A stretch of 64,000 bases of DNA from Thermoplasmatota archaeon (GTDB lineage Archaea > Thermoplasmatota > E2 > DHVEG-1). The notes under the pieces are model-generated. The model made no database searches, was not told the DNA's origin, and was given only the letters and a program-made list of their open reading frames with translations. The position numbers were made by a program, and so were the translations under genes. The stretch is from positions 197,722 through 261,721 of the forward strand of contig JAOZSQ010000001.1 in the NCBI GenBank assembly GCA_029939595.1, given 5' to 3'. Of this stretch, positions 1 through 64,000 are shown one piece after another. How positions within the stretch are numbered: position 1 is the first letter of the stretch; each line of letters starts with the position of its first letter.

Positions 1-7534: not shown

Positions 7535-10336
7535 ATGGCAGCGTTTTCACTTTCAAATCTACGCTATGAAGATGTTCGGGAAGGTTGTGTTGAATTTATA
7601 AAAGATAATACCGATATTGTAGGAGATTTTGATTTTAAAGGTAGTAACATCAAAACCTTAATCAATATTTTATCTTATTTCAATATGATGTTTTCTTATG
7701 AGTTGGCTGGTGTTGCCAATTCAATTTTTCTTGATACAACCGATCTAAGAAAAAATGCAGTTTCAATAGCTAAATCACATGGATATCGCCCAAAACGCAA
7801 GTTAGCTGCCAAATTGGTAGTAAAATTTGAGTATATTGGCGAAAATTTTTCTCCAGAAGATAAAATAACCATCCCAATAAAAACTATATTTAAAGGAAAG
7901 GGCACAGGATTGCCTTTTGTTAATATTTCGCCAGTTACTCTTAAATATGAAAGCCCATTAAAGTTGTCTGTTGAATTCATGTTATATCAAGGTGAATTTA
8001 AGAGTTATGAAACATTTGGAACTGGTAAACTTCTACAAGAGTTTAAAATACCATCGGAAAATGTTGAAGAAAAAAATATGACTGTTTTTGTAAAGGCTAC
8101 AAGTGGATCGTATGATGAGAAAGAAAAATGGACCCAACTTGATAGTTTTGCTAATATGATTGATGATAAAATATATTTTGTTGAAGAAGATGTTGCAAGA
8201 GGTTATTGGCCGAAGATCATATTTGGAAATAGTATTATTGGTAAAATACCACAAAACACAGAAACAATATTAGTAGAATATATAGAAACAAAGGGTTCGG
8301 AAGGAAACGGTGAAATTGGTATTGCTATACCAACAGATGATGTAGAATATTTAAGTTATGGAATTAATAATTTTTCACCTAAGAATCTTATAGGAGTTGT
8401 TCATAAATCTTATCCTTCTTTTGGAGGCACCGATAATGAGGATATAAACGACATTAAAACGAATGCACCGAAGTTTTACTCATCAGCGGGTAGGGGAGTT
8501 ACTGATACCGATTATAAAGCCATTTTGAGTAGTTTTTCAAGCGATTTGAAATATTTTAATGTGATTGGTGGAAACCAATTATATCCTAATGATAAAACTA
8601 AATTGGGTGTTTCATATATCACTGCGGTTCCATTTTTAAATGATAATTTTGAAGAGAACGAGTCAATTTATTTATCCGAAGTAGAAGAAAATGCGTTGTT
8701 ACCATCAATTAGAAAGGTGGGTGTGATCGCTACAGAACGCATTTTTATGAAGCCCACTTATATTTTCCTTGATATATCTACAAGTATTGAAGTTCCAGTT
8801 CAATACACAACATCAGAAATGAAGACTACATTGCAGGTTGTTCATACTGTTCTTAAAAAGTATTATCGTGATAATTTATCTGGTTTGGGTTTACAGTATA
8901 GACAATCCAAGTTGGGTTCGGCGGTTGATAATACCAGTGGTGTTGTATCATCCACAATTGAGACTTTGTTTTATTTTATGATTACATATGAGTCTTTTTA
9001 TAATACGAGAGAAACAGTAATGTATCTACCGGTGATTTATAAAAGGGATGAATTGGGTAATATTGAAATGGATAAAAATAATAATCCTCTTACAACCAAT
9101 ATTATAAAGAGAAAGTCAAAAATTATTGAACAAGAAAATGAGAAGGATCAAGTTATAAAATTAACTAACGGTAAAGGTTATACTCAAGAAGATTTACCAA
9201 TTAATTTGTGTTCAATTTATGGTAAAGTTGAACATGCGAATATTGAGCGTTATATATTTAATATTGATAAACTTAATACTGAATTTTTACAAATAATTCC
9301 TATTACACATAAAATTATTACTTATAATAAAATACCTTTTTATGATGTTACCAACACGTATTTTATTCCAGATATAATAGAAGTGGCAGCTAATACTTGG
9401 AATGTGGAATTTAATAACATTTATGTTGCAACAGTTTATAGAAATGAAGATGTAACTGGATTAACTTTGGATCAGTTAAAAGAAAAGTTGAGGGATAGAT
9501 TAGGAGATAGTGAATATGATGTTTTATCGGATGTTGAAAAAGAAAGACAATCCAATTTACTAAAAGATGAATTTTGTATTTTAAGACAGGATGATTATGA
9601 GCTTAATAAGTTGGGTGTAGATGGTAATATTGAAATTAAAAAGGTTCAAGAAACAAGAGAAGATGGTAGTATTAAAGAATATTTTTCTATGAATTTTATG
9701 ATTTCAAGTCTAATATCAGATGTGCGATTGTATACAAAAACAAAATTATTCTCATTTACATATGGTGAGGAGGGATATCTTGTTTCTTTTGCGAAGGCAT
9801 TTGGTGAAGGTTTTGAGATATCGGCAGAGGTGTTAGATGATAAAGTTACGTGTAGAATTTTAGCTGGTGAGAGTAGCATACTTGGGACAATAATTAAAAA
9901 ACTTGATACTGATGGAAATCCAGTAAAAGATGCTGATGGAAAGGAAGTTTATGAATTTTCTGGCACCAATAATGGATATTTAAGATCTTATGGTTTAAGG
10001 GATGATGTTATTTTAGAAGATGGTACTGTATATGGGTTTGGTTTTTATCATGATAGCTCTATTGGTCGGCTTAATTATGATACTGGTGAATTGAAATATA
10101 GAGAAAAGGTGAAGGGTTATCGTAATTTTGAAAACAAAGAAGCTTTCACACAAAATCTGAAAGAAATATTCAATAATTATTCAAAAGATGGCAAAATGAT
10201 GAATAGGATTCAAATTACTCCTGACAACATTTATAATAGTGAAGGTTTAAGAATTAGTGTAATGACTGATTTAGATGGGGTTTATAATCAGTGTCTAATT
10301 GCAGATATTAAAGCACCCGAAAGGAAGGTAGTTTAA
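7535..10336 (+). CDS. baseplate wedge protein, Baseplate_J / gp6-like, with a long C-terminal extension (933 aa)
   Basis: N-terminal GSNIKTLINILSYFNMMFSYELAGVANSIFLDTTDLRKNAVSIAKSHGYRPKRKLAAKLVVKF matches the Baseplate_J signature (..A..l..ldrvanE.FLdTA....l..la..lGY.p..a..A...v.f). Immediately follows the gp25-like gene, as in P2 W-J and Mu gp46-gp47. Confidence 0.6.
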   Translation: MAAFSLSNLRYEDVREGCVEFIKDNTDIVGDFDFKGSNIKTLINILSYFNMMFSYELAGVANSIFLDTTDLRKNAVSIAKSHGYRPKRKLAAKLVVKFEYIGENFSPEDKITIPIKTIFKGKGTGLPFVNISPVTLKYESPLKLSVEFMLYQGEFKSYETFGTGKLLQEFKIPSENVEEKNMTVFVKATSGSYDEKEKWTQLDSFANMIDDKIYFVEEDVARGYWPKIIFGNSIIGKIPQNTETILVEYIETKGSEGNGEIGIAIPTDDVEYLSYGINNFSPKNLIGVVHKSYPSFGGTDNEDINDIKTNAPKFYSSAGRGVTDTDYKAILSSFSSDLKYFNVIGGNQLYPNDKTKLGVSYITAVPFLNDNFEENESIYLSEVEENALLPSIRKVGVIATERIFMKPTYIFLDISTSIEVPVQYTTSEMKTTLQVVHTVLKKYYRDNLSGLGLQYRQSKLGSAVDNTSGVVSSTIETLFYFMITYESFYNTRETVMYLPVIYKRDELGNIEMDKNNNPLTTNIIKRKSKIIEQENEKDQVIKLTNGKGYTQEDLPINLCSIYGKVEHANIERYIFNIDKLNTEFLQIIPITHKIITYNKIPFYDVTNTYFIPDIIEVAANTWNVEFNNIYVATVYRNEDVTGLTLDQLKEKLRDRLGDSEYDVLSDVEKERQSNLLKDEFCILRQDDYELNKLGVDGNIEIKKVQETREDGSIKEYFSMNFMISSLISDVRLYTKTKLFSFTYGEEGYLVSFAKAFGEGFEISAEVLDDKVTCRILAGESSILGTIIKKLDTDGNPVKDADGKEVYEFSGTNNGYLRSYGLRDDVILEDGTVYGFGFYHDSSIGRLNYDTGELKYREKVKGYRNFENKEAFTQNLKEIFNNYSKDGKMMNRIQITPDNIYNSEGLRISVMTDLDGVYNQCLIADIKAPERKVV

Positions 10337-10338
10337 AT

Positions 10339-10989
10339 ATGTTCATGGAATTTATTACAAGCAAAAACAACTGTATATCGGTTAGTAATGCAAAAAACAT
10401 ATCTAGCGGATTATTAAAGTTTTATTCTATTAAGAAAGAAGTGTATTGGCATGTTGGTCCAGCTAAGAAATCCTGGATAAAGTTTAATGCTATGGAGTTA
10501 ACAGAATTAGGAGAAATTAAGTTTGTACAAAATACAACCGCTACTGCTAAAAGAATGATCATAGAAACATCTCTTAATAATTTCGTTTGGGAAACTGTTT
10601 ATGTGATTGATGAAGAATATATGAATGAAGGAAATTATGAAATTAGTTTCAACAATATTCCGTTTATCTTTTTGAGAATAACTTATTTTGATCATGGAGA
10701 CATCCATTTGAGGAATCTTGAGATTTCAGGTTATGAAGAATATAAGACGGAGAAATTTATTTCAGTTTTATACAGCAGTTTTTATGAATCTAAAGTGCGG
10801 GAATTGTTTCCATTTTTTCCTAATATGTTAAAGACCTATTTGAAGATGCTTGAAACTAATTATAATGTTGAACATTGTCTTGTGCCAAAGAATTTTGAAG
10901 TAAAAATTGAATCTGAAGATGTAACCGGTGTATCTGGTGCATTAAACACTGAACCAATAGATATTAGATCAATATCCAGCCTGGATTAA
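10339..10989 (+). CDS. baseplate-associated hypothetical protein (position analogous to gpI/gp48)
   Basis: Translationally coupled to the J-like gene. No recognised motif. Confidence 0.35.
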   Translation: MFMEFITSKNNCISVSNAKNISSGLLKFYSIKKEVYWHVGPAKKSWIKFNAMELTELGEIKFVQNTTATAKRMIIETSLNNFVWETVYVIDEEYMNEGNYEISFNNIPFIFLRITYFDHGDIHLRNLEISGYEEYKTEKFISVLYSSFYESKVRELFPFFPNMLKTYLKMLETNYNVEHCLVPKNFEVKIESEDVTGVSGALNTEPIDIRSISSLD

Positions 10990-10991
10990 AT

Positions 10992-11366
10992 ATGGATTTA
11001 ACAAGAACAATACATAAGGGAGATATATTAAATGTTCCTCTAATCAATGAACTTCCATTGGAAGGTTGGAAGGAGATTGTTGAAACAATTGTTGAGGAAT
11101 TGGATTCGTATGTTGTTTATAGATTTTCAGGTATTGCTACTAATATTTCTAATGCTCAATATATATGGGATTTTGATGATCCTTATGCTACAGAAAAGAA
11201 TCCTAATATACAAATTTTTAATTTTCCATTTTCTACTGTTAGTCATCTTTTCAGGGTTGCGGGAACTTATCATATTCGTTATATGGTTAAAACAGAAGAT
11301 TATATAATTGAGGCGGTTAAATGTGTTGAAATTAAAGAGGAAGAACTTCAAGGAGGGGGATCATAA
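10992..11366 (+). CDS. PKD/Ig-like domain protein
   Basis: WDFDDPYATEKN...HLFRVAGTYHIRYMVKT matches the PKD signature WDFGDG....H.Y...GTY.V.L.V. Confidence 0.45.
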   Translation: MDLTRTIHKGDILNVPLINELPLEGWKEIVETIVEELDSYVVYRFSGIATNISNAQYIWDFDDPYATEKNPNIQIFNFPFSTVSHLFRVAGTYHIRYMVKTEDYIIEAVKCVEIKEEELQGGGS

Positions 11367-14300
11367 TGAAGATTTTAGAATTCCAAAACTTTGTTAAATG
11401 TTATGAGAATAGTTTTGGGCACATTCTGAAGGTCCCAGGAAAGGATAGATGGGATGCTAGAGCAGTAGGCGTTGATATTGTAAGTAAATATATCAATGAT
11501 ATTGGCATTGTTATTGATAATAATTTTCTTTATGATTTTGATGGTGAGTTTGCTGTTGGATTTTCAACAAAGAGTCGGGGTCTTGTTCATTCGTGGAAAG
11601 ATCTTTATTTTGGGTATTATTTTAGAAAGGATTTAAATATTATTCGCATAGTTGTGAATGGTGAATTAGTCCAGTTAGAAAAAGAGATAGTTGATGAACC
11701 GGCATTTTTAAGAATTAATATTGATCCTAGTCTTAAAGTTGTATTCCGCCAAGGGAATGATATATTATATACCTCTGATGTTGAAATAAAATATCCTTTA
11801 CTTATTTATTTTCTTAATAAAAATGCTTATATATCTTCAGTTTCCGTTTTTATTGAAAATTATATTGAAGATAAAACAAAAGTTGTAAATATAATACCCG
11901 ATATTGATAAGCCAGTAGATGTTGGAGAAAAAATAACATTTACTTTTAATAGAAATCTAAAAGAAGATATTTATCTCACATCAAATATTCTAGCCATAAC
12001 AACAGGCGATAAAGAGTCTTTTACCAAATATACTATAACACAAAAGAATAATACTTTGAGTATTGTTCCAGATTTTGATTTTGCTACTAATACTGTTTAT
12101 AATGTCCATTTAACTGATAGAATACTTGATTATTTAAATTTACCTATATTTTCTGAAGAAATTAGATTTATCACTGAAGAAGCGGAGTCACCGGAGATAA
12201 GTGTTTCGGAGTTAAATAAAAATCCAAATGGTGTATATTTTATGTTAAAGAATTTTCATAAAATATTGGATATTCATGAAGTATTGAAAGATACAACATT
12301 CAATTTTTATTATACTCCTAGTTTTTATAATGTTCAAACCAAAAACTATGAACCGGTTGAAGTATATGATGTAGATAGAAAGGAAAATAGACCTGCTAAT
12401 CCGGTTATACATTATAATACCAAATTCTTTGAAGAAAAATTTAGAAATCAATTTTTATATAATTTTCATGAATATATTTCTGCTTTAGAAGGTGTTGATC
12501 TTACAAGAGAAGAATTGGTTACATTGAAACGAATCCTTTATAGGAATCCTTTGGATTTAAATTTTTATAAAGGTGTTCAAAGCCAATTACAATTTTTAAT
12601 TCAAATATATGCGTTTGCGTATGGGAAGCATTTTGTTTTTGTAGAAGAAGATCCTTATGATAAGTTTGTTTATCGCATTACAACAGATTTGGATAAAAAT
12701 AAATGGTTTAGTAATATTAAAAAAACTGTCCATCCTCTAGGTTGGACAGAAAGATATTTTGAAATAACCGATTTACCTTCTAACAGACAATTCGTTCATG
12801 ATCTTTCTAATAATATTAAATTCTTAGAAAGGGAATTATATAATAGTTTTTTTGCTATTAAAAGTAATATAGATTATTGTTTACATTCTACTAGTTTTTC
12901 TGGTGGTGAGTTTACAATAAAAATAGTTGATCTTAGACGCAGAATTTTAGATTTTAAAACGGCACATGAAGCTGGTCAGCTTACTAATGCCGAATATGCT
13001 GAAAATGTGGCTCCGTTACAGAACGAGTTAGACTCCATTGAAAGATTATCTACAGATATTGTCAGAACTGATGCATATTCAGAAAGAGATTTTGGTTACA
13101 GATGGAAAAGAGAACCAATTAATTTAGCCATTAAAAGACAAATAGAGGACAGACAGAATTCATTTGATAAGGGCGAGATATCAAAATTCATACGTGATAG
13201 AGATATTAGTATATTATTGGATACTGAATTTAGAAGAAGAGAAAATGAAAGAAACCAACGCTGGACCGAATCTTTTATAGGTGAAGATCATGATCATGTA
13301 AAATATGGTTTTCATTATTATTTAAATGCTGTTGATTATATGATACATAAAGGCAGTATTGATGAAAAAAGTTTTTATTCAAAAACTGAAGTAAACTATA
13401 ATCCTTCCTCATACCAGCTTACCAGAGATTATGATTCGTTTGATTTATTGAAAGAATTATTTGATTATAATAATTATTCTCATGAAAATTATCATTTTAC
13501 AAGTGGAAGAAGTGTTTATTTGTTAGAATATTTATTATCGGGAGTTGGCACTGAATTTACTTGGGAAGTTTATAGATATGGACGATTGATTTTAAGAACT
13601 GAAAAGCAGGAAGATTTTAGTTCGGATTTATATCCAATTCCAAAATACGAACACCAAGATAGTTTTAATAGGAATTTAGATTTTGTATTTGAGCCTCATG
13701 CGAGAAAGGCTAGAATGACAAATACCCATGATGTGCCTTATCGGGTTGTTATAACTTTATATAATAGCAATCAAAATGATTCTTGGGTTAAGAGAGTTTT
13801 TGAATACGAATTATTTAAATTTTATGATAAAAATGTTAAGAGAACTACTAGAGAGTGGTACTCACATGCTCAGATTTATTCTCTTTTAAAAAGTAACCAG
13901 TTAAACAATGGTTATGTTAGGAGTATCAAGCATATTGCAGATAAAGATCATGATGATAAGTTAGCTGTTAGTGAAATATCCAGGGTTTTAATGATGCCGG
14001 TTGGATATGAAACTACTTGTTGTTATGATTCGTACAATTTATTGAGGGAATTATGTGAACATACTAATTTTTTACAAACTGAAAATATTGAATCAGGAAA
14101 AGTTCGGTATAAGTTTAATTATTTAAAAACTGGAGTTGGTACTGAATATATTTGGTCTTTTTATAAACAAGGAAGATTTCAAAAAGTTAGAACAACTGAA
14201 TATCCTGAAATTGAAGAAGTGCGAGATAATGAAGATGTACCAGAAAGGGTTTCGTTAGAGTTAAAAAGAGATAATTGGAAGAAAAGAATTTCTGATTATA

Positions 14301-14785
14301 TAACAATGCCATTTATGTTCAAACATAACAACAGGCATTTATATAAAGATTACCATTATATTAATACTACTAATTGTAATTCTAGGTATTGTTTAGATGG
14401 ATTTATGTTGAATGATTTTAAAGATAACAAAGTTGCAAAAAGTGATAGAGACAGTTATTATGGGGCATCAAGAATATATGATGATCCAAAGTTAAGTGAA
14501 GAATTAAATGAAGAAAAGAATTTTGGTATAGATGTTAGAATTGTTGAAAGTGAAGAAAGTGGTGCAATTGACAAACGGCAAGAGGTAGTTGTAAAATATA
14601 ATAAAAAAGGTATCGGATTGGAGTATCTGTGGGAGGTTTTTAATGTAAATAAAAAACTAACTGATTTTACTACGCTTCAACCTGAGTTGTCTTTATTAAC
14701 AAATGTTGGAGATCATTATAGGTTTAAATTAACCTTATTAAATAATGGTTGGTCTCAGCAGATGAATCATACATATATAATATAG
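11366..14785 (+). CDS. large (1,139 aa) virion structural protein, likely a baseplate periphery or fibre component
   Basis: Coupled (TAATG) to the upstream PKD gene within the baseplate block. No recognised catalytic motifs. Confidence 0.4.
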   Translation: MKILEFQNFVKCYENSFGHILKVPGKDRWDARAVGVDIVSKYINDIGIVIDNNFLYDFDGEFAVGFSTKSRGLVHSWKDLYFGYYFRKDLNIIRIVVNGELVQLEKEIVDEPAFLRINIDPSLKVVFRQGNDILYTSDVEIKYPLLIYFLNKNAYISSVSVFIENYIEDKTKVVNIIPDIDKPVDVGEKITFTFNRNLKEDIYLTSNILAITTGDKESFTKYTITQKNNTLSIVPDFDFATNTVYNVHLTDRILDYLNLPIFSEEIRFITEEAESPEISVSELNKNPNGVYFMLKNFHKILDIHEVLKDTTFNFYYTPSFYNVQTKNYEPVEVYDVDRKENRPANPVIHYNTKFFEEKFRNQFLYNFHEYISALEGVDLTREELVTLKRILYRNPLDLNFYKGVQSQLQFLIQIYAFAYGKHFVFVEEDPYDKFVYRITTDLDKNKWFSNIKKTVHPLGWTERYFEITDLPSNRQFVHDLSNNIKFLERELYNSFFAIKSNIDYCLHSTSFSGGEFTIKIVDLRRRILDFKTAHEAGQLTNAEYAENVAPLQNELDSIERLSTDIVRTDAYSERDFGYRWKREPINLAIKRQIEDRQNSFDKGEISKFIRDRDISILLDTEFRRRENERNQRWTESFIGEDHDHVKYGFHYYLNAVDYMIHKGSIDEKSFYSKTEVNYNPSSYQLTRDYDSFDLLKELFDYNNYSHENYHFTSGRSVYLLEYLLSGVGTEFTWEVYRYGRLILRTEKQEDFSSDLYPIPKYEHQDSFNRNLDFVFEPHARKARMTNTHDVPYRVVITLYNSNQNDSWVKRVFEYELFKFYDKNVKRTTREWYSHAQIYSLLKSNQLNNGYVRSIKHIADKDHDDKLAVSEISRVLMMPVGYETTCCYDSYNLLRELCEHTNFLQTENIESGKVRYKFNYLKTGVGTEYIWSFYKQGRFQKVRTTEYPEIEEVRDNEDVPERVSLELKRDNWKKRISDYITMPFMFKHNNRHLYKDYHYINTTNCNSRYCLDGFMLNDFKDNKVAKSDRDSYYGASRIYDDPKLSEELNEEKNFGIDVRIVESEESGAIDKRQEVVVKYNKKGIGLEYLWEVFNVNKKLTDFTTLQPELSLLTNVGDHYRFKLTLLNNGWSQQMNHTYII

Positions 14786-14792
14786 GAGATAA

Positions 14793-15077
14793 ATGGAAAA
14801 TTCATTACGAATCTTCCTCATAAAAAATTTAGGAGAGATACAAATAGAACTCAGCGAATTGCGAAAGGATGATAAATTCAGAGCGGAATATTCGGATGGT
14901 TCTTTTGTTATCGGTCCCAAGGGTAGATACATTTTTGTGGCTACATGTAATGCTTATGTGGAAGGAAATAGATATAAAGTAGAATTTAAGCCGTATCGGG
15001 AAGAATCGGTTTTTGAGAAGTTTTGGTCGGGAAGAGAATTGAATTCAAGAGATATAGTGTTGTGTGGAGTTAATTGA
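14793..15077 (+). CDS. hypothetical protein
   Basis: ORF with GGAGA SD. Confidence 0.35.
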   Translation: MENSLRIFLIKNLGEIQIELSELRKDDKFRAEYSDGSFVIGPKGRYIFVATCNAYVEGNRYKVEFKPYREESVFEKFWSGRELNSRDIVLCGVN

Positions 15078-15091
15078 AATATAAATAATAA

Positions 15092-15616
15092 ATGAATGAC
15101 AAGCAAACTAAAGCGAAAGAACTTTTAAGAAAAATAAAAGAATTGGCTGAAAGGGGTGAACAGGAAGAAGCTGTCTCAGCCAGAGAAAAGTTAAATGAGT
15201 TATTAACTAAATACTCTATAAAGGAGTCTGATCTTGAAAAAGAGGAATTGTTTTGGTTTGGATTTTCAGCAGATAGCCAATATGAATTTCGTTTGATGCA
15301 GCAAATATATGGATTTTTAACGAATAAAGTAAATTTTTCTTTTAAGCAAGATGAAAACGTATATTGGCTGAATTTAACGAATGCCGAAGGTTTAGAATTT
15401 AATATATTTTATGAATACTACCGAGATTGCTGGCAAAGGGAGTTAGGCCGGTTTTGGACATCGTTTTATACAAAACATAAGTTGTTTCCAGCTACAACGG
15501 AAGGTTGTAAGAAGGTTGAGGTGGATGAAGAAGATGAACAAATGATACGAAATTTAATATCCGGTCAGGATTCAATAACACTACAAAAAGTAAAAGGTTA
15601 CATAGAAAGGAAATAA
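15092..15616 (+). CDS. hypothetical protein
   Basis: ORF. N-terminal coiled coil, Trp-rich C-terminus. Confidence 0.35.
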   Translation: MNDKQTKAKELLRKIKELAERGEQEEAVSAREKLNELLTKYSIKESDLEKEELFWFGFSADSQYEFRLMQQIYGFLTNKVNFSFKQDENVYWLNLTNAEGLEFNIFYEYYRDCWQRELGRFWTSFYTKHKLFPATTEGCKKVEVDEEDEQMIRNLISGQDSITLQKVKGYIERK

Positions 15617-15625
15617 GGAGATATT

Positions 15626-17116
15626 ATGGGATTGGAAATGCACTATATGGCGGGAAGCGCAGTTGAATTTGAGAGAAGTTTATTTTTTGAATTATGCCAA
15701 TCAAACAGGTTGTTTATTGGGTTCGCAAGACAAGATCCTACGTTTGGATTATGTACACTCTGCAAAATCAACCACGACACTAATTCAGCCACATGGCCGA
15801 GGGATATTGTGGGTTTATCTGATGTATCGGATGATTCTGACAGGAATAAAAAGTATTATGATTTGGTTTCACAACAGCATATTCCAGGAATACAAGACGA
15901 TAAACGAAGAGTTTATATTGGTAAGATTGCGGAAAGCAGTCAAAATTTTCAACAAGATATGTCATTTTTGGATGATAAAGATGTTGGAGAAATTTATTTA
16001 GATTATATTAATGATGAATGGGTGAGAGTTCAGGGTATGAAACCATCATTCACTTTCAAATTACAGGATTATCTTAATGAGTCCACTCCTTCCACTAGAT
16101 ATAAATATTTTTTCTTTAATTATGATCATGCCTTTCTCACTTGTGCTGAGATAGAGCAAGTCAAGCCAATCAATTATCCTACCATACGTCAAGATGTCAA
16201 ATTGATGTATTCTCAATCAAGCAAAACAATACCAACCACTGATGTTAGGGATATTGGCGAATTAGTAAGAACAGTCAATATATTAGGAGAAACAGAATTG
16301 GTAGGTTTGGAAAAGACTTTTGAGTTTGATTTAAACTTAGTAAACTACAATTTTTTTATTACTACTCCAGAGGGAATAGTTATTCAGGATTATATGAAAT
16401 ATGTGGAAACCATTGTAACTAATAAAGAGAAAGTTATTATAATGGCTTATCCATTACCTCATGAGATTAATAGGGAAACAGGAGAAGTAAAGGAAGATAC
16501 TGGAAGAACTGGAAGGGTCCGAATCACAACCGGCGAATCAGATCCAAAAGTCCATGTTTATAATGAATCTTTACCAATATCTTCAATGGTTGCACCTATT
16601 TCAGACAAACATCCACCAGCATTACCATTAAATTATTTAAAATCATCCACAATTTCAAAAAGTGTTTTTGATATTGTTGGAATTAACAGGGTTGTTATTG
16701 ATGAAGTATGGTTCTGTAAGAGGTTAGACAAGGAAGAAGAGGAAATCTTTTATAAGAATCTTGGTTTTGGTGTTGAAGAAATTACTTTGGATTTAGACGT
16801 TACTACAACCACAAAATATGTAAAGACTCAGGATAGGTACAAAGCTATTAAGTACCATTTTGATTTAGTTCTTATTGATAAGAAGTTGGATAATAAAACG
16901 CCTTGCAGTAATATTTATAGGCAATGTTTTATTTGTTATAATCCTCGGAATAGGTATGGTGAATTGTGTTTGGATTACCATTCGTATGTACATGAGGATT
17001 TATTTGATCAGAATCGGCATTCATATGACATCGGCACGTTGCTTTGGATATCAAATTCACAACCTGTTTACAGGAAATTTATAGAAGAGTTTGAAAAATT
17101 TAAAATACTTTTATAG
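15626..17116 (+). CDS. hypothetical structural protein (496 aa)
   Basis: SD AAGGAGA. No sheath motifs (PGVY..EE, VRRLF) found. Confidence 0.4.
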   Translation: MGLEMHYMAGSAVEFERSLFFELCQSNRLFIGFARQDPTFGLCTLCKINHDTNSATWPRDIVGLSDVSDDSDRNKKYYDLVSQQHIPGIQDDKRRVYIGKIAESSQNFQQDMSFLDDKDVGEIYLDYINDEWVRVQGMKPSFTFKLQDYLNESTPSTRYKYFFFNYDHAFLTCAEIEQVKPINYPTIRQDVKLMYSQSSKTIPTTDVRDIGELVRTVNILGETELVGLEKTFEFDLNLVNYNFFITTPEGIVIQDYMKYVETIVTNKEKVIIMAYPLPHEINRETGEVKEDTGRTGRVRITTGESDPKVHVYNESLPISSMVAPISDKHPPALPLNYLKSSTISKSVFDIVGINRVVIDEVWFCKRLDKEEEEIFYKNLGFGVEEITLDLDVTTTTKYVKTQDRYKAIKYHFDLVLIDKKLDNKTPCSNIYRQCFICYNPRNRYGELCLDYHSYVHEDLFDQNRHSYDIGTLLWISNSQPVYRKFIEEFEKFKILL

Positions 17117-17123
17117 GGAAGTT

Positions 17124-17468
17124 ATGAAGACGATTAAAGAAACATTTGAAAATTTATTAGAACAAGAAGTTTATAATAAAGGTGAAATTACTGTTTTGAA
17201 AATGGGGTCTTTTGAAGAGGCAAAGAAATTTTCAAAAAGAACTAATTGGTCATTTGGTACTGCCGATGGGAAACATATGTGGGATACGTATCAGGAAGGC
17301 GGTTATCGTTTTTATGGTATTGTGGATAAAAATGGAAACAATAAGAATAAGAAATATATGGTTCAAGTAGACAAATCAGGTATTGATAAAATTTTTGATT
17401 CTAAAGATTATGAAGTTCCTGAAAGTATGCTTAAAGAAAAGGGAATATCGGTTGATATTTTTAAATAA
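17124..17468 (+). CDS. hypothetical protein (start moved to the ATG with SD; the ORF-track start 17091 is TTG)
   Basis: AGGGAAGTT-ATG context. Confidence 0.35.
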   Translation: MKTIKETFENLLEQEVYNKGEITVLKMGSFEEAKKFSKRTNWSFGTADGKHMWDTYQEGGYRFYGIVDKNGNNKNKKYMVQVDKSGIDKIFDSKDYEVPESMLKEKGISVDIFK

Positions 17469-17484
17469 TTTTTTTGGAGAATAA

Positions 17485-17766
17485 ATGCTTAATTTTAAGG
17501 ATTTCTTGGCGCAGGATGATTGGCGAGAGCTTAAAACCAATGCCACTATTAATGAATTACTATCAGACGATATGAGGCGATTTTCATATGTTTTTGAAGG
17601 TGTTGAACATAAGATAAGGTTAAAGAATCTGGTAATAAAAGGTGGTATAATCAGAGAAAAACAAGTAAGCGGTTTGGCAAAAATCCTTACAGAAGAGGGA
17701 AGTTGGCTTATTTGTTTTAAGGGATCTGATAAAATTAATGTTATTCTCAAAAAAAGAGAAAGGTAA
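17485..17766 (+). CDS. hypothetical protein
   Basis: GGAGAATAA SD. Confidence 0.35.
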   Translation: MLNFKDFLAQDDWRELKTNATINELLSDDMRRFSYVFEGVEHKIRLKNLVIKGGIIREKQVSGLAKILTEEGSWLICFKGSDKINVILKKRER

Positions 17767-17768
17767 TT

Positions 17769-17981
17769 ATGAACATTGAAAGTGTACGAGAAGAGTTATT
17801 AAAAAGCACCGAAGAGTATTTTGAGGGTGTTTTGGGTGAATTTACTCAGCATGTATCAAACGAAATTGAGAATAAATTTGAACTTCTACAAAAGAAATTA
17901 AAAGAGGAACTAAAGGAGGAGTTAATGGAAGAAATTGAAAATTATATACAAGTAAATATTTTACCACTTGTTTCTCAATAG
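17769..17981 (+). CDS. small coiled-coil protein
   Basis: K/E-rich heptads. Confidence 0.3.
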   Translation: MNIESVREELLKSTEEYFEGVLGEFTQHVSNEIENKFELLQKKLKEELKEELMEEIENYIQVNILPLVSQ

Positions 17982-17988
17982 GGGAATT

Positions 17989-18351
17989 ATGGTTTTTAGA
18001 ACAGCGATGATAGTATCTTTAATAATTGCTGAAATTGGTCAGAATTATGGAGAAAATAATTCTTTTGATAATGCCAAAGAATTTGTGTTAGGGAAATTAG
18101 GACCTCAATTAAAAGAAGGCAATAAACATGTTTTATATTTTCAAAGTAAAACAATTCTTAGTTCAAAGGTTGATCTCCCAACGGTTTTAGATAATTGTAA
18201 AATAGATAATTACACTATAGATATAACGGGGGATAAAGTATTGTTGGTTTTTCAAGAGGATGAAGGAAATAATCCTAGTATATTATATGATATTCTTCAT
18301 CAGATGAGTTTATCATATCAAACTTTAGAGGATAAAAGGAAGGAAAAATAA
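17989..18351 (+). CDS. hypothetical protein (ATG with AGGGGAA SD; the ORF-track start 17968 is TTG)
   Basis: Sequence context. Confidence 0.3.
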   Translation: MVFRTAMIVSLIIAEIGQNYGENNSFDNAKEFVLGKLGPQLKEGNKHVLYFQSKTILSSKVDLPTVLDNCKIDNYTIDITGDKVLLVFQEDEGNNPSILYDILHQMSLSYQTLEDKRKEK

Positions 18352-26450: not shown

Positions 26451-29400
26451 ATGGGTCGTGATGATAAAATAAATACTGCTTTAGAGCAGATTATACAACG
26501 ATTAGGAAGTCTTGAAAAGACAGTTAGGGAAAACGAAATTCGTCAAGAAGAGGCGCATAAGATAGCTGTGCCTAAAGAACGAAGGGAACCAATTGATGGT
26601 GTGGATGCTCTGTTACAACATCAACAGAAAGAACAAATTAAAAGAGAACAACTAAGAGATAAATTAAGAAAAAAAGAAAGAACCGAAGATTTTAAAAGAG
26701 AAACTGTAAAAGATAAAAAAGAAGATAAAAGAAGACTAGCTGAAGATATCCAAAAAAAGAAAGAAAAAGAGAAAGAAAAAGTAGAAACTGTAAAAGATGA
26801 AAAGAAAAGAAAAAAAGAAGAATATGTGGCTGAACGAAAGAAGCAAGTTGAAGATGCAAAAGTTCAAAAAGAAGCCGATAAAGCAGCAAAAAAACAAGAA
26901 AAAGAATTAAAGAAAGGGCAGAAAGAAGAAGATTCCTTCTTATATAATAGCGAAAGTGGTTCTGGTGAAGGATTGAATCTTGGTGTAAATGATAATCAAA
27001 CAATGTTTGATTTTGGAGGTTTTGGTGGAAAAGATAAAGAAACCGGTGGATCAAAAGATCCTATAGATGAACCAACAAAACCAGAAAAGAAAATTCCTGA
27101 AACTATACCTAAAAAAACGGAACCAGAAAAGGTTGCTCCCATAGTCAAAAAGCAAACTCCTCCTAAAAGGGTGACACCAATTGCTAGAAAAAAAGTAGCA
27201 ATTGATAAGAAAGTACCTCGCAAAGTTACCGAACAAGATGACATATCCAAAAAAATTCTTGAAGAAGAACCTATTAAAGAACCTATTAAAGAACCTATTA
27301 AATTTCTTGCAAAACCAGTAGAAGCGGAAACCTCTTGTTTAGAGGGGTTATGTAGAGCTTCAACTTTAATTGCTAGAATTGATGAAAATGTACGAAAAAT
27401 TGGTTATAAAGTAGGTATTACTCATTCAAAAATTCAGGTAGCTGCCTTTGCAAAAGGTGGTATAGGTAATGTGTTTTTGGAAGCAGGGGGTATTGTAACT
27501 AAACCTACTGCAATGGCTGTGACAGGGGAAGCTGGTAAGGAAATGGTTATTCCTCTTAAAAAGAGAAGCAAAGAAAAGAAACGATTTCTTGGGGAAGTTG
27601 GTCAGGAAATTGATAAAGTAATTGAGAAAAGAGATGAAAAGAAAGAAGAGAAACAAGAAAAAGAAAAGATAATAGATAGTAAAGAGAAGAAGAAATTAGG
27701 TTTTCTTGAAGAACGAAAACAAGCTAAAGAAGCCAGAGAAGCAGCCAAAGAAGCCGATAAAGCAGCCAAAGAAGTAGAAAAAGATCAAAAAGAGGATGAT
27801 TTTTTATATGAAGGTGGTGGTGAATCTGGTGAAGGAATTAATTTTGGTGTAAATGAGAATCAAACAATGTTTGATTTTGGAGGTCTTGGAGATCTGTTTA
27901 AAAGAAAACCAAAACCTGATAAAACCGATGCTGAAAAACCAAAACCAGGAAAACTAACATTTGAAGAGTTATTTCCTAAAGAAAAAGAAATTCCAGAAGT
28001 AGTTGGGGAACCTGTTAAAAAAGAGAAATTACTTACTTTTGATGAATTGTTTCCAAAACAAAAGAAGCAAATTAAAAAGAAGGAACCAGTTAAAAAAGTA
28101 GAAAAAAAAGTAGAAGAACCGGTTGAAAAGACAATAGAAAAGAAAAAAAGACCTGTTAAGAAAAAAGAACCAGTTGAAGAACCAGTTGAAGAACCAGTTG
28201 AAGAACCAGTTGAAGAACCAGTTGAAAAAGCAGTAGTTGCACCGGTGCCAGTTGAAAAAGCAGTAGTTGCACCGGTGCCAGTTGAGAAAGCAGTAGTTGC
28301 ACCGGTGCCAGTTGAGAAAGCTGAATCTCTAATTGCGCCTCCAGTTCCAATTGCCGAAGGGTTTCCATGTATGGAAGCTCTTTGCGCTAGGGTTTCTACC
28401 ATTGATAGAATTGATGAGAATGTTGAAGCCATTAATAAACGATTTAGAATACCTCTTTCAAAAATAAAGAAACCAAAAGTAGTTAAGTTTGCTAGGGGTG
28501 GTGTTTTAGATACTACAATGGAATATGGTCAGGTATTTGGACCAGGATTGTTTCCAGCAGCACAAGCAGCAGTTGGTGGTGTTATGAGTGGCAAAAATCC
28601 AATGGCGGTTATGGGTGATGTAAAGGAAATGATTGTTCCACTTGATAAAGCAAGTAAGGAAAAGAAAGGTTTTATTGGTGAAATTGCAGACAAGATAAAA
28701 GGTCTTTTCTCAAGAAAGAAAAAAGAAGAAGTTGTTGAGCCAGAACCGGCAGCATCTCCTCTTGGTGGAATAGCAAGTATGATTCCAGGTGGAGATATGA
28801 TCCCTCTGGATATGATTAGTCAGTTTCTTCCTATGGATCAATTGAAAGGTATGATTCCTATGAAAAAGGGTGGAATTATTAAAAAACCTGTTGTGGCTGG
28901 TGAAGCTGGTGATGAAGCGATTGTTCCTCTTGGTAAAGGAAGTAAAGAGAAAGATGCTTTTTTGGATGAGGTAAGTGAAAAGTTGGTTGGTAAAAAAGGA
29001 GACAAGAAAATATCCTTTACTATGTCTAAAATTATTACAACCGGCGATTTGAATAATACTGCACTTATTCAAGAAAAAATAATTGAAAAGAAAAGAGGAA
29101 AACGGCTTTTTACTCAAACAAAACAAACGATTAAATTTACAGATAGAGATAAATTACTTAAAAAAGTAAATGCTATACATAATTCCATAATAAATGAAGG
29201 TGGTGCAAAAGGAAGAACAGAAATTAACTTTCCTGGTTTAGCTGATATAGCTTATGATGCATTTGATATGAATGTATGGGGTCCAGTAATTCAAGCAATT
29301 GATTATTTGGGCGGTGTTGATATGGTTCAAATTGGGGCAGCAATAAAGAATGCGTGGTTGATAGGGAAAAGTGGTAAGGCATTTCAATGTTTGACTAGTC

Positions 29401-32400
29401 CCGAATTTAAAGAACTGGCTAAAATAGATTTTTATGGATTAACTGGTTTAATTGAAGAAATGGCTCGTTTAGATAGCGATCAGATTGTTTCGGCTACTTA
29501 TAATGCGTGGTTATTGGGAAAAATATCAAAACCACTAAGCGTTTTGATTACGAATAAAGATTTACAATCATTTTTGAAGTTGAATTTGGGAGAGGTTTAT
29601 AATTTAGCCATTCTTACTGAAGAATTGGCTGCTCTTCACACTTCTGATATTACCCTTGCCTCATTACATGCATTTATGTTGGGTCAATCCTTCAAGCATT
29701 TTAGCACTGTTATTGACATATCCAAACATATTGGTGATTTGGGAAGTAGAGGATTATTTGGATTTTTTAAAACTGGAATTTTTGCGTTGGTTGACCGATT
29801 ATCCTCATTTAAAACAGGTGATGTTACTCGTGCCTGTCTTCATGCTTGGATGATAGGTAAAGGTTCGCAACAATTAGTATCTGTTGCCGAAGTGATGAAA
29901 TTGAAAATTTTCTCAGGTTGGAGAGAATTTTTTGGTATTGAAGATCCGGTTTCCATAATGGTTAAAAAACTTTCAAGTTTAACAACTTCTGACGTTACCA
30001 GAGCAACTCTAAACGCATTCATTTTGTCTCAAGGTGTTAGATCGTTCAAAGCGGTTGAACAAGTGTCATCATTAGGAAGAAGATTTAGATTTTTTAAGAA
30101 AAAAACAGTCGTAGAAGTGCTCGTTGATGTGGTTAAACAATTAGCTGAAGTGGAAAGATCCCAAGCATTAAGGGCAACTCAAGTGGCACAAGGTCTTGGA
30201 ATGATCGGAGCCAATGTCAAAACATTAAACGAAGTTGCAAAATTAAACAGAAAGAGTTTCTTTATAGCTGGAAACACAATGGTTAAAGATATTTGTGATG
30301 TTGTATCTGGTTTGAGTTTGTTTAATTGGAAAGATATTTTGGTTTTTGCAAGAAACACTTTAGCCATTGCTGGTACAGTTAAATTTACAAAAGATATATT
30401 AGGAGTTACCGAATTAACCAGAAAAAGTTGGGGTTTGATTGGAGATACAGCTATAGATGAGATTACTTTTGTGGTTGAAAAATTAAGTCAATTTTCATTA
30501 AAGGAGATAGGAAGAGCAGTTGTCTTGGCTACTTCTCTAGGAAAGGCTTCGCCCAACTTTATGCAAATTATACCAATCGCACAATTGGGAAGAAAATTTA
30601 TTAGAAAGTCAATAATAGAGGCTATCGCAGGTGTTATTGATGTATTAAAAGAAATTAGTCTAAGAGATATCGTTAGAGTTACCCACAATGTTTTTGCTTT
30701 GGGTTTTAATGCTCCTATGTTCCCGAAGATGAAACCTATAGCTGAATTAATGGGGGCTAGTCATTGGTCTGGTTTTGGTAATGCGTATATTACAGATATT
30801 GGATTAGTTCTTGATAGGATGAAAAATTGGGAACCGGATCAGGTACGAAAATCAGCATTATTGGCTGGTAGTTTGGGACAGGCAGCACCGTTATATTTTA
30901 AAATGATACCTATTTCTAAACTAGCGCAAGGAAGTAAATGGTGGGGTGGTTCTTTAATAATTGATGATATTTCTAAAGTTTTGAAGGTGTTGAGTGCTTA
31001 TAGTTGGTCTGATATTGCCAGAATTAACATATCTGCTTTGGCTCTCGCAATGAATGCTCCGAGTTTTGCTAGAATGTCAATAATTGGGCTTTTGGCAAGA
31101 CCAAGTAGGTTTTGGAGAAAACGAACAATCATTGAAGAAGTTACAACGGTTGTTAATGAGTTGGGAAAATTAGATCAAGCAGATGTTCGTAAGTCGGCTA
31201 TGGTAGCAGGTACACTAGGAAGTCCGGCATTCAAGGGATTGGCTACTATAGGCGAATTACTTGAAAATGAGTCTAAGTATATTTTTTGGGAACATGAAGG
31301 AACCAGTACAATAGATAAAGTAAAACAAATTGTAGGCGAATTTAAACAAATAGATTTGGCCGATGTTTTATTGGCTGCTGGAAAGGCTGCGACATTAGGT
31401 TTACTAACTCCTCAATTCATGAAAATCAAGTTACTTGAACCATTGATTGCCGGACCACGTAAGGGATTCATGGGTCAAATAGGAGACTTTTTCTTAGGCA
31501 AAGAAATAAGTCCAATCGCCAAAGCTAAAATATTGGTGGATGAATTCGCTAAAATTGATACTACTCAAACGGCTCTGGCAGCGGTTAAAGCAGTTATACT
31601 AGGAAAAACCGCATCCAGTTTTCTTGCTGTGCCGGATTTGGGAAGGTTGGTAGCTTACAAATATTGGGGTTTTAGTAATAGGAGACCAGTTGATGATTTG
31701 AAAGATGCTATTGATGGATTATCAGAAATTGATCCTAGAAACGCTGTGAAAGCGGCAGCAAGTGCTTTTGTAATTGGCAAAGGTATGGGTAATTTTGGTG
31801 AGCTTGGTAAGGGCATAGCTGGTTTGTTTAAGAAAAGATTTATTTTCTTTGGAAAGACCAGAATTGAGATGATTACCGATATGGTTGAGCGATTGGGCAA
31901 GTTAAAGCCTACTATGGTTCTGGCAGCGGTAGGAGCATTGGGTGTTGTTAAGGCGGCACTTAAAGCTTTTGATAAAGGTGAAGGTGGAATGGTAATGAGA
32001 AGTATCACCGGATTGAAGAGTTTCTTTGGTGGTATTATGGCATTTGCAAAGGGTGTTGCTGGTGTTGGTATTTGGGTATTAGGAAAAGTATTAAAGAGAG
32101 CAGCCAAAAGTTTAGCAGAAGCTCAAATGCACATGGATATGGTTGGTGAAATCAGTGATAAATTGATGCAGAAGATAAAGGATCTTAAAGAATTTATTAC
32201 TGTTGCTACTGATTTTGGAAAGGTTAAGGGTGCTGTAAAGAGTTTGGAATATATTGCCAAACGGATTGATAATTTTGCAGATATTGAGCGATTGAAAAAT
32301 CTTGATAAAATTGGTTCGGCTATTGAGAATTTGGCAGATACAAAGCAAGTAAAGAAAGCAGTTAAGGGTATGAAGATGATTGCTAAAAACACTGATCAAA

Positions 32401-35400
32401 TGCAACAAATGTCTGGTTTCTTGAAGGATTTTGGTGGTCAGAAATCGTTTAAAACTGGTGGATTCATTCCTGCGGGTAAGGTTGTTACAGGTGCTACTTT
32501 ACACGGACCTGAGATGGTTATTCCAATGAAAGACCCCAAATTCACTGGTGGACCTCCTGAATCTGCAAGTGGATATAAACGTCTAGCAGAATTGGTAGAA
32601 GTATTTGAACGAATAGATCCAGCGAGTATTCCTAAGTTTATTAAAGGAATGTCTTTGTTATCATCTAATTTAAAGACTTTTAAAAAGTTTGAAGGTGCTA
32701 AAACATTGAAGCATTTGGCTATGTCTGTTGATCCGGTATCTGATATCAAGAAAGTGAAACAAGCTGTTAAAGGTATGAAATTGATAATGAGTAATATTAA
32801 GATGCTTGAAGGAGTTAAAGCGGTTCCGAATCTTAAACAATTATCATATCTTATTCATGCGGTTGGTGATTATGATCAAGTGAGAGCGGCTGTGAGAGCC
32901 TTTGATTTGATTACTCCGAGACTTATTGAACTTGGTAAGATTGAAGGCGCAAAAGAAATGCGAAAGATTTTATATGCTGTTCAAGGTCTTTCTAATGAAG
33001 ATGCGATGTATAGTGTTACCACGAGTCTTGAAATGTTGGTTGGTCAAGTTGATAATATGAAGAAGATAGGAAGTGTTGGGGAATTAACTAATATATCGTA
33101 TGCTGTTGAAGGGTTATCCAATATTAAGAAAACTGGTTTTGCATTACTTAGTATGTTCTTGTTGGCTAAACGAGTGAAGGATTTTAAGGCATTGGAAGGT
33201 GTTGGCGTACTTCAGAATGTGGTGAATGCTGTAGATGGTTTATCTAGTCCAGTTAAAACAGCAATGGCTATTGGTAGTATGTGGATGTTGAGTAAACGAG
33301 TGGATGATTTCAAGAAAATGGAAGTTGTACCAAACTTGTTGAATCTTTCAATGGCGGTTGATGATCTTTCTCAGATTTGGAAAGTAATAAAAATGATTGC
33401 CGGAGTGAAGTTAATTTCTAAATTTATTACCAGTTTCCAGAAACTTCAAGGTATAGGTGAATTAGAAAAGATTGCATATTCGGTGGATAAGTTGTCTCAA
33501 ACAGGAAAAGTGATGAAAATGATTTTCAATGTTTGGGCAATTTCTAAGTTTGTGGGTAGTTTCCAGAAACTTCAAGGTATAGGTGAGTTGGATAATATTG
33601 CGTATTCAATAGACAAATTATCTCAAACCAAGAAAGTAATGAAGATGATTCTCAATATCAAAATGATTAAAAAATTTGCTATTGATGATATGAAAAAGTT
33701 GGCTGCGATTGATGAGTTGAATTCGTTGATAAGAGTGGTTGAAAAGTTATCTCGTTTTGGAAAGGTATTAAAGAGTATTATTGCCATTAAAATGTTGGGT
33801 GGTCAAAAGAAGAGTTTTGAGAAAATCAGAGAAATAAATGAAATAATAAACGGCATACCTCATTTTAAAACAAATATGGCAGTTATTACAGGTATCGGTT
33901 TAGCCAGCCCGTTAATAAAGAAGGCGGTTAAAGTGATTAAATTTATGGGTAAGAATTCCGAAGAAATTAAGAAAGTGAGTGTTCTTAATGCGTTTGATGA
34001 ATTAGGTGATTTCTTTGATGTAGTGAAAAAAGTTGGTGCAATGGGTGTTCTTGGATTTGCTTCTAAATCAATGATTAAAGCGGTTGATGTTGTGAAAGAA
34101 TTGGGAGCGGTCCCAACGTCAGTATTTGAAGATCTTGGCGATAACTTGGCTGTAATATCTAAAACTGAAATTCATTTGTTTAAGTCAATGAAAATAATGG
34201 GTGGATTGGGTTTTTCAAGGAAACTAATAAAGAATGCTATTAAAAGTATTCAAATGTTACAAGATAATAAAGATCTAATAGCCACTCTTGATCAACTCCA
34301 GTTTCCTAAAGATATGAGTAATTTACAAGTATTAATATCATTAGGTGAACAAAAAGATTCTATTGAAAGAGCTATGAAGAGTATTGAAAAACTCAATGAA
34401 AACATGGGTATTATTAAGAGTATTGATATAGAGGCTTTCAATAGGTTAGGCAAGGTATCTGTTGGTGTGCGTGGTTTGGGACAATTAGAACATGTTAATA
34501 AGAATATAAAGGTATTGAAAGGCATTGAGAAAGATGGTGAAACAATAATTCGTGCTTCAGAAATATTGAAGCAAGCCGGATTTACTATTGGTGAATCTAA
34601 AGGTGAAAAGATGGGAGCCAAAGCTGAAGATGTGTTAGCTGGAATGACAGAAAAGGGTGCAAAAGCGAAGGAGAAAGGAAAAGAACTGTTTGATAGTGTT
34701 AAAGGTGTTGATATTAAAGGTAAGGGTACTGAAGCCTATGAAAAAGGTAAAGGATTAGTAGCTGGATTGTTTAAGAAAAAAGAAAAGAAAGTTGAAGAGG
34801 GTTTAACTGGTGCTGCTGATAAAGTGGATAAAATGAAGGAGAAGGGTGATGTAGAAGCTGAACCGAAGGCAGGATTGGGATTTATTGGTGGATTAAAGAA
34901 GAAAGCTTTTGGTTTAATGGATGAAATGAAGACTGTTAAAGAAGAAACCAAAGGCGAGGAGAAGGTAGAAGGGAAAGGATTTTTGGATAAGTTGAAAGAA
35001 CAGAAAGAAGATTTATTAGAGAAAGCTAAAGGTGTAAAAGAGAAGGTAGTTGGTACAGTTACTCCTAAAGAAGAAGAGGTTGGATTTACAACTGGTCGTC
35101 AAGATTTAGATAAAACAATGGAAGGTGGTTATGAAAAGCCATTAAAGAAGAAAGTAGGTGATTTTGTAACTGGTAAAATGCAAGAATTTGGTCTTGGTGA
35201 TCTTACAAAAACTGATAAAAGTAAAGAATTAGTTGGTTATTTGAAAGATAAGAAAAAGGAAGGAGTTGATTATGTAAAAGGTAAAGCGGATGAAGCTGGT
35301 GATAGTTTAGGTTCCAAGAAAGATATAGTAGCAAAATATGTAACGGATCAATATGGTGCGGTTACTAAGGTTGTTGTTGATTACTTTGGCAAATCAAAAG

Positions 35401-38060
35401 AATATACTGTTGAGCAATATAAGAATTTAAGAGAATATGTAGATGCGAAAGTTGAAAGTGTTAAAACTGCGGTTAAACCCAAACCAAAACCAGTGGAAGA
35501 GGTTAAACCGGTAGATGTGGGCGAAGCAAAGGCAGAAGCGGTAGCCAAGAAACAACAAGCCAAAATACTCCAATTTCCAACAGAAGTGGAAGAAGCCAAG
35601 AGAGCTTTACAAGCTAAAAGAGAGGGAATAGAAGTAGTTAAAGCTGATGCTGGTGGTGTGGTTAATGCGGTTAATTCGGAAGAATTGGTATTACCAGGAA
35701 TAGATGGAAAGAATAAGAAGGTTACAGAAGGGTTTGCAAAGACTTTTGGATCAAAGGTAGCTGAATCGGAACCATTTCAAAAGGTAATAGAAATTTCTGG
35801 AGAAAAGACAGCCAGTAATGTGGTTGGATGGTTGGAAAGTCCGATTGGGAAGATAACTGAATGGGTAGAGAGTAAGAGGCAATCTGAAAAGAAAGTGGAA
35901 TCTAGTGTGGGAGATCTTTATCAACAGGAACAAACGAAAAAAGAACATGAACAAGCTGTTGCTCTTGAGTCGGATCGGAAACAGGTTGAATTGGTAGATA
36001 CTATTGAACAAGGTAAAGTTCCACCACCAACAATACAAACAATAGATGCTACAAGAGAAACACAAGCTAGGCATCTTACAATGGAACAAACTAACACTAA
36101 ACGAGTATTGGATAAACTTGAAGGTATGAATGTTGGAACTGCTGCTGGTGCTGGTGCTGGTGGAGATTCTGAAAAGAATAAATTTAATATGCCAGGATTG
36201 CCACCTATACCTCTTCCTTTTGTTAGAAGAAAACCAAAGGTTAAACCAAAACCAAAGGTTAAACCAAAACCAAAGGTTAAACCAAATGTTAAACCAAATG
36301 TTAAACCAAAACCAAAGGGACGATTTAGTTTTAAGAAACCTGTTGCTGGTGCTGTTGCTCCGCCTAAGATCAAGTTAGATGTGCCAAAAGAAGCACCTAA
36401 AGCAAAAGGTGGATGGTTAAGCAAAGCATGGGGTTGGACTAAAAAGGCAGCAGGAAAGGTTGTTAAGTTTGTTAAGAGTGTTGGAAGTTTTCTAAAACAA
36501 GGAAAGAAAACTATAATGAGGTATCTTAAACCAATTGGAAAATATGTTGGTAAATTGGTTGCTGGTTCGGCAAGAGGTCTTGGGAAGTTTGCTAAGAAAA
36601 TACCTTTATTGAGTATTTTGTTTGCGATTTGGGATGGTGTTCAAACGTATAAAGATGCAAGTAAGATGAAAGCCGAAGGTAAGTCTCCACGAACCATTGC
36701 TTTAAAAACTATTCCATCTATAGCAGGTATTGTTGGTGAATTGGTTGGTGGTGCATTAGGAACCTTTTTAGGAACTATTCCTCCACTTACATTTTTTGGT
36801 GGTACTTTTATTGGTGGTCTTCTTGGTGGATTTGGAGGTAAAAAGTTATTTAAATGGTTGTTTGGAATGCCAGCAGTTGCAGGTTGGATTGCTGATGCAA
36901 TGGGATTTACTGAGGCGAATGATGCAGCCTGGAAGAAGGATATGGAAGAAAAGGAAAAGGAAAAATCAGCAGAAACATCTCCTCCTGAAGTGGATATACC
37001 TAAATCGGAAGGAGCAGCAGCACCTCAAGAGGGTACGCCTGTGGATGAGGCTGCGCCTCAAGAGGGTACGGATGCTGAGTTGCCTAATGAAGAACCGGTT
37101 GATGCACCAAAAGAACCAGATATGCCAACGATTCCGAAGATACCAAGTCCTTCTCCTGTGGATAAAGGTGGTGTTTCAATGCAGAGAGGTGGGCTTGTTG
37201 GTGAAGGTGAAACAGTAAATGCAACTTTGCATGGTCCTGAGATAGTTATTCCATTGAAAAAGAAAGATGCAAAGGGTTTAAAAACTGTTCATGGAAAGGG
37301 TACTTTCAAGGAACCAGCTAAGTTTAAAGAACAAGCTCTTCTTCAGTTTAAGAAAATGAAGTTGAGAGGTGTTTCAAAAACAGCATTAGAAAAAGTAATG
37401 GATAGTCATCCTTTATTTAAGAAACATAAAAAATACTTTTTAGAACAGTTATATAATGCAAAAGGAACTAAAAAGAAGGGAACAAGTGGAAAAGTTGGAA
37501 GACCAAAAGGTGGTGTAAAAGCCAAACCAATGCCAGATTTAGGAAAAGTTGTTGTTGGGTCGGCTGGATCTGGAACATTTGGGGCAACTGTTGAAGAAAG
37601 TGTTATTAGTGATGGTAAAGGTGAAACTAAACAAGGATGGGTTAAATCATCAAAGAATGTTCCTGGTGTTGCTAAGAAGTTTTTGATTAATATGATGGAC
37701 AGGATTGATAAAGGTGATAGTTTTTCAGCAGAGGAATCAGATAAGTTCATAAATATGGCATCTCAGTTTGGAGTTCCTTCTAAATATTGGCATTCGGGTT
37801 TGAAGTTAAAAGTACATGATACACAGAAGGCACTCAAACATCAAGCGTTACAAAGAAAGAAAGTAGAAAAGCGAGTGGCGGGTGAAACTTCACGAGTGGA
37901 TGAAGCAGCGGGTAAAGCAAAAATATTGCCGTTTCCAGTTATGCAACCACAAGCTCCTCCACAGGCTCCTCCTCAACCAAGTAGTAATGAGAGTGTAATG
38001 GTTGCAACGGGTGATAAATCATTTGCACATATGTTATATAACATTTATCAATATGGGTAA
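26451..38060 (+). CDS. tail tape-measure protein (3,869 aa)
   Basis: Position after tube and chaperone. Five copies of G-E-A-G-x-E-x-I-V-P-L-like motifs. ~40-aa periodic aromatic/Ala repeats across about 5 kb. K/E coiled coils. C-terminal Gly-rich hydrophobic segments. Confidence 0.7.
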   Translation: MGRDDKINTALEQIIQRLGSLEKTVRENEIRQEEAHKIAVPKERREPIDGVDALLQHQQKEQIKREQLRDKLRKKERTEDFKRETVKDKKEDKRRLAEDIQKKKEKEKEKVETVKDEKKRKKEEYVAERKKQVEDAKVQKEADKAAKKQEKELKKGQKEEDSFLYNSESGSGEGLNLGVNDNQTMFDFGGFGGKDKETGGSKDPIDEPTKPEKKIPETIPKKTEPEKVAPIVKKQTPPKRVTPIARKKVAIDKKVPRKVTEQDDISKKILEEEPIKEPIKEPIKFLAKPVEAETSCLEGLCRASTLIARIDENVRKIGYKVGITHSKIQVAAFAKGGIGNVFLEAGGIVTKPTAMAVTGEAGKEMVIPLKKRSKEKKRFLGEVGQEIDKVIEKRDEKKEEKQEKEKIIDSKEKKKLGFLEERKQAKEAREAAKEADKAAKEVEKDQKEDDFLYEGGGESGEGINFGVNENQTMFDFGGLGDLFKRKPKPDKTDAEKPKPGKLTFEELFPKEKEIPEVVGEPVKKEKLLTFDELFPKQKKQIKKKEPVKKVEKKVEEPVEKTIEKKKRPVKKKEPVEEPVEEPVEEPVEEPVEKAVVAPVPVEKAVVAPVPVEKAVVAPVPVEKAESLIAPPVPIAEGFPCMEALCARVSTIDRIDENVEAINKRFRIPLSKIKKPKVVKFARGGVLDTTMEYGQVFGPGLFPAAQAAVGGVMSGKNPMAVMGDVKEMIVPLDKASKEKKGFIGEIADKIKGLFSRKKKEEVVEPEPAASPLGGIASMIPGGDMIPLDMISQFLPMDQLKGMIPMKKGGIIKKPVVAGEAGDEAIVPLGKGSKEKDAFLDEVSEKLVGKKGDKKISFTMSKIITTGDLNNTALIQEKIIEKKRGKRLFTQTKQTIKFTDRDKLLKKVNAIHNSIINEGGAKGRTEINFPGLADIAYDAFDMNVWGPVIQAIDYLGGVDMVQIGAAIKNAWLIGKSGKAFQCLTSPEFKELAKIDFYGLTGLIEEMARLDSDQIVSATYNAWLLGKISKPLSVLITNKDLQSFLKLNLGEVYNLAILTEELAALHTSDITLASLHAFMLGQSFKHFSTVIDISKHIGDLGSRGLFGFFKTGIFALVDRLSSFKTGDVTRACLHAWMIGKGSQQLVSVAEVMKLKIFSGWREFFGIEDPVSIMVKKLSSLTTSDVTRATLNAFILSQGVRSFKAVEQVSSLGRRFRFFKKKTVVEVLVDVVKQLAEVERSQALRATQVAQGLGMIGANVKTLNEVAKLNRKSFFIAGNTMVKDICDVVSGLSLFNWKDILVFARNTLAIAGTVKFTKDILGVTELTRKSWGLIGDTAIDEITFVVEKLSQFSLKEIGRAVVLATSLGKASPNFMQIIPIAQLGRKFIRKSIIEAIAGVIDVLKEISLRDIVRVTHNVFALGFNAPMFPKMKPIAELMGASHWSGFGNAYITDIGLVLDRMKNWEPDQVRKSALLAGSLGQAAPLYFKMIPISKLAQGSKWWGGSLIIDDISKVLKVLSAYSWSDIARINISALALAMNAPSFARMSIIGLLARPSRFWRKRTIIEEVTTVVNELGKLDQADVRKSAMVAGTLGSPAFKGLATIGELLENESKYIFWEHEGTSTIDKVKQIVGEFKQIDLADVLLAAGKAATLGLLTPQFMKIKLLEPLIAGPRKGFMGQIGDFFLGKEISPIAKAKILVDEFAKIDTTQTALAAVKAVILGKTASSFLAVPDLGRLVAYKYWGFSNRRPVDDLKDAIDGLSEIDPRNAVKAAASAFVIGKGMGNFGELGKGIAGLFKKRFIFFGKTRIEMITDMVERLGKLKPTMVLAAVGALGVVKAALKAFDKGEGGMVMRSITGLKSFFGGIMAFAKGVAGVGIWVLGKVLKRAAKSLAEAQMHMDMVGEISDKLMQKIKDLKEFITVATDFGKVKGAVKSLEYIAKRIDNFADIERLKNLDKIGSAIENLADTKQVKKAVKGMKMIAKNTDQMQQMSGFLKDFGGQKSFKTGGFIPAGKVVTGATLHGPEMVIPMKDPKFTGGPPESASGYKRLAELVEVFERIDPASIPKFIKGMSLLSSNLKTFKKFEGAKTLKHLAMSVDPVSDIKKVKQAVKGMKLIMSNIKMLEGVKAVPNLKQLSYLIHAVGDYDQVRAAVRAFDLITPRLIELGKIEGAKEMRKILYAVQGLSNEDAMYSVTTSLEMLVGQVDNMKKIGSVGELTNISYAVEGLSNIKKTGFALLSMFLLAKRVKDFKALEGVGVLQNVVNAVDGLSSPVKTAMAIGSMWMLSKRVDDFKKMEVVPNLLNLSMAVDDLSQIWKVIKMIAGVKLISKFITSFQKLQGIGELEKIAYSVDKLSQTGKVMKMIFNVWAISKFVGSFQKLQGIGELDNIAYSIDKLSQTKKVMKMILNIKMIKKFAIDDMKKLAAIDELNSLIRVVEKLSRFGKVLKSIIAIKMLGGQKKSFEKIREINEIINGIPHFKTNMAVITGIGLASPLIKKAVKVIKFMGKNSEEIKKVSVLNAFDELGDFFDVVKKVGAMGVLGFASKSMIKAVDVVKELGAVPTSVFEDLGDNLAVISKTEIHLFKSMKIMGGLGFSRKLIKNAIKSIQMLQDNKDLIATLDQLQFPKDMSNLQVLISLGEQKDSIERAMKSIEKLNENMGIIKSIDIEAFNRLGKVSVGVRGLGQLEHVNKNIKVLKGIEKDGETIIRASEILKQAGFTIGESKGEKMGAKAEDVLAGMTEKGAKAKEKGKELFDSVKGVDIKGKGTEAYEKGKGLVAGLFKKKEKKVEEGLTGAADKVDKMKEKGDVEAEPKAGLGFIGGLKKKAFGLMDEMKTVKEETKGEEKVEGKGFLDKLKEQKEDLLEKAKGVKEKVVGTVTPKEEEVGFTTGRQDLDKTMEGGYEKPLKKKVGDFVTGKMQEFGLGDLTKTDKSKELVGYLKDKKKEGVDYVKGKADEAGDSLGSKKDIVAKYVTDQYGAVTKVVVDYFGKSKEYTVEQYKNLREYVDAKVESVKTAVKPKPKPVEEVKPVDVGEAKAEAVAKKQQAKILQFPTEVEEAKRALQAKREGIEVVKADAGGVVNAVNSEELVLPGIDGKNKKVTEGFAKTFGSKVAESEPFQKVIEISGEKTASNVVGWLESPIGKITEWVESKRQSEKKVESSVGDLYQQEQTKKEHEQAVALESDRKQVELVDTIEQGKVPPPTIQTIDATRETQARHLTMEQTNTKRVLDKLEGMNVGTAAGAGAGGDSEKNKFNMPGLPPIPLPFVRRKPKVKPKPKVKPKPKVKPNVKPNVKPKPKGRFSFKKPVAGAVAPPKIKLDVPKEAPKAKGGWLSKAWGWTKKAAGKVVKFVKSVGSFLKQGKKTIMRYLKPIGKYVGKLVAGSARGLGKFAKKIPLLSILFAIWDGVQTYKDASKMKAEGKSPRTIALKTIPSIAGIVGELVGGALGTFLGTIPPLTFFGGTFIGGLLGGFGGKKLFKWLFGMPAVAGWIADAMGFTEANDAAWKKDMEEKEKEKSAETSPPEVDIPKSEGAAAPQEGTPVDEAAPQEGTDAELPNEEPVDAPKEPDMPTIPKIPSPSPVDKGGVSMQRGGLVGEGETVNATLHGPEIVIPLKKKDAKGLKTVHGKGTFKEPAKFKEQALLQFKKMKLRGVSKTALEKVMDSHPLFKKHKKYFLEQLYNAKGTKKKGTSGKVGRPKGGVKAKPMPDLGKVVVGSAGSGTFGATVEESVISDGKGETKQGWVKSSKNVPGVAKKFLINMMDRIDKGDSFSAEESDKFINMASQFGVPSKYWHSGLKLKVHDTQKALKHQALQRKKVEKRVAGETSRVDEAAGKAKILPFPVMQPQAPPQAPPQPSSNESVMVATGDKSFAHMLYNIYQYG
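28167..28316 (+). repeat. in-frame tandem repeats: 12 bp x4 (EPVE) then 30 bp x3 (KAVVAPVPVE), inside the tape-measure gene
   Basis: Direct inspection. Confidence 0.7.
36229..36318 (+). repeat. in-frame 15/18-bp tandem repeats encoding (KPKPKV)n, inside the tape-measure gene
   Basis: Direct inspection. Confidence 0.7.
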
Positions 38061-38063
38061 GAT

Positions 38064-39560
38064 ATGACAACAATTTTAAGATATCCATTAGAACCAGAAG
38101 TGGCGGATGCTTATCCTCATTTAAAATTTGAGGCATTTACTTATGGTATGCCCAAACCGGATGGATCTTCTGGAAACGAGTCAAGTACACAGGAGAAGGA
38201 AGGTGTAATGTTGAAAGTAGGGGCTAAGTTGGTTGAGATACGAACTTATATTCCGCCTAGTGCAATGAAAAATGCTGTAAGTTCTGATTGGCAATTGGAA
38301 GATGCTATGTTGGTTGGTAGTAAAACATTGGATCAATTAACAAGTTTTAAAGGAATAGTAGATTTAGCGGAAGGATTTGTACAATCAATTGATTTATCTG
38401 GAATGGCACAAACATTAGTAAATAACAATAAATATATTAAATTAGGTGCAGGGTTTATGAATACCATTTCTTCCTCAATGGGTAAGACTCAGATGCCTAG
38501 TAAAATTCCTATTTTTAAAGGTACTCAATTACATAATCCTCAATTTCAATTTGATTTTGATCCTTATAGTTTGAATGAAGCGAAAGAGGTTAATACAATA
38601 GTGAAGATGTTTGAAGCATTAGCAAAACCAATAATGAACAAAATGACATTGGCAAAATTGGGTGCTGCATTTGGTACTAGTGGTCCTATGGGCGCACTTA
38701 TAAAAAAGGCAACAAGTTATTTAACCAGGGGTATTATATTTTTAGATTTTCCACCTTTATGGAAAATTACTGTAATGGATGGTTCTAGTAGTGATCCAGT
38801 TACCAATTTTATGTATGATAAATCGGATTATTATGCAATAACAACTGTTGATTCAACAGCGGGTGAAGGTGCTGAATATAATTATTTTCATGGAAAAGCA
38901 AAATATCCAGTTAAAACAAATTTAAGTGTTACATTTCAGTCTATGTATCCACCACGACACAAAGACAAACAACCAAGTAAAGCGGATAGTTGGCCTGGAG
39001 GCGCAAAGGAAAGATGGCCACAAATAGTGAAACATATTGCGACATTATATGAAGGAGGAAATACTACTGAAACAATGACGAATAAAGGTATTGCTTCGGT
39101 TACTAGGAGATTGCCAAGGTCAACATCTCAATATAGGTCAAGAGGTGCAAATACATCAACCCCAACTGCTGGAACTAATACTTCAAGTGGAGCTAATCAA
39201 GGTGGAGCTAATCAAGGTGGAGCTAATCAAGGTGGAGCTAATCAAGGTGGAGCTAATCAACCAAATGCTAATCAACCAAATGCTAATCAACCAAATGCTA
39301 ATCAACCAAATACGGGTGCAGGAGCTACAGCCCAACAAGGTGATGGTACTACTCAAGAACAGAATCAGCAACCAAATCCTGATAATAATCCAGTGGTTGA
39401 TCAAGCGAATGCAAATGCTGCAAATACGGCAAAAGGTAGAACAACAAGTTATTCTTCAAGTTCGGGTTCAAGTGATGAAGAAATGAGTGCTGAAGAAGCT
39501 AAAGCTAAAGCTAAAGAGGCTGCTCTTGAAGAAGCTTGGAGAAATCAAACTGGTATGTAA
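38064..39560 (+). CDS. tail/baseplate protein following the tape measure (possible Mu gp43-like), with GANQ/ANQPN tandem repeats and an acidic tail
   Basis: Position. N-terminal YPHLKFEAFTYGMPKP loosely resembles Mu gp43 HLQPASFRGVPF. Repeats at 39189-39312. Confidence 0.35.
   Translation: MTTILRYPLEPEVADAYPHLKFEAFTYGMPKPDGSSGNESSTQEKEGVMLKVGAKLVEIRTYIPPSAMKNAVSSDWQLEDAMLVGSKTLDQLTSFKGIVDLAEGFVQSIDLSGMAQTLVNNNKYIKLGAGFMNTISSSMGKTQMPSKIPIFKGTQLHNPQFQFDFDPYSLNEAKEVNTIVKMFEALAKPIMNKMTLAKLGAAFGTSGPMGALIKKATSYLTRGIIFLDFPPLWKITVMDGSSSDPVTNFMYDKSDYYAITTVDSTAGEGAEYNYFHGKAKYPVKTNLSVTFQSMYPPRHKDKQPSKADSWPGGAKERWPQIVKHIATLYEGGNTTETMTNKGIASVTRRLPRSTSQYRSRGANTSTPTAGTNTSSGANQGGANQGGANQGGANQGGANQPNANQPNANQPNANQPNTGAGATAQQGDGTTQEQNQQPNPDNNPVVDQANANAANTAKGRTTSYSSSSGSSDEEMSAEEAKAKAKEAALEEAWRNQTGM
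39189..39312 (+). repeat. in-frame 15-bp tandem repeats (ggagctaatcaaggt x5; gctaatcaaccaaat x4)
   Basis: Direct inspection. Confidence 0.7.
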
Positions 39561-39570
39561 GGAATAAATT

Positions 39571-40095
39571 ATGGCAAAATATAAAACATTTTCATTTATG
39601 GATCAGTTCTTTCCTACAACGATTGATCTGACCGATTTTATTAAAAAATTTTCAACCGATGAATATAAGATAGAATTTAGTAACTATCAACCATTGGTAG
39701 TTACCACAGTAAATCTTTTTGAACAGATTTCTTTTGATTTTAAAAAATCCGCTCAGAATATAGCTTTTGAACATTATGTTATTCAAGAAGGTGAGAAAAT
39801 AGAAGCAGTTGCTAGAAAGTTTTATGGTGATAATGATTATTGGTGGGTTATTATCTTATTAAATGAGATGAAGGTTCCACTTTTTGATTGGCCAATGAAT
39901 GACGATCAACTCAAAGAACTTTCAGCTTTGCTAGTTAAAAAAGAGAATAAATATACATATAAGACTTATTATAAGCTTTTATTTGAACAAAACGAAGATA
40001 AAAGGGCGATTATTTTATTGAAACCTCAACATGTGGATTCTTTGGTTGAGGCTTTTAGATCTTATTTTTATGAAATTCAAGGAATTCGGATGTAA
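39571..40095 (+). CDS. LysM-like tail protein X family
   Basis: HYVIQEGEKIEAVARKFYGDNDYWWVIILLNE parallels P2 gpX ALQGDTLDAICVRYYGRTEGVVETVLAANP. Confidence 0.55.
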   Translation: MAKYKTFSFMDQFFPTTIDLTDFIKKFSTDEYKIEFSNYQPLVVTTVNLFEQISFDFKKSAQNIAFEHYVIQEGEKIEAVARKFYGDNDYWWVIILLNEMKVPLFDWPMNDDQLKELSALLVKKENKYTYKTYYKLLFEQNEDKRAIILLKPQHVDSLVEAFRSYFYEIQGIRM

Positions 40096-40098
40096 ATC

Positions 40099-41469
40099 AT
40101 GGCTGAAAGTAGTTCTCCAGATATTAATTTTTCCATTGTTGGTATAGTTATTGGCGGTGAAGATAGAGGTGTTATTATTAACCCCAAAGACAGTCCAATT
40201 GAAAGGTTGGAATTCTTTGAGAGTTTAACTTTTCCAGGAATTACTGGAAATTTGGTTTTTAAAGATGATCAAGGTGCATTGGAATTAGGAAACAAAGCCG
40301 GAGCGTTGGTAACGGCTGGAGATGAAATTATGATAAGTTTCCGAGCCAAAGAACAATCGCCTATTACAGTTAAATATACTATTTATGCTATTCAAGAAAT
40401 GCCAATGACGAGTGCAAAAGCAATTCTTTCTAGTGTTTCTTTTTGTTCTACATGGGTTTATGAAGCCTTTACACGTAAAGAACCGATTAAATTTTGTAAT
40501 GATGAAGAACCTTTTACTATTAGCTCTATTGTAAGTAAAATTATTAAGGAATGTGGAGGTGAGACTAAAAATTCAACTACTCCCTCTATTATTAAAAAAA
40601 CATTAGATAAACAGATTGAAAGATTTCTTTCACCTTTTTGGACACCAATACAAACAATTAAATATTTTATGGATTTTGCTTTAAGTCAGGATACTTATGG
40701 TGGATATGTTATTTGGACCAATTTTAAACAACCAACTCCAGGAAAAGAAATAGTTAATTTTGCACCCATTTCTTATTTTTTTGGTGATGAAAAAGAGAAT
40801 GATGATGAGGGATTACCAAAGGGTTCTTCAATGTGTAAAGGCATTTTGAGAATTGGTGGAGAAAATCCAGATGCTAGTCAAAACGATATAAAATCATTCA
40901 ATCCAGAAAAAGGCGTAGATGATTTTAAATTTGCTAATTTGGGGGCTTCTAATTCAAAAATTTGTGGTTTTGATTTTGATAGGACAAAACGGGTGGAAAT
41001 TGATACCGGATTATTAAATTATAAACACCCTCATTTTGGCACCAAATTCCCTCTTATAAAGAAATTTAATAAAACGGAATATCGGAGTATTAAACAAACT
41101 ACTTTGTACCCTCAGACTACGTATTTGATTGAAAATGAGGAAAATGTAAAGGACATGTTGAAGGGAAAATTATTTACTAAATATTCTTTATTATTTGCAG
41201 ATTTTTTTGTTATAAATGTCCAGTTATTTGGTGAAATGACTGATCGGGAAGTTGGGAAAAAGATCATGTTATTGGTTCCTTCTATTGATGAACATATGAA
41301 AGGTAAACCCAACAGGAAATATAGTGGAACCTATATTATAAGAAATATAAGGCATGTAATGGCATCAGGAAAATATTATCATTTTGCAACTTTAATATCG
41401 GATGGTTATAAAGAAATCCAAGACGGAGCGGAGGACCCTGATTTGACTTTGATGAGGTGGAAAACATAA
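40099..41469 (+). CDS. baseplate hub candidate (P2 gpD / Mu gp44 position)
   Basis: Gene order TMP-(gp43-like)-X-hub-spike. No motif-level confirmation. Confidence 0.4.
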   Translation: MAESSSPDINFSIVGIVIGGEDRGVIINPKDSPIERLEFFESLTFPGITGNLVFKDDQGALELGNKAGALVTAGDEIMISFRAKEQSPITVKYTIYAIQEMPMTSAKAILSSVSFCSTWVYEAFTRKEPIKFCNDEEPFTISSIVSKIIKECGGETKNSTTPSIIKKTLDKQIERFLSPFWTPIQTIKYFMDFALSQDTYGGYVIWTNFKQPTPGKEIVNFAPISYFFGDEKENDDEGLPKGSSMCKGILRIGGENPDASQNDIKSFNPEKGVDDFKFANLGASNSKICGFDFDRTKRVEIDTGLLNYKHPHFGTKFPLIKKFNKTEYRSIKQTTLYPQTTYLIENEENVKDMLKGKLFTKYSLLFADFFVINVQLFGEMTDREVGKKIMLLVPSIDEHMKGKPNRKYSGTYIIRNIRHVMASGKYYHFATLISDGYKEIQDGAEDPDLTLMRWKT

Positions 41470-41777
41470 TGTTACAAAAAGAAATAGCTTTATTTGATAA
41501 TAATATAACATTAGAAGGAATATATATCGGTGAGGTGATAAGTGGTAAAGATCCAAAAATGAGGGGAAGAGCTTTAGTACGTATAATTGGGTTGCATGAT
41601 TTTGAAGACGAGGACGAATCTAATAGTATTTGGGCTGAAATGTGTAGTCCAACCCAACATGGTTTTGAGGCACCGGAGATTGGGAATTTTGTTTATATAA
41701 TGTTTCGTAGTAAGTTTGACCCAAGTTCGGCAATTTATTTGGGTTATGTTAATAGTAATTTTGTGGATGGCATATAA
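41457..41777 (+). CDS. central spike N-terminal OB-fold domain protein (gpV / gp5 N-terminal-like)
   Basis: GIYIGEVISGKDPKMRGRALVRI......SIWAEMCSPTQHGFEAPEIGNFVYIMFRSKFDPSSAIYLGYV matches the gpV/gp5 OB-domain pattern (G.V...D....RvrV......S.W.r...p.aG...g....PevGdeV.V.F..GD...P...G). Confidence 0.6.
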   Translation: MENIMLQKEIALFDNNITLEGIYIGEVISGKDPKMRGRALVRIIGLHDFEDEDESNSIWAEMCSPTQHGFEAPEIGNFVYIMFRSKFDPSSAIYLGYVNSNFVDGI

Positions 41778-43390
41778 TGGCAGAAAAAACGGCAGAAGAG
41801 TGGGAAACCCTTTGGGGTAAACGAATGTACGGAGAGTCAAATCTTCCAAGATATAATCAAGTAAATTATATTTTGAAGGAGACTACAGGGGATAGGTATG
41901 TCACTCGTGCGGCGACAGAGAAGATACGAATGACAAGTCCAGGTAATTTGGCTGAAGTAAAAGATGCTGAAGATGTAATGTTGATTAATGTCAAATATAG
42001 TTTGGCAAAAGGCGAAACAAAGGCAGTTGTTCTTAAACCAAGTTCGGTTACATTGAAAGAGAAGGCGGGAACCGGTAACTTAGGAGTTTATGAAAATGTA
42101 AAAACTATTTTTGATACACCGGAGGGGTTTGTTTTTTATATTGACAGATCAAAAAACGAGTTTGAAACGGGGGATTCGGGTAAGAATAGGAATTATAGGA
42201 TTTATTTAAGGCATCCAGCGGGAACTTATGTTAATATTGCCGATTCGGGAGAATATACCAGAAAAGTAATGACCAATTCATTTGATTTTATTACTGGTGA
42301 TATGAATATTGGTGTTAAAAAGAATTACAATTTGGTTGCTGATGAAGAGATTAGAATAAATGCTGGAAGACATCATTATTTATCAATTGCTGGAAATAGT
42401 GTTTATGATACAAAAGGTAGACTTTATATAAGTGCTGGTGGTAATATGCTTTCACATTGTCATGCTGATTCAAGGGAAATAGTTGATGGTGCAAAGATGG
42501 GTTTTTATGGTTCAGATTTATATCAAGAGGCTTCGGGTATTATTACCATTTATGGTAAGAAGAAAGTTATTATTAAAACAGACGAATTAGAAGATCATTC
42601 AAATAGAAAAATATTAAAGATTAAAGGTAATATTAAGGAGACTGTTGCGGGTCATAGAACGATAGGATCTGATCAAATGACAATTACTTCAACTGGTACT
42701 GGTGGTTCGTTTAATGTGATGTCTGGTGGTAAGTATACTGCGGTTGTTCAAGGAGCGTATCAACAAGAGATTATGAACATGTATCCTTATCCTGAGTTAC
42801 CTTATTCGTTTTCAAGGAAGTTGACTGCTGGCGGGAAGAAAGAGGATTTTGTGTTGCCGTGTATGGTTGACAGAAATTTCATGTTAGCAACAGCTTGTAC
42901 AGATACATGGTTATTAGCAGGAACTTATAAAGCCAATTTTTTAGTAGCTGGTTCTTGGGCTGTTGAGACAACTTTGGGTACGATTGATTTGAAAACTAAA
43001 GTTGGTAAAATTGGTATAGAAGCGTTGGTTGGCGAAGTAAAAGCATCTAATAAAATTGGTGAAGTAAAAATTGATGCATTGGGAAATGTTCAAATGAAGA
43101 ATAAAGGTGGTGAAATAAAGGTTCATTCGCCATTACCAGAAATTGAGTTAAAGAATAAATCTAAAGGGAAAATAAAGATAGATATGATGGGTAAGATAAA
43201 AATGGAAGCATCTATACCGATGAAAGGAATTGAGTTGGGTAAAGCAACAAAAGACCAATCGGTTTATGGGAAATTGCTTATAAAATATTTATCAACACAT
43301 TTTCATGGAACAGGTGTTGGACCAAGTTCACCACCGGTTGTTCCACCAAATCCGATGGAATTGTTGAGTAAGTTGGTTTGGATTGAATAG
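41777..43390 (+). CDS. central spike beta-helical / apex protein (separate gene, coupled TAATG to the OB-domain gene)
   Basis: Repetitive Gly/Val-rich beta-strand periodicity. C-terminal THFHGTGVGP (HxH) resembles the metal-binding apex of gp5/gp138-type spikes. Confidence 0.45.
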   Translation: MAEKTAEEWETLWGKRMYGESNLPRYNQVNYILKETTGDRYVTRAATEKIRMTSPGNLAEVKDAEDVMLINVKYSLAKGETKAVVLKPSSVTLKEKAGTGNLGVYENVKTIFDTPEGFVFYIDRSKNEFETGDSGKNRNYRIYLRHPAGTYVNIADSGEYTRKVMTNSFDFITGDMNIGVKKNYNLVADEEIRINAGRHHYLSIAGNSVYDTKGRLYISAGGNMLSHCHADSREIVDGAKMGFYGSDLYQEASGIITIYGKKKVIIKTDELEDHSNRKILKIKGNIKETVAGHRTIGSDQMTITSTGTGGSFNVMSGGKYTAVVQGAYQQEIMNMYPYPELPYSFSRKLTAGGKKEDFVLPCMVDRNFMLATACTDTWLLAGTYKANFLVAGSWAVETTLGTIDLKTKVGKIGIEALVGEVKASNKIGEVKIDALGNVQMKNKGGEIKVHSPLPEIELKNKSKGKIKIDMMGKIKMEASIPMKGIELGKATKDQSVYGKLLIKYLSTHFHGTGVGPSSPPVVPPNPMELLSKLVWIE

Positions 43391-43399
43391 GAGGTTATT

Positions 43400-43594
43400 A
43401 TGCTTTCTTCAGCCAAAGACGGAATCAAAGAAAAACTTGACCAAATATTGAAAAAATTAGAAAAAATGGAGGGACATTGTGTTTTTTGTATTGAGGCAGA
43501 AGCACAAATGGAAGTTGTTGAGGAAGAAAATAAAAAATTAAAAAGATTTTGTCAGATATATAAAAAAAAGATAAAAGAGTTGGAATCCAACTAG
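43400..43594 (+). CDS. small coiled-coil protein with a CxxC pair
   Basis: ORF with AGGAGG SD. Confidence 0.3.
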   Translation: MLSSAKDGIKEKLDQILKKLEKMEGHCVFCIEAEAQMEVVEEENKKLKRFCQIYKKKIKELESN

Positions 43595-43638
43595 TATAAA
43601 TAGTGTTATATTTGTTAATTTTAAAAAAGGAGAAAATT

Positions 43639-44139
43639 ATGTTTAGATTTTTTATGGTTTTGTCATTTTTACTTATTCCATTTGTTTGTTTTGCTGAAGC
43701 AGCCCAACAGTCAATGGGAAATACACTTGTTGCTGTCGTATCAGTAATTGCAACGGTTGCAGCACTTATTATTGGTTATCTTGGCAAGTTTGGTTTGGTT
43801 AATCCACAAAAAGCAGCCGAATTAAAAGGAAAATTGGATGCTGCGGAAAAGATGGTAAAAGATGGTGCAGAGGCAATTGACAAGGTTGTTGATACTGTTG
43901 AAAAGTTGGGACTTGTTGATAGTGCTAAAATAGATGAAATAACCAATTCTGTAAGTGAGTTAGATCTTGTGGAAAAGGCACAACAAACTGAAAAATTAGT
44001 TCAAGAAGGAGCTAAAGTTTTGGATGATGTTCTTGAGGTTGTTGATAAGATTGGGACACCGAATGCCGATATTGTTGGAACAGCAAATGAGTTAAGTAAA
44101 GCAGCAGGAAACTTTTTATCTGGCAAGTTAAAAATTTGA
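43639..44139 (+). CDS. secreted/membrane-anchored coiled-coil protein (start moved to ATG 43639 with AAGGAGA SD; the track start 43603 is GTG)
   Basis: MFRFFMVLSFLLIPFVCFA signal-like segment, then TM helix LVAVVSVIATVAALIIGYLG. Confidence 0.4.
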   Translation: MFRFFMVLSFLLIPFVCFAEAAQQSMGNTLVAVVSVIATVAALIIGYLGKFGLVNPQKAAELKGKLDAAEKMVKDGAEAIDKVVDTVEKLGLVDSAKIDEITNSVSELDLVEKAQQTEKLVQEGAKVLDDVLEVVDKIGTPNADIVGTANELSKAAGNFLSGKLKI

Positions 44140-44450
44140 AAGGATTATATATTATCCAGTTTGGAAAGAAAGGATTTAAAAATTTTCTTACAAATTGCGG
44201 GCTGACAGAAGAAAGCTTTGAACAAATACTAAATGTCAGTTTAAAAGATATTGATATAAGCAATCTTTATTGGCAAGTTGATTGGACAAATGATCAAGAA
44301 GCTGTTGGTGATACTGAGCTTATTAAAGTTGCTGATGGTTATTATAATGAGTTATTCAGAATTGAACAACTTCCTGCTTATAAGTCTGCTCAAAGAGGTA
44401 TTTATTATATTGATGTGGACGTATTTAATGAAAAATTTGAAATGGAGTAG
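44136..44450 (+). CDS. hypothetical protein (no ATG in frame; TTG start overlapping the upstream stop)
   Basis: Open frame only. Low confidence. Confidence 0.25.
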   Translation: MKGLYIIQFGKKGFKNFLTNCGLTEESFEQILNVSLKDIDISNLYWQVDWTNDQEAVGDTELIKVADGYYNELFRIEQLPAYKSAQRGIYYIDVDVFNEKFEME

Positions 44451-44453
44451 TAT

Positions 44454-45122
44454 ATGCCTGTATCACTATTTGGGGGTCTTAAAACTTTTTTTGAAGCTTT
44501 ATATTCGGATGTTAAAAGTCCATGTATGTTGAAATCTTTGAATGCTGCAACTACATTTGCAACAGAAGTACATAAAACTTTAACAACATGTCCTGTTATG
44601 GGTGTAATAGCAGGAACCGTACCTGCTGCTCCTGCTCCTTATGCTGGAGTATTTACTCGCCAACCTTTACCAAGTGATTACGTACAAGCAGCTTTATTTG
44701 CTAAATTGAAAGATGGTTTAGAAGGTAGTTGGTGTAATAGTGCTAATCAAGTTATAACAGCAGCGTTAGGAGAAGCTATGGCCTATGATGATGCTTGTTG
44801 TGCTTATTTACAAACCCAATTAGTTTTGGTTGCTCCAGGAAATTGTGGTGGTCATGCTGGTTCTCCTATTACTGCACCTGGACCGGCTCCAATGATTTTA
44901 ATGGCTTGCCAGATGTTGACTACAATGGGTCAGTATGCCGATTTAAAAGGTCCGCCTGGAACTCAAATTCCCAAAGCAGCAAAAATGGCTGGTGATTTTG
45001 AAAAAGCATTTAAAGCATTTATGGCGGTTCAAGCTTCATTGAGTGTTGGAGGAAGTGTTGGTTTGGGTCCTCCTGGTGCTCTTGGTGCTGGTATTACTGT
45101 TACTACTGTTATTGCGGCTTAA
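44454..45122 (+). CDS. GC-rich Ala/Gly/Pro-rich cysteine-containing protein (222 aa)
   Basis: SD GGAGTAG. Composition shift. At least seven Cys. Confidence 0.4.
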   Translation: MPVSLFGGLKTFFEALYSDVKSPCMLKSLNAATTFATEVHKTLTTCPVMGVIAGTVPAAPAPYAGVFTRQPLPSDYVQAALFAKLKDGLEGSWCNSANQVITAALGEAMAYDDACCAYLQTQLVLVAPGNCGGHAGSPITAPGPAPMILMACQMLTTMGQYADLKGPPGTQIPKAAKMAGDFEKAFKAFMAVQASLSVGGSVGLGPPGALGAGITVTTVIAA

Positions 45123-45173
45123 ATTCTTTTTCATAAATATTAATGTAATTATAAATTTTGTAAAGGGATTCGT

Positions 45174-48100
45174 ATGACGTGGGAAAAGAAAGAATTTACT
45201 ATTGAGTTACTAGCAGATCCAAAAGTATCTCAATTATTAGATAAGCTTGAAACGCTAGGTGAAACAATAGTAACAATTGGTGAGATCATCAAAGCTCTTG
45301 CCGAACTCTATAAAATTTATCTTCTTAGTAGTATCAATCCTATCCTTGCTGCACTATATCTTCTTATTAAATTAATAAAAGAATTTATTGAAAGTCTCAA
45401 TCAAGTGGCTGTTCATGGTATTATTATGCTTCCTGGTTTAACTGGTGGATTGGGAACATTTTATACGTTTGGGGAGTTGAAATTAATGTATACTCCAAAG
45501 GTTTTTGGGGTTGAACAAGGAAATAGGAAAAAAGTTGAGCGTTTTATTGATGGTGCCGGATGGAAAGATTGGATGGAACCTGCATCAATTGAGTCTCTCA
45601 AATCAAAGTTAGTAGAACAATATGTTAATCATGGCTCTTCTATTTTTAATGTTCAGTCTGTTATTCAAGAGAATGGACGTTCAAAAGTGGCGGTAACGGA
45701 GGCTAACCGATGGTTGGATGCCAAATCAAAACAATCAGGTGAAGGTATATGGTTTTGTAATAAAGATGAACTTGGAGCGGCTTTTTTAGATTCTTTTACT
45801 GATTCTGAAGATCCATGTAGACCTAAAATGGATGATCATAGAATGTCATCTTCTTTAACCTTGTTTTTTGGAATAGGAGGAAAACTTGAAGCTATAAAAA
45901 TAGATGAAATTGTTGATTTGATTAATAAGGTTATGAAGTTGATTGGTAAACTAATGGATATGGACAGTTTTACCAAAGCAGCCGAGGCTGAAATCAAGAA
46001 AATGGAGACTACCTATAAGAAAATGCAAGGTAAAGATGCTCTTGAAATTCAGTACGAAAAAGATACGAAAGAAATGGAGGAGCGTCACGCTACAGAAATT
46101 GCTACTGCTAAAGGCGAAGGGGTGATGGATGAGAAGACCAAAGATGCGGATGGTCAGGAAATCACAAAACGAAAGTGGATGGAAAATCAAAGGAAAATAA
46201 TTGATAAAGATAATTGTTTACCATCTGCTGATGCCGAGGAATTTGAAGAACTTGCTCCTCAAGATTATGCTACACCGGTTACTTATTATGTTGAAGGTGT
46301 TAGATTAGATTCTGATGCTGATGATGAATGGGCTGGTAGCGAAATGACTGTACTTCAAAAGTCAGAAAATGGACAATTATCCCCACCTAAAACTAAAGCT
46401 GAAGCCGATAAACAAAAGAAAGCAATAGATATAGCGAAGAAAAAAAGGCAAACAAAAATTGACACATTAGAAAAAACAAGAAAAGCCCTAGAGAAAACAG
46501 AAAAAGCAGCAGCAGCCCAAGGTGCAAAAGATTTAGAAGCAATGAGAAAACGCCATAAGGCTGAAAAGAAGACTTTAGATGATAAATTTGCTGCTGACCA
46601 AAAAGCCAAAATAGCCAATGAACAAGCTTCAAAGAAAGCCGATGTTAAAAAAGAGTTAACATTAGAATCATTAGAAAATTCCTTGTTTGCTGGTGATTGG
46701 GTATCCTATCCCCTACTTCCTGATCTTATGCCATTTGTAGAACCAATTTTTGCCCAAATTTATGCCTATTTGGATGGTATGGCAGAATTGATTGCTGGTG
46801 CTGTTGCAATGATAGATGCTATGATAGCTTTGTTGGATGAAAAAATAGCAATAGTTAAAGAAATATTAGCTATTATTAAATTATTAAAAGCTTTAATTTC
46901 TGCATTAAATTCATTAAAAGGTGGAGCAGGTATTTATTGTCATTATCTCCCAATGGCTCCAGGAGGGGCAGCACGACTTAAAAGTAGTATTGGTACTGCT
47001 TGGGAAGAGTTACCAGCAATTTATAGTGAACCGATTAGTATATGTGGATGTCTTTGTTTTTGTGATATGGGTCCAGGAACGGAGTTACTTGCATTTGTTC
47101 TTGGTTTAAAACCCAATTATAATCCATTGGATTATATTGCTATTTGGTTCAGTTATATTGAAGATTTAATGAAGATTCGTGAAGTTGGAATGGGAATTTG
47201 GGATAAATTAATGAATGCCATTCAAGGTGCTATGAATCTTTTGAATGATACTTTAGCCGCTCTTGAAGCTATTTTAGCTCAATTAAAAAAGATAATCAGT
47301 ATTACTAAAGATATTTTAAAGGATATAATTAGTGTTGTTAAACATCCAGTTGATTTGCAAGGAAAAGCAGCCATTAAAGGTAAGTTGGGTGATAATAGAT
47401 TGGGGGCACTATCTCCTAAAGAAAAAGAAGTACAAATTGGTCAGTTACAAGACGAAATAATTGAAGAAGATTTTAAAGAGTTGTCGGATGCCGAGGTTGA
47501 GGAAAAGTCAAAAGAGAAAGTCGGTGCTGAATATGATGATATGACAGATAATGAAAAAGAAGATTTAAAAGAAGATTTAAAAGAGGATATGAAAATTGAT
47601 AAATTCAGTGACATGTCTGAAGAGGAAATGGATGATTTATTAAAAGAAAAATTGGGTGAAGAAGCATTTAATGGTCTGTCAGATGAAGAGAAGGATTTTG
47701 TTTTTCAAGATATTTTAAATGAGAAAATGGATAGTGCGTTGGATAAACTTGAAATGGAATTAGCAGGATCTCTTGAATTTAAATCTCCAAAAGCAGTTTC
47801 TATTATTGAAAGAGATGTTGATGGTGATAAAGAGAAAGTTAATGTATTACTTAAAGAATTGAAAAAAGATATATTATCCGATTTAACAGAACTTGGAAGA
47901 GACGTTGCTGAGAAAGTAATAGATAAACTGGAGAAGGTTATCAAACAAATGCTTGAGGATACTAAAGAAGACAGTTTGATGATGCAACAGTTGTTAAAAG
48001 ATATGCTTCATGAATGTTTTCTTAAAGTATTCTCGTATTTAAATAAGCAAAAATTGATAGATATTTTGTTGATTTTGATAAAAGGATGTTTGGATGATAT

Positions 48101-50504
48101 TCCAATAGATATGCTCAAGGCATTATTACCAAATTTACCAGATGATATATTAAAAGATCCTAAGAATATTGCGAGATTGTTAAATGCTCTGACTATTGAT
48201 GAATTAAAAGATTTATTAAAGAACTTTTTTGAGAATTTTGAGAATTTGAGTTTAGATGATCTTCCTAAAGGCATGTTATTAGCTCTTTTAGCTTTACTTA
48301 CTGATGAAGAATTGGCTGCTTTGCTTGATAGATTAAGTGATGATATATTGAACAAACTCAAAAATTTATTGTATAAAAATCCAGATTTACTAGCAAAATT
48401 ATTGGGAAAATTATCACCGGAGTTTTTATCATGGTTCTTTCAACAGTTTCCTTATGATTATATAAAGAACTTTTTTATAAGTTTAGTGAATTGGTATTGT
48501 GAAAATGATATGAAATTCTTTATATCGCTTATTAGTTACATATCATATAGTTTCTTATATACTATGAATAGTTATATGACTGTTTATATTATGAGAAGTG
48601 TTTTTACAAGAGTTAGTTATAGGGTTTTAAGAACTGTTATGGTTCGTATGAGAAGAATAGAGATACGTTATTTGCCTAAAGATATTTTAATAACCATATT
48701 GCAGCAATATCCTAGTCAAGTAATGCGTTATTTTCCAACCTCTGTTACCAGAAGATTGATGAATTCAGTTCCCCAGGAAAATAGAGAACAGATTAGCAAA
48801 CAGTTATCAGAAGGCGATTTAAAAAAAGTGTTGGGAGAAGTTCTCCAGGATGTTGATTATAGTGTATTACAAAGTATTTTTGATCAAATTCCTGTTACGA
48901 TTATTAGAAGATCCATGCAACGTCTGAGATTGGTTCATTATAGAAGAATTATTCAATATCTTTCATACGAAACAATGACATATTTGTTTAGTTATTTTAC
49001 ACAATATTATTTCTATTCAATGCCTATTTATTTAACTCAACAAATAATGATAAGTATTATTCAGTGTTTTCCGTATACGTATTTTATAGATTTAATTTAT
49101 CACATATTTACTAGTATTCCAAAAGATATGTTATTAAAGACGCTTACAATGTGTCTTCAACAAGGATTTTTTGATGATTTATTAGGTAAAATAACTCCTG
49201 AAATGATGTTGAAATTATTGAAAGAGTTGGATAGGGATACCCTATTGGAGTTGTTTGGTGAACTCTCAAAAGAAGATCTTTTGGATATGTTGAAAGGACT
49301 TATGCCTGATATACTCACTCCTGAAAGGCTTAAAGAGCTTTTAAGAGAGTTGGCTATGTTCTATTTAAGGAAAATATTAAAATGTACTATGATAGATGAA
49401 GTTGATGAAGAGGTTATAGATGAATTATTGAAGCATTTTAATATGGCACAATTAATTGAATTGTTAATGAAGCGAATTGGTGATTGTAAGAGTAAGGTTG
49501 TGGAGTGTATTCCAGAAGAGTTACTTGAGTTGATTGGTAGTCAGATGGATATTGCTGATTTAAAGGATAAATTGTTAAATCGGTTATCGGATGATGATAT
49601 TCGGGATTTGTTTAAAGATCTTACAGATGAACAATTAAAAGCGTTATTTGATTCGTTTGAAAGAAACATATTGGAAAAGATAGATGCTGTTATTGTAGAT
49701 GCATTGTTAGATGATAAGATACCAACAGAAGTGATGGAAGGTATAATTGAGATAGCATTAGACGAATTTAGAATAGTTTTTTGTGAGGTGCTTAAACAGA
49801 TAGATATTAGAACTATTGAAATAATGATAAAGTTATTGTCGGATGAGGATACTCGTGAACTTCTTAAAATGGTACTTTGGGATAATATTAAGTATATTCC
49901 AGAACAAATTTATCTTAATTTTTTGAGAAAATTCAAGACGCAAGAATTGAAAAAATGTTTTGAAAGAATGAGTGAGGAAGAGTATAAGAAAATGTTCGGG
50001 GAACTTGGACCAGAATCATACGCTAAAATATTTGAAAGATTAAATGATGATGAAGAAACATTGAATTTATTAATAGAGGAACTTACAGATAGACTTGAGA
50101 TTTCAATATTTGAAGAACTTGTGAAAGCGGTTCCTTCTCCAATGTTTGATACTATTGCTGAAGAAAATCAACATGTGGTTTTCTCTTATATTTTTAAGAA
50201 AATGCAATCTAAAATTTCAATTCCTTTGTTAAGAAAAGTTTTTACCTCATTAACTGATGAAATGAGAAGAGAAGTTTTAGACCCCTTGTTTTTCAGTGAA
50301 CATTATACTATACTAGAGGAAATTTCACAAGAAACATTAAGTGTTTTGTTTTGTCATGCGGATAAGGAATATTTTCATGATGATATTATTACTGATTTGA
50401 CAAAGGAAACTGTACGAGTTTTCTTATTAAGTATTTTAGATAACACAGATCTTACATTAACAGATCCGATTATTGAAATGTTGTTCAAATCGCTATTTTT
50501 ATAA
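45174..50504 (+). CDS. giant (1,776 aa) alpha-helical protein with three regions: N-terminal coiled coil, hydrophobic core segment, C-terminal Leu-rich helical repeats
   Basis: Long ORF with SD. Composition and repeat inspection. Confidence 0.5.
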   Translation: MTWEKKEFTIELLADPKVSQLLDKLETLGETIVTIGEIIKALAELYKIYLLSSINPILAALYLLIKLIKEFIESLNQVAVHGIIMLPGLTGGLGTFYTFGELKLMYTPKVFGVEQGNRKKVERFIDGAGWKDWMEPASIESLKSKLVEQYVNHGSSIFNVQSVIQENGRSKVAVTEANRWLDAKSKQSGEGIWFCNKDELGAAFLDSFTDSEDPCRPKMDDHRMSSSLTLFFGIGGKLEAIKIDEIVDLINKVMKLIGKLMDMDSFTKAAEAEIKKMETTYKKMQGKDALEIQYEKDTKEMEERHATEIATAKGEGVMDEKTKDADGQEITKRKWMENQRKIIDKDNCLPSADAEEFEELAPQDYATPVTYYVEGVRLDSDADDEWAGSEMTVLQKSENGQLSPPKTKAEADKQKKAIDIAKKKRQTKIDTLEKTRKALEKTEKAAAAQGAKDLEAMRKRHKAEKKTLDDKFAADQKAKIANEQASKKADVKKELTLESLENSLFAGDWVSYPLLPDLMPFVEPIFAQIYAYLDGMAELIAGAVAMIDAMIALLDEKIAIVKEILAIIKLLKALISALNSLKGGAGIYCHYLPMAPGGAARLKSSIGTAWEELPAIYSEPISICGCLCFCDMGPGTELLAFVLGLKPNYNPLDYIAIWFSYIEDLMKIREVGMGIWDKLMNAIQGAMNLLNDTLAALEAILAQLKKIISITKDILKDIISVVKHPVDLQGKAAIKGKLGDNRLGALSPKEKEVQIGQLQDEIIEEDFKELSDAEVEEKSKEKVGAEYDDMTDNEKEDLKEDLKEDMKIDKFSDMSEEEMDDLLKEKLGEEAFNGLSDEEKDFVFQDILNEKMDSALDKLEMELAGSLEFKSPKAVSIIERDVDGDKEKVNVLLKELKKDILSDLTELGRDVAEKVIDKLEKVIKQMLEDTKEDSLMMQQLLKDMLHECFLKVFSYLNKQKLIDILLILIKGCLDDIPIDMLKALLPNLPDDILKDPKNIARLLNALTIDELKDLLKNFFENFENLSLDDLPKGMLLALLALLTDEELAALLDRLSDDILNKLKNLLYKNPDLLAKLLGKLSPEFLSWFFQQFPYDYIKNFFISLVNWYCENDMKFFISLISYISYSFLYTMNSYMTVYIMRSVFTRVSYRVLRTVMVRMRRIEIRYLPKDILITILQQYPSQVMRYFPTSVTRRLMNSVPQENREQISKQLSEGDLKKVLGEVLQDVDYSVLQSIFDQIPVTIIRRSMQRLRLVHYRRIIQYLSYETMTYLFSYFTQYYFYSMPIYLTQQIMISIIQCFPYTYFIDLIYHIFTSIPKDMLLKTLTMCLQQGFFDDLLGKITPEMMLKLLKELDRDTLLELFGELSKEDLLDMLKGLMPDILTPERLKELLRELAMFYLRKILKCTMIDEVDEEVIDELLKHFNMAQLIELLMKRIGDCKSKVVECIPEELLELIGSQMDIADLKDKLLNRLSDDDIRDLFKDLTDEQLKALFDSFERNILEKIDAVIVDALLDDKIPTEVMEGIIEIALDEFRIVFCEVLKQIDIRTIEIMIKLLSDEDTRELLKMVLWDNIKYIPEQIYLNFLRKFKTQELKKCFERMSEEEYKKMFGELGPESYAKIFERLNDDEETLNLLIEELTDRLEISIFEELVKAVPSPMFDTIAEENQHVVFSYIFKKMQSKISIPLLRKVFTSLTDEMRREVLDPLFFSEHYTILEEISQETLSVLFCHADKEYFHDDIITDLTKETVRVFLLSILDNTDLTLTDPIIEMLFKSLFL

Positions 50505-50511
50505 GGAATAT

Positions 50512-53500
50512 ATGGCATCAATTAAAGAAGAAAAAAATAAGTGTAAAACAACAATACGAAGTGGTGCAATGGGTGTTGTTGATGGACGAATAATAATGAT
50601 TGATAGGATAGAAACATTCAATGAATTTCTTCCTAAACTTTTGCCCTTATATAATGATACCTATTCTTGGATAACTAAATTTGGGCAGATGCGAAACCTA
50701 TTAAGAGGTTATGAAAATCCCAACGATTCACTTCACACATTCAATATATCTTCCAGAAAAAATGTGGTTCCTCATTATTTTACTCTTCCAAAATGTAATT
50801 CTTTTTGTTTCAGTTCTTTTGATAGTCCAGATTTATACACCGCAGGACCATATGTTTTAACCACAGAAGAAGCAACAAAATGTTATGTAACTGTGAGACG
50901 TAAAGATAATAAAATAGTTGTAACTCAAGATGAAGACCATTTGGATGCATGGTATACACCAGAATTAATAAAAGATTTTAGATTTCAAGTTGGTTCTTGT
51001 GAACAACTTGTAACTGTATTTGAGAAAAAAATAGAAACGAAGAATAAATTCTTTTTTACAAAAATTGTATTGATGAAAGATAAAAAAGAAATAAAAGATT
51101 TGGGTTCTTTTGATGAAAATGGTAAATTTGTTCATCCAGATATAGATTATGAGAATACTGTTTTTAGTGAAACTCTAACAGAAAAAAATATAAAGGTGGT
51201 ATTTAAAAATGCAATAAATGATGATGTTACTGTAGCCATAAAATATAGAATAGTTCAAAAGGAAATTAGTGAAGGTGTTGGAACTTTAAATGAACTGGAA
51301 AAAGGGGAAACATTTACTTTTAAATTGGGCACTGATCCAGTAAAAGGCACAATAAAAGTGTTATTGGGAGAAGAAATAATAGGAACGATAGATGAAAAGG
51401 GGTTTGTATCGGGTTCTCTTGTTGAAAAAGATTCTAGTTTCAATGTTAATAATAATACGTTGTATTTGGTGTTTGATAAAAAATATAAAGCAGGAAAAAT
51501 GGATAGTGTTTTTGTTAAATATGAAATTTTTACACCGGATCAGTATGTAGAAGTTGGTAATTTTTCTATTTTACCAAAAGAATTTGAAATGGATTTGCAA
51601 CATGATACAATAATCAAAGGAACTAGTAAAATTTACAAAGAATATGACGATGATAATGTTGTTTATTTGGGTTCGGTTGATGAGAATGAAAATGTTATTG
51701 CAACAAATGAACTATTAGATGCAACTGCTTGTGTTTTTGATACTAAAACAAAGAAGTTAAAAATAGTTTTAAAAGAAACTGAAAATATAGATTATGATAT
51801 TGCTTTACGTTATAATTTTCTTGATCAATATCATGAATGGCATAAAGACTTTTTTCAGGTAGCATTTACAGTTGAATCAATAACTTATTTGGGTAATAGG
51901 CAAATGTCTTTTATGAGATTGAATCTTGATAAACCGATTGATTATATGTTTCCAACTGAGCCAAAGAATGAATCGGATACACCATTGGTTGTAGAAAGAC
52001 CAATGTTGGGTTCAAGTTTCCAGGTGAATAGTATTGAAACAAGGAAAATTGTTGCTAGGATTCAAGTGTTAGCTGAAGGATTGGAGTTGAATCATGGTTG
52101 GCATATAATTAAAGATAGAGAGTTTGATTGTACTTCTGTTAATAAGGTTGGTTTTAGAAAATTGGCGAATTTAATCAATTTTGAGATTGTGAATAAGGAT
52201 GATATTTATAAAGCAATACTTGCTTTGTCATATCCATTAAATGCAGAAGCAAACCCATTTTATCCTATGAATGAGGGAAAATGGTTGTTGCCCAATCCTT
52301 TTTTTGGTAAGTATATAAGGTACGTTCCTTTGATAGATATACAGTTGGCTGAGAAAGCTAATCAACCCGCAGATGTTGTTGATTTTGATTTTATTGCTGA
52401 TAATTTATTGTCACCTATATGTTTATCTCATACCGATTTGAGATGGATGGCAGAACGATTTGATTATAAAATTGATTGTAGGGAGGCTATTAACGCCAAT
52501 CTGAAGAGTTATGGTTGGAAAACTTATGAAGAGATGCCACCCGAAGCAAAACCTTATTATTTTCCTTTATTTAAAGAAGAAATATTACAAGATAAGGAAG
52601 AAGCTTTGTACCATACCGATTTAAAGTATAATGTGATTGATAAATTTAGCAAACGGCATGATACTTATATTATGGCTCAACTTCAAAAGATTGTCGGTTT
52701 TGCATTTGAAGATCCTCTTCCATCAATAGATTTTGCTATTGAAGAAGAAACATATATTGAAAATAAAGTTGGTGAAGAGCAAGATTTTGATGCATATTTT
52801 GAGAAAAATAATGAGCGAATTGAAAACAATGAAGGTCCAGATCCATTGGTTAATTGTATGTTCTTGAATTCGGGAATTACAGATGCTAAGAATAAGGAAA
52901 AAAGTAAATTTGTGACTTTATTGGAAGAAGAAATGTTCGTTGGATTGACTTTAGACGAACCAGCTATTTCCTTATTGGAAATACCTCATTTATGCAGAGA
53001 AGAAATTGAAGAAATAATTGCTGATAAAAATTTGGAAGCCTGGAGAGCAGATATAGAGGGTTGTTCAACCAAAGAAGAGTTTGTTAGGTTGCTATCAAAA
53101 CTTATTGTTATGAGATTAACTGACGATGAATTTGTCTCATTTATAGATCATAATAATTTGTTTATAAATCCCAATGCTTTTATAGATAGTGAACGGACAG
53201 AGAAGGAGGGATTGACACGTTATCGGGTAGGAGAACTACAACATACAATATTACAAGAATTGGGTTTGGCGGGTGCATTGAGGCATATATCATTTGAAGA
53301 AATTGAATATCTTGATGTAATTCAGCTTGAGCAAATGTTGAAAGATCGGGGTTATGTTTCTTTTAAAGATAAGTATATGGAAAATTGGGAAGGCGATCCG
53401 ATGCCGGAGGATTTGAGTAAATTAGAATATGTAGAACAATACTTTTTAAATGAAAAACAATATAGACATGCAGTTAAAAAAATATTGAAGTATACACATA

Positions 53501-54549
53501 AGGATATATTACCATCTTATTGGGTTGAAGAAGATAGAAAATGGCCTGGAGAAGATTTAACAACGGAAGTAAACGTAACCAAACAATTAAGACAAGAATG
53601 GGAAGATTATCATAAAAGATTCAATGAAGTAGATTTAGATAATTTATATGAAAGGATAACTGATTGTAAAAATATTATTAAATCTAAAAGAACCGTTGCT
53701 CGTAGTAAAGTCACAAAATATAACACTGCTATTACTGCTGAAGAAACTGCGAAAACGGGAGTTGTAAATGCCATGAAAAGTGCAATAGTTGTTAAAAAAC
53801 AAGAATTGGAAGTAGCTCGTCAAAAAGTACGGACAGCGGAAACGAATTTGGAAAATGCTAAGAAAGCGAGAGATACTGCACAAATCAATAGAAATAACGC
53901 TGCTGCAAAGGTTCCTCCTGCTGAACAGGCTGTGATTGCTGCCGAACCTCCAGTTGTTGCACAACAACAAGTTGTAACAACCAAACAAGTTATTTTTAAT
54001 CAAAAAGCGGAAGTTGTAGTAACCAAACAAGGCATTGTAACAGATAAACAAGGAATTGTAACAGATAAACAGGGTATTGTGGCGAATAGACAGGTTGTTG
54101 TAGAAGCGAAACAGGCTGATCTTGATGCTATAGAAGAAGGTGGAGATACAACTACTGCCGAAACAGAATTAACTACTGCCGAAACAGAATTGACTACTGC
54201 CGAAACAGAATTGACTACTGCCGAAACAGAATTGGCTATTGCCGAAACAGGTTTGGTTACTGCTAAAACTGAAAAAACATCGGCTCAAACCGTTCTTACA
54301 ACTGAACAGGGCAAATTAACTACGTTGCAAAATACGTTGAATACTAAAAAGGCAGCATTGACAGCAGCCCAAAATACATTGAAAGCGAGGGAAACCGATC
54401 TCACAAATGCCAAGAATCTTGTAATACAGCGAGAACAAGAATTACAAGTAGCAAGAGATAATGAAGCAATTGCAGTTAAAAATCTTTTAGATACTGAGAG
54501 AGATAGAGATATCTTATCAGGAATAATTAAGAAAACAATACAGGTATAA
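50512..54549 (+). CDS. giant (~1,347 aa) protein with C-terminal coiled coil and TTAETEL / GIVTDKQ tandem repeats (start moved to the ATG with AAGGAA SD)
   Basis: Long ORF. 21-bp repeats at 54031-54252. Confidence 0.5.
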   Translation: MASIKEEKNKCKTTIRSGAMGVVDGRIIMIDRIETFNEFLPKLLPLYNDTYSWITKFGQMRNLLRGYENPNDSLHTFNISSRKNVVPHYFTLPKCNSFCFSSFDSPDLYTAGPYVLTTEEATKCYVTVRRKDNKIVVTQDEDHLDAWYTPELIKDFRFQVGSCEQLVTVFEKKIETKNKFFFTKIVLMKDKKEIKDLGSFDENGKFVHPDIDYENTVFSETLTEKNIKVVFKNAINDDVTVAIKYRIVQKEISEGVGTLNELEKGETFTFKLGTDPVKGTIKVLLGEEIIGTIDEKGFVSGSLVEKDSSFNVNNNTLYLVFDKKYKAGKMDSVFVKYEIFTPDQYVEVGNFSILPKEFEMDLQHDTIIKGTSKIYKEYDDDNVVYLGSVDENENVIATNELLDATACVFDTKTKKLKIVLKETENIDYDIALRYNFLDQYHEWHKDFFQVAFTVESITYLGNRQMSFMRLNLDKPIDYMFPTEPKNESDTPLVVERPMLGSSFQVNSIETRKIVARIQVLAEGLELNHGWHIIKDREFDCTSVNKVGFRKLANLINFEIVNKDDIYKAILALSYPLNAEANPFYPMNEGKWLLPNPFFGKYIRYVPLIDIQLAEKANQPADVVDFDFIADNLLSPICLSHTDLRWMAERFDYKIDCREAINANLKSYGWKTYEEMPPEAKPYYFPLFKEEILQDKEEALYHTDLKYNVIDKFSKRHDTYIMAQLQKIVGFAFEDPLPSIDFAIEEETYIENKVGEEQDFDAYFEKNNERIENNEGPDPLVNCMFLNSGITDAKNKEKSKFVTLLEEEMFVGLTLDEPAISLLEIPHLCREEIEEIIADKNLEAWRADIEGCSTKEEFVRLLSKLIVMRLTDDEFVSFIDHNNLFINPNAFIDSERTEKEGLTRYRVGELQHTILQELGLAGALRHISFEEIEYLDVIQLEQMLKDRGYVSFKDKYMENWEGDPMPEDLSKLEYVEQYFLNEKQYRHAVKKILKYTHKDILPSYWVEEDRKWPGEDLTTEVNVTKQLRQEWEDYHKRFNEVDLDNLYERITDCKNIIKSKRTVARSKVTKYNTAITAEETAKTGVVNAMKSAIVVKKQELEVARQKVRTAETNLENAKKARDTAQINRNNAAAKVPPAEQAVIAAEPPVVAQQQVVTTKQVIFNQKAEVVVTKQGIVTDKQGIVTDKQGIVANRQVVVEAKQADLDAIEEGGDTTTAETELTTAETELTTAETELTTAETELAIAETGLVTAKTEKTSAQTVLTTEQGKLTTLQNTLNTKKAALTAAQNTLKARETDLTNAKNLVIQREQELQVARDNEAIAVKNLLDTERDRDILSGIIKKTIQV
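54031..54252 (+). repeat. two sets of in-frame 21-bp tandem repeats (ggcattgtaacagataaacaa x3; actactgccgaaacagaattg x~5)
   Basis: Direct inspection. Confidence 0.7.
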
Positions 54550-54550
54550 T

Positions 54551-55792
54551 ATGAAATATGAAAGTCAACATGGTGATGTTTTTAAATTAGAAGATTTACA
54601 TAATAATCCTGCGAATTATGGTACTTTTACTACTCATTCAGTTAGTGTTTTACCTAGTATGAAGACTTATATGGATAAAGTTAAAGCAAGAATGATATTG
54701 GAGGAGCCTTTATATCAATCGGCAATTGATTTGGATAAATCGTTATTTGATGGTTGGAAGGTTGATGAACTTGATAATGACGATAATGATGAGAATATAC
54801 GATTGTTGAGTAAGTATTATGATATTAGTAGGATACCTTTGGTTAATATGAGTATTGATTGTTTTGATATTTTGGTTGATACTCCAAATGGAACAAAAAA
54901 TAATATCAAAGTGAGAAAATTAGTTAGGAAATTAAATGGAGAGAAGTATTCGGCTATTAACACGGAAAGTTATATTACTAAGAAAGAGGGAGATATAATT
55001 TCTGATATTGAATATGATAAAGAGCGGTTAATATTTGATACTAAAAAATCATTAAAAATTGAATTTGTGATTTTTTCAGAGATAGATAGTATGAGTGATG
55101 TCCAGTTAGAAGATTTGATGAAGAAGAATAATTTGTGGGTTTTAAGAAAGGAATTTTATGATCGTGCAATGATAGATGGTTCTCATAATGCGAAGCAACA
55201 GAATTGGGAAGTGGATAATTCGGTTAGTAGTTTTGTTAATACACCGGTTAATTATTGGAGAAGGGAGATAAAAAAACAGTTATTTTCCAAATGTACAGTT
55301 AGGAATTCGGTTGAGGATTTGGCGAAAGCGAATGGATTTTCTGGCAAGACAGGAGACGATCTTTTGAAGGTGTTGGGTATATATGATGAACCGATACCAG
55401 AACCACCCAAATATATTCATTATAAGTGTTATGAAAGTGAGATGAGTAAAATAGATCAGAAAATTAATAGTCTTCAAATTGATGAATATTTAAACGAAAC
55501 TTTTGAATATAAGATTGATAAAAGTGTTTATGATGCAAGATACTATTTGTATTACAATGAAAAAATTAGAGAATTGGGTAAGTTAATCAAATACAAGATT
55601 GATAGACTAAATAATATTGTAGTTGGTGATATTGATAAGAGAGGGAGATGTAGAGAATTTTATGATGCTTGTGTTTTTGCTGTTGCCAATGATATAGGAG
55701 TGTTAAGAGGAATCCTAAAAGATTACGATCTTCTTGATAAATTGTATGATGTTATCCGAGATGCTAGAAAGAAATATAGGAAGTTGGGTTAG
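54551..55792 (+). CDS. hypothetical protein (413 aa)
   Basis: ORF, coupled to the upstream gene. Confidence 0.4.
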   Translation: MKYESQHGDVFKLEDLHNNPANYGTFTTHSVSVLPSMKTYMDKVKARMILEEPLYQSAIDLDKSLFDGWKVDELDNDDNDENIRLLSKYYDISRIPLVNMSIDCFDILVDTPNGTKNNIKVRKLVRKLNGEKYSAINTESYITKKEGDIISDIEYDKERLIFDTKKSLKIEFVIFSEIDSMSDVQLEDLMKKNNLWVLRKEFYDRAMIDGSHNAKQQNWEVDNSVSSFVNTPVNYWRREIKKQLFSKCTVRNSVEDLAKANGFSGKTGDDLLKVLGIYDEPIPEPPKYIHYKCYESEMSKIDQKINSLQIDEYLNETFEYKIDKSVYDARYYLYYNEKIRELGKLIKYKIDRLNNIVVGDIDKRGRCREFYDACVFAVANDIGVLRGILKDYDLLDKLYDVIRDARKKYRKLG

Positions 55793-55861
55793 TATGAAAA
55801 GATTGATTTATGATAATGTAAAAAACATTAATTTTATTTTAGATAGGAAATTAGGATAAAT

Positions 55862-56056
55862 ATGGAACAAGAAAAAATGAAATATTGGAAAACAAATCAG
55901 GATATGGATTTTTCAGGTTTGGAATTTTATTTAAAAATGCTTGAGGATTCAGCAAATTTAATCACTAAAGCTTTTAATATACAAAAGGACCAGTTAACGC
56001 TTATAAGAAAGGAAGCAGTGAAAAGGGAACAGAGTGAACAAGGGAGAGGTTTATAA
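55862..56056 (+). CDS. small hypothetical protein
   Basis: ORF with SD. Confidence 0.3.
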   Translation: MEQEKMKYWKTNQDMDFSGLEFYLKMLEDSANLITKAFNIQKDQLTLIRKEAVKREQSEQGRGL

Positions 56057-56658
56057 TGGCTGAAGAAGATAGTTATCCTTTCAAATATGCCGATGACGAA
56101 GGTATTGATGAAGTTGTAAAATTCAATGAAGATGCTAATGTAGAGGTTGCAATTCTCTTTGGTTCCCCATTTTATTATATCAAAAGGGAAATAGCTGGTA
56201 CTGAGCCTGTGTTTGGAGAACATTTGCATAATGTATTGAGGAAAGCTGTCAAGATAAATTTTATTGTAGAGAATCCAAACGATGATTTGGAGATGGAGTC
56301 TATGTATACCAAGTTTGGTGTGAAGGTTGAGGCTGCGGATATGACTTTGTGGGGTGTTAAACGGTTATTGGCAGAGAAAGGAGTTGTTCCAAAAGAAGGT
56401 GATTTAATTTGGTATCCCCGTTTAAAAAAACTATATGAAGTATCTTTAGTTGATTTGAAGGAAAATATAAAATATAAGATATTATGTTCGTTGCATACAC
56501 CTGATCACACAGAAATTGAAGAAGATTTCAACATACCGGCTATCAAGGACAAACTTGAAGCGTTGGATGATGTTGAACAAGCCAACTTTTTTGATCCGAT
56601 TGATGGTTTGAAGAATGAGTTCATTGATGATGCAGAAGTGGACCCGTTGGCTTTTTAA
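56056..56658 (+). CDS. acidic hypothetical protein (200 aa)
   Basis: ORF with GAGAGG SD. Confidence 0.4.
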   Translation: MAEEDSYPFKYADDEGIDEVVKFNEDANVEVAILFGSPFYYIKREIAGTEPVFGEHLHNVLRKAVKINFIVENPNDDLEMESMYTKFGVKVEAADMTLWGVKRLLAEKGVVPKEGDLIWYPRLKKLYEVSLVDLKENIKYKILCSLHTPDHTEIEEDFNIPAIKDKLEALDDVEQANFFDPIDGLKNEFIDDAEVDPLAF

Positions 56659-56742
56659 GTTATCCAGACAATTCACCTTAACTATTGGATAACCCTCGTT
56701 TAGAGGATAAAGGAATTTTTAAATAATATAACGGAGATAGTT

Positions 56743-57096
56743 ATGAGTGAACTACCAATTGATGATGGAAACGGAAATATAATAATTGGAAAGACTGTAT
56801 TAATTGTTCATATTGAAGATGCGGCTAATACAACCAAAACAAATTTTGACTTATATGATGAAATTGAAAATCTGGTTAGACATGAGTATGGTGAAAAAAT
56901 AATGGTTTTGCCATCTTATATCCAAGTTGAGAGATTGATGTATGACAAAAATGATAAACTTGTTAAATTCATTTATCAAACCACTTTTGGAATAGAAGGA
57001 TATGTTACTGAAATGAGTAGTAGAATAGTTGATAGATTGGCTGATAATTTTAGTGTAATCGCTATGCGAGGATCTGATCAACTTTATTTATTATAA
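56743..57096 (+). CDS. hypothetical protein (117 aa); last gene of the + strand block
   Basis: ORF with ACGGAGA SD. Confidence 0.4.
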   Translation: MSELPIDDGNGNIIIGKTVLIVHIEDAANTTKTNFDLYDEIENLVRHEYGEKIMVLPSYIQVERLMYDKNDKLVKFIYQTTFGIEGYVTEMSSRIVDRLADNFSVIAMRGSDQLYLL

Positions 57097-57196
57097 TCGG
57101 GTTTAGGAGTAGCTGTAAGCAAGCTTTAACAGTGAGGGGAACGTGACGACTTGCTTGTTGTTCGTCTGTGGTGCGTTTTGATGGAGAACCCGATTA
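57094..57196. terminator. 10-bp perfect inverted repeat (TAATCGGGTT / AACCCGATTA) enclosing an 83-nt GC-rich structured element between convergent genes; bidirectional terminator and/or structured RNA
   Basis: The inverted-repeat arms overlap both stop codons. An internal AAGCAAG / CTTGCTT sub-stem is present. Local GC is far above the surroundings. Confidence 0.4.
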
Positions 57197-57952
57197 ATCA
57201 TACCAACCTTGAATTAATTTTAATTCATATTTTTCAAATATTCCTTTTTTTGTGATGATATCCATGCCTTTGTTAAAGGTTTTTAATAATTTTTTAGAAT
57301 CTTTTCTGGTTTTTGGGAAAAGAGGATGGGCGGTTGAGTTATGTAAAGGTTTGGGGTGATGTTTTATTTTGTAAAGTTGTTCTGGTGCGAAGTTTTTTCT
57401 TAAAATATAATACCCACCAATTAATTCCATAGGGAAAATATCCATTCTTCCCATAAACAATTTAGAAAAATTTTGTTTATCATTTTCTACTTCTTGTATA
57501 TTTAATTTTTTATCTTTTACCATTTTTATAAATTCATCATTGTATGTATAACCTAATGTTAAACCAATTTTATATTTTTTTAGGTCATTGAGGGTTTCCC
57601 AATGAAAGTTGGTAGCTGCTAGATAAAAAAAATAAAAATCTGTTTTTACTACTCTTTTTCCACAATAAAAATCTTTTTGTCTTCGTTTAGTACAAAACCA
57701 AGAAGAAGTTGCATGATATTTGCCTGTCTTTGTAATTTTATATGCTCGTATCCAAGGAAGGAATATAAATTTGGTTTTTATTCCTTGTGTTTTAAATGCA
57801 AGACTAAGCATATGAGAAGCAAATCCATAATGTTTTAATTTTGATCCAACTGTTGGCGGAAATTCGCCGGTTGCGACTGAAATGGTTTCTTGTCCAAAAC
57901 AAATAGATGATATAAGTATAAACAGAAAAATTAATAAATATTTTGAATTCAT
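57194..57952 (-). CDS. extracellular solute-binding protein family 3-like protein with signal peptide
   Basis: MNSKYLLIFLFILISSICFGQ signal. Overall similarity to SBP_bac_3-type binding proteins (recollection-based). Confidence 0.45.
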   Translation of the reverse strand: MNSKYLLIFLFILISSICFGQETISVATGEFPPTVGSKLKHYGFASHMLSLAFKTQGIKTKFIFLPWIRAYKITKTGKYHATSSWFCTKRRQKDFYCGKRVVKTDFYFFYLAATNFHWETLNDLKKYKIGLTLGYTYNDEFIKMVKDKKLNIQEVENDKQNFSKLFMGRMDIFPMELIGGYYILRKNFAPEQLYKIKHHPKPLHNSTAHPLFPKTRKDSKKLLKTFNKGMDIITKKGIFEKYELKLIQGWYD

Positions 57953-57999
57953 AACAACCTTTAAATGGGGGTTTATTATTATTTAGTAAGGAGATTTAT

Positions 58000-58977
58000 A
58001 TGAAAAAATTAGTGATTTGTATTTTTTTGTTATTTTCAGTAAGTGTAATTTTTGCACAAGTATCAACTCCTTCACTTGATCCGGTTAATTCAAATTTAGC
58101 TCCAAGTGCAAGTGCGTGGAGATACGGAACTATCACTTTAGGGTTGTTAGGAGCCACCATAAATCAAAAACTAACTCAGGACGACTCAGAGTATGCAAAA
58201 GGAAAAGAAACGGATTATGGGGCGATTTTGGCAGCATATTGGAAGTGGTTTAATTTGGAAGCCAAAACCGAATATGGAGAATTTTTATTAGAATTAGAAG
58301 ATGAAGAAATTGAAACCAGACATCGGGATTATAGTGCATTTCTGGCGGTCCGATTGGAGGAAAATATTGCTGTATCCGGTGGAGTTGTTGATATTGAAGA
58401 TAAAGTAAAATATGAAAGTGGAGTGGAAACCACTATTAAAACACGTAAATCGGGTTTGGGATTGGGATTCCGTTTTTGGGAGTTTATGCATGTAGCAATG
58501 GGCTTCTATTATGTGGAATCGTTTGGAAATATGGATACCACTTCAGATAGTTATGATGTAACCAATAATACTTGGAGAGAGACTTATTATGGGATTTCAG
58601 TGTTGGAAGGTGATGTAGGAAAGGCTCAAATACGAGTTGAGGCGGCTTATATAGCTTCTCCAGAGGATAGGGGTTCGCCAGATAACAATAGCGAGACCAC
58701 TAATCATCATCCCAAGACACAGGAATATATAGGTGCCATAGAATTGAAGTATTTGGAATATTTGATTCATTTTTCTCAGCATCGGACGGTTGTTTCGGGG
58801 TTGAGTTTTGATAGTAGTGATGATGGGTCAAGGATAGTGGAGGATAAATATGGTTTGGCTTATATATCTCAAAGTGGAATTATTATAGGTCTTTATTATG
58901 TTTCTGGAATTGGAAATATAAATACTATTAACATAAATTATGACAAGTACCAGATAAATTTGGGAGTTAATTTTTGA
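58000..58977 (+). CDS. outer-membrane beta-barrel-like protein with signal peptide
   Basis: MKKLVICIFLLFSVSVIFAQ signal. Alternating amphipathic beta-strands. C-terminal ...LGVNF. Confidence 0.4.
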   Translation: MKKLVICIFLLFSVSVIFAQVSTPSLDPVNSNLAPSASAWRYGTITLGLLGATINQKLTQDDSEYAKGKETDYGAILAAYWKWFNLEAKTEYGEFLLELEDEEIETRHRDYSAFLAVRLEENIAVSGGVVDIEDKVKYESGVETTIKTRKSGLGLGFRFWEFMHVAMGFYYVESFGNMDTTSDSYDVTNNTWRETYYGISVLEGDVGKAQIRVEAAYIASPEDRGSPDNNSETTNHHPKTQEYIGAIELKYLEYLIHFSQHRTVVSGLSFDSSDDGSRIVEDKYGLAYISQSGIIIGLYYVSGIGNINTININYDKYQINLGVNF

Positions 58978-59321
58978 AGTTTCTAATTATATTTTTATTT
59001 CTTTTTGGTTGCGCCGATGATCCAGAATATCCCGATGGAAATAATGTACCGCCATCTACTGAGGCTTATGAAGTGGCGACATATACTGTTGGTGGGCTGG
59101 TTGATGGGTTGTCAGGTATTATTGTTTTACAGAACAATTCAACAGATAGTAAAATGATTGAGTTGGATGGTGTTTTTACTTTTCCAACAGTTTTATATAG
59201 TGGTGATTCTTATGGCGTGACAGTGGCCGCACAGCCTTCGGATGAGACTTGTTTGGTGTTTGATGCAACGGGAGTCATCAATAATGTTAATATTACAAAT
59301 GTGGATGTATCATGTGATTGA
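58974..59321 (+). CDS. small lipoprotein (LFLFGCADD lipobox-like)
   Basis: Signal peptide plus Cys. Confidence 0.4.
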   Translation: MKFLIIFLFLFGCADDPEYPDGNNVPPSTEAYEVATYTVGGLVDGLSGIIVLQNNSTDSKMIELDGVFTFPTVLYSGDSYGVTVAAQPSDETCLVFDATGVINNVNITNVDVSCD

Positions 59322-59330
59322 GAGGGTTAA

Positions 59331-59819
59331 ATGTTAGAATTGAAAAAAGATACGATTAATGTAGATGGCGAATCAATTATTTTACCGATAGGAACCATAC
59401 AAGCTTGGCATAAAAGTTTAATGGAAGAAGTAGGAATTGAACTTAATAAAAATTGGATGGAGTGTAACGGCAAAGAAGTGACAGATGTTAACAGTCCACT
59501 TTTTGGTAAAATATTACCAAATTTAAATGGAGATGGTAGATTTCTTAGAGGATCATATACATCAGGTGTATTTCAAGATGATGATAATAAATCACATAAA
59601 CATGTTGGATCAGCCAGTGGGGGTGATCATAATCATACTATTCCTGGTGATACTGGTTGGGGAGGAAGTTATAATTTTACTAGATCAAATGTAAACCGGC
59701 AACAATCTTCAAAAAGTATAGGAGGTGGTTCTCATTCGCATACGGTTACTATATCTGAATCTGGTTCAGAAGCAAGACCAATAAATATGTCTGTAGTTTA
59801 TATTATGAAGATTAAATAA
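59331..59819 (+). CDS. phage tail-collar domain protein (MdpB-like)
   Basis: ILPIGTIQAW...NWMECNGKEV...SPLFGKILPNLNGDGRFLRG matches the tail-collar signature (PiGtI.aw....GWl.CdG..l....yp.Lf..........PdlrGrf.rG). C-terminal Gly/His repeats. Confidence 0.6.
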   Translation: MLELKKDTINVDGESIILPIGTIQAWHKSLMEEVGIELNKNWMECNGKEVTDVNSPLFGKILPNLNGDGRFLRGSYTSGVFQDDDNKSHKHVGSASGGDHNHTIPGDTGWGGSYNFTRSNVNRQQSSKSIGGGSHSHTVTISESGSEARPINMSVVYIMKIK

Positions 59820-59831
59820 TAGATTCAAATT

Positions 59832-60290
59832 ATGAATTTTAAACAGTTTTTAACAGAAAGAAAATTCCATTTTTTTACTGATTGCACCGATTCTTGTCAT
59901 GGGCGGGATGGTGAGCATATCAGCAATATGGCGGATAAAGGGAGAGAAGTTTCTTGGAAAACCATATTGAGGAATTGTGATGGTGCCGCTCAGTGGGCGA
60001 AGGATATGGGTTATGGAAGGCATCTCAAAATTGAGGATGATTATGCTGTCAGTTTTTATAAATCCAAATATCGGGGTGTTCCTTGTTATTATATTAAACA
60101 TTCTATGATTGAGTATGTATGGTTGGCTCATAGGAATTTTGTTGATGAGGAAGAAGACGATGATGATTTTGATTTGGTTCCAGCTTATCTGATGCCGAAG
60201 GATTGGGAACTTGAAGAATTCAATAAATTGAGAAAAAAGAAAGGAAAAAAACCGCTTACAGCTATTGAATATGCTAAAATAGGGCATTGA
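59832..60290 (+). CDS. hypothetical protein with acidic stretch
   Basis: ORF. Weak SD. Confidence 0.3.
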   Translation: MNFKQFLTERKFHFFTDCTDSCHGRDGEHISNMADKGREVSWKTILRNCDGAAQWAKDMGYGRHLKIEDDYAVSFYKSKYRGVPCYYIKHSMIEYVWLAHRNFVDEEEDDDDFDLVPAYLMPKDWELEEFNKLRKKKGKKPLTAIEYAKIGH

Positions 60291-60320
60291 GCAACCGACA
60301 CAAATGTATCGGTTGCCGAT
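60291..60320. terminator. bidirectional hairpin between convergent genes
   Basis: gcaaccga cacaaatgta tcggttgc. Confidence 0.45.
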
Positions 60321-60323
60321 TAG

Positions 60324-64000: not shown

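Follow-up and report, generated by a model that had tools for sequence, protein, structure and literature searches.

A putative tail tape measure protein of 3,869 residues, encoded in the gp29 slot of a huge uncultured T4-like phage

The question raised by this locus is what a single open reading frame of 3,869 codons encodes within a T4-type tail module. The ORF (26451..38060; all features described here are on the + strand) is the longest in the window, i.e. the whole 64-kb stretch of DNA that was analysed, which belongs to a contig of 426,929 bp. A sequence-only reading had proposed an exceptionally long tape measure protein (TMP). In our view it is probable that the ORF encodes a TMP that is the functional counterpart of T4 gp29, in a huge uncultured contractile-tailed phage with a T4-type baseplate.

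The uninterrupted frame that had been claimed was confirmed: it is stop-free, and a strong Shine-Dalgarno sequence (AGGAG, 26441..26445) lies 5-6 nt ahead of the ATG at 26451, with none at the other in-frame starts inside the ORF. Only 3 nt separate the stop codon from the next gene. Since 3,869 codons are stop-free in DNA with a local GC content of 32-39%, a chance origin is excluded. An assembly or annotation artefact, in which neighbouring genes were fused or repeats were collapsed or expanded, is in our estimation hardly credible. It might be suspected from the fact that the exact protein is missing from a collection of 15 billion proteins in which both tested neighbours are present, and from the near-perfect tandem arrays found in the DNA (12 nt x5.8, 30 nt x3.5 and 18 nt x4.6). 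However, these arrays, which map to 28165-28321 and 36230-36318, are short and in frame (all periods are multiples of 3, the longest array is 104 bp) and the large protein repeats reach DNA identities of at most 74-81%, therefore the collapse of repeats that the earlier reading had considered is unlikely. The uniform coding strand and GC skew across the ORF, and the sheer length of a stop-free frame of 11.6 kb in AT-rich DNA, also argue against an artefact. A promoter and terminator scan gave matches at chance level.

The neighbouring genes are those of a T4-type tail. Three tandem tail-tube paralogs of 204, 184 and 227 aa (23573..25433; phrog_45, E 2e-26, 1.7e-26 and 1.3e-16, respectively), the middle one of which matches T4 gp19 in the PDB (E 0.008), are followed by a T4 gp26-like baseplate hub subunit (25457..26233; PF12322, E 7e-27) that has tblastn matches to annotated gp26 in T4-like phages. 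Downstream of the giant ORF there is a gp48-like baseplate tail-tube cap (38064..39560; phrog_230, E 1.7e-13, with a weak PF11091 match) and then a gp53-like wedge protein, a tail protein of phrog_350 and hub proteins of the gp5/gp27 type (39571..43390, with the gp5/gp27-like pair at 41457-43390). The gene order is thus tube x3, gp26-like, giant ORF, gp48-like, gp53-like, tail protein, gp5-like, and the giant ORF has the placement by which a TMP is recognised, between the tube/chaperone genes and the hub/tube-initiator genes. The same slot is occupied in T4 by gp29 (baseplate hub subunit / tail length determinator), whose gene is directly followed by gene 48, and in Aeromonas phage Aeh1 by a 615-aa protein (NP_944076) directly downstream of gp26; the gp48-gp53-tail protein-gp5 block of Aeh1 also has the order seen here. 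No sheath gene was recognised within the 64-kb window, and a 664-aa ORF at 20716-22710 had no match, tblastn against 50,697 GenBank phage records included. Other giant ORFs without matches, of 1,776 and 1,358 aa, are found nearby.

The second line of evidence is a sequence motif, FAxGG...GEAGPEAIIPL, that is a hallmark of a large TMP subclass. The string GEAGPEAIIPL has at least 120 exact matches in IMG/VR. In a sample of 85, the motif-bearing ORFs were long (median 722 aa, maximum 2,082 aa), the motif was located at a median of 90% of the ORF length, and 80 of the 85 contained a single copy. When ten were sampled at random, eight corresponded to the PHROG annotation 'tail length tape measure protein' and four matched a Pfam TMP domain, one of them under the cutoff. 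The motif profile also matches solved TMPs, namely those of phiCD508 (gp59, PDB 9g8s) and an F-type pyocin (PyoF5, PDB 25vf). The motif is absent from T4 gp29 and Aeh1 p198, and lambda gpH has only a short FA.GG / H.GE.V pattern in common with it. The TMP of TP901-1 was also considered as a carrier, and the motif was not found there on checking. In lambda the equivalent region belongs to the N-terminal portion of gpHC and adjoins a Gly-rich zone of cleavage (PMC12617516). The literature surveyed describes no function for the motif, whose site in lambda gpH is prone to cleavage and not resolved in the structure.

A profile built from IMG/VR TMPs only matches the giant ORF at five sites, and a six-frame scan of the 64-kb window showed that it matches nothing else there. 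Copies 1, 3 and 5 score above all 200 shuffles (best shuffle score 3.2 bits). Copy 1 (GGIGNVFLEAGGIVTKPTAMAVTGEAGKEMVIPL; 27456..27557, aa 336-369) reaches 26.8 bits and copy 3 (GGIIKKPVVAGEAGDEAIVPL; 28866..28931, aa 806-827) 23.2 bits, the latter within a phrog_27648 match (aa 806-917) to a family that in two IMG/VR TMPs likewise spans the region around the motif. Copy 2 (28497..28643, aa 683-731) is a degenerate FARGGV...MGDVKEMIVPL with 0.3 bits, recognised by its internal similarity to copy 1. Copy 4 is a variant (GGFIPAGKVVTGATLHGPEMVIPM; 32457..32528, aa 2003-2026) with 1.6 bits; with copy 5 it shares 53% identity (E 2e-6; z=12, 0/300 shuffles). Copy 5 (GGLVGEGETVNATLHGPEIVIPL; 37188..37256, aa 3580-3602; 6.0 bits) lies 267 aa before the C-terminus, which is the canonical position in TMPs. 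The consensus of the five copies is FAxGG...GE(A)GPE..(I/V)(I/V)P(L/M). Taken together, the gene order (T4 29 to 48; Aeh1 gp26 to the gp29-position protein) and the C-terminal motif make the TMP identity proposed by the sequence-only reading well supported, as a reading of sequence and context.

The protein has a repetitive architecture. At the N-terminus there are two tandem modules of about 350 aa and a short third one. Copy 1 (26808..27665, aa ~120-405) consists of a K/E helix, a GEGLNLGVNDNQTMFDFGG box, a Pro/Lys linker, a CxxxC helix and motif 1, and copy 2 (27690..28745, aa ~414-765) was recognised by its similarity to copy 1 (aa 121-192 vs 414-480, 56% identical, E 5e-11; aa 301-405 vs 645-765, 39% identical, E 3e-16). 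They are followed by a repeat array, R1, of 16 units of about 57 aa (29292..31940, aa 948-1830; iterated HMM, unit spacing 50-68 aa), whose unit has a two-helix core I-D-x-I-x-x-V-V-x-x-L-S ... A-x-x-L-G. A second array, R2 (32166..34460, aa ~1906-2670), contains at least 11 clear 42-aa units with a spacing of 41-44 aa; the units are related to the R1 core, and the array is broken by motif 4. The nested repeats show that the giant ORF grew through internal duplication. In this it contrasts with the TMP of phage G, which is free of repeats, and with myovirus TMPs at large, which according to a recent survey are typically without tandem repeats (PMC13585406). A macro-duplication of a whole TMP-like unit (R1, hydrophobic segment and motif 4 vs R2, hydrophobic segment and motif 5) was also considered, but similarity outside the motif is weak (z=3).

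R2 on its own matches the NCBIfam XopAD/SKWP model (NF041399) with E 3e-9 over ~400 aa, and the match depends on direction and order, i.e. reversed or shuffled R2 gives none. The XopAD/SKWP (RipS) type III effectors are likewise built of long arrays of 42-residue alpha-helical HEAT/ARM-like repeats. With 33-35 bits (34.7) against a family cutoff of 2,000, the likeness is best read as a resemblance, not as family membership. Moreover, the effectors belong to type III secretion and R2 to a phage tail context, and no pairwise match to plasmid-borne genes was seen: tblastn of R2 against plasmids, including the Ralstonia megaplasmids with RipS genes, returned nothing. A leucine-rich repeat fold for R2 was rejected, given that the PDB matches were marginal (E 1e-3, whole-protein search), the models are all-helical, and the direction-specific SKWP match is stronger.

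The K/E-rich segments (aa 1-160, 380-460 and 2700-3200), the Pro/Lys-rich linkers (aa 200-290, 490-640 and 3240-3300) and the Gly-rich hydrophobic region at about 36.4-36.9 kb, all described earlier, are indeed present by composition and hydrophobicity. The description of the K/E segments as coiled coils did not hold up as well: a crude scan assigned a canonical heptad pattern to no more than about 212 of the 3,869 residues, and the segments look more like charged single helices. For instance, a K/E-rich run of 105 residues free of Pro and Gly (26601..26915, aa 51-155) would resemble an ER/K charged single helix. Long helices are predicted in a K/E/G-rich region (34536..35471, aa 2696-3007), in a low-confidence model with a pLDDT of 50-77 here. 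One Pro/Lys linker contains a KPKV/KPNV tandem micro-repeat found by DNA repeat scan (18 nt x4.6; 36230..36318). A first hydrophobic Gly/Ala-rich segment is located at 31911..32093 (aa 1821-1881); in the C-terminal third, where TMPs have a hydrophobic Gly-rich segment, amphipathic and Gly-rich hydrophobic helices (36417..36947, aa 3323-3499), including a stretch of 33 uncharged residues (aa 3431-3463), form a candidate membrane-insertion region according to hydrophobicity and the model. In the model, the C-terminal region (37257..38057, aa 3603-3869) contains a small helical domain as well as a terminal helix (aa 3857-3867, FAHMLYNIYQY); the analogous segments of the diffocin TMP (795-817) and of lambda gpHC (818-849) make it a candidate hub/spike anchor (PMC10996793, PMC12617516). 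The last 550 aa thus have the canonical build of a TMP end, with Gly-rich hydrophobic helices, linker, motif, ~270 aa and a terminal helix. Two single-sequence AlphaFold2 models, from which only the secondary structure was taken because of their low confidence (pLDDT 38 and 47), are essentially strand-free with 70% and 48% helix, and the predicted helices are short (median 13 residues). With the reservation that the helix content comes from these models, the protein is mainly alpha-helical and the longest of its module, as is typical of TMPs.

The homology searches count against the TMP reading, in as much as they returned no curated TMP domain at threshold and no homologue. In Pfam no family matched the giant ORF at E<=0.1 (PF10145, PF20155, PF09718 and PF06791 included), and among the NCBIfam TMP models, where TIGR01760 belongs, only RcGTA_tape responded (E 0.036, 13.8 bits vs a cutoff of 220). 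The best blastp E value against T4 gp29 was 0.36, with ~0 bits in phmmer. No significant similarity to Aeh1 p198, lambda gpH or phage G gp183 was found, and for lambda gpH its domain Tape_meas_lam_C (PF09718) was likewise without a match. Megablast and tblastn against the 50,697 GenBank phage records found no homologue of the giant ORF, the queries being the 25-kb region, aa 1-3000, aa 3000-3869 and the motif peptide. A search for homologous proteins with aa 800-2000 and aa 3290-3869 had no match, and an exhaustive HMMER search of aa 900-2099 against 1.84 billion representatives gave 0 matches; as the giant protein itself is missing from the protein collection, very long proteins may be under-represented there. 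Scans of viral contigs with the giant C-terminus, the gp48-like and phrog_350-like proteins and the NQTMFDFGG pattern were empty, as were scans of genome and metagenome contigs with aa 1101-1800 and of metagenomes with the NQTMFDFGG pattern. A search for contigs encoding one of the neighbouring proteins did not place it either.

It is instructive to compare the protein with known tape measures. The 615-aa Aeh1 protein resembles the C-terminal part of the giant in its composition: both have stretches rich in K/E, a hydrophobic segment rich in Gly, and a linker, of KPKP type in Aeh1 and similar to the KPKV/KPNV linker of the giant. On the other hand, the giant is 6.5 times longer and has no detectable sequence similarity to T4 gp29 or the Aeh1 counterpart, and T4 gp29 and Aeh1 p198 are without the motif and the tandem repeat arrays. 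The motif-bearing TMPs (PHROG TMP families, phiCD508 gp59, PyoF5, RcGTA tape measure) have FAxGG(I/V)V...GE(A)GPE(A)(I/V)(I/V)PL in common with the giant, as well as hydrophobic Gly-rich helices before the motif and a C-terminal anchor after it, but they are 200-2,100 aa long, mostly with one copy, while the giant has five and is without PF10145, PF20155 and PF09718. Bacillus phage G, a huge contractile-tailed phage as well (~0.5 Mb), likewise has a giant TMP, gp183. This protein differs by the absence of sequence similarity and of any motif copy, and it has virtually no internal repeats; moreover, it follows frameshifted tail chaperones and has an annotated lysin activity, whereas the giant, which is free of enzyme domains, comes after gp26 in an arrangement of the T4 type. 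The TMP of Thermus phage P23-45 / P74-26 is another multi-thousand-residue protein; it sets an extreme tail length and shows that additional functions can be built into giant TMPs (10.1101/2022.12.01.518664). Its phage is a siphovirus, however, and its N-terminal part is an RNA polymerase, a domain that the giant lacks. Hence the label 'exceptionally long' is justified relative to the sampled motif-bearing TMPs and to phage G (2,893 aa), but the protein is not a record, as the P23-45 TMP has 5,002 aa.

A tail of ~0.5 um is plausible if the published ratios can be transferred. Phage G gp183 spans a 450-nm contractile tail at ~0.156 nm per aa, being roughly half helix and half coil (PMC8570332), the 817-aa diffocin TMP spans 138.8 nm with a short-helix 'globular' segment that is linear in the lumen (PMC10996793), and the P23-45 TMP spans 800 nm (10.1101/2022.12.01.518664); applied to the giant, such ratios would give 344-658 nm. 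During assembly, several TMP copies would thread the tube lumen with the C-terminus anchored on the hub/spike, and tube polymerisation would stop at the TMP N-terminus, so that the tail would measure several hundred nm, within that range. Upon infection the TMP would be expelled ahead of the DNA and the hydrophobic helices might help to form a membrane conduit. Against so long a tail, the short helices and the HEAT/ARM-like R2, if folded in the virion, would give far less than 0.15 nm per residue. The earlier suggestion that parts of the chain are not length-measuring and that the protein also serves ejection or channel functions fits the Gly-rich hydrophobic region, although this region is no argument against a ruler role, since such regions are normal in TMPs.

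The latter suggestion leads to an alternative that we regard as a tentative one, rather unlikely but deserving attention, namely that the product is either a polyprotein or a composite of ruler and cargo. The measuring would then be done by one part of the chain alone, e.g. from motif 4 to motif 5 (~1,550 aa, ~230 nm), and the N-terminal modules and/or the HEAT-like arrays would be passengers. These would be removed by cleavage close to the internal motifs, in the manner of lambda gpH, or else be ejected and refold beyond the tube as effector or conduit domains. The ratio in phiKZ-type phages is lower, ~0.09 nm per aa, in keeping with such a partial ruler. The five motif copies are what one might expect of this arrangement, given the single copy in most ordinary motif-bearing TMPs, but the degenerate copies 2 and 4 may be duplication relics. 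Motif 4 is preceded by a hydrophobic Gly-rich segment just as motif 5 is, while the flanks of the two are barely similar (z=3). As for cleavage, lambda gpH yields gpH* and gpHC, with the motif-equivalent region next to the cleavage zone (PMC12617516), but internal starts with a Shine-Dalgarno sequence are absent from the giant ORF. As for cargo, an RNA polymerase is fused to the P23-45 TMP (10.1101/2022.12.01.518664) and the direction-specific match of R2 is to repeats of type III needle effectors (PMC3878972), yet searches of the giant ORF with Pfam, PHROG and NCBIfam revealed neither a protease or enzyme domain nor any other cargo. Finally, short helices need not mean folded passengers, as the short-helix segments of diffocin also lie extended in the lumen (PMC10996793). 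We further speculate that the five anchor-type motifs might be functional boundaries of a concatenated multi-unit TMP, processed near the internal motifs and delivering several products through the tail, namely the N-terminal modules and the SKWP-like alpha-solenoid arrays; the arrays would pass the lumen in an extended state and, once ejected, refold as a trans-envelope conduit or an effector. This we hold to be clearly unlikely.

Still less probable, indeed very unlikely, is that the protein is no ruler at all but a giant component of the baseplate, of a fibre or of the virion interior that has TMP-like motifs, the true TMP being encoded elsewhere in the 427 kb. The unmatched TMP domain models, the 64 kb of genome in view and the two other match-less giant ORFs nearby would be compatible with this. 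However, the ORF sits precisely where T4 has gene 29, the all-alpha prediction has no beta-rich fibre signature, the motif occurs nowhere else in the 64-kb window and the C-terminal architecture is canonical for TMPs.

If the giant ORF is a TMP and its whole chain measures, this phage of at least 427 kb would have a contractile tail of ~0.35-0.65 um, at or beyond that of phage G, which has the longest well-characterised myovirus tail found in the literature surveyed (PMC8570332). As a putative ruler, the protein would provide a clear example of lengthening by nested tandem duplication of helical units. The FAxGG...GEAGPEAIIPL motif offers a practical marker for TMPs that escape the domain models, and the five-copy protein is a natural test bed for the function of the motif. 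Were the concatenated, processed TMP to prove true, phage tape measures would be linked mechanistically to type III-secreted repeat effectors.

The window is occupied by a phage tail and baseplate module in which nearly every gene lies on one strand and the GC skew is uniformly positive; at about 60.3 kb (window about 60300-64000) the coding strand turns minus and the sign of the GC skew flips, and here the long structural block on the plus strand ends. Upstream of the giant ORF (26451-38060, plus strand), which encodes a putative tail tape measure protein (TMP), there are a gp6-like wedge protein (7535-10336; phrog_219, E 2e-69), three tandem tube paralogs of the T4 gp19/gp54 type (23573-25433; 204, 184 and 227 aa; phrog_45), one of which matches T4 gp19 in the PDB (E 0.008), and, immediately after these, a gp26-like hub subunit (25457-26233; PF12322, E 7e-27). 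Downstream follow a gp48-like tube cap, a gp53-like wedge protein, a phrog_350 tail protein and gp5/gp27-like hub proteins. In T4, the tail-length determinator is the product of gene 29, and gene 48 comes directly after it. In Aeromonas phage Aeh1, a protein of 615 aa (p198) comes next after gp26; it has stretches rich in K/E, a hydrophobic segment rich in Gly and a KPKP linker, and the genes for gp48, gp53, a tail protein and gp5 form a block ordered as in the window. These two gene orders put the giant ORF in the gp29 slot.

No sheath gene was recognised within the 64-kb window; a 664-aa ORF at 20716-22710, of T4-sheath-like size and in a plausible sheath position, had no match in PHROGs, Pfam, NCBIfam, PDB or GenBank phages. 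Four small ORFs (19166-19753, 19789-20610, 22774-23085 and 23088-23501) have a common C-terminal domain of about 65 aa, matching the same PHROGs (8309, 16122, 30556, 34633, 21918) annotated as fibre, decoration or virion structural. Two more giant ORFs, of 1,776 aa and 1,358 aa (TTG start), overlap by 32 nt at 45174-54549 and have no PHROG matches; they probably encode fibre or baseplate periphery proteins, and the 1,776-aa ORF has only sub-threshold Pfam matches (MgtE_N and DUF6756). An anti-repressor (Ant/KilAC-like) gene (6258-7052; phrog_5817, E 1e-30) sits inside the structural module, between baseplate genes, and the 217-nt spacer from the gp26-like gene to the giant ORF (26233-26450) may include a small ORF, about 36 codons long (MDNLMPFEFDLYYNMCVNDRNEEVKQSKKKEGQIML).

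Both the ORF listing and the translation bear out a single ORF of 3,869 aa without interruption. Its ATG is preceded by AGGAG (26441-26445), no strong SD was found at other in-frame starts, and the next gene starts 3 nt after its stop. At the DNA level, the only repeats are micro-arrays, short and in frame (12 nt x5.8 and 30 nt x3.5, both within 28165-28321; 18 nt x4.6 at 36230-36318), and the large protein repeats are 74-81% identical at most as DNA; an assembly collapse or fusion is therefore unlikely, and so is the view that the ORF is an artefact.

A pattern GG-(x)n-G-E-x-G-x-E-x-[IV]-[IV]-P-[LM] is common to five places of the giant protein (aa 336-369, 683-731, 806-827, 2003-2026 and 3580-3602; copies 1-5). 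Whether such a pattern marks TMPs was examined with the exact peptide GEAGPEAIIPL, which matched IMG/VR at least 120 times; in the 85 complete ORFs among the matches listed (median 722 aa, maximum 2,082 aa) it lies at a median of 90% of the length, in the context FAxGG(I/V)VtxPt..l(v)GEAGPEAIIPL. Eight out of 10 such ORFs drawn at random matched the PHROG "tail length tape measure protein", four had Pfam PhageMin_Tail or TMP_3 (one below cutoff), and in two phrog_27648 spans the motif region. A profile (A1), built solely from 30 IMG/VR motif windows, matches two solved TMPs in the PDB, phiCD508 gp59 (9g8s) and the F-type pyocin PyoF5 (25vf). In the giant it finds exactly the five sites (26.8, 0.3, 23.2, 1.6 and 6.0 bits; best of 200 shuffled controls, 3.2 bits), and in the six-frame window nothing outside them. 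The two weak copies are supported by similarity within the protein, since the module of copy 2 is 39% identical to that of copy 1, and copies 4 and 5 share 53% identity (z=12). The motif is absent from T4 gp29, Aeh1 p198, TP901-1 TMP and phage G gp183, i.e. it does not appear in every TMP sequence. Counting weak extra matches of 2-4 bits, 80 of the 85 ORFs carry a single copy and no ORF exceeds three. A few TMPs of ordinary size carry two strong copies (IMG/VR loci L075, at aa 999-1038 and 1455-1511 of 1,597, L006 and L019), so motif duplication recurs in TMP evolution.

The N-terminal part (aa 1-860) consists of two tandem modules of about 350 aa and a short third one. In each ~350-aa module a K/E helix is accompanied by a conserved GEG(L/I)N.GVN(D/E)NQTMFDFGG box, a linker of Pro, Lys and Glu that contains micro-repeats, a helix with CxxxC and a copy of the motif. 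Then come R1, an array of 16 units of ~57 aa (aa 948-1830), a hydrophobic Gly/Ala-rich segment (aa 1821-1881), and R2 (aa about 1906-2670), an array of at least 11 clear 42-aa units that copy 4 interrupts. The R1 HMM also picks up the R2 core, thus the arrays share an ancestral two-helix unit of ~39 aa. They are followed by long K/E/G-rich helices (aa 2696-3007), KPKV repeats (aa about 3255-3290), amphipathic and Gly-rich hydrophobic helices (aa 3323-3499), an acidic Pro-rich linker (aa 3500-3572), copy 5 and a C-terminal region (aa 3603-3869; predicted final helix aa 3857-3867). The last 550 aa reproduce the ordinary TMP C-terminal layout. Of the features in the sequence-only reading, the Pro/Lys linkers and, at 36.4-36.9 kb, the Gly-rich hydrophobic region are both present; its K/E coiled coils stand as K/E-rich segments, but the 105-residue run at aa 51-155, lacking Pro and Gly, has little heptad signal and resembles a charged single helix. 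Single-sequence AlphaFold2 gave pLDDT 38 (aa 1335-2465) and 47 (aa 2670-3869), so the 3D models are unusable; DSSP on them gave 70% and 48% helix, with helices of 13 residues at the median, virtually no strand, and coil at copies 4 and 5. For phage G gp183 a similar make-up is reported, 50% helix and 44% coil (PMC8570332).

Pfam gave no family and NCBIfam none above cutoff for the giant ORF, and PHROGs gave unknown-function families only (best phrog_27648, aa 806-917). NCBIfam NF041399 (SKWP/XopAD) matched aa 1910-2447 (E 8e-9) and R2 alone (E 3e-9, 34.7 bits, far under the family cutoff), and nothing in reversed R2, shuffled R2 or R1, thus composition or period alone does not account for the match, which requires the residues in their order and direction. 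SKWP/RipS proteins carry the annotation of effectors with HEAT/armadillo repeats (PMC3878972). R2 had no tblastn match in plasmids, and at sequence level the relation is a resemblance only. The giant has no record in a collection of 15 billion proteins, so giant ORFs are possibly under-represented there and the lack of homologues weighs less; the gp48-like and 664-aa proteins, which share one 426,929-bp NCBI contig, are singleton clusters. The phage, huge and uncultured, stands alone in sequence space.

By the class-level criteria that sequence allows to be examined, the giant would work like a TMP, and the gp29 slot and the motif uphold this identity. No curated sequence model recognises it, and by sequence it falls outside the gp29, gpH (lambda) and phage G gp183 families. 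The slot, the motif and the fold class make it unlikely that it is not a ruler at all. That it is a ruler plus cargo, or a polyprotein, is the less likely reading: motif multiplicity, the SKWP-like arrays, the RNA polymerase fused to the P23-45 TMP and the lambda motif region, which lies next to where gpH is cleaved (PMC12617516), speak for it, but an enzyme or protease domain was not found in the giant, and copies 2 and 4 look degenerate. The length called exceptional does exceed phage G (2,893 aa) and all 85 motif-bearing ORFs, but P23-45 is longer (5,002 aa). What is unusual is the five-fold motif, the complete absence of relatives and a tandem series of ~30 helical repeats within a T4-type tail. 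Phage G gp183 is repeat-free, and a recent survey reports tandem repeats to be typically missing from myovirus TMPs (PMC13585406).

Given the position, motif, composition and repeat structure observed here, established TMP biology suggests that the C-termini of the protein copies would be anchored on the hub/spike, as at 795-817 of the diffocin TMP and 818-849 of lambda gpHC (PMC10996793, PMC12617516). The copies would span the growing tube and their N-termini would halt polymerisation. In diffocin a predicted-globular short-helix segment runs linearly in the lumen (PMC10996793), which takes some force from the objection that repeats made of short helices cannot act as a length ruler. The protein may later be ejected, its hydrophobic helices joining a membrane channel, a role shown for lambda gpH* (PMC12617516) and proposed for T4 gp29 and phiCD508 gp59 (PMC11948020). 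The predicted tail, put at about half a micrometre before, would measure 580 nm at 0.15 nm/aa, 604 nm by the phage G ratio, 658 nm by the diffocin ratio and 344 nm by a phiKZ-like ratio of 0.089 nm/aa, taken from phiKZ figures. T4 has one major tube gene; the several tube species of this phage might be connected with building or initiating a very long tube.

Follow-up and report, generated by a model that had tools for sequence, protein, structure and literature searches.

The locus analysed here raises the question of what a large tandem repeat is doing in the N-terminal part of the tape measure protein of a phage tail, and whether its repeated unit is a folded domain that might bind a metal or another ligand, as a preliminary description had suggested. 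The repeat lies in a giant ORF of 3,869 amino acids (26451..38060 of the window, meaning the whole 64,000-nucleotide stretch of DNA that was analysed; all features below are on the + strand), which has a strong AAGGAG ribosome-binding site upstream and a reading frame that is uninterrupted over 11.6 kb. It is preceded by a gp26-like baseplate hub gene (25457..26233; Pfam PF12322, E = 7e-27; PHROG 150) and a small gp51-like ORF (26266..26418), which in an alignment with cyanophage gp51 shares a conserved MP(F/W)E.D.Y core, and is followed by a gp48-like tail-tube cap gene (38064..39560; PHROG 230, E = 1.7e-13). The order gp26-like, gp51-like, 3,869-aa ORF, gp48-like and gp53-like is that of T4 and the T4-like cyanophages. 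Adjoining gp26, gp51 and gp48, the ORF belongs to a T4-type hub and tube-initiation cluster, where it holds the position of T4 gp29, the baseplate hub subunit and tail length determinator that likewise comes after gp26 and gp51 and beside gp48 and gp53. The gene stands in the tape-measure slot, in agreement with the name first given to its product.

The protein also has the build of a tape measure, being long, repeat-rich and mostly helical (the helices are those of the modelled parts, at low confidence), with a Gly-rich hydrophobic (Gly-zipper) stretch at aa ~3380-3480; outside the N-terminal repeat it consists of internal repeats of ~57 aa and ~42 aa. No homology to gp29 was found, nor to any curated tape-measure family: T4 gp29 compared with segments of the window protein gave z <= 1.3, the NCBIfam model RcGTA_tape scored 22.5 bits, below its cut-off of 220, and no PHROG or Pfam tape-measure family spans the protein, the PHROG families matching solely at the short GEAG motif described below (E = 3e-4 to 5e-3). 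Embedded domains are known in tape measures (PMC11329794); a Pfam scan gave no family at E <= 1 and no enzymatic domain, the embedded enzymes looked for being lysozyme, M23, NlpC/P60 and RNA polymerase. A PDB sequence search with the modules returned nothing below E = 0.07, and a collection of 15 billion proteins contains the neighbouring proteins and lacks the exact 3,869-aa tape measure.

At the N-terminus, module 1 (26748..27626; aa 100-392; 293 aa, 0.88 kb) and module 2 (27627..28715; aa 393-755; 363 aa, 1.09 kb) are collinear with each other and gave a local alignment score of 431 against 72 +/- 11 for shuffled sequences (z = 32). The two consecutive copies in the same order that had been reported from reading the sequence are therefore real, and the motifs quoted for them all fall in frame in the one ORF. 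The span first given, 26880-28700, holds for the duplication but not for its end, since a partial third module (28716..29030; aa 756-860), made up of a short spacer and a third GEAG block (KKGGIIKKPVVAGEAGDEAIVPLGKGSKEKDAFLDEV; E = 2e-7 against copy 1), continues the array to 29030. By BLASTP, aa 289-387 match aa 633-749 at E = 1e-16. In the DNA the duplication is visible as a 103-nt repeat with 81% identity, its copies 864 nt apart, and as a 39-nt near-exact repeat found at 26982 and 27846 only (chance expectation 0).

We compared the modules block by block, and three blocks (motif A, the Cys helix and the GEAG block; z = 11-18) stand well above shuffled controls, so that the collinearity extends beyond the low-complexity repeats. 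Module 1 opens with a K/E-rich segment (26748..26927; aa 100-159; 37% K, 22% E), a helix in AlphaFold2 (AF2) models, which gave z = 6.4 against copy 2. There follows motif A (EDSFLYNSESGSGEGLNLGVNDNQTMFDFGGFG, 26928..27026, in copy 1; EDDFLYEGGGESGEGINFGVNENQTMFDFGGLG, 27792..27890, in copy 2), an acidic segment that in copy 1 has neither K nor R and that was delimited by block and codon comparison (z = 18.5). The spacers that come next are alike in composition only (z = 2.7). Spacer 1 (27027..27329), rich in Pro, Lys and Glu and disordered in AF2, contains EPIK x3 as a 12-nt repeat (27265..27302; 3.2 copies, 100% matches), and spacer 2 (27891..28361), rich in Pro, Lys, Glu and Val, contains KAVVAPVPVE x3 (28218..28321; 30-nt unit, 3.5 copies, 98% matches). 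The tandem-repeat units bear out the earlier counts for these two peptides, whereas EPVE, listed as four copies, occurs five times (28165..28234; 12-nt unit, 5.8 copies). The Cys helix (z = 11.5) was recognized by block comparison in both modules, at 27330..27434 (TSCLEGLCRASTLIARIDENVRKIGYKVGITHSKI; C296, C301), where AF2 also models it, and at 28362..28466 (FPCMEALCARVSTIDRIDENVEAINKRFRIPLSKI; C640, C645).

The hydrophobic GEAG block closes each module (z = 16.9). Its copies were scored with an external profile built from the motif copies of other, Pfam-confirmed tape measures and containing no sequence from the window. GEAG block 1 (27435..27626; FAKGG...EAGGIVTKPTAMAVTGEAGKEMVIPLKKRSKEKKRFLGEV) scores 31.7 bits, and the block of the partial module 26.0 bits. 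GEAG block 2 (28467..28715; FARGG...AVGGVMSGKNPMAVMGDVKEMIVPLDKASKEKKGFIGEI) was found through copy 1 (E = 1e-16) and scores below zero against the external profile; it carries an insertion, and its closing motif is degenerate (GDVKEMIVPL), so the GEAG ending attributed to both copies stands for copy 1 and not for copy 2. The insertion, together with the expansion of spacer 2, accounts for the difference in length between the modules.

A duplication in such DNA could be an artefact of assembly from mis-joined reads, the sequence being low in complexity, error-prone and provided with perfect 12- and 30-nt tandem repeats. The DNA identity of the modules, however, is no higher than 57-82%, according to block, their protein identity is about 40%, and the frame stays open through 11.6 kb. 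We consider an artefact extremely unlikely, with any uncertainty limited to how many times the short tandem repeats occur.

Codon choice was used to date the duplication. Where the two copies have the same degenerate residue, the Cys block uses the same codon at 9 of 19 positions, against 9.7 expected from codon usage alone, and the GEAG block does so at 15 of 27, where 13.3 would be expected. Both blocks are thus saturated at synonymous sites while the amino acids have been kept, demonstrating that the duplication is old and that it is under purifying selection; the Cys pair, noted as conserved from the outset, has been retained across it. Motif A differs, with the same codon at 19 of 21 positions against 12.2 expected. 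This near-identity at the DNA level suggests gene conversion, and not protein-level selection alone, as the source of the likeness of its copies. Selection acts on all three blocks. Motif A, whose core is identical between the copies at 9 of 9 residues, and both Cys are conserved beyond what a pure spacer would need, a point against the explanation preferred below.

The GEAG-type motif (FAxGG...GEAGxExVIPL) occurs five times in the 3,869-aa protein. In addition to the three N-terminal copies, a fourth (32445..32531; aa 1999-2027; ...TGATLHGPEMVIPMK) scores 4.6 bits and a fifth (37176..37259; aa 3576-3603; ...NATLHGPEIVIPLK) 8.7 bits with the external profile, for which the maximum among 200 shuffles was 1.9 bits. 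The fifth copy lies ~100 aa past the Gly-zipper stretch and 266 aa before the C-terminus, which is the canonical position; elsewhere the motif usually lies ~65 to 130 residues from the tape-measure C-terminus. An exhaustive HMMER search of 1.84 billion representative proteins returned five proteins, all through the GEAG motif and each with 2 to 6 matched stretches, three of them Pfam-confirmed tape measures; no relatives of the module were among them. Module 1 is matched by three PHROG tape-measure families (1535, 10093 and 167), in each case close to the C-terminal end of the family, a PDB profile search matched the tape measures of F-type pyocin and phage phiCD508, and the GEAG consensus is present in 127 GenBank phage records, most of them annotated as tape measure. 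These sequence matches show GEAG...VIPL to be a widespread, often multi-copy tape-measure motif. The view that such a domain is unusual inside a tape measure is accordingly wrong for the fifth element of the module, which is standard there and frequently present in several copies.

The long multi-copy tape measures share GG(I/V)VxxPTLxL(I/V)GEAGPEAV(I/V)PL in 4 to 6 repeats, one of them near the C-terminus. Examples are P0002, P0003 and P0004 (Pfam PhageMin_Tail, TMP_3 or Tape_meas_lam_C) and the tape measures of Streptococcus, Clostridium, Campylobacter and Halorubrum phages. In the window protein the N-terminal GEAG copies are set in a larger repeat with motif A and the C-x4-C helix, two elements that the searches met nowhere else. 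The placement of its copies also differs: the GEAG copies of three long Pfam-confirmed tape measures begin 31-50% of the way along the protein, whereas three lie within the first 21% here, an observation that sits against the structural reading we favour below.

The five motif copies divide the ORF into segments, and GEAG...VIPL could on that account mark proteolytic processing sites in a polyprotein, which would free modules 1 to 3 as separate small proteins, either of the virion or ejected. For other phages it has been suggested that tape measures are fragmented or cleaved (PMC11661146), and the near-C-terminal position of the motif elsewhere could mark the ends of ancestral units. Set against this, the proteins that carry 4 to 6 copies are ordinary tape measures encoded by one gene, the ORF has no identified protease gene beside it, and we found no paper on cleavage at the GEAG motif in any system. 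We regard processing at these sites as very improbable.

The folded domain first proposed for the module was examined by structure prediction. Two AF2 runs gave mean pLDDT values of 45.6 and 42.1 and contained only helices, disorder and a β-hairpin, in the order helix, disorder, helix, hairpin, helix and with no compact fold; these were runs of a monomer with essentially no alignment depth, and their low confidence is compatible with a fold that forms in the trimer only. On these values no globular domain is apparent. Between motif A and the Cys helix there are 101 to 157 residues of low-complexity sequence, rich in Pro, Lys and Glu and with perfect, microsatellite-like repeats in its DNA; together with the models this argues against a single folded domain assembled from all five parts. 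Cys-based metal domains have at least 3 to 4 Cys/His ligands per folded unit, a number not reached here, each module providing two Cys (C-x4-C) and no conserved His. Pfam, NCBIfam, PHROG and PDB gave no match for motif A or the Cys-helix blocks. These results argue against a conventional metal site within a single chain.

A version of that suggestion has motif A, the Cys helix and the hairpin of each module forming a compact domain with the spacer looped out, which would bind a metal or ligand, perhaps through six Cys per trimer. The two Cys pairs do make up four of only seven Cys among the 3,869 residues, both have been retained despite the saturation of synonymous sites, motif A is highly conserved, and metal ions on a three-fold axis are known in phage spike proteins (PMC11948020). 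But Cys at i and i+5 on a predicted helix would, by α-helix geometry, point their thiols about 140 degrees apart, the low-complexity sequence that intervenes is fast-changing, and the conservation of motif A is partly a matter of its DNA. With two Cys per chain, no conserved His, blocks that are not packed together in the models and no database match, we judge a compact binding domain quite unlikely.

Relatives carrying one, two or more modules were not found in the collections searched. By tblastn against GenBank phages neither the module nor the complete tape measure had a relative, and scans of IMG/VR with peptide patterns, alignment, a DNA pattern and gp48-like and tube-protein anchors gave none. 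Queried with aa 1-900 and with aa 861-3869, a word index of 5.8 billion proteins also gave none, its candidate lists having probably been swamped by K/E words. The QTMFDFGG DNA pattern had 11 matches in JGI metagenomes, ten in one bacterial protein context (52-60% GC), which by our reading is TonB-dependent-receptor-like, and one short and unrelated; all were judged to be chance. The one match to NQTMFDFGG among GTDB genomes was likewise unrelated and ascribed to chance. Homology of the Cys helix to the helices repeated near the N-termini of T4 gp29, of the tape measure of the L001 locus (below) and of the cyanophage proteins was rejected (z 0.5 to 3.7, HMM 2.2 bits); the N-termini of other T4-like tape measures are too divergent for profile building. 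A Cys-less third copy of the helix at aa 9-32 was rejected as well (z <= 0.2). Motif A and the C-x4-C helix are orphans in all protein and DNA collections searched.

The only related locus found, L001, encodes a hub protein 37% identical to that of the window; in the tape-measure fragment of L001 a single GG...PL-like motif lies near aa 300, motif A and the Cys helix are both absent, and no similarity to the window protein reaches significance. T4 gp29 resembles the window protein in its helical N-terminus, Pro/Glu-rich linker and hydrophobic stretch, and on inspection of its sequence lacks the GEAG motif. The gp29-position proteins of T4-like cyanophages do contain the motif, with pairwise E = 2e-5 to 3e-4 against the window protein for ACG-2014e Syn7803C2_8 and S-CREM1_47. 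T4 gp29 and the cyanophage counterparts are shorter than the window protein by a factor of 4 to 6.5.

In the cyanophage proteins a Gly-zipper stretch is followed directly by one GEAG copy, at about 40% of the length, and then by cell-wall hydrolase domains, an arrangement that favours a role after ejection. The N-terminal units would then refold in the host envelope, the linkers spanning the periplasm or cell wall and the GEAG blocks building or anchoring a DNA conduit. Tape measures are ejected and take on further roles afterwards, for which embedded domains and membrane segments are known (PMC11329794; PMC11948020). The window protein, in contrast to the cyanophage proteins, has five GEAG copies and no hydrolase, its N-terminal modules contain no Kyte-Doolittle window above 1.5 and no enzymatic domain, and the N-terminus is the last part to leave the tube. 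This role is possible but unlikely. A DNA-binding basic leader is also unlikely, the N-terminal 860 aa being a near-neutral polyampholyte with a net charge of +21.

The explanation we prefer, and hold to be fairly probable, is that the N-terminal ~860 residues are the head-proximal part of a tape measure of the gp29 type, belonging to a jumbo myovirus that is T4-like but very divergent, and that an old duplication has lengthened this end. Tape-measure N-termini lie at the collar/neck end of the tail (PMC11329794; PMC11661146). The ancient in-frame tandem duplication has left two complete copies, and a third in part, of a composite unit that is for the most part not globular. In each unit a K/E-rich α-helix is followed by the short acidic Gly/aromatic motif A, then by a disordered Pro/Lys/Glu linker whose length is probably still changing by slippage of 12- and 30-nt repeats, then by an amphipathic helix with C-x4-C, and lastly by the pan-tape-measure FAxGG...GExGxExVIPL β-hairpin motif and a SKEKKxF(L/I)GE helix. 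We infer the structural role of the units, the trimeric arrangement and any stapling. Each unit would add rod and linker length inside the tail tube, and the conserved blocks would be points at which the three chains of the tape measure touch, or are registered against, one another or the tube lumen, and would be neither catalytic nor ligand-binding domains. The conserved orphan motifs probably mark such chain-chain or chain-tube contacts, and the Cys pairs may staple the chains through disulfide bonds or a shared metal ion. The classical tape-measure ruler is α-helical, unlike the Pro-rich disordered linkers of this protein, which counts against the preferred explanation.

Tandem repeats are an established route of length change in tape measures (PMC3271669; PMC5099701; PMC13585406), and in the tape measures of TP901-1 and the mycobacteriophages, as in the window protein, in-frame duplications and short tandem repeats drive length. 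Compared with those repeats, the present unit, of about 290 to 360 aa, is unusually long, composite, old and diverged, and has conserved motifs that are not helical. The growth of tape measures by internal duplication is not a new principle, and what this locus provides is a clean, datable duplication of a very large composite unit in the giant tape measure of a jumbo phage with a contractile tail. Across sipho-, myo- and archaeal viruses the motif FAxGG...GEAGPE..VIPL is common in tape measures; nothing relevant came from a literature search on the string GEAGPE, and we found no paper that spells out or describes the motif.

It is conceivable, as a long shot, that motif A, the C-x4-C helix and the GEAG hairpin make up a trimer-dependent node, stapled by metal or disulfide, that locks the three chains in register at the head-proximal end. 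If the Cys pairs are inter-chain staples, they would bear on how three chains are kept in register in very long tape measures, this one being exceptionally long at an expected ~0.6 µm, and such nodes, if real, would be a new answer to a problem that the 80α neck structure has raised, that of chain register.

The single 11.6-kb ORF at 26451..38060 (+ strand; 3,869 aa, with a strong AAGGAG ribosome-binding site ahead of it) is placed in the gp29 (tape-measure) slot of a contractile tail of very divergent T4 type by the order of its neighbours, which matches that of T4 and the Kyanoviridae; there too gp26 and gp51 are followed by a long protein next to gp48 and gp53. Three tandem gp19-like tail-tube paralogues lie upstream (23573..25433; 204, 184 and 227 aa; PHROG 45, E = 1e-16 to 2e-26), then a hub gene of gp26 type (Pfam PF12322, E = 7e-27) and, between this and the tape measure, a gp51-like ORF of 50 codons (26266..26418) which aligns with the small hub-assembly protein gp51 of T4-like cyanophages. 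An MP(F/W)E.D.Y core is common to this small ORF, the cyanophage gp51 proteins and the small ORF found in the corresponding position in L001, a related IMG/VR locus. Downstream follow a gp48-like gene (PHROG 230), a gp53-like gene (PF11246) and, farther on, gp6-like and gp5-like genes. Position and architecture of the ORF product are those expected of gp29, and sequence homology was found to none of the curated tape-measure families. Its neighbours encode singleton proteins that come from an NCBI contig of 426,929 bp, which points to a jumbo phage, and the closest GenBank phage proteins are only 20-28% identical. T4 has a single gp19 gene, so the three gp19-like copies here suggest a tube that is heteromeric or specialised.

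A 664-aa ORF (20716..22710) lies upstream of the tube genes, at about the place expected for a tail sheath gene; it is similar in length to T4 gp18 and had no Pfam or PHROG match at the thresholds applied. Two small ORFs (22774..23085 and 23088..23501) separate it from the tube genes. PHROG 8309, of unknown function, is matched by ORFs 23088..23501 and 19789..20610, the match being by the C-terminal part for one and the N-terminal part for the other; ORF 23088..23501 also matches a head-decoration family.

The preliminary description had reported two copies of a module in the same order at the N-terminus of this protein. All of the motifs it quoted were located in the sequence, and modules 1 (aa 100-392) and 2 (aa 393-755) are collinear, with a local score of 431 against 72 +/- 11 for shuffles. 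Taken block by block, z was 18.5 for motif A (NQTMFDFGG), 16.9 for the hydrophobic/GEAG block, 11.5 for the Cys helix (C-x4-C) and 6.4 for the K/E helix; the spacer reached z = 2.7 only, and its likeness reflects common composition, not alignment. By BLASTP, aa 289-387 matched aa 633-749 with E = 1e-16. The array does not end at 28700 as first described, since a partial third copy (aa 756-860) lies beyond that point and carries the last block again (E = 2e-7). Weaker copies of the last block, 55% identical to each other, are present at aa 1999-2027 and aa 3576-3603. Neither motif A nor the Cys helix occurs in the window outside this ORF, and four of the seven Cys among its 3,869 residues make up the two C-x4-C pairs. 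In the DNA, the short peptide repeats correspond to tandem repeats that are perfect or nearly so (12 nt x 3.2, 12 nt x 5.8 and 30 nt x 3.5) and look like products of recent slippage. That the duplication is an artefact of assembly is hardly credible, as DNA identity between the copies is only 57-82%.

The age of the duplication was examined by comparing the number of aligned identical residues that use the same codon with the expectation from the codon usage of this gene. The same codon was used at 9 of 19 residues in the Cys block (9.7 expected) and 15 of 27 in the GEAG block (13.3 expected), so synonymous sites are saturated; the duplication is therefore old, and purifying selection on the protein has maintained both blocks. 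Motif A gave 19 of 21 residues, with 12.2 expected, at a nucleotide identity of 82%, and contains a 39-nt direct repeat (26982..27020 and 27846..27884; 864 nt apart, in frame, one base different) that has no further occurrence in the window. This is consistent with gene conversion from one copy to the other, so the conservation of motif A is in part DNA-level homogenisation, and the repeat pair is a ready substrate for loss or duplication of a 288-codon module. Two further repeat families, with ~57-aa units at aa ~960-1830 (~29330..31940) and ~42-aa units at aa ~1900-2480 (~32150..33890), support duplication as the general mode of growth of this gene; the latter has a weak NCBIfam match (E = 8e-9, well short of the cut-off) to the XopAD/skwp repeat effectors. 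A PKVKPK-type tandem repeat with 18- and 30-nt units is also present at 36230..36318 (aa ~3260-3290); shortly downstream of it come a Gly-zipper hydrophobic stretch (aa ~3380-3480) and the last GEAG-type motif.

When aa 130-900 were searched exhaustively with HMMER against 1.84 billion representatives, five proteins matched, all through (F/M)(A/Q)xGG(I/V)VxxPTLxL(I/V)GEAGPEAV(I/V)PL, and each had between 2 and 6 matched stretches; three of these proteins are genuine tape measures (PhageMin_Tail, TMP_3, Tape_meas_lam_C). Module 1 matched PHROG tape-measure families 1535, 10093 and 167 near their C-terminal ends, and the motif profile matched the tape-measure chain both in an F-type pyocin (25VF, residues 521-540 of 612) and in phage phiCD508 (9G8S, residues 1294-1325 of 1424). 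The consensus peptide occurs in 127 GenBank phage records, the majority annotated as tape measure, covering viruses of Streptococcus, Clostridium, Campylobacter, Synechococcus and Halorubrum. Proteins at the gp29 position of T4-like cyanophages are among the matches, with the motif after a Gly-zipper hydrophobic stretch. Scored against an external profile built only from the motif copies of other proteins, the window copies gave 31.7, 26.0, 8.7 and 4.6 bits, against a maximum of 1.9 bits over 200 shuffles; the module-2 copy is degenerate. Judged by these matches, the last block belongs to a known class of element, and a search of the library available found no paper that spells the motif out. 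For TP901-1, only a short coil/β region is noted at the C-terminal extremity of the tape measure, whose last ~60 residues are essential (PMC5099701).

In Synechococcus phage ACG-2014e (locus L015, 4735..7641) the long protein just downstream of gp26, and in Synechococcus phage S-CREM1 (L016, 3846..6896) that just downstream of gp26 and gp51, have the GEAG motif after a Gly-zipper region. Their annotations, 'late control gene D protein' and 'M15 family metallopeptidase', may be wrong; both proteins probably serve as the tape measure of their phage.

Motif A and the Cys helix had no match in Pfam, NCBIfam, PHROGs, PDB sequences, IMG/VR or the 1.84 billion protein representatives, and protein searches detected no homologue of the whole protein outside the short GEAG motif. 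The tape measure is missing from a 15-billion-protein collection in which its neighbours are present, and giant relatives could be missing likewise. JGI metagenomes and GTDB genomes gave no related sequence in scans with codon-degenerate DNA patterns, which are independent of gene calling; the matches returned were unrelated bacterial proteins containing QTMFDFGG by chance. L001 was the sole related locus in IMG/VR, with a hub protein 37% identical; unlike the window protein, its tape measure (~2700..4473) starts differently, has a single GG...GGQELVTVTPL motif around residue 300 and lacks motif A and the Cys helix.

A folded, possibly metal-binding domain, as had been suggested for the module, is unsupported by low-pLDDT models without packing, two Cys per module and no conserved His. 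In the AlphaFold2 model of module 1 (pLDDT 45.6) the K/E segment is helical, motif A through the spacer is disordered, aa ~292-321 form a helix containing both Cys, and a β-hairpin where the GEAG motif lies and another helix at SKEKK..FLGEV follow. The Cys-to-GEAG segment, modelled with an alignment of all five window copies, gave pLDDT 42.1. The elements do not pack against each other, in what is a weak test with a shallow alignment and monomers only, and a metal or disulfide domain that forms only in the trimer is quite unlikely. The two Cys are i/i+5 on the predicted helix, which would place them ~140 degrees apart by helix geometry. Between the elements runs a linker whose length varies (101 vs 157 residues). 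Over its first 860 residues the protein is a polyampholyte, rich in charge but almost neutral overall (net +21), in which motif A is distinctly acidic. It is very unlikely that the modules carry processing sites of a polyprotein.

In published structures the tape measure is a trimeric coiled coil along the tube, with the C-termini attached to the spike and the N-termini at the collar or neck (PMC11329794; PMC11661146). The latter would put the duplicated modules in the head-proximal ~20% of the lumen. There they are proposed to act as length-adding structural units, with linker length fine-tuned by the microsatellite-like repeats, the conserved blocks serving as inter-chain or tube-wall contact nodes and, speculatively, the Cys pairs stapling chains. 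By the rule-of-thumb conversion of about 0.15 nm per residue, each copy of ~290 to 360 residues would add roughly 45 to 55 nm, and the full 3,869 aa would correspond to a contractile tail some 0.55 to 0.6 µm long, probably an exceptional length for such a tail.

Functionally this is a known kind of protein, a tape measure with internal duplications, in which a pan-tape-measure GEAG motif differs from its usual setting in being unusually N-terminal, three times over, and inside a large composite repeat that also contains two orphan motifs. A function in the envelope after ejection is unlikely. Only the orphan motifs and Cys pairs would be unexpected to a specialist, and the role proposed for them goes no further than structural contacts.

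Follow-up and report, generated by a model that had tools for sequence, protein, structure and literature searches.

A two-gene central spike with a built-in histidine apex in a large uncultured phage

Introduction

In contractile injection systems, the spike complex is described as consisting of a hub, a spike (an OB domain plus a beta-helix) and an optional tip. In phage T4, cleavage of the spike protein gp5 at Ser351/Ala352 yields gp5* and gp5C, and the resulting complex is (gp27-gp5*-gp5C)3 (PMC3004832). An HxH motif close to the C-terminal end marks the apex domain of a spike, and spikes of this kind have been proposed to lack a tip protein; T4 gp5 and VgrG are without HxH, and both owe their sharpness to a separate PAAR tip (10.1101/2023.02.25.529910; PMC12407873).

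Here we describe a locus of a large uncultured phage in which the needle at the tip of the contractile tail consists of two proteins, a small adapter (A) and a long needle (B) into which a histidine tip is built. The window, that is, the whole stretch of DNA that was analysed, spans 64 kb of a contig of ~427 kb. The device itself is already known, and the two-gene spike is a conserved form of it.

Results

Gene organisation

Pfam and PHROG searches gave the gene order gp48-like, gp53-like, hub-like, A, B, which is that of a T4-type baseplate operon; the same order is found in Pseudomonas phage pf16. This synteny bears out the initial annotation, in which the locus was taken to encode a central spike. 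We put the probability at about 0.85 that A and B together form the central membrane-piercing spike of a T4-type baseplate, with the usual single chain divided over two polypeptides. The genes and their junctions are as follows.

40099..41469, + strand: 456-aa protein, probable baseplate hub (gp27-equivalent); E=5.6e-33 to PHROG 350 'tail protein'; stop codon overlapping the OB gene's start
41467..41471, + strand: TAATG stop/start overlap of the hub-like gene and the OB gene, read directly in the sequence; GAGGTGG 8 nt 5' of the ATG
41469..41777, + strand: predicted stand-alone spike OB-fold adapter A, 102 aa (106 aa from GTG 41457); PHROG 430, hhalign
41775..41779, + strand: TAATG stop/start overlap of the OB gene and the beta-helix gene, read directly in the sequence
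41777..43390, + strand: beta-helical central spike protein B with integral apex, 537 aa; PHROG 430, phmmer, Foldseek

Both open reading frames were recovered where the initial annotation had placed them, the mechanical frame of A running from a GTG at 41457 to 41777 (106 aa). The start of A is more likely the ATG at 41469, giving a protein of probably 102 rather than 106 aa, because (i) this ATG forms the TAATG overlap with the upstream 456-aa gene; (ii) it is preceded by GAGGTGG; (iii) it was chosen by the gene caller of an independent assembly; and (iv) it lines up with the N-termini of eight homologues. The reading frame of B is closed by a TAA nine codons 5' of its ATG. The architecture expected for translational coupling was thus found at the A/B junction, for which it had been claimed, and also between the hub-like gene and A. 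A scan for promoters and terminators around the spike genes gave no excess over shuffled sequence.

The 456-aa protein is a probable hub, as suggested by its position beside a generic PHROG label. It sits between the gp53-like and gp5-like genes, as does the hub-like gp207 of pf16, with which it shares 23% identity, and the position is kept in six loci of related genomes (L008, L009, L011, L015, L017 and L018). The protein had no match in Pfam or NCBIfam and no sequence match in the PDB, a profile search of the PDB with the hub family yielded nothing meaningful, and scans of IMG/VR with B and with the hub-like protein returned no relatives.

The OB-fold adapter

Protein A matches PHROG 430 at positions 6-107 of 868 (E=1.2e-8). 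Against Pfam Phage_base_V (PF04717) it scored 18.1 bits, below the cutoff of 23.8 (E=0.0036, model 1-73/75), and the OB proteins of L007 and L008 also fell below the Pfam OB cutoff or at noise level. Comparison by hhalign of the six-member A family with canonical spike OB domains gave a probability of 98.4% (E=9e-15, 86 columns). The identity of A to the OB genes of the five relatives aligned first, and to those of L017 and L018, was 35-43%; the OB protein of L015 was recognised from its translation. Judged from these comparisons, A is a spike OB-fold adapter, homologous to the OB domains of bona fide spikes. The initial annotation of a 106-aa OB gene was therefore right about the fold and probably four residues too long. 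Taken alone, A and B each remained below the Pfam gathering cutoffs, and neither had a match in NCBIfam; the stand-alone OB protein of a relative gave no tblastn match among 50,697 phage records.

The helix protein

B can be divided into the following regions.

41777..42175, + strand: N-terminal region, residues 1-133; motif ES-x-x-(S/P)-(R/K)-x-x-Q and beta-hairpins (family alignment A2)
42176..42781, + strand: gp5C-like beta-helix, residues ~134-335; gp5 sequence matches, roughly 8-residue period
42782..42952, + strand: phage-specific, Cys-containing insertion, residues ~336-392; absent from 14/14 family members (A2), AF2 pLDDT 23-45
42953..43231, + strand: distal beta-helix, residues ~393-485; G-x-hydrophobic repeats of roughly 9 residues, autocorrelation peak at lag 9
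43232..43387, + strand: apex module, residues ~486-537; helix 498-507, HFH 508-510, GTGVGPSSPP, terminal strand

B matches PHROG 430 at positions 357-531 (E=4e-11), and in a phmmer search of the PDB it matched residues 405-480 of T4 gp5 (E=0.004). The six best Foldseek matches to the model of B were all T4 gp5 or the spike of the related Klebsiella phage KP1 (E 8e-6 to 3.5e-5), and VgrG was also among the structural matches. Residues 141-213 are 38% identical to residues 169-240 of pf16 gp208. When B, and then the family alignment, served as the query of a word-indexed protein search, hardly anything but B itself came back; the relatives came from an exhaustive HMMER search, which yielded 55 homologues. 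B alone had no Pfam Gp5 match and nothing above the Pfam cutoffs, and one family member (P0004) scored above the cutoff of Gp5_trimer_C. A match to Pfam DUF5036 in B (E=0.005) was below the cutoff and was taken as noise of a repetitive beta-strand region.

The autocorrelation of the gp5C-like helix peaks at lag 8. The full-length AF2 model, a monomer only, is poor overall (mean pLDDT 56); residues ~150-310 reach a pLDDT of 70-90 and form an extended corkscrew without intra-chain sheets. In a model of the C-terminal fragment, the distal helix shows regular short strands (pLDDT 56-83). Overall, B is a gp5C-type triple-stranded beta-helix, and the earlier description of the 537-aa protein as beta-helical is upheld by PHROG 430, phmmer and the Foldseek matches to gp5. 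The description does not extend to the first ~130 residues, which are not beta-helix and constitute a lineage-specific N-terminal region. Residues 1-133 were without a match in the family searches; in the AF2 model, residues 64-126 form strands, and confidence is low over residues 1-62. We propose that this region docks on the OB trimer. No lysozyme or other hydrolase was detected in A or B with Pfam, PHROGs and NCBIfam, and no lysozyme was found in the 64-kb window.

The histidine apex

The C-terminus of B reads ...YLSTHFHGTGVGPSSPPVVPPNPMELLSKLVWIE. H508 is encoded by codon 43298-43300 and H510 by codon 43304-43306, and 27 residues follow the HxH. Among the proteins listed, 43 homologues of B have the HxH 29-31 residues from the C-terminus. 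In a 40-sequence alignment of the apex module neither histidine varies, nor do G515 and P516; in the family alignment A2 the histidines are at least 90% conserved, and P0009 is a family member without them. The module is common to B and to many canonical one-piece spikes with confident Phage_base_V or Gp5_OB (PF06714) N-termini, and it is modelled with a pLDDT of 84-95 in the C-terminal fragment. Foldseek matched this fragment to the PhiTE baseplate chain 9cuy_Y (probability 1.0, with a weak E of 0.016) and to phi92 gp138, 3pqh (probability 1.0, rmsd 1.8 A over 61 columns in an unspecified region, E=0.5). A sequence profile of the module had no match among the solved structures of the PDB. Searches of the 50,697 phage records by tblastn gave nothing useful with the C-terminal 60 aa of B and no match with family member P0010; with P0028, a canonical spike that has this apex too, phage records were matched only via its OB domain.

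By its HxH, the apex of B is of the P2 gpV, phi92 gp138 and R-pyocin type, and not of the T4 gp5 and VgrG type. The HxH apex first noted is thus a conserved C-terminal module that B has in common with Phage_base_V spikes, but the resemblance to gp5 and VgrG suggested with it was wrong, as both are without HxH. The apex of P2 is dispensable in the laboratory (10.1101/2023.02.25.529910), and the histidine cage may therefore not be essential.

Tip proteins and the neighbouring gene

The initial annotation had recognised no PAAR gene, and searches of the window by Pfam and by motif agree with it. PAAR (PF05488) was found neither in the 37 small open reading frames of the window (E <= 0.01) nor in the four downstream of the spike (E <= 1), and a six-frame scan for PAAR-like motifs gave three isolated single matches only, none of them in a small open reading frame near the spike. 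The Pfam annotations of the relatives' loci, including the 17-kb loci L011 and L012, are likewise free of PAAR. With an HxH-type apex this absence is expected rather than odd, as it is the T4 gp5/VgrG type that needs a PAAR protein. One gene near the spike deserves mention in this context.

44454..45122, + strand: spike-adjacent gene, 222 aa, A/G/P/T-rich; blastp E=1e-8 to the gene abutting the L008 spike gene

Weaker blastp matches to the 222-aa protein were obtained in L007, L011 and L005, and the protein had no match in Pfam, PHROG, NCBIfam or the PDB. Its CP...PAAP and CGGH...P patches led us to consider a divergent PAAR protein, which was dropped for want of Pfam or PDB support. It is a possible accessory of the spike.

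B could be a spike that is nevertheless capped by an unrecognised tip or cargo, either this 222-aa neighbour or the product of a PAAR gene elsewhere in the ~427-kb genome. The conservation of a spike-adjacent gene across the relatives would fit such a cap, as would the existence of P0009; the PAAR search covered 64 kb of the contig, and the 27 residues that follow the HxH of B, compared with 12 in P2 gpV, could mean a different geometry. We nevertheless consider a cap improbable, since by the published rule HxH spikes lack tips (PMC12407873), no PAAR match was obtained in the window or in L011/L012, and the 222-aa protein carries no PAAR signature. Much less probable still is that B is a tail fibre or tailspike, its HxH a fibre-type iron site that holds the chains of the trimer in register: many phage fibres, too, have HxH iron sites along their length (10.1101/2023.02.25.529910; PMC12407873), the weak Foldseek matches include gp37-like fibres and B has no Pfam match above cutoffs, but gp5 spikes are what it matches best in both sequence and structure, its gene directly follows the hub-like and OB genes, the distance from its HxH to the C-terminus is fixed, and the same apex module ends proteins with confident Phage_base_V or Gp5_OB N-termini.

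Conservation of the split

A stand-alone OB gene lies directly 5' of a B homologue in nine distinct metagenomic genomes; among the relatives, the split loci are L007, L008, L009/L010, L011/L012, L013, L015/L016, L017 and L018. The gaps between the OB and helix genes were -1, 0, 1, 32 and 117 nt and the frame offsets 0, 1 and 2 (six junctions measured). The stop codons differ between the junctions, and every B homologue begins with a start codon of its own. An independent Logan assembly contains the identical 537-aa protein, with a separate 102-aa gene called directly upstream. In L005/L006 the gene upstream of the spike is not OB-like in appearance. The '5_2' label of Aeromonas phage avDM2, considered as a possible split gp5, turned out to belong to a single 600-aa gene.

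These data bear on whether the split could be artefactual, produced by an indel in sequencing or assembly, or be bridged by programmed frameshifting or readthrough into one OB-helix fusion. The frame of B is open for only eight codons 5' of its ATG, so that one indel within about 27 nt would fuse the two open reading frames, and in L011 and L007 the OB and helix genes are in a common frame, where readthrough of the stop codon would join them. A single fused product is hard to credit in the face of the independent assembly and the recurrence in nine genomes, and equally of the variation in gaps, frame offsets and stop codons and the separate start codon of each B homologue; with junctions so varied, a common slippery site is not possible. 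The OB/helix split is real and old, and conserved across a clade.

Discussion

A and B, read as a divided central spike, suggest the following assembly. The stop/start overlaps of the hub-like gene, A and B would favour equimolar synthesis of the three proteins. A trimer of A would sit on the hub trimer formed by the upstream 456-aa protein, and B would trimerise into a gp5C-like intertwined beta-helix ending in an apex of its own, in which the HxH motifs of three chains (H508 and H510) could form a putative six-histidine cage around a metal ion. The N-terminal region of B would dock non-covalently on the OB trimer, which would give a nine-chain complex, (hub)3(OB)3(helix)3, analogous to the mature (gp27-gp5*-gp5C)3 of T4. 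Contraction of the sheath would then drive the needle across the outer membrane, and the non-covalent joint between OB and helix may let the needle drop off.

Whether the split itself serves a function is a more speculative matter. The stand-alone OB adapter might be a non-covalent break point at which the needle, once it has punctured the membrane, is shed into the periplasm without proteolytic maturation; helix/tip cassettes, encoding needles that differ in length and tip, might be exchangeable on a constant hub/OB platform; and the A/G/P-rich neighbour might be a new spike-associated, membrane-active or cargo protein. We offer this extension tentatively and think it rather unlikely to hold as a whole.

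The fusion states of spike complexes otherwise range from VgrG, with hub and spike fused, to P2, with spike and tip fused. The clade adds a state that is not mentioned in the spike literature cited here, with the OB adapter and the helix separate and the tip fused to the helix. It indicates that the OB/helix junction need not be covalent during assembly, a situation that T4 reaches only after proteolysis, and it provides a natural system for the nucleation of a triple beta-helix on an OB trimer. The apex variant of B occurs widely in metagenomes, and no solved structure could be recognised by sequence as representing it. Most of the 102-aa OB genes and the 410-540-aa helix genes go undetected by Pfam and NCBIfam, and spikes in such uncultured phages, including that of the ~427-kb contig, would consequently be missed or mislabelled.

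Among the known systems, the T6SS VgrG with its PAAR protein has the same architecture of hub, OB and beta-helix and stands at the other end of the range: one fused chain comprises hub, OB and helix, and a PAAR protein forms the tip separately.

Like B, the spikes of P2 (gpV), phi92 (gp138) and R2 pyocin carry an HxH close to the C-terminal end, and a stretch rich in Gly and Pro comes after it (P2: HTHKHPGDSGGTTGSPL). P2 gpV and phi92 gp138 are iron-loaded (Fe) and do not need a separate tip, and the best structural matches to the C-terminal fragment of B include phi92 gp138, with a weak E value. In these three spikes OB, helix and apex are contained in one chain of ~200-250 aa, whereas here the OB domain is a separate gene. 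The apex of B also differs from those of P2 and phi92 as a variant consisting of a helix, THxH-x-TGVGPS-x-PP and a 27-residue tail, with a putative metal site.

The closest synteny in a cultured phage is that of the Chakrabartyvirus pf16, with gp53-like, hub-like (gp207) and spike (gp208) genes, and in gp208 an HxH (HIH) also follows a short helix. Unlike the spike described here, gp208 is a single gene with the OB domain fused to a short helix, and its C-terminal domain, which by eye looks like a peptidoglycan peptidase, extends beyond the HxH.

T4 gp5 shares with A and B the T4-type baseplate operon, the OB adapter and a triple-stranded beta-helix, and the resemblance can be detected both in sequence and in structure. 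Compared with gp5, B is extended at the N-terminus by about 130 residues and contains an insertion of about 57 residues. A lysozyme domain is present in gp5*, but in neither A nor B, and gp5, which is without HxH, has the PAAR protein gp5.4 as its cap, whereas B ends in an HxH apex of its own. T4 makes one 575-aa precursor that is proteolysed, and here there are two genes, but in mature T4, too, the OB part is a chain separate from the helix, and the two are held together non-covalently (PMC3004832). By this analogy, the A/B split would amount to a genetic version of the gp5*/gp5C split of T4.

Organization of the spike genes

Two co-oriented, overlapping genes were shown to encode an OB-fold adapter (A) and a helix of the gp5C kind that ends in an HxH apex module (B), beside a gene in the hub position. 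The initial annotation had placed the OB and beta-helical parts of a central spike in separate, overlapping genes, and both open reading frames are present as it described, with the TAA of A overlapping the ATG of B as TAATG (41775-41779).

41457 (GTG)-41777, + strand: gene A, mechanical call, 106 aa
41469 (ATG), twelve bases in, + strand: alternative start of gene A, 102 aa
41777-43390, + strand: gene B, 537 aa

The OB identity stood but the length of 106 aa did not, since the OB gene probably starts at 41469 (102 aa). With the TAA that ends the preceding 456-aa gene, this ATG forms an overlapping TAATG (41467-41471), and it is preceded by GAGGTGG; it was picked by the gene caller of an independent Logan assembly, and the N-termini of eight homologues align with it. 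A scan for promoters and terminators around the genes gave nothing over the shuffled background; their tight packing fits a single operon.

A and B are embedded in a T4-type module of tail and baseplate genes, in an AT-rich window (~33% G+C). By a word-indexed search B was assigned to a contig of 426,929 bp, of which the window is 15%. The gene order is gp48-like tube cap, gp53-like wedge protein, 456-aa 'tail protein' (PHROG 350, E=6e-33; the probable hub, from its position), A and B. A gp6-like wedge protein lies near A and B (PHROG 219, E=2e-69), and a tail tube protein and a T4_baseplate-family baseplate hub protein belong to the same module.

26451-38060, + strand: 3869-aa open reading frame in the tape-measure (gp29) position
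38064-39560, + strand: gp48-like tube cap

The 3869-aa frame is flanked upstream by the T4_baseplate-family hub gene and a small frame and downstream by the gp48-like gene, and it had no match in a Pfam search. In relatives this position is occupied by proteins of 796-1292 aa, and of at least 1413 aa in one. Tape-measure proteins act as rulers at roughly 1.5 Å per residue; if the 3869-aa product is a true ruler, a tail several hundred nanometres in length would be expected. The tube cap carries a low-complexity C-terminal extension (residues ~370-420) of tandem GANQ / PNANQ repeats with an acidic, Ser-rich tail. Elsewhere in the window, a 64-aa frame (4373-4567, +) matched Hfq below the threshold (E=1e-4, 22 bits versus a cutoff of 27).

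Homology of the two proteins

A and B match one family, PHROG 430 'baseplate hub subunit and tail lysozyme': A its N-terminal 100 positions (E=1.2e-8), and B (residues 140-323, E=4e-11) its middle, ~250 profile positions further on. The Pfam model Phage_base_V is spanned completely by A, at a score below the cutoff (18.1 versus 23.8 bits). Five stand-alone homologues of A adjoin B homologues (35-43% identity), and the six-member family matched the OB N-termini of twelve canonical spikes with 98.4% probability (E=9e-15) in a profile-profile comparison. Together, the PHROG 430 and profile-profile matches identify A as the spike OB-fold adapter.

For B, phmmer against the PDB aligned residues 133-209 with residues 405-480 of T4 gp5, the start of gp5C; residues 141-213 are 38% identical to residues 169-240 of gp208 of Pseudomonas phage pf16, and tblastn matched S16- and Cronus-type gp5. 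The AlphaFold2 (AF2) model of the full-length monomer, built from a 15-sequence family alignment, was poor overall (mean pLDDT 56), but residues 150-310 (pLDDT 70-90) were extended and without intra-chain sheets, as would be expected for one strand of an intertwined triple helix. Foldseek against the PDB ranked T4 gp5 (1K28, 1WTH, 2Z6B, 9MKB) and the central spike of Klebsiella phage KP1 first (E 8e-6 to 3.5e-5, probability 1.0), with VgrG, eCIS spikes, P1 gp5, the R2 pyocin spike and P2 gpV lower down. Residue autocorrelation showed a period of ~8 in residues 130-330 and of ~9 in residues 395-500. From the sequence matches, the AF2/Foldseek results and the periodicity, B is beta-helical, and its family is a gp5-related one rather than an unrelated one.

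The helix proposed earlier does not extend over all of B. The first ~133 residues are not gp5-like; they contain hairpins and the motif ES-x-x-(S/P)-(R/K)-x-x-Q, which is conserved. A second region that is not gp5-like, a Cys-containing insertion of ~57 residues (~336-392; 42782-42952, +), interrupts the helix; none of the 14 aligned family members has it, its pLDDT is 23-45, and it may form a side loop or small domain on the needle. Neither a lysozyme nor any other enzymatic domain was detectable in A or B with Pfam, PHROG or NCBIfam, and no lysozyme was found in the window.

Conservation of the split

The core B family (P0002-P0015, P0020 and P0033; 410-490 aa) aligns end to end with B, and its members have no OB domain. 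Genomic context was looked up for ten family members. In nine distinct genomes (the window and loci L007, L008, L009/L010, L011/L012, L013, L015/L016, L017 and L018) the helix gene directly follows a stand-alone OB gene of 102-136 aa, which is preceded by hub-like and gp53-like genes where the relatives' contigs are long enough. At L015 two extra genes separate the hub-like and OB genes, yet the OB and helix genes are still next to each other; in one relative with short contigs (L005/L006) the gene upstream of the spike is not OB-like in appearance. The junction gaps in the window and at L007-L011 and L013 are -1, 0, 1, 1, 32 and 117 nt, with frame offsets of 0, 1 and 2 and TAA or TAG stops. 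With junctions this varied, neither misassembly nor a programmed frameshift common to all of them can explain the arrangement, and the split is genuine and conserved. Fused relatives that share the apex were also found (P0006, P0016, P0022, P0026, P0027). A tblastn search of 50,697 deposited phage genomes returned neither a stand-alone OB gene nor a full-length B family member, and the split-spike lineage is for now known from metagenomes only.

The apex of B

B ends ...YLSTHFHGTGVGPSSPPVVPPNPMELLSKLVWIE, with 27 residues after H508 / H510. An exhaustive HMMER search yielded 55 proteins, many of which match only the last ~50 residues of B, at their own C-termini (40-57% identity); among the proteins listed, 43 homologues have HxH 29-31 residues from the C-terminus. 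Their consensus reads LG-x-x-L-x-x-WL-x-THTH-x-TGVGPS-x-PP-x-x-PP-x-P-x-x-LS-x-x-VK, with both histidines, G515 and P516 invariant in the 40-sequence alignment. P0021, P0028 and P0044 are ordinary 300-aa spikes with this apex and a Phage_base_V OB domain (E about 1e-17 to 1e-18), and P0026 carries it with a Gp5_OB domain. Because it is present on ordinary OB-bearing spikes, the module is a standard spike terminus.

The AF2 model of the last 146 residues (40 aligned sequences) predicted the apex at pLDDT 84-95, in the order strand, helix 498-507, HFH, loop, short helix and terminal strand. Its best Foldseek match in the PDB was a PhiTE baseplate chain (E=0.016, statistically weak), and phi92 gp138 matched with probability 1.0 and an rmsd of 1.8 Å over 61 columns at a weak E of 0.1-0.5; both point in the right direction, weakly. 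The apex sequence profile matched none of the solved structures searched; no experimentally determined structure can be recognised by sequence as a representative of this variant, with its preceding helix and 27-residue tail.

In the literature, an HxH shortly before the C-terminus marks an Fe-binding apex domain, and spikes that have it are proposed to be without a tip protein; T4 gp5 and VgrG, by contrast, have PAAR and no HxH (10.1101/2023.02.25.529910; PMC12407873). The apex had first been likened to gp5, gp138 and VgrG tips alike; the likeness to gp138 (and gpV) holds, that to gp5 and VgrG does not, and the apex of B would thus be of the gpV/gp138 type.

Search for a PAAR protein and genes downstream of the spike

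The earlier statement that no PAAR gene is recognisable was borne out within the window: Pfam gave no PAAR match among its 37 small open reading frames or in the four frames just 3' of B, and a six-frame motif scan gave three isolated single matches, none in a small frame near the spike. None is listed in the Pfam columns for the relatives' loci either. The absence from the window, 15% of the contig, agrees with the published rule for HxH spikes.

44454-45122, + strand: 222-aa A/G/P/T- and Cys-rich protein, conserved beside the spike gene
L008:9371-9982, L011:9408-10046, L007:1952-2746, L005:1708-2196, L009:3852-4343: its relatives

In the relatives this gene comes immediately after the helix gene, at its 3' end. 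The 222-aa protein had no match in Pfam, PHROG, NCBIfam or the PDB; its role may be that of a membrane-active protein, spike-associated or ejected, of a chaperone, or of a tip that was not recognised as such.

In the window, three small frames (43400-44450, +) separate the spike gene from this usual neighbour; in the relatives examined no genes lie between the two. Their products are 64, 166/178 and 104 aa long: the first is coiled-coil-like, and the second has a hydrophobic segment at its N-terminus and weakly matches an Rz-like spanin (E=0.002). Two very large frames follow, 45174-50504 (1776 aa) and 50473-54549 (1358 aa), both +, where relatives have genes of 1045-1148 aa; they had no PHROG match and only a borderline MgtE_N match, and the 1776-aa protein contains many acidic and Leu/Lys-rich repetitive stretches.

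Comparison with known spikes

By analogy with T4, P2 and phi92, the OB trimer would dock on the hub trimer and B would trimerise via its intertwined helix. The B trimer would bind the OB trimer non-covalently, probably by its conserved N-terminal region. A metal ion caged by three HxH motifs would stiffen the tip, and sheath contraction would drive the needle through the outer membrane. The T4 helix spans 110 Å with about 187 residues; scaled from this, a needle built from the ~300 helix residues of B would be ~170 Å long, as a rough estimate.

Overall, the initial observation is confirmed and its interpretation supported, with corrections to the OB start, the apex type and the N-terminus of B. 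The device itself is well known, as are the parts of the split spike and its likely mechanism; the conserved OB/helix split is new, in that we did not find it described in the spike literature cited.

The closest cultured synteny is in pf16, with a gp53-like gene, gp207 (23% identical to the 456-aa protein) and gp208. The latter (L004:7179-8711), annotated 'baseplate hub subunit and tail lysozyme', is a one-gene spike with HxH (HIH) in mid-protein and a further C-terminal domain that by eye looks peptidoglycan peptidase-like (SAFRAGSGTSQHLKGEAVDI); the apex motif is thus not always the physical end of the chain. P2 gpV ends ...LHTHKHPGDSGGTTGSPL, with HxH followed by a Gly-rich stretch and proline. 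The closest functional analogue is the mature T4 complex (gp27-gp5*-gp5C)3, in which the OB-bearing chain and the helix are likewise separate, though not until cleavage at Ser351/Ala352 has occurred (PMC3004832); in the present case the two are separate already in the genome, and the lysozyme is missing.

Follow-up and report, generated by a model that had tools for sequence, protein, structure and literature searches.

Nearly all that is known of huge phages (over 200-400 kb) comes from metagenomes, and their tail genes are mostly unannotated. In described phages the external appendages are normally beta-structured, a long alpha-helical superhelix being unusual there, and some T4 proteins that serve the building of the particle, namely gp51, gp57A and gp38, are assembly factors that are discarded afterwards. 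Domains of the MgtE_N and FliG type, which bear on the locus described here, usually occur in single copy, in a cytoplasmic Mg2+ channel regulator or in the flagellar rotor, and both are cytoplasmic in these native settings.

Two Giant Genes in a T4-Like Tail Cluster

The window analyzed here, a stretch of 64,000 nucleotides, belongs to a phage of 427 kb and 32% GC whose contractile tail is T4-like. The two giant genes, hereafter p1 and p2, lie in a module with the following genes and boundaries.

41457..43390, + strand: gp5-like central spike (PHROG 430, E 4e-11; phmmer vs T4 gp5, E 8e-7)
44454..45122, + strand: 222-aa Gly/Ala/Pro-rich protein, starting MPV... (match to the 200-aa protein of locus L003, E 2e-8)
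45174..50504, + strand: whole p1 gene, undescribed spike-module family (HMMER scan, alignments, profile search)
50512..54549, + strand: whole p2 gene, 1345-aa protein (ORF, gene call)
55847..56053, + strand: small ORF, up to 68 aa stop-to-stop (similar to the L003 small ORF, E 5e-4 / 7.6e-5)
56056..56658, + strand: gp14-like neck protein (PF11649, E 7.6e-11; T4 gp14, E 2e-11)

Both p1 and p2 are real genes. The former starts with ATG and encodes 1776 aa; the longest frame of the latter begins with TTG at 50473 (1358 aa), but the ATG at 50512, giving 1345 aa, is favoured both by the gene call in a separate assembly and by a ribosome-binding site rich in GGA. The initial annotation, which had reported two consecutive giant proteins here and about 1,347 aa for the second, was thus right on the first count and essentially so on the second. 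At the base composition of the window a stop codon is expected every ~12 codons, and the chance of such long open frames is about 1e-69 for p1 and 1e-53 for p2. GC at the three codon positions of both genes agrees with that of the adjacent tail genes, and an independent Logan assembly contig matches 100% across 14,920 bp. The module genes are co-oriented and closely packed with the tail genes (gaps of 51 nt ahead of p1, 7 nt from p1 to p2 and 1 nt from p2 to the gene that follows), with no terminator in the p1-p2 gap. The gp5-like spike, split into ORFs of 106 and 537 aa, forms the upstream boundary of the module, confirming the earlier placement of the giants downstream of the spike, and the gp14-like neck protein forms its downstream boundary, as it does in L003. 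Wedge genes gp6 and gp53 are recognised elsewhere within the window.

The MgtE_N-like segments of p1 aside, neither protein has a match in Pfam, PHROGs, NCBIfam, PDB sequences or GenBank phages. Scans of Pfam, PHROG and NCBIfam found no enzymatic or defence domain in either, in agreement with the initial impression that neither resembles a known virion enzyme, and a search for confident matches to characterised families returned none for p1 or p2.

A Conserved Family with a Split Core

A full HMMER scan of 1.84 billion proteins with p1 detected, via the N-terminus, the proteins P0004 (E 6.6e-9), P0005 (E 7.7e-5) and P0006 (E 1.2e-4), which are 399-469 aa long and also align to p1 residues ~505-700. 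A profile built without P0007 recovered that protein at E 2.9e-15, and the subsequent profile search brought the family to at least 55 members (labelled P0004-P0060), some from phage contigs of up to 441-485 kb. Judged by these similarities, p1 is not an orphan but carries the core of an undescribed conserved family, which has no Pfam, PHROG or PDB entry and of which it is the largest member seen (the others having 399-902 aa). Along p1, the core and the parts around it are arranged as follows.

45174..45983, + strand: p1 residues 1-270, N-terminal core block (HMMER scan, alignments)
45984..46688, + strand: p1 residues ~271-505, K/E-rich helical insert (alignment gap position, composition)
46689..47273, + strand: p1 residues ~506-700, C-terminal core block (BLASTP, alignments)
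47274..47813, + strand: p1 residues ~701-880, helical segment followed by acidic linker (composition, alignment)
47814..50501, + strand: p1 residues 881-1776, Leu-rich helical repeats (Pfam scan of sub-segments)

The N-terminal signature of the family consists of a Trp near residue 3, a pair of hydrophobic helices around an invariant Asn-Pro and the motif F(T/S)DxxDxxRP, all of which p1 possesses: W3, N55-P56 and FTDxxDxxRP (D210, D213, R216, P217) are invariant across the 5-sequence alignments in which this was judged. The block also contains a small insert at ~110-195. Its hydrophobic helix spans residues 47-69 in p1 (Kyte-Doolittle value of 1.9 in a 19-residue window), and such N-terminal hydrophobicity is kept in 43 of 53 family members (same window, values ≥1.6). 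The C-terminal block is characterised by conserved W and P, a long hydrophobic helix, a 'P..GG..LK' motif and a strand with CGCLCFC; its signature is likewise present in p1 ('GG..LK' motif, Gly-containing hydrophobic strand, invariant W, P and G columns), where the Ala/Ile/Leu-rich segment 535-579 is followed by ISICGCLCFCDMG. BLASTP aligns residues 516-659 of the p1 stop-to-stop frame (about p1 506-649) with residues 299-450 of P0005 from L003 at E 1e-6, and the family HMM, in the building of which p1 was included, spans p1 residues 1-700 (stop-to-stop frame 11-710) at E 2.8e-137.

Two AlphaFold2 models predict alternating strand and helix plus a long helix across the core at low confidence (pLDDT 50-75 for the family core, 43 for that of p1), and a fold search of the PDB and BFVD libraries with these models gave no match to the family core. 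On the basis of this low-confidence pattern, the hydrophobic segments are probably part of a folded core. Both features singled out initially, the 'TM-like helix' and the CGCLCFC-bearing hydrophobic segment, are indeed present, but they belong to the conserved family core rather than being free-standing membrane anchors.

Variable Parts of p1

All the features that had been named for p1 (N-terminal helix, K/E region, hydrophobic segment, acidic stretch and Leu-rich repeats) are found in its sequence. The K/E-rich insert occupies the variable site of the family, at which P0007-type members carry an insert of ~400-450 aa containing, in the P0007 model, an FN3 domain; p1 itself has no FN3/Ig-like domain and bears the K/E-rich helical insert instead. 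A tail of ~1080 aa, comprising the acidic linker and helical segments, is absent from all other family members. The linker has a D/E content of 25-31%, the acidic stretch extending over ~740-900, with a net charge of -23 across 701-900. The Leu-rich helical repeats that follow reach the C-terminus and include 'LKALLPNLPDDILKD'; weak internal repeats were detected within them, together with a Tyr/Ser/Thr/Arg-rich stretch at ~1100-1300. MgtE_N (PF03448) is the top Pfam match in all four sub-segments of this region, with E values of 6.7e-3, 4.1e-2, 5.7e-5 and, for segment 1561-1776, 3.6e-7, whereas FliG_C matches are weaker. Relative to the Pfam gathering threshold of 25.9 bits, whole p1 scores 25.8 bits, segment 1561-1776 alone 31.1 bits and the other three segments 24.0, 17.4 and 14.8 bits.

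Helical-repeat proteins often serve as scaffolds, and it is conceivable that the family protein is a non-virion scaffold or chaperone for a very large baseplate or giant partner, discarded after use, in which case the helical-repeat tail of p1 would act as an assembly platform. Its position in a tail module, the lack of a match to any known structural fold and its constant pairing with a very large adjacent protein would fit such a function. However, at 1776 aa p1 would greatly exceed the known phage assembly chaperones, FN3 inserts are typical of virion proteins, and the fast lineage-specific expansion of the family resembles the variability of host-interaction proteins rather than that of a housekeeping chaperone. 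We regard an assembly factor as quite unlikely.

p2 and Its Coiled Coil

p2 has no detectable relative except the 961-aa protein of L003, with which it aligns locally in pairwise comparison. The regions that can be distinguished in it are listed here.

51079..52101, + strand: p2 residues ~190-530, beta-rich region (BLASTP, Smith-Waterman)
53629..54546, + strand: p2 residues ~1040-1345, C-terminal coiled coil (heptad pattern)
54009..54080, + strand: 21-bp tandem repeat, 3.4 copies, GIVTDKQ heptads (within the coiled-coil region)
54151..54250, + strand: 21-bp tandem repeat, 4.8 copies, 96% identical, TTAETEL heptads (DNA repeat in p2)

The beta-rich region, with recurrent '...V.V.Y' module ends, is co-linear with residues ~210-555 of the 961-aa protein (BLASTP E 0.002). 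The Smith-Waterman score of the two proteins is 118, compared with a shuffle mean of 47 (sd 6.4), that is, z 11.1 and a Gumbel p of 4e-7, the maximum z in 28 control comparisons being 4.4. This region of p2 is, as far as pairwise alignment can tell, homologous to the large module protein of L003. The coiled coil shows a heptad-like pattern over 1040-1134 and 1211-1327, is broken by a stretch rich in Pro, Val and Gln, and gives weak matches to SMC and surface-exclusion coiled coils. The TTAETEL repeats previously noticed in it correspond to a tandem repeat at the DNA level, which is a recent in-register lengthening of the coiled coil.

Synteny of the Spike-Adjacent Module

The family gene belongs to the tail module without exception. 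Elsewhere the spike-adjacent module follows the spike gene and consists of a Gly/Ala-rich protein of ~170-220 aa, a large protein (961-3651 aa), a small ORF and then the family gene, and it ranges from ~100-kb T4-like phages to 485-kb megaphages. In L003, the nearest relative of the window (identity of 37% for gp53, 33% for gp27, 42% for gp5N and 24% for gp5C), the order is gp53, gp27, gp5N, gp5C, 200-aa protein, 961-aa protein, small ORF, family gene and gp14-like neck protein. In the huge-phage relatives it is a spike-sized gene, a ~170-190 aa protein, small ORF, a 1961-3651 aa protein, small ORF, family gene, two genes and a Baseplate_J/gp6-like wedge gene; the spike-sized protein of L005 matches the PHROG baseplate hub (E 1.8e-4), and the wedge gene matches PF04865 in L009 and PHROG 6 in L005 (E 2.9e-19). 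The module directly follows the spike wherever the upstream gene is identified or spike-sized; in L002 the family gene adjoins the tail-tube gene. The 222-aa protein is the conserved first gene of the module, its L003 counterpart following the spike, and proteins of similar size (167-190 aa) and placement occur in L005, L011, L012 and the P0024 contig.

All four module components are present in the window, but in changed order, the family gene preceding the large protein. The other loci examined all have the order large protein, small ORF, family gene, with a small ORF of 46-122 aa immediately before the family gene (in L003, the counterpart of the one found here); the small ORF of the window comes after a 413-aa gene. 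From these comparisons, p1 and p2 appear to be greatly enlarged versions of components of a conserved spike-adjacent module, which is absent from the descriptions in databases, and not isolated oddities.

The initial annotation also suggested that these proteins might include a second ruler. p1 is indeed long, helical and partly hydrophobic, and a few family members match PHROG tape measures very weakly (E 1e-3 to 5e-3), yet the position expected for such a protein is taken:

26451-38060: 3869-aa ORF in the canonical tape-measure slot, flanked by the hub gene and the gp48-like tube cap

The C-terminal part of this ORF, which fills the gp29 slot, matches the L003 protein of the same slot, and p1 lies 7 kb downstream, past the spike. 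Because this slot is occupied and members as short as 399-470 aa share the p1 slot elsewhere (399-1776 aa members in one gene slot), p1 is very improbable as a second tape measure setting the length of part of the tail or baseplate. Its core is, moreover, predicted as a mix of strand and helix instead of an extended helix, and p1 has no tape-measure match in Pfam, PHROG or NCBIfam.

The location immediately after the spike also raises the possibility, in our view rather unlikely, that the 222-aa protein, p1 and perhaps p2 travel on the spike or behind it and enter the host envelope or cytoplasm upon tail contraction. The T7 ejection proteins and, in type VI secretion, the effectors whose genes follow VgrG would be comparable. 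In this scenario p1 would enter the membrane by its conserved hydrophobic helices and act inside the cell through its acidic and MgtE_N/FliG-like parts. The conservation of the N-terminal hydrophobic helices, the Gly/Ala-rich hydrophobic partner of ~170-220 aa, the nearly all-alpha-helical nature of p1, shared with known ejection proteins, and the natively cytoplasmic location of MgtE_N and FliG are consistent with such cargo. Conversely, the FN3 domain predicted at the variable site of one modelled relative points to a location on the outside of the particle, and scans for PAAR, adaptor and toxin domains found none. The 3869-aa protein presumably fills the tube lumen, predicted strands are interspersed among the hydrophobic segments in the manner of a folded core, and the family gene adjoins wedge or tube genes too. 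Two of the initial candidates, an ejected internal protein and a host-membrane-remodelling factor, are neither favoured nor eliminated by these data. Improbable to a greater degree is that the module constitutes an unrecognised 'ejectosome', in which p1 is injected with the spike and anchored in the membrane with its FliG/MgtE_N-like chain inside the cell, where it may, for example, mimic or engage partners of those cytoplasmic domains.

Proposed Role at the Baseplate

The likeliest reading, with chances about even, is that p1 and p2 are baseplate-associated virion structural proteins near the hub and spike; on it we infer that they are present in the virion, reside at the baseplate and project outward. 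They would be two large components of a spike-linked module belonging to a deep phage lineage that includes T4-like and huge contractile-tailed members. The split core of p1 (1-270 and ~505-700) may form a docking and oligomerisation unit; since the fold search of the PDB and BFVD libraries gave no match, we propose this docking core from gene position. Outward projection would fall to the phage-variable parts. In p1 these would be a helical stalk rich in K/E and, seen in no other family member, an acidic linker followed by a superhelix of ~900 residues made of MgtE_N/FliG-like segments, and they would combine into a long alpha-helical arm. The fibre-like partner of p1 would be p2, in which N-terminal beta-modules and a globular middle part precede a C-terminal shaft, a coiled coil of ~300 residues whose length may now be altering by whole-heptad duplications. 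The FN3 domain predicted in one modelled relative argues for surface exposure of the variable site. Against the baseplate reading, the N-terminal hydrophobic helix would equally fit a membrane-inserting protein, a long alpha-helical superhelix would be atypical of an external appendage, the gene order in the window differs from that of all other loci, the family HMM detects no T4 tail or neck protein, and comparison of p2 with the 2000-3650 aa proteins of the P0007 clade found no similarity.

What looked like two 'orphan giants' can now be assigned to a four-gene module beside the spike gene, one component of which represents a protein family of 55 or more members; the module offers annotators a new marker for the hub/spike region and structural biologists a candidate for unassigned baseplate density in huge phages carrying it. 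The module grows by inserts at one permissive site, by C-terminal extension with helical repeats and by heptad duplications, modes that bear on the scaling of the adsorption apparatus in very large phages. Should the cargo reading be true, the module would represent a new class of injected phage proteins; an ejectosome would correspond, on the phage side, to the VgrG-linked effectors and would use a fold that has not been associated with virions before.

Comparison with Known Systems

With tape measures of the T4 gp29 type p1 shares its length, richness in helix and hydrophobic stretches; it differs in having no match to that family and in occupying a slot which elsewhere holds members of 399 aa, the gp29 slot being held by the 3869-aa ORF. 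The VgrG modules of type VI secretion systems similarly place a variable gene set, including very large genes, directly downstream of the spike of a contractile machine. Pfam and NCBIfam scans of p1, p2 and their neighbours of 64-222 aa found no PAAR, DUF4123, DUF1795, DUF2169 or toxin domains, however; the likeness is one of gene position only. The repeats at p1 881-1776 have the 'LL..L..eel..ll..L' pattern of MgtE_N/FliG domains, and one segment exceeds the Pfam cut-off. In contrast to those domains, p1, which is encoded in a phage tail-gene module, strings together four or more degenerate copies at its C-terminal end; of the four segments scanned, three fall below the cut-off, and the likeness is seen at the sequence level.

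p2 resembles fibritin in its long coiled coil, but this is C-terminal and lacks a foldon-like end, the layout being reversed; with a phmmer E of 0.35 between wac and p2, its identification as the T4 whisker was rejected. Compared with the proteins of the T4 periphery, p1 is alpha-helical rather than beta-structured, and phmmer and hhalign comparisons with the T4 tail and neck proteins gave no sequence similarity. The likeness to gp7, gp10, gp12 and fibritin lies in the module being placed between spike and neck genes and in its proteins being large, modular and lineage-variable.

The tail-gene block around the two giant proteins

The window derives from a contig of 426,929 bp with a GC content of about 32%, and from 0.4 to 60.3 kb it forms a single long plus-strand block of T4-type tail genes. 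The genes of the two giant proteins, hereafter abbreviated as p1 and p2, are close-packed between those of the spike and the neck protein, in the same orientation as the tail genes:

7535-10336, +, gp6-like wedge protein (PHROG 219, E 2e-69)
23573-25433, +, three tail-tube paralogues in a row (204, 184 and 227 aa, each with a match to PHROG 45)
25457-26233, +, hub protein
26451-38060, +, 3869-aa ORF in the tape-measure (T4 gp29) slot, with the hub gene before it and the gp48-like tube cap after it
38064-39560, +, gp48-like tube cap
39571-40095, +, gp53-like protein
40099-41469, +, gp27-like hub
41457-43390, +, gp5-like spike in two ORFs (106 and 537 aa)
45174-50504, +, p1, 1776 aa
50512-54549, +, p2, 1345 aa from ATG
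56056-56658, +, gp14-like neck protein

Both ORFs are real. With a stop expected every ~12 codons, the chance of such long open frames is about 1e-69 for p1 and 1e-53 for p2; their codon-position GC is like that of the neighbouring tail genes, and an independently assembled Logan contig shows complete identity across 14,920 bp. For p2 the start is taken from an independent gene call, at an ATG; its longest ORF begins at a TTG (50473). All the compositional features that the initial annotation attributed to p1 and p2 are found in their sequences. A tblastn search of 50,697 GenBank phage records returned no match to p1, p2 or even the gp27-like neighbour; the window phage is far removed from cultured phages.

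The 3869-aa ORF has extended arrays of helical repeats, each of ~40 residues, and its C-terminal segments are hydrophobic and Gly-rich. Over its C-terminal part it matches the protein that occupies this slot in L003, the phage locus most closely related to the window (E 9e-8), the other matches being weak ones to XopAD and the RcGTA tape measure. At ~1.5 A per residue, a protein of this length would correspond to a tail of roughly 0.5 um. The spike gene is split in both the window phage and L003 (4521-6369 in the latter). The N-terminal ORF has 106 aa (136 aa in L003); the beta-helix ORF has 537 aa (476 aa in L003) and closes with an HxH motif, then GTG.GPS and a proline-rich stretch. A 178-aa protein (43603-44139, +) with a signal-peptide or TM-like N-terminus and an otherwise helical sequence follows the spike and weakly matches Rz-like spanins (PHROG 739, E 2e-3); in L003, a 141-aa TM and coiled-coil protein with the same weak match (12058-12483, E 3.5e-4) follows the neck gene instead. 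At the start of the block, an 897-aa ORF (381-3074, +) matches Major Vault Protein domains (MVP_shoulder, E 5e-18; Vault_3, E 1.7e-12; Vault, E 7.8e-4), and a 264-aa ORF amid baseplate genes (6258-7052, +) strongly matches an Ant-type anti-repressor domain (PHROG 5817, E 1.4e-30). Around 60.3 kb the coding strand and GC skew flip sign, and the minus-strand genes that follow include a metallophosphoesterase-like ORF (60324-61364). A promoter and terminator scan gave counts no higher than in shuffled sequence.

A family core within p1

The query of a full HMMER scan, which covered 1.84 billion representative proteins, was a fusion of p1 residues 1-270 and p2 residues 1-930. Through its p1 part the query matched three small proteins, P0004 (449 aa, E 6.6e-9), P0005 (469 aa) and P0006 (399 aa), which align to p1 in two blocks (residues 1-270 and ~505-700), each recovered separately by BLASTP and phmmer; in p1 the core is split by a K/E-rich insert of ~235 residues. 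Because these proteins match p1 in just these blocks, the TM-like helix, the hydrophobic Ala/Ile/Leu segment and the CGCLCFC cluster listed in the initial annotation together constitute the conserved core of one family. A profile built without P0007, a representative of the longer members, detects this protein with E 2.9e-15, and the subsequent profile search yielded 55 members, mostly of 700-770 aa and at most 902 aa, none of which has a protein name or a Pfam domain. Their contigs reach 441 kb, and an additional member is found in a 485-kb GenBank 'uncultured phage'. The N-terminal block retains an invariant Trp, an Asn-Pro within a hydrophobic helix pair and the motif F(T/S)DxxDxxRP, while the C-terminal block retains invariant Trp, Pro and Gly positions. 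Longer members carry an extra ~400-450 residues at the exact position of the K/E-rich insert of p1, which is about twice as long as the next largest member and has no family counterpart for its last ~1080 residues. The alignments thereby show that p1 belongs to a new family, of which it is the extreme size variant.

AlphaFold2 modelling of the p1 core from a 5-sequence alignment was unusable (pLDDT 43). The model of P0007, obtained with a 53-sequence alignment, has a mean pLDDT of 75.7, with a confident insert (~220-600) and a family core reaching only 50-75. In both models the core is predicted, at low confidence, as strands alternating with helices plus a ~50-residue helix, a pattern which makes it more likely that its hydrophobic stretches are buried strands or helices than membrane spans. 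All the same, the hydrophobicity of the N-terminal 'TM-like helix' is a family trait (43 of 53 members reach at least 1.6 in a Kyte-Doolittle 19-residue window).

Searches of described families gave little. Neither whole p1 nor whole p2 matched anything in Pfam, PHROGs, NCBIfam or PDB sequences beyond a borderline MgtE_N in p1 and a generic coiled coil in p2, and no enzyme or defence domain was found in either. A word-indexed search with whole p1 returned only p1 itself, and scans of GTDB genomes with p1 and of metagenomes with the P0004 and P0006 alignment had no match. In tblastn against GenBank phages, P0004 and P0005 matched nothing and P0007 matched only the unannotated 485-kb uncultured phage. 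IMG/VR scans with p1, p2, the spike, the family alignments and P0005 confirmed nothing, and the scan with a gp27 alignment found two distant loci (L006 and L007) with 3' sequence too short to hold the genes discussed below. A profile of p1 and 52 family members (53 sequences) had no match among PDB sequences, and the PHROG scan of these 53 sequences gave four single-member matches of E 2e-3 or weaker. A divergent gp13, gp7, gp8 or wac was ruled out, since neither the family HMM nor hhalign matched any of 30 T4 tail, neck and head proteins.

The C-terminal extension of p1

An acidic linker (~740-880) precedes the helix-rich residues 881-1776, which were scanned against Pfam as four pieces. MgtE_N (PF03448) was the top match for every piece (E 6.7e-3, 4.1e-2, 5.7e-5 and 3.6e-7), the last one scoring 31.1 bits against a cut-off of 25.9 bits, while FliG_C matched more weakly. 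We read this tail as a probable chain of at least four armadillo-like helical domains of MgtE_N/FliG type. Internal repeats were not found by BLASTP self-comparison, and hhalign self-comparison gave only weak matches in the p1 tail; this weakness marks the copies as old and degenerate. The libraries and literature searched hold no counterpart of such an MgtE_N/FliG-like string in a tail-module protein. (Of note, within this tail at residues ~1100-1300 [48474-49074] a Leu/Lys/Glu/Asp-rich composition gives way to one rich in Tyr/Ser/Thr/Arg/Met/Ile, with 15-17% aromatics and a net charge of +9 across 1101-1200, the best Pfam match still being a weak MgtE_N).

The second protein, p2

Searched in the same scan of 1.84 billion proteins, the N-terminal 930 residues of p2 returned p2 alone. 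Residues ~190-530 are nevertheless co-linear with ~210-555 of a 961-aa protein of L003 (BLASTP E 0.002); the Smith-Waterman score of 118 compares with a shuffle mean of 47 (sd 6.4; z = 11, Gumbel p ~4e-7), and z did not exceed 4.4 in 28 control comparisons with other large proteins. This alignment shows p2 to be homologous to the large protein of the nearest relative, and so its counterpart; no similarity was detected to the 2000-3650 aa proteins accompanying the P0007 clade. The region common with L003 is beta-rich, with module ends of the '..V.V.Y' type that recur along it; residues ~530-1040 are mixed alpha/beta and unmatched anywhere searched; and ~1040-1345 have heptad character. The latter segment holds two 21-bp DNA tandem repeats, of 3.4 copies (GIVTDKQ) and of 4.8 copies at 96% identity (TTAETEL), which represent recent, register-preserving lengthening of the p2 coiled coil.

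A module linked to the spike gene

L003 is a 97-kb T4-like contig. In common with the window it has the order gp48-like, gp53 (37% identity), gp27 (33%), gp5N (42%) and gp5C (24%), followed by a 200-aa protein homologous to the 222-aa Gly/Ala-rich protein of the window (E 2e-8). After it come the 961-aa protein, a small ORF resembling the one at 55847-56053 of the window, P0005 as the family gene and a gp14-like neck protein (25%). Huge-phage relatives (L005, L011, the P0024 contig, L009/L010 and L012) have, partly or wholly, a common order: a spike-sized protein (~725 aa), a ~170-190 aa protein, a small ORF, a protein of 1961-3651 aa, a small ORF (46-122 aa), the family gene, two genes and a gp6/Baseplate_J wedge protein. 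The spike end was observed in three of these (L005, L011 and the P0024 contig), and a wedge gene was recognised in L005 (PHROG 6, E 2.9e-19) and L009 (PF04865); in L002 a tail-tube gene adjoins the family gene. This recurrent order makes the family a fixed component of the region that encodes the hub, spike and wedge. The window module, with the 222-aa protein followed by p1, p2, a 413-aa protein and the small ORF, departs from its relatives in gene order only, and the comparison shows that p1 and p2 are both encoded in a module firmly linked to the spike gene. A second ruler, one role suggested in the initial annotation, is unlikely because the tape-measure slot is already filled and family size varies more than 4-fold within the same slot.

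The large-protein slot holds 3651 aa in L009 (1-9645, the gene continuing past the end of the locus) and 3642 aa in L012 (611-11539), neither having a Pfam match or detectable similarity to p2. That the 413-aa gene could be the split-off C-terminus of the L003 961-aa protein was not supported (z 1.2). In the 441-kb relative L005, Endonuclease_7 and NUMOD3 genes of homing-endonuclease type (12301-13086 and 20179-20643) lie amid baseplate genes beside the family gene.

Possible role of p1 and p2

We infer that p1 and p2 are baseplate-associated virion proteins on four grounds: the position among hub, spike, wedge or tube genes is constant, even in very divergent phages; the modelled relative has a predicted FN3 domain at its variable site; p2 has fibre-like features; and enzyme or defence domains are absent. 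Phage Ig-like and FN3 domains are reportedly almost limited to virion proteins (Fraser et al. 2006). The split core would dock p1 at the baseplate, its K/E-rich stalk and ~900-residue helical superhelix might form a long projecting arm, and p2 may be a coiled-coil fibre. The main rival explanation is delivery with the spike, in which p1 and p2 would be ejected or membrane-active cargo; in its favour are the hydrophobic helices conserved in the family, a partner protein rich in Gly and Ala, and the cytoplasmic background of MgtE_N and FliG domains. Against it stand the FN3 insert and the failure to find a PAAR, adaptor or toxin signature. A role in assembly is possible too.

The literature searched contains no description of this module. 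Large unannotated tail proteins are expected in huge phages; the family and module reported here, which have no entry in the libraries searched, span phages of ~100 to 485 kb, and p1 and p2 are most likely accessory baseplate or tail-tip proteins.
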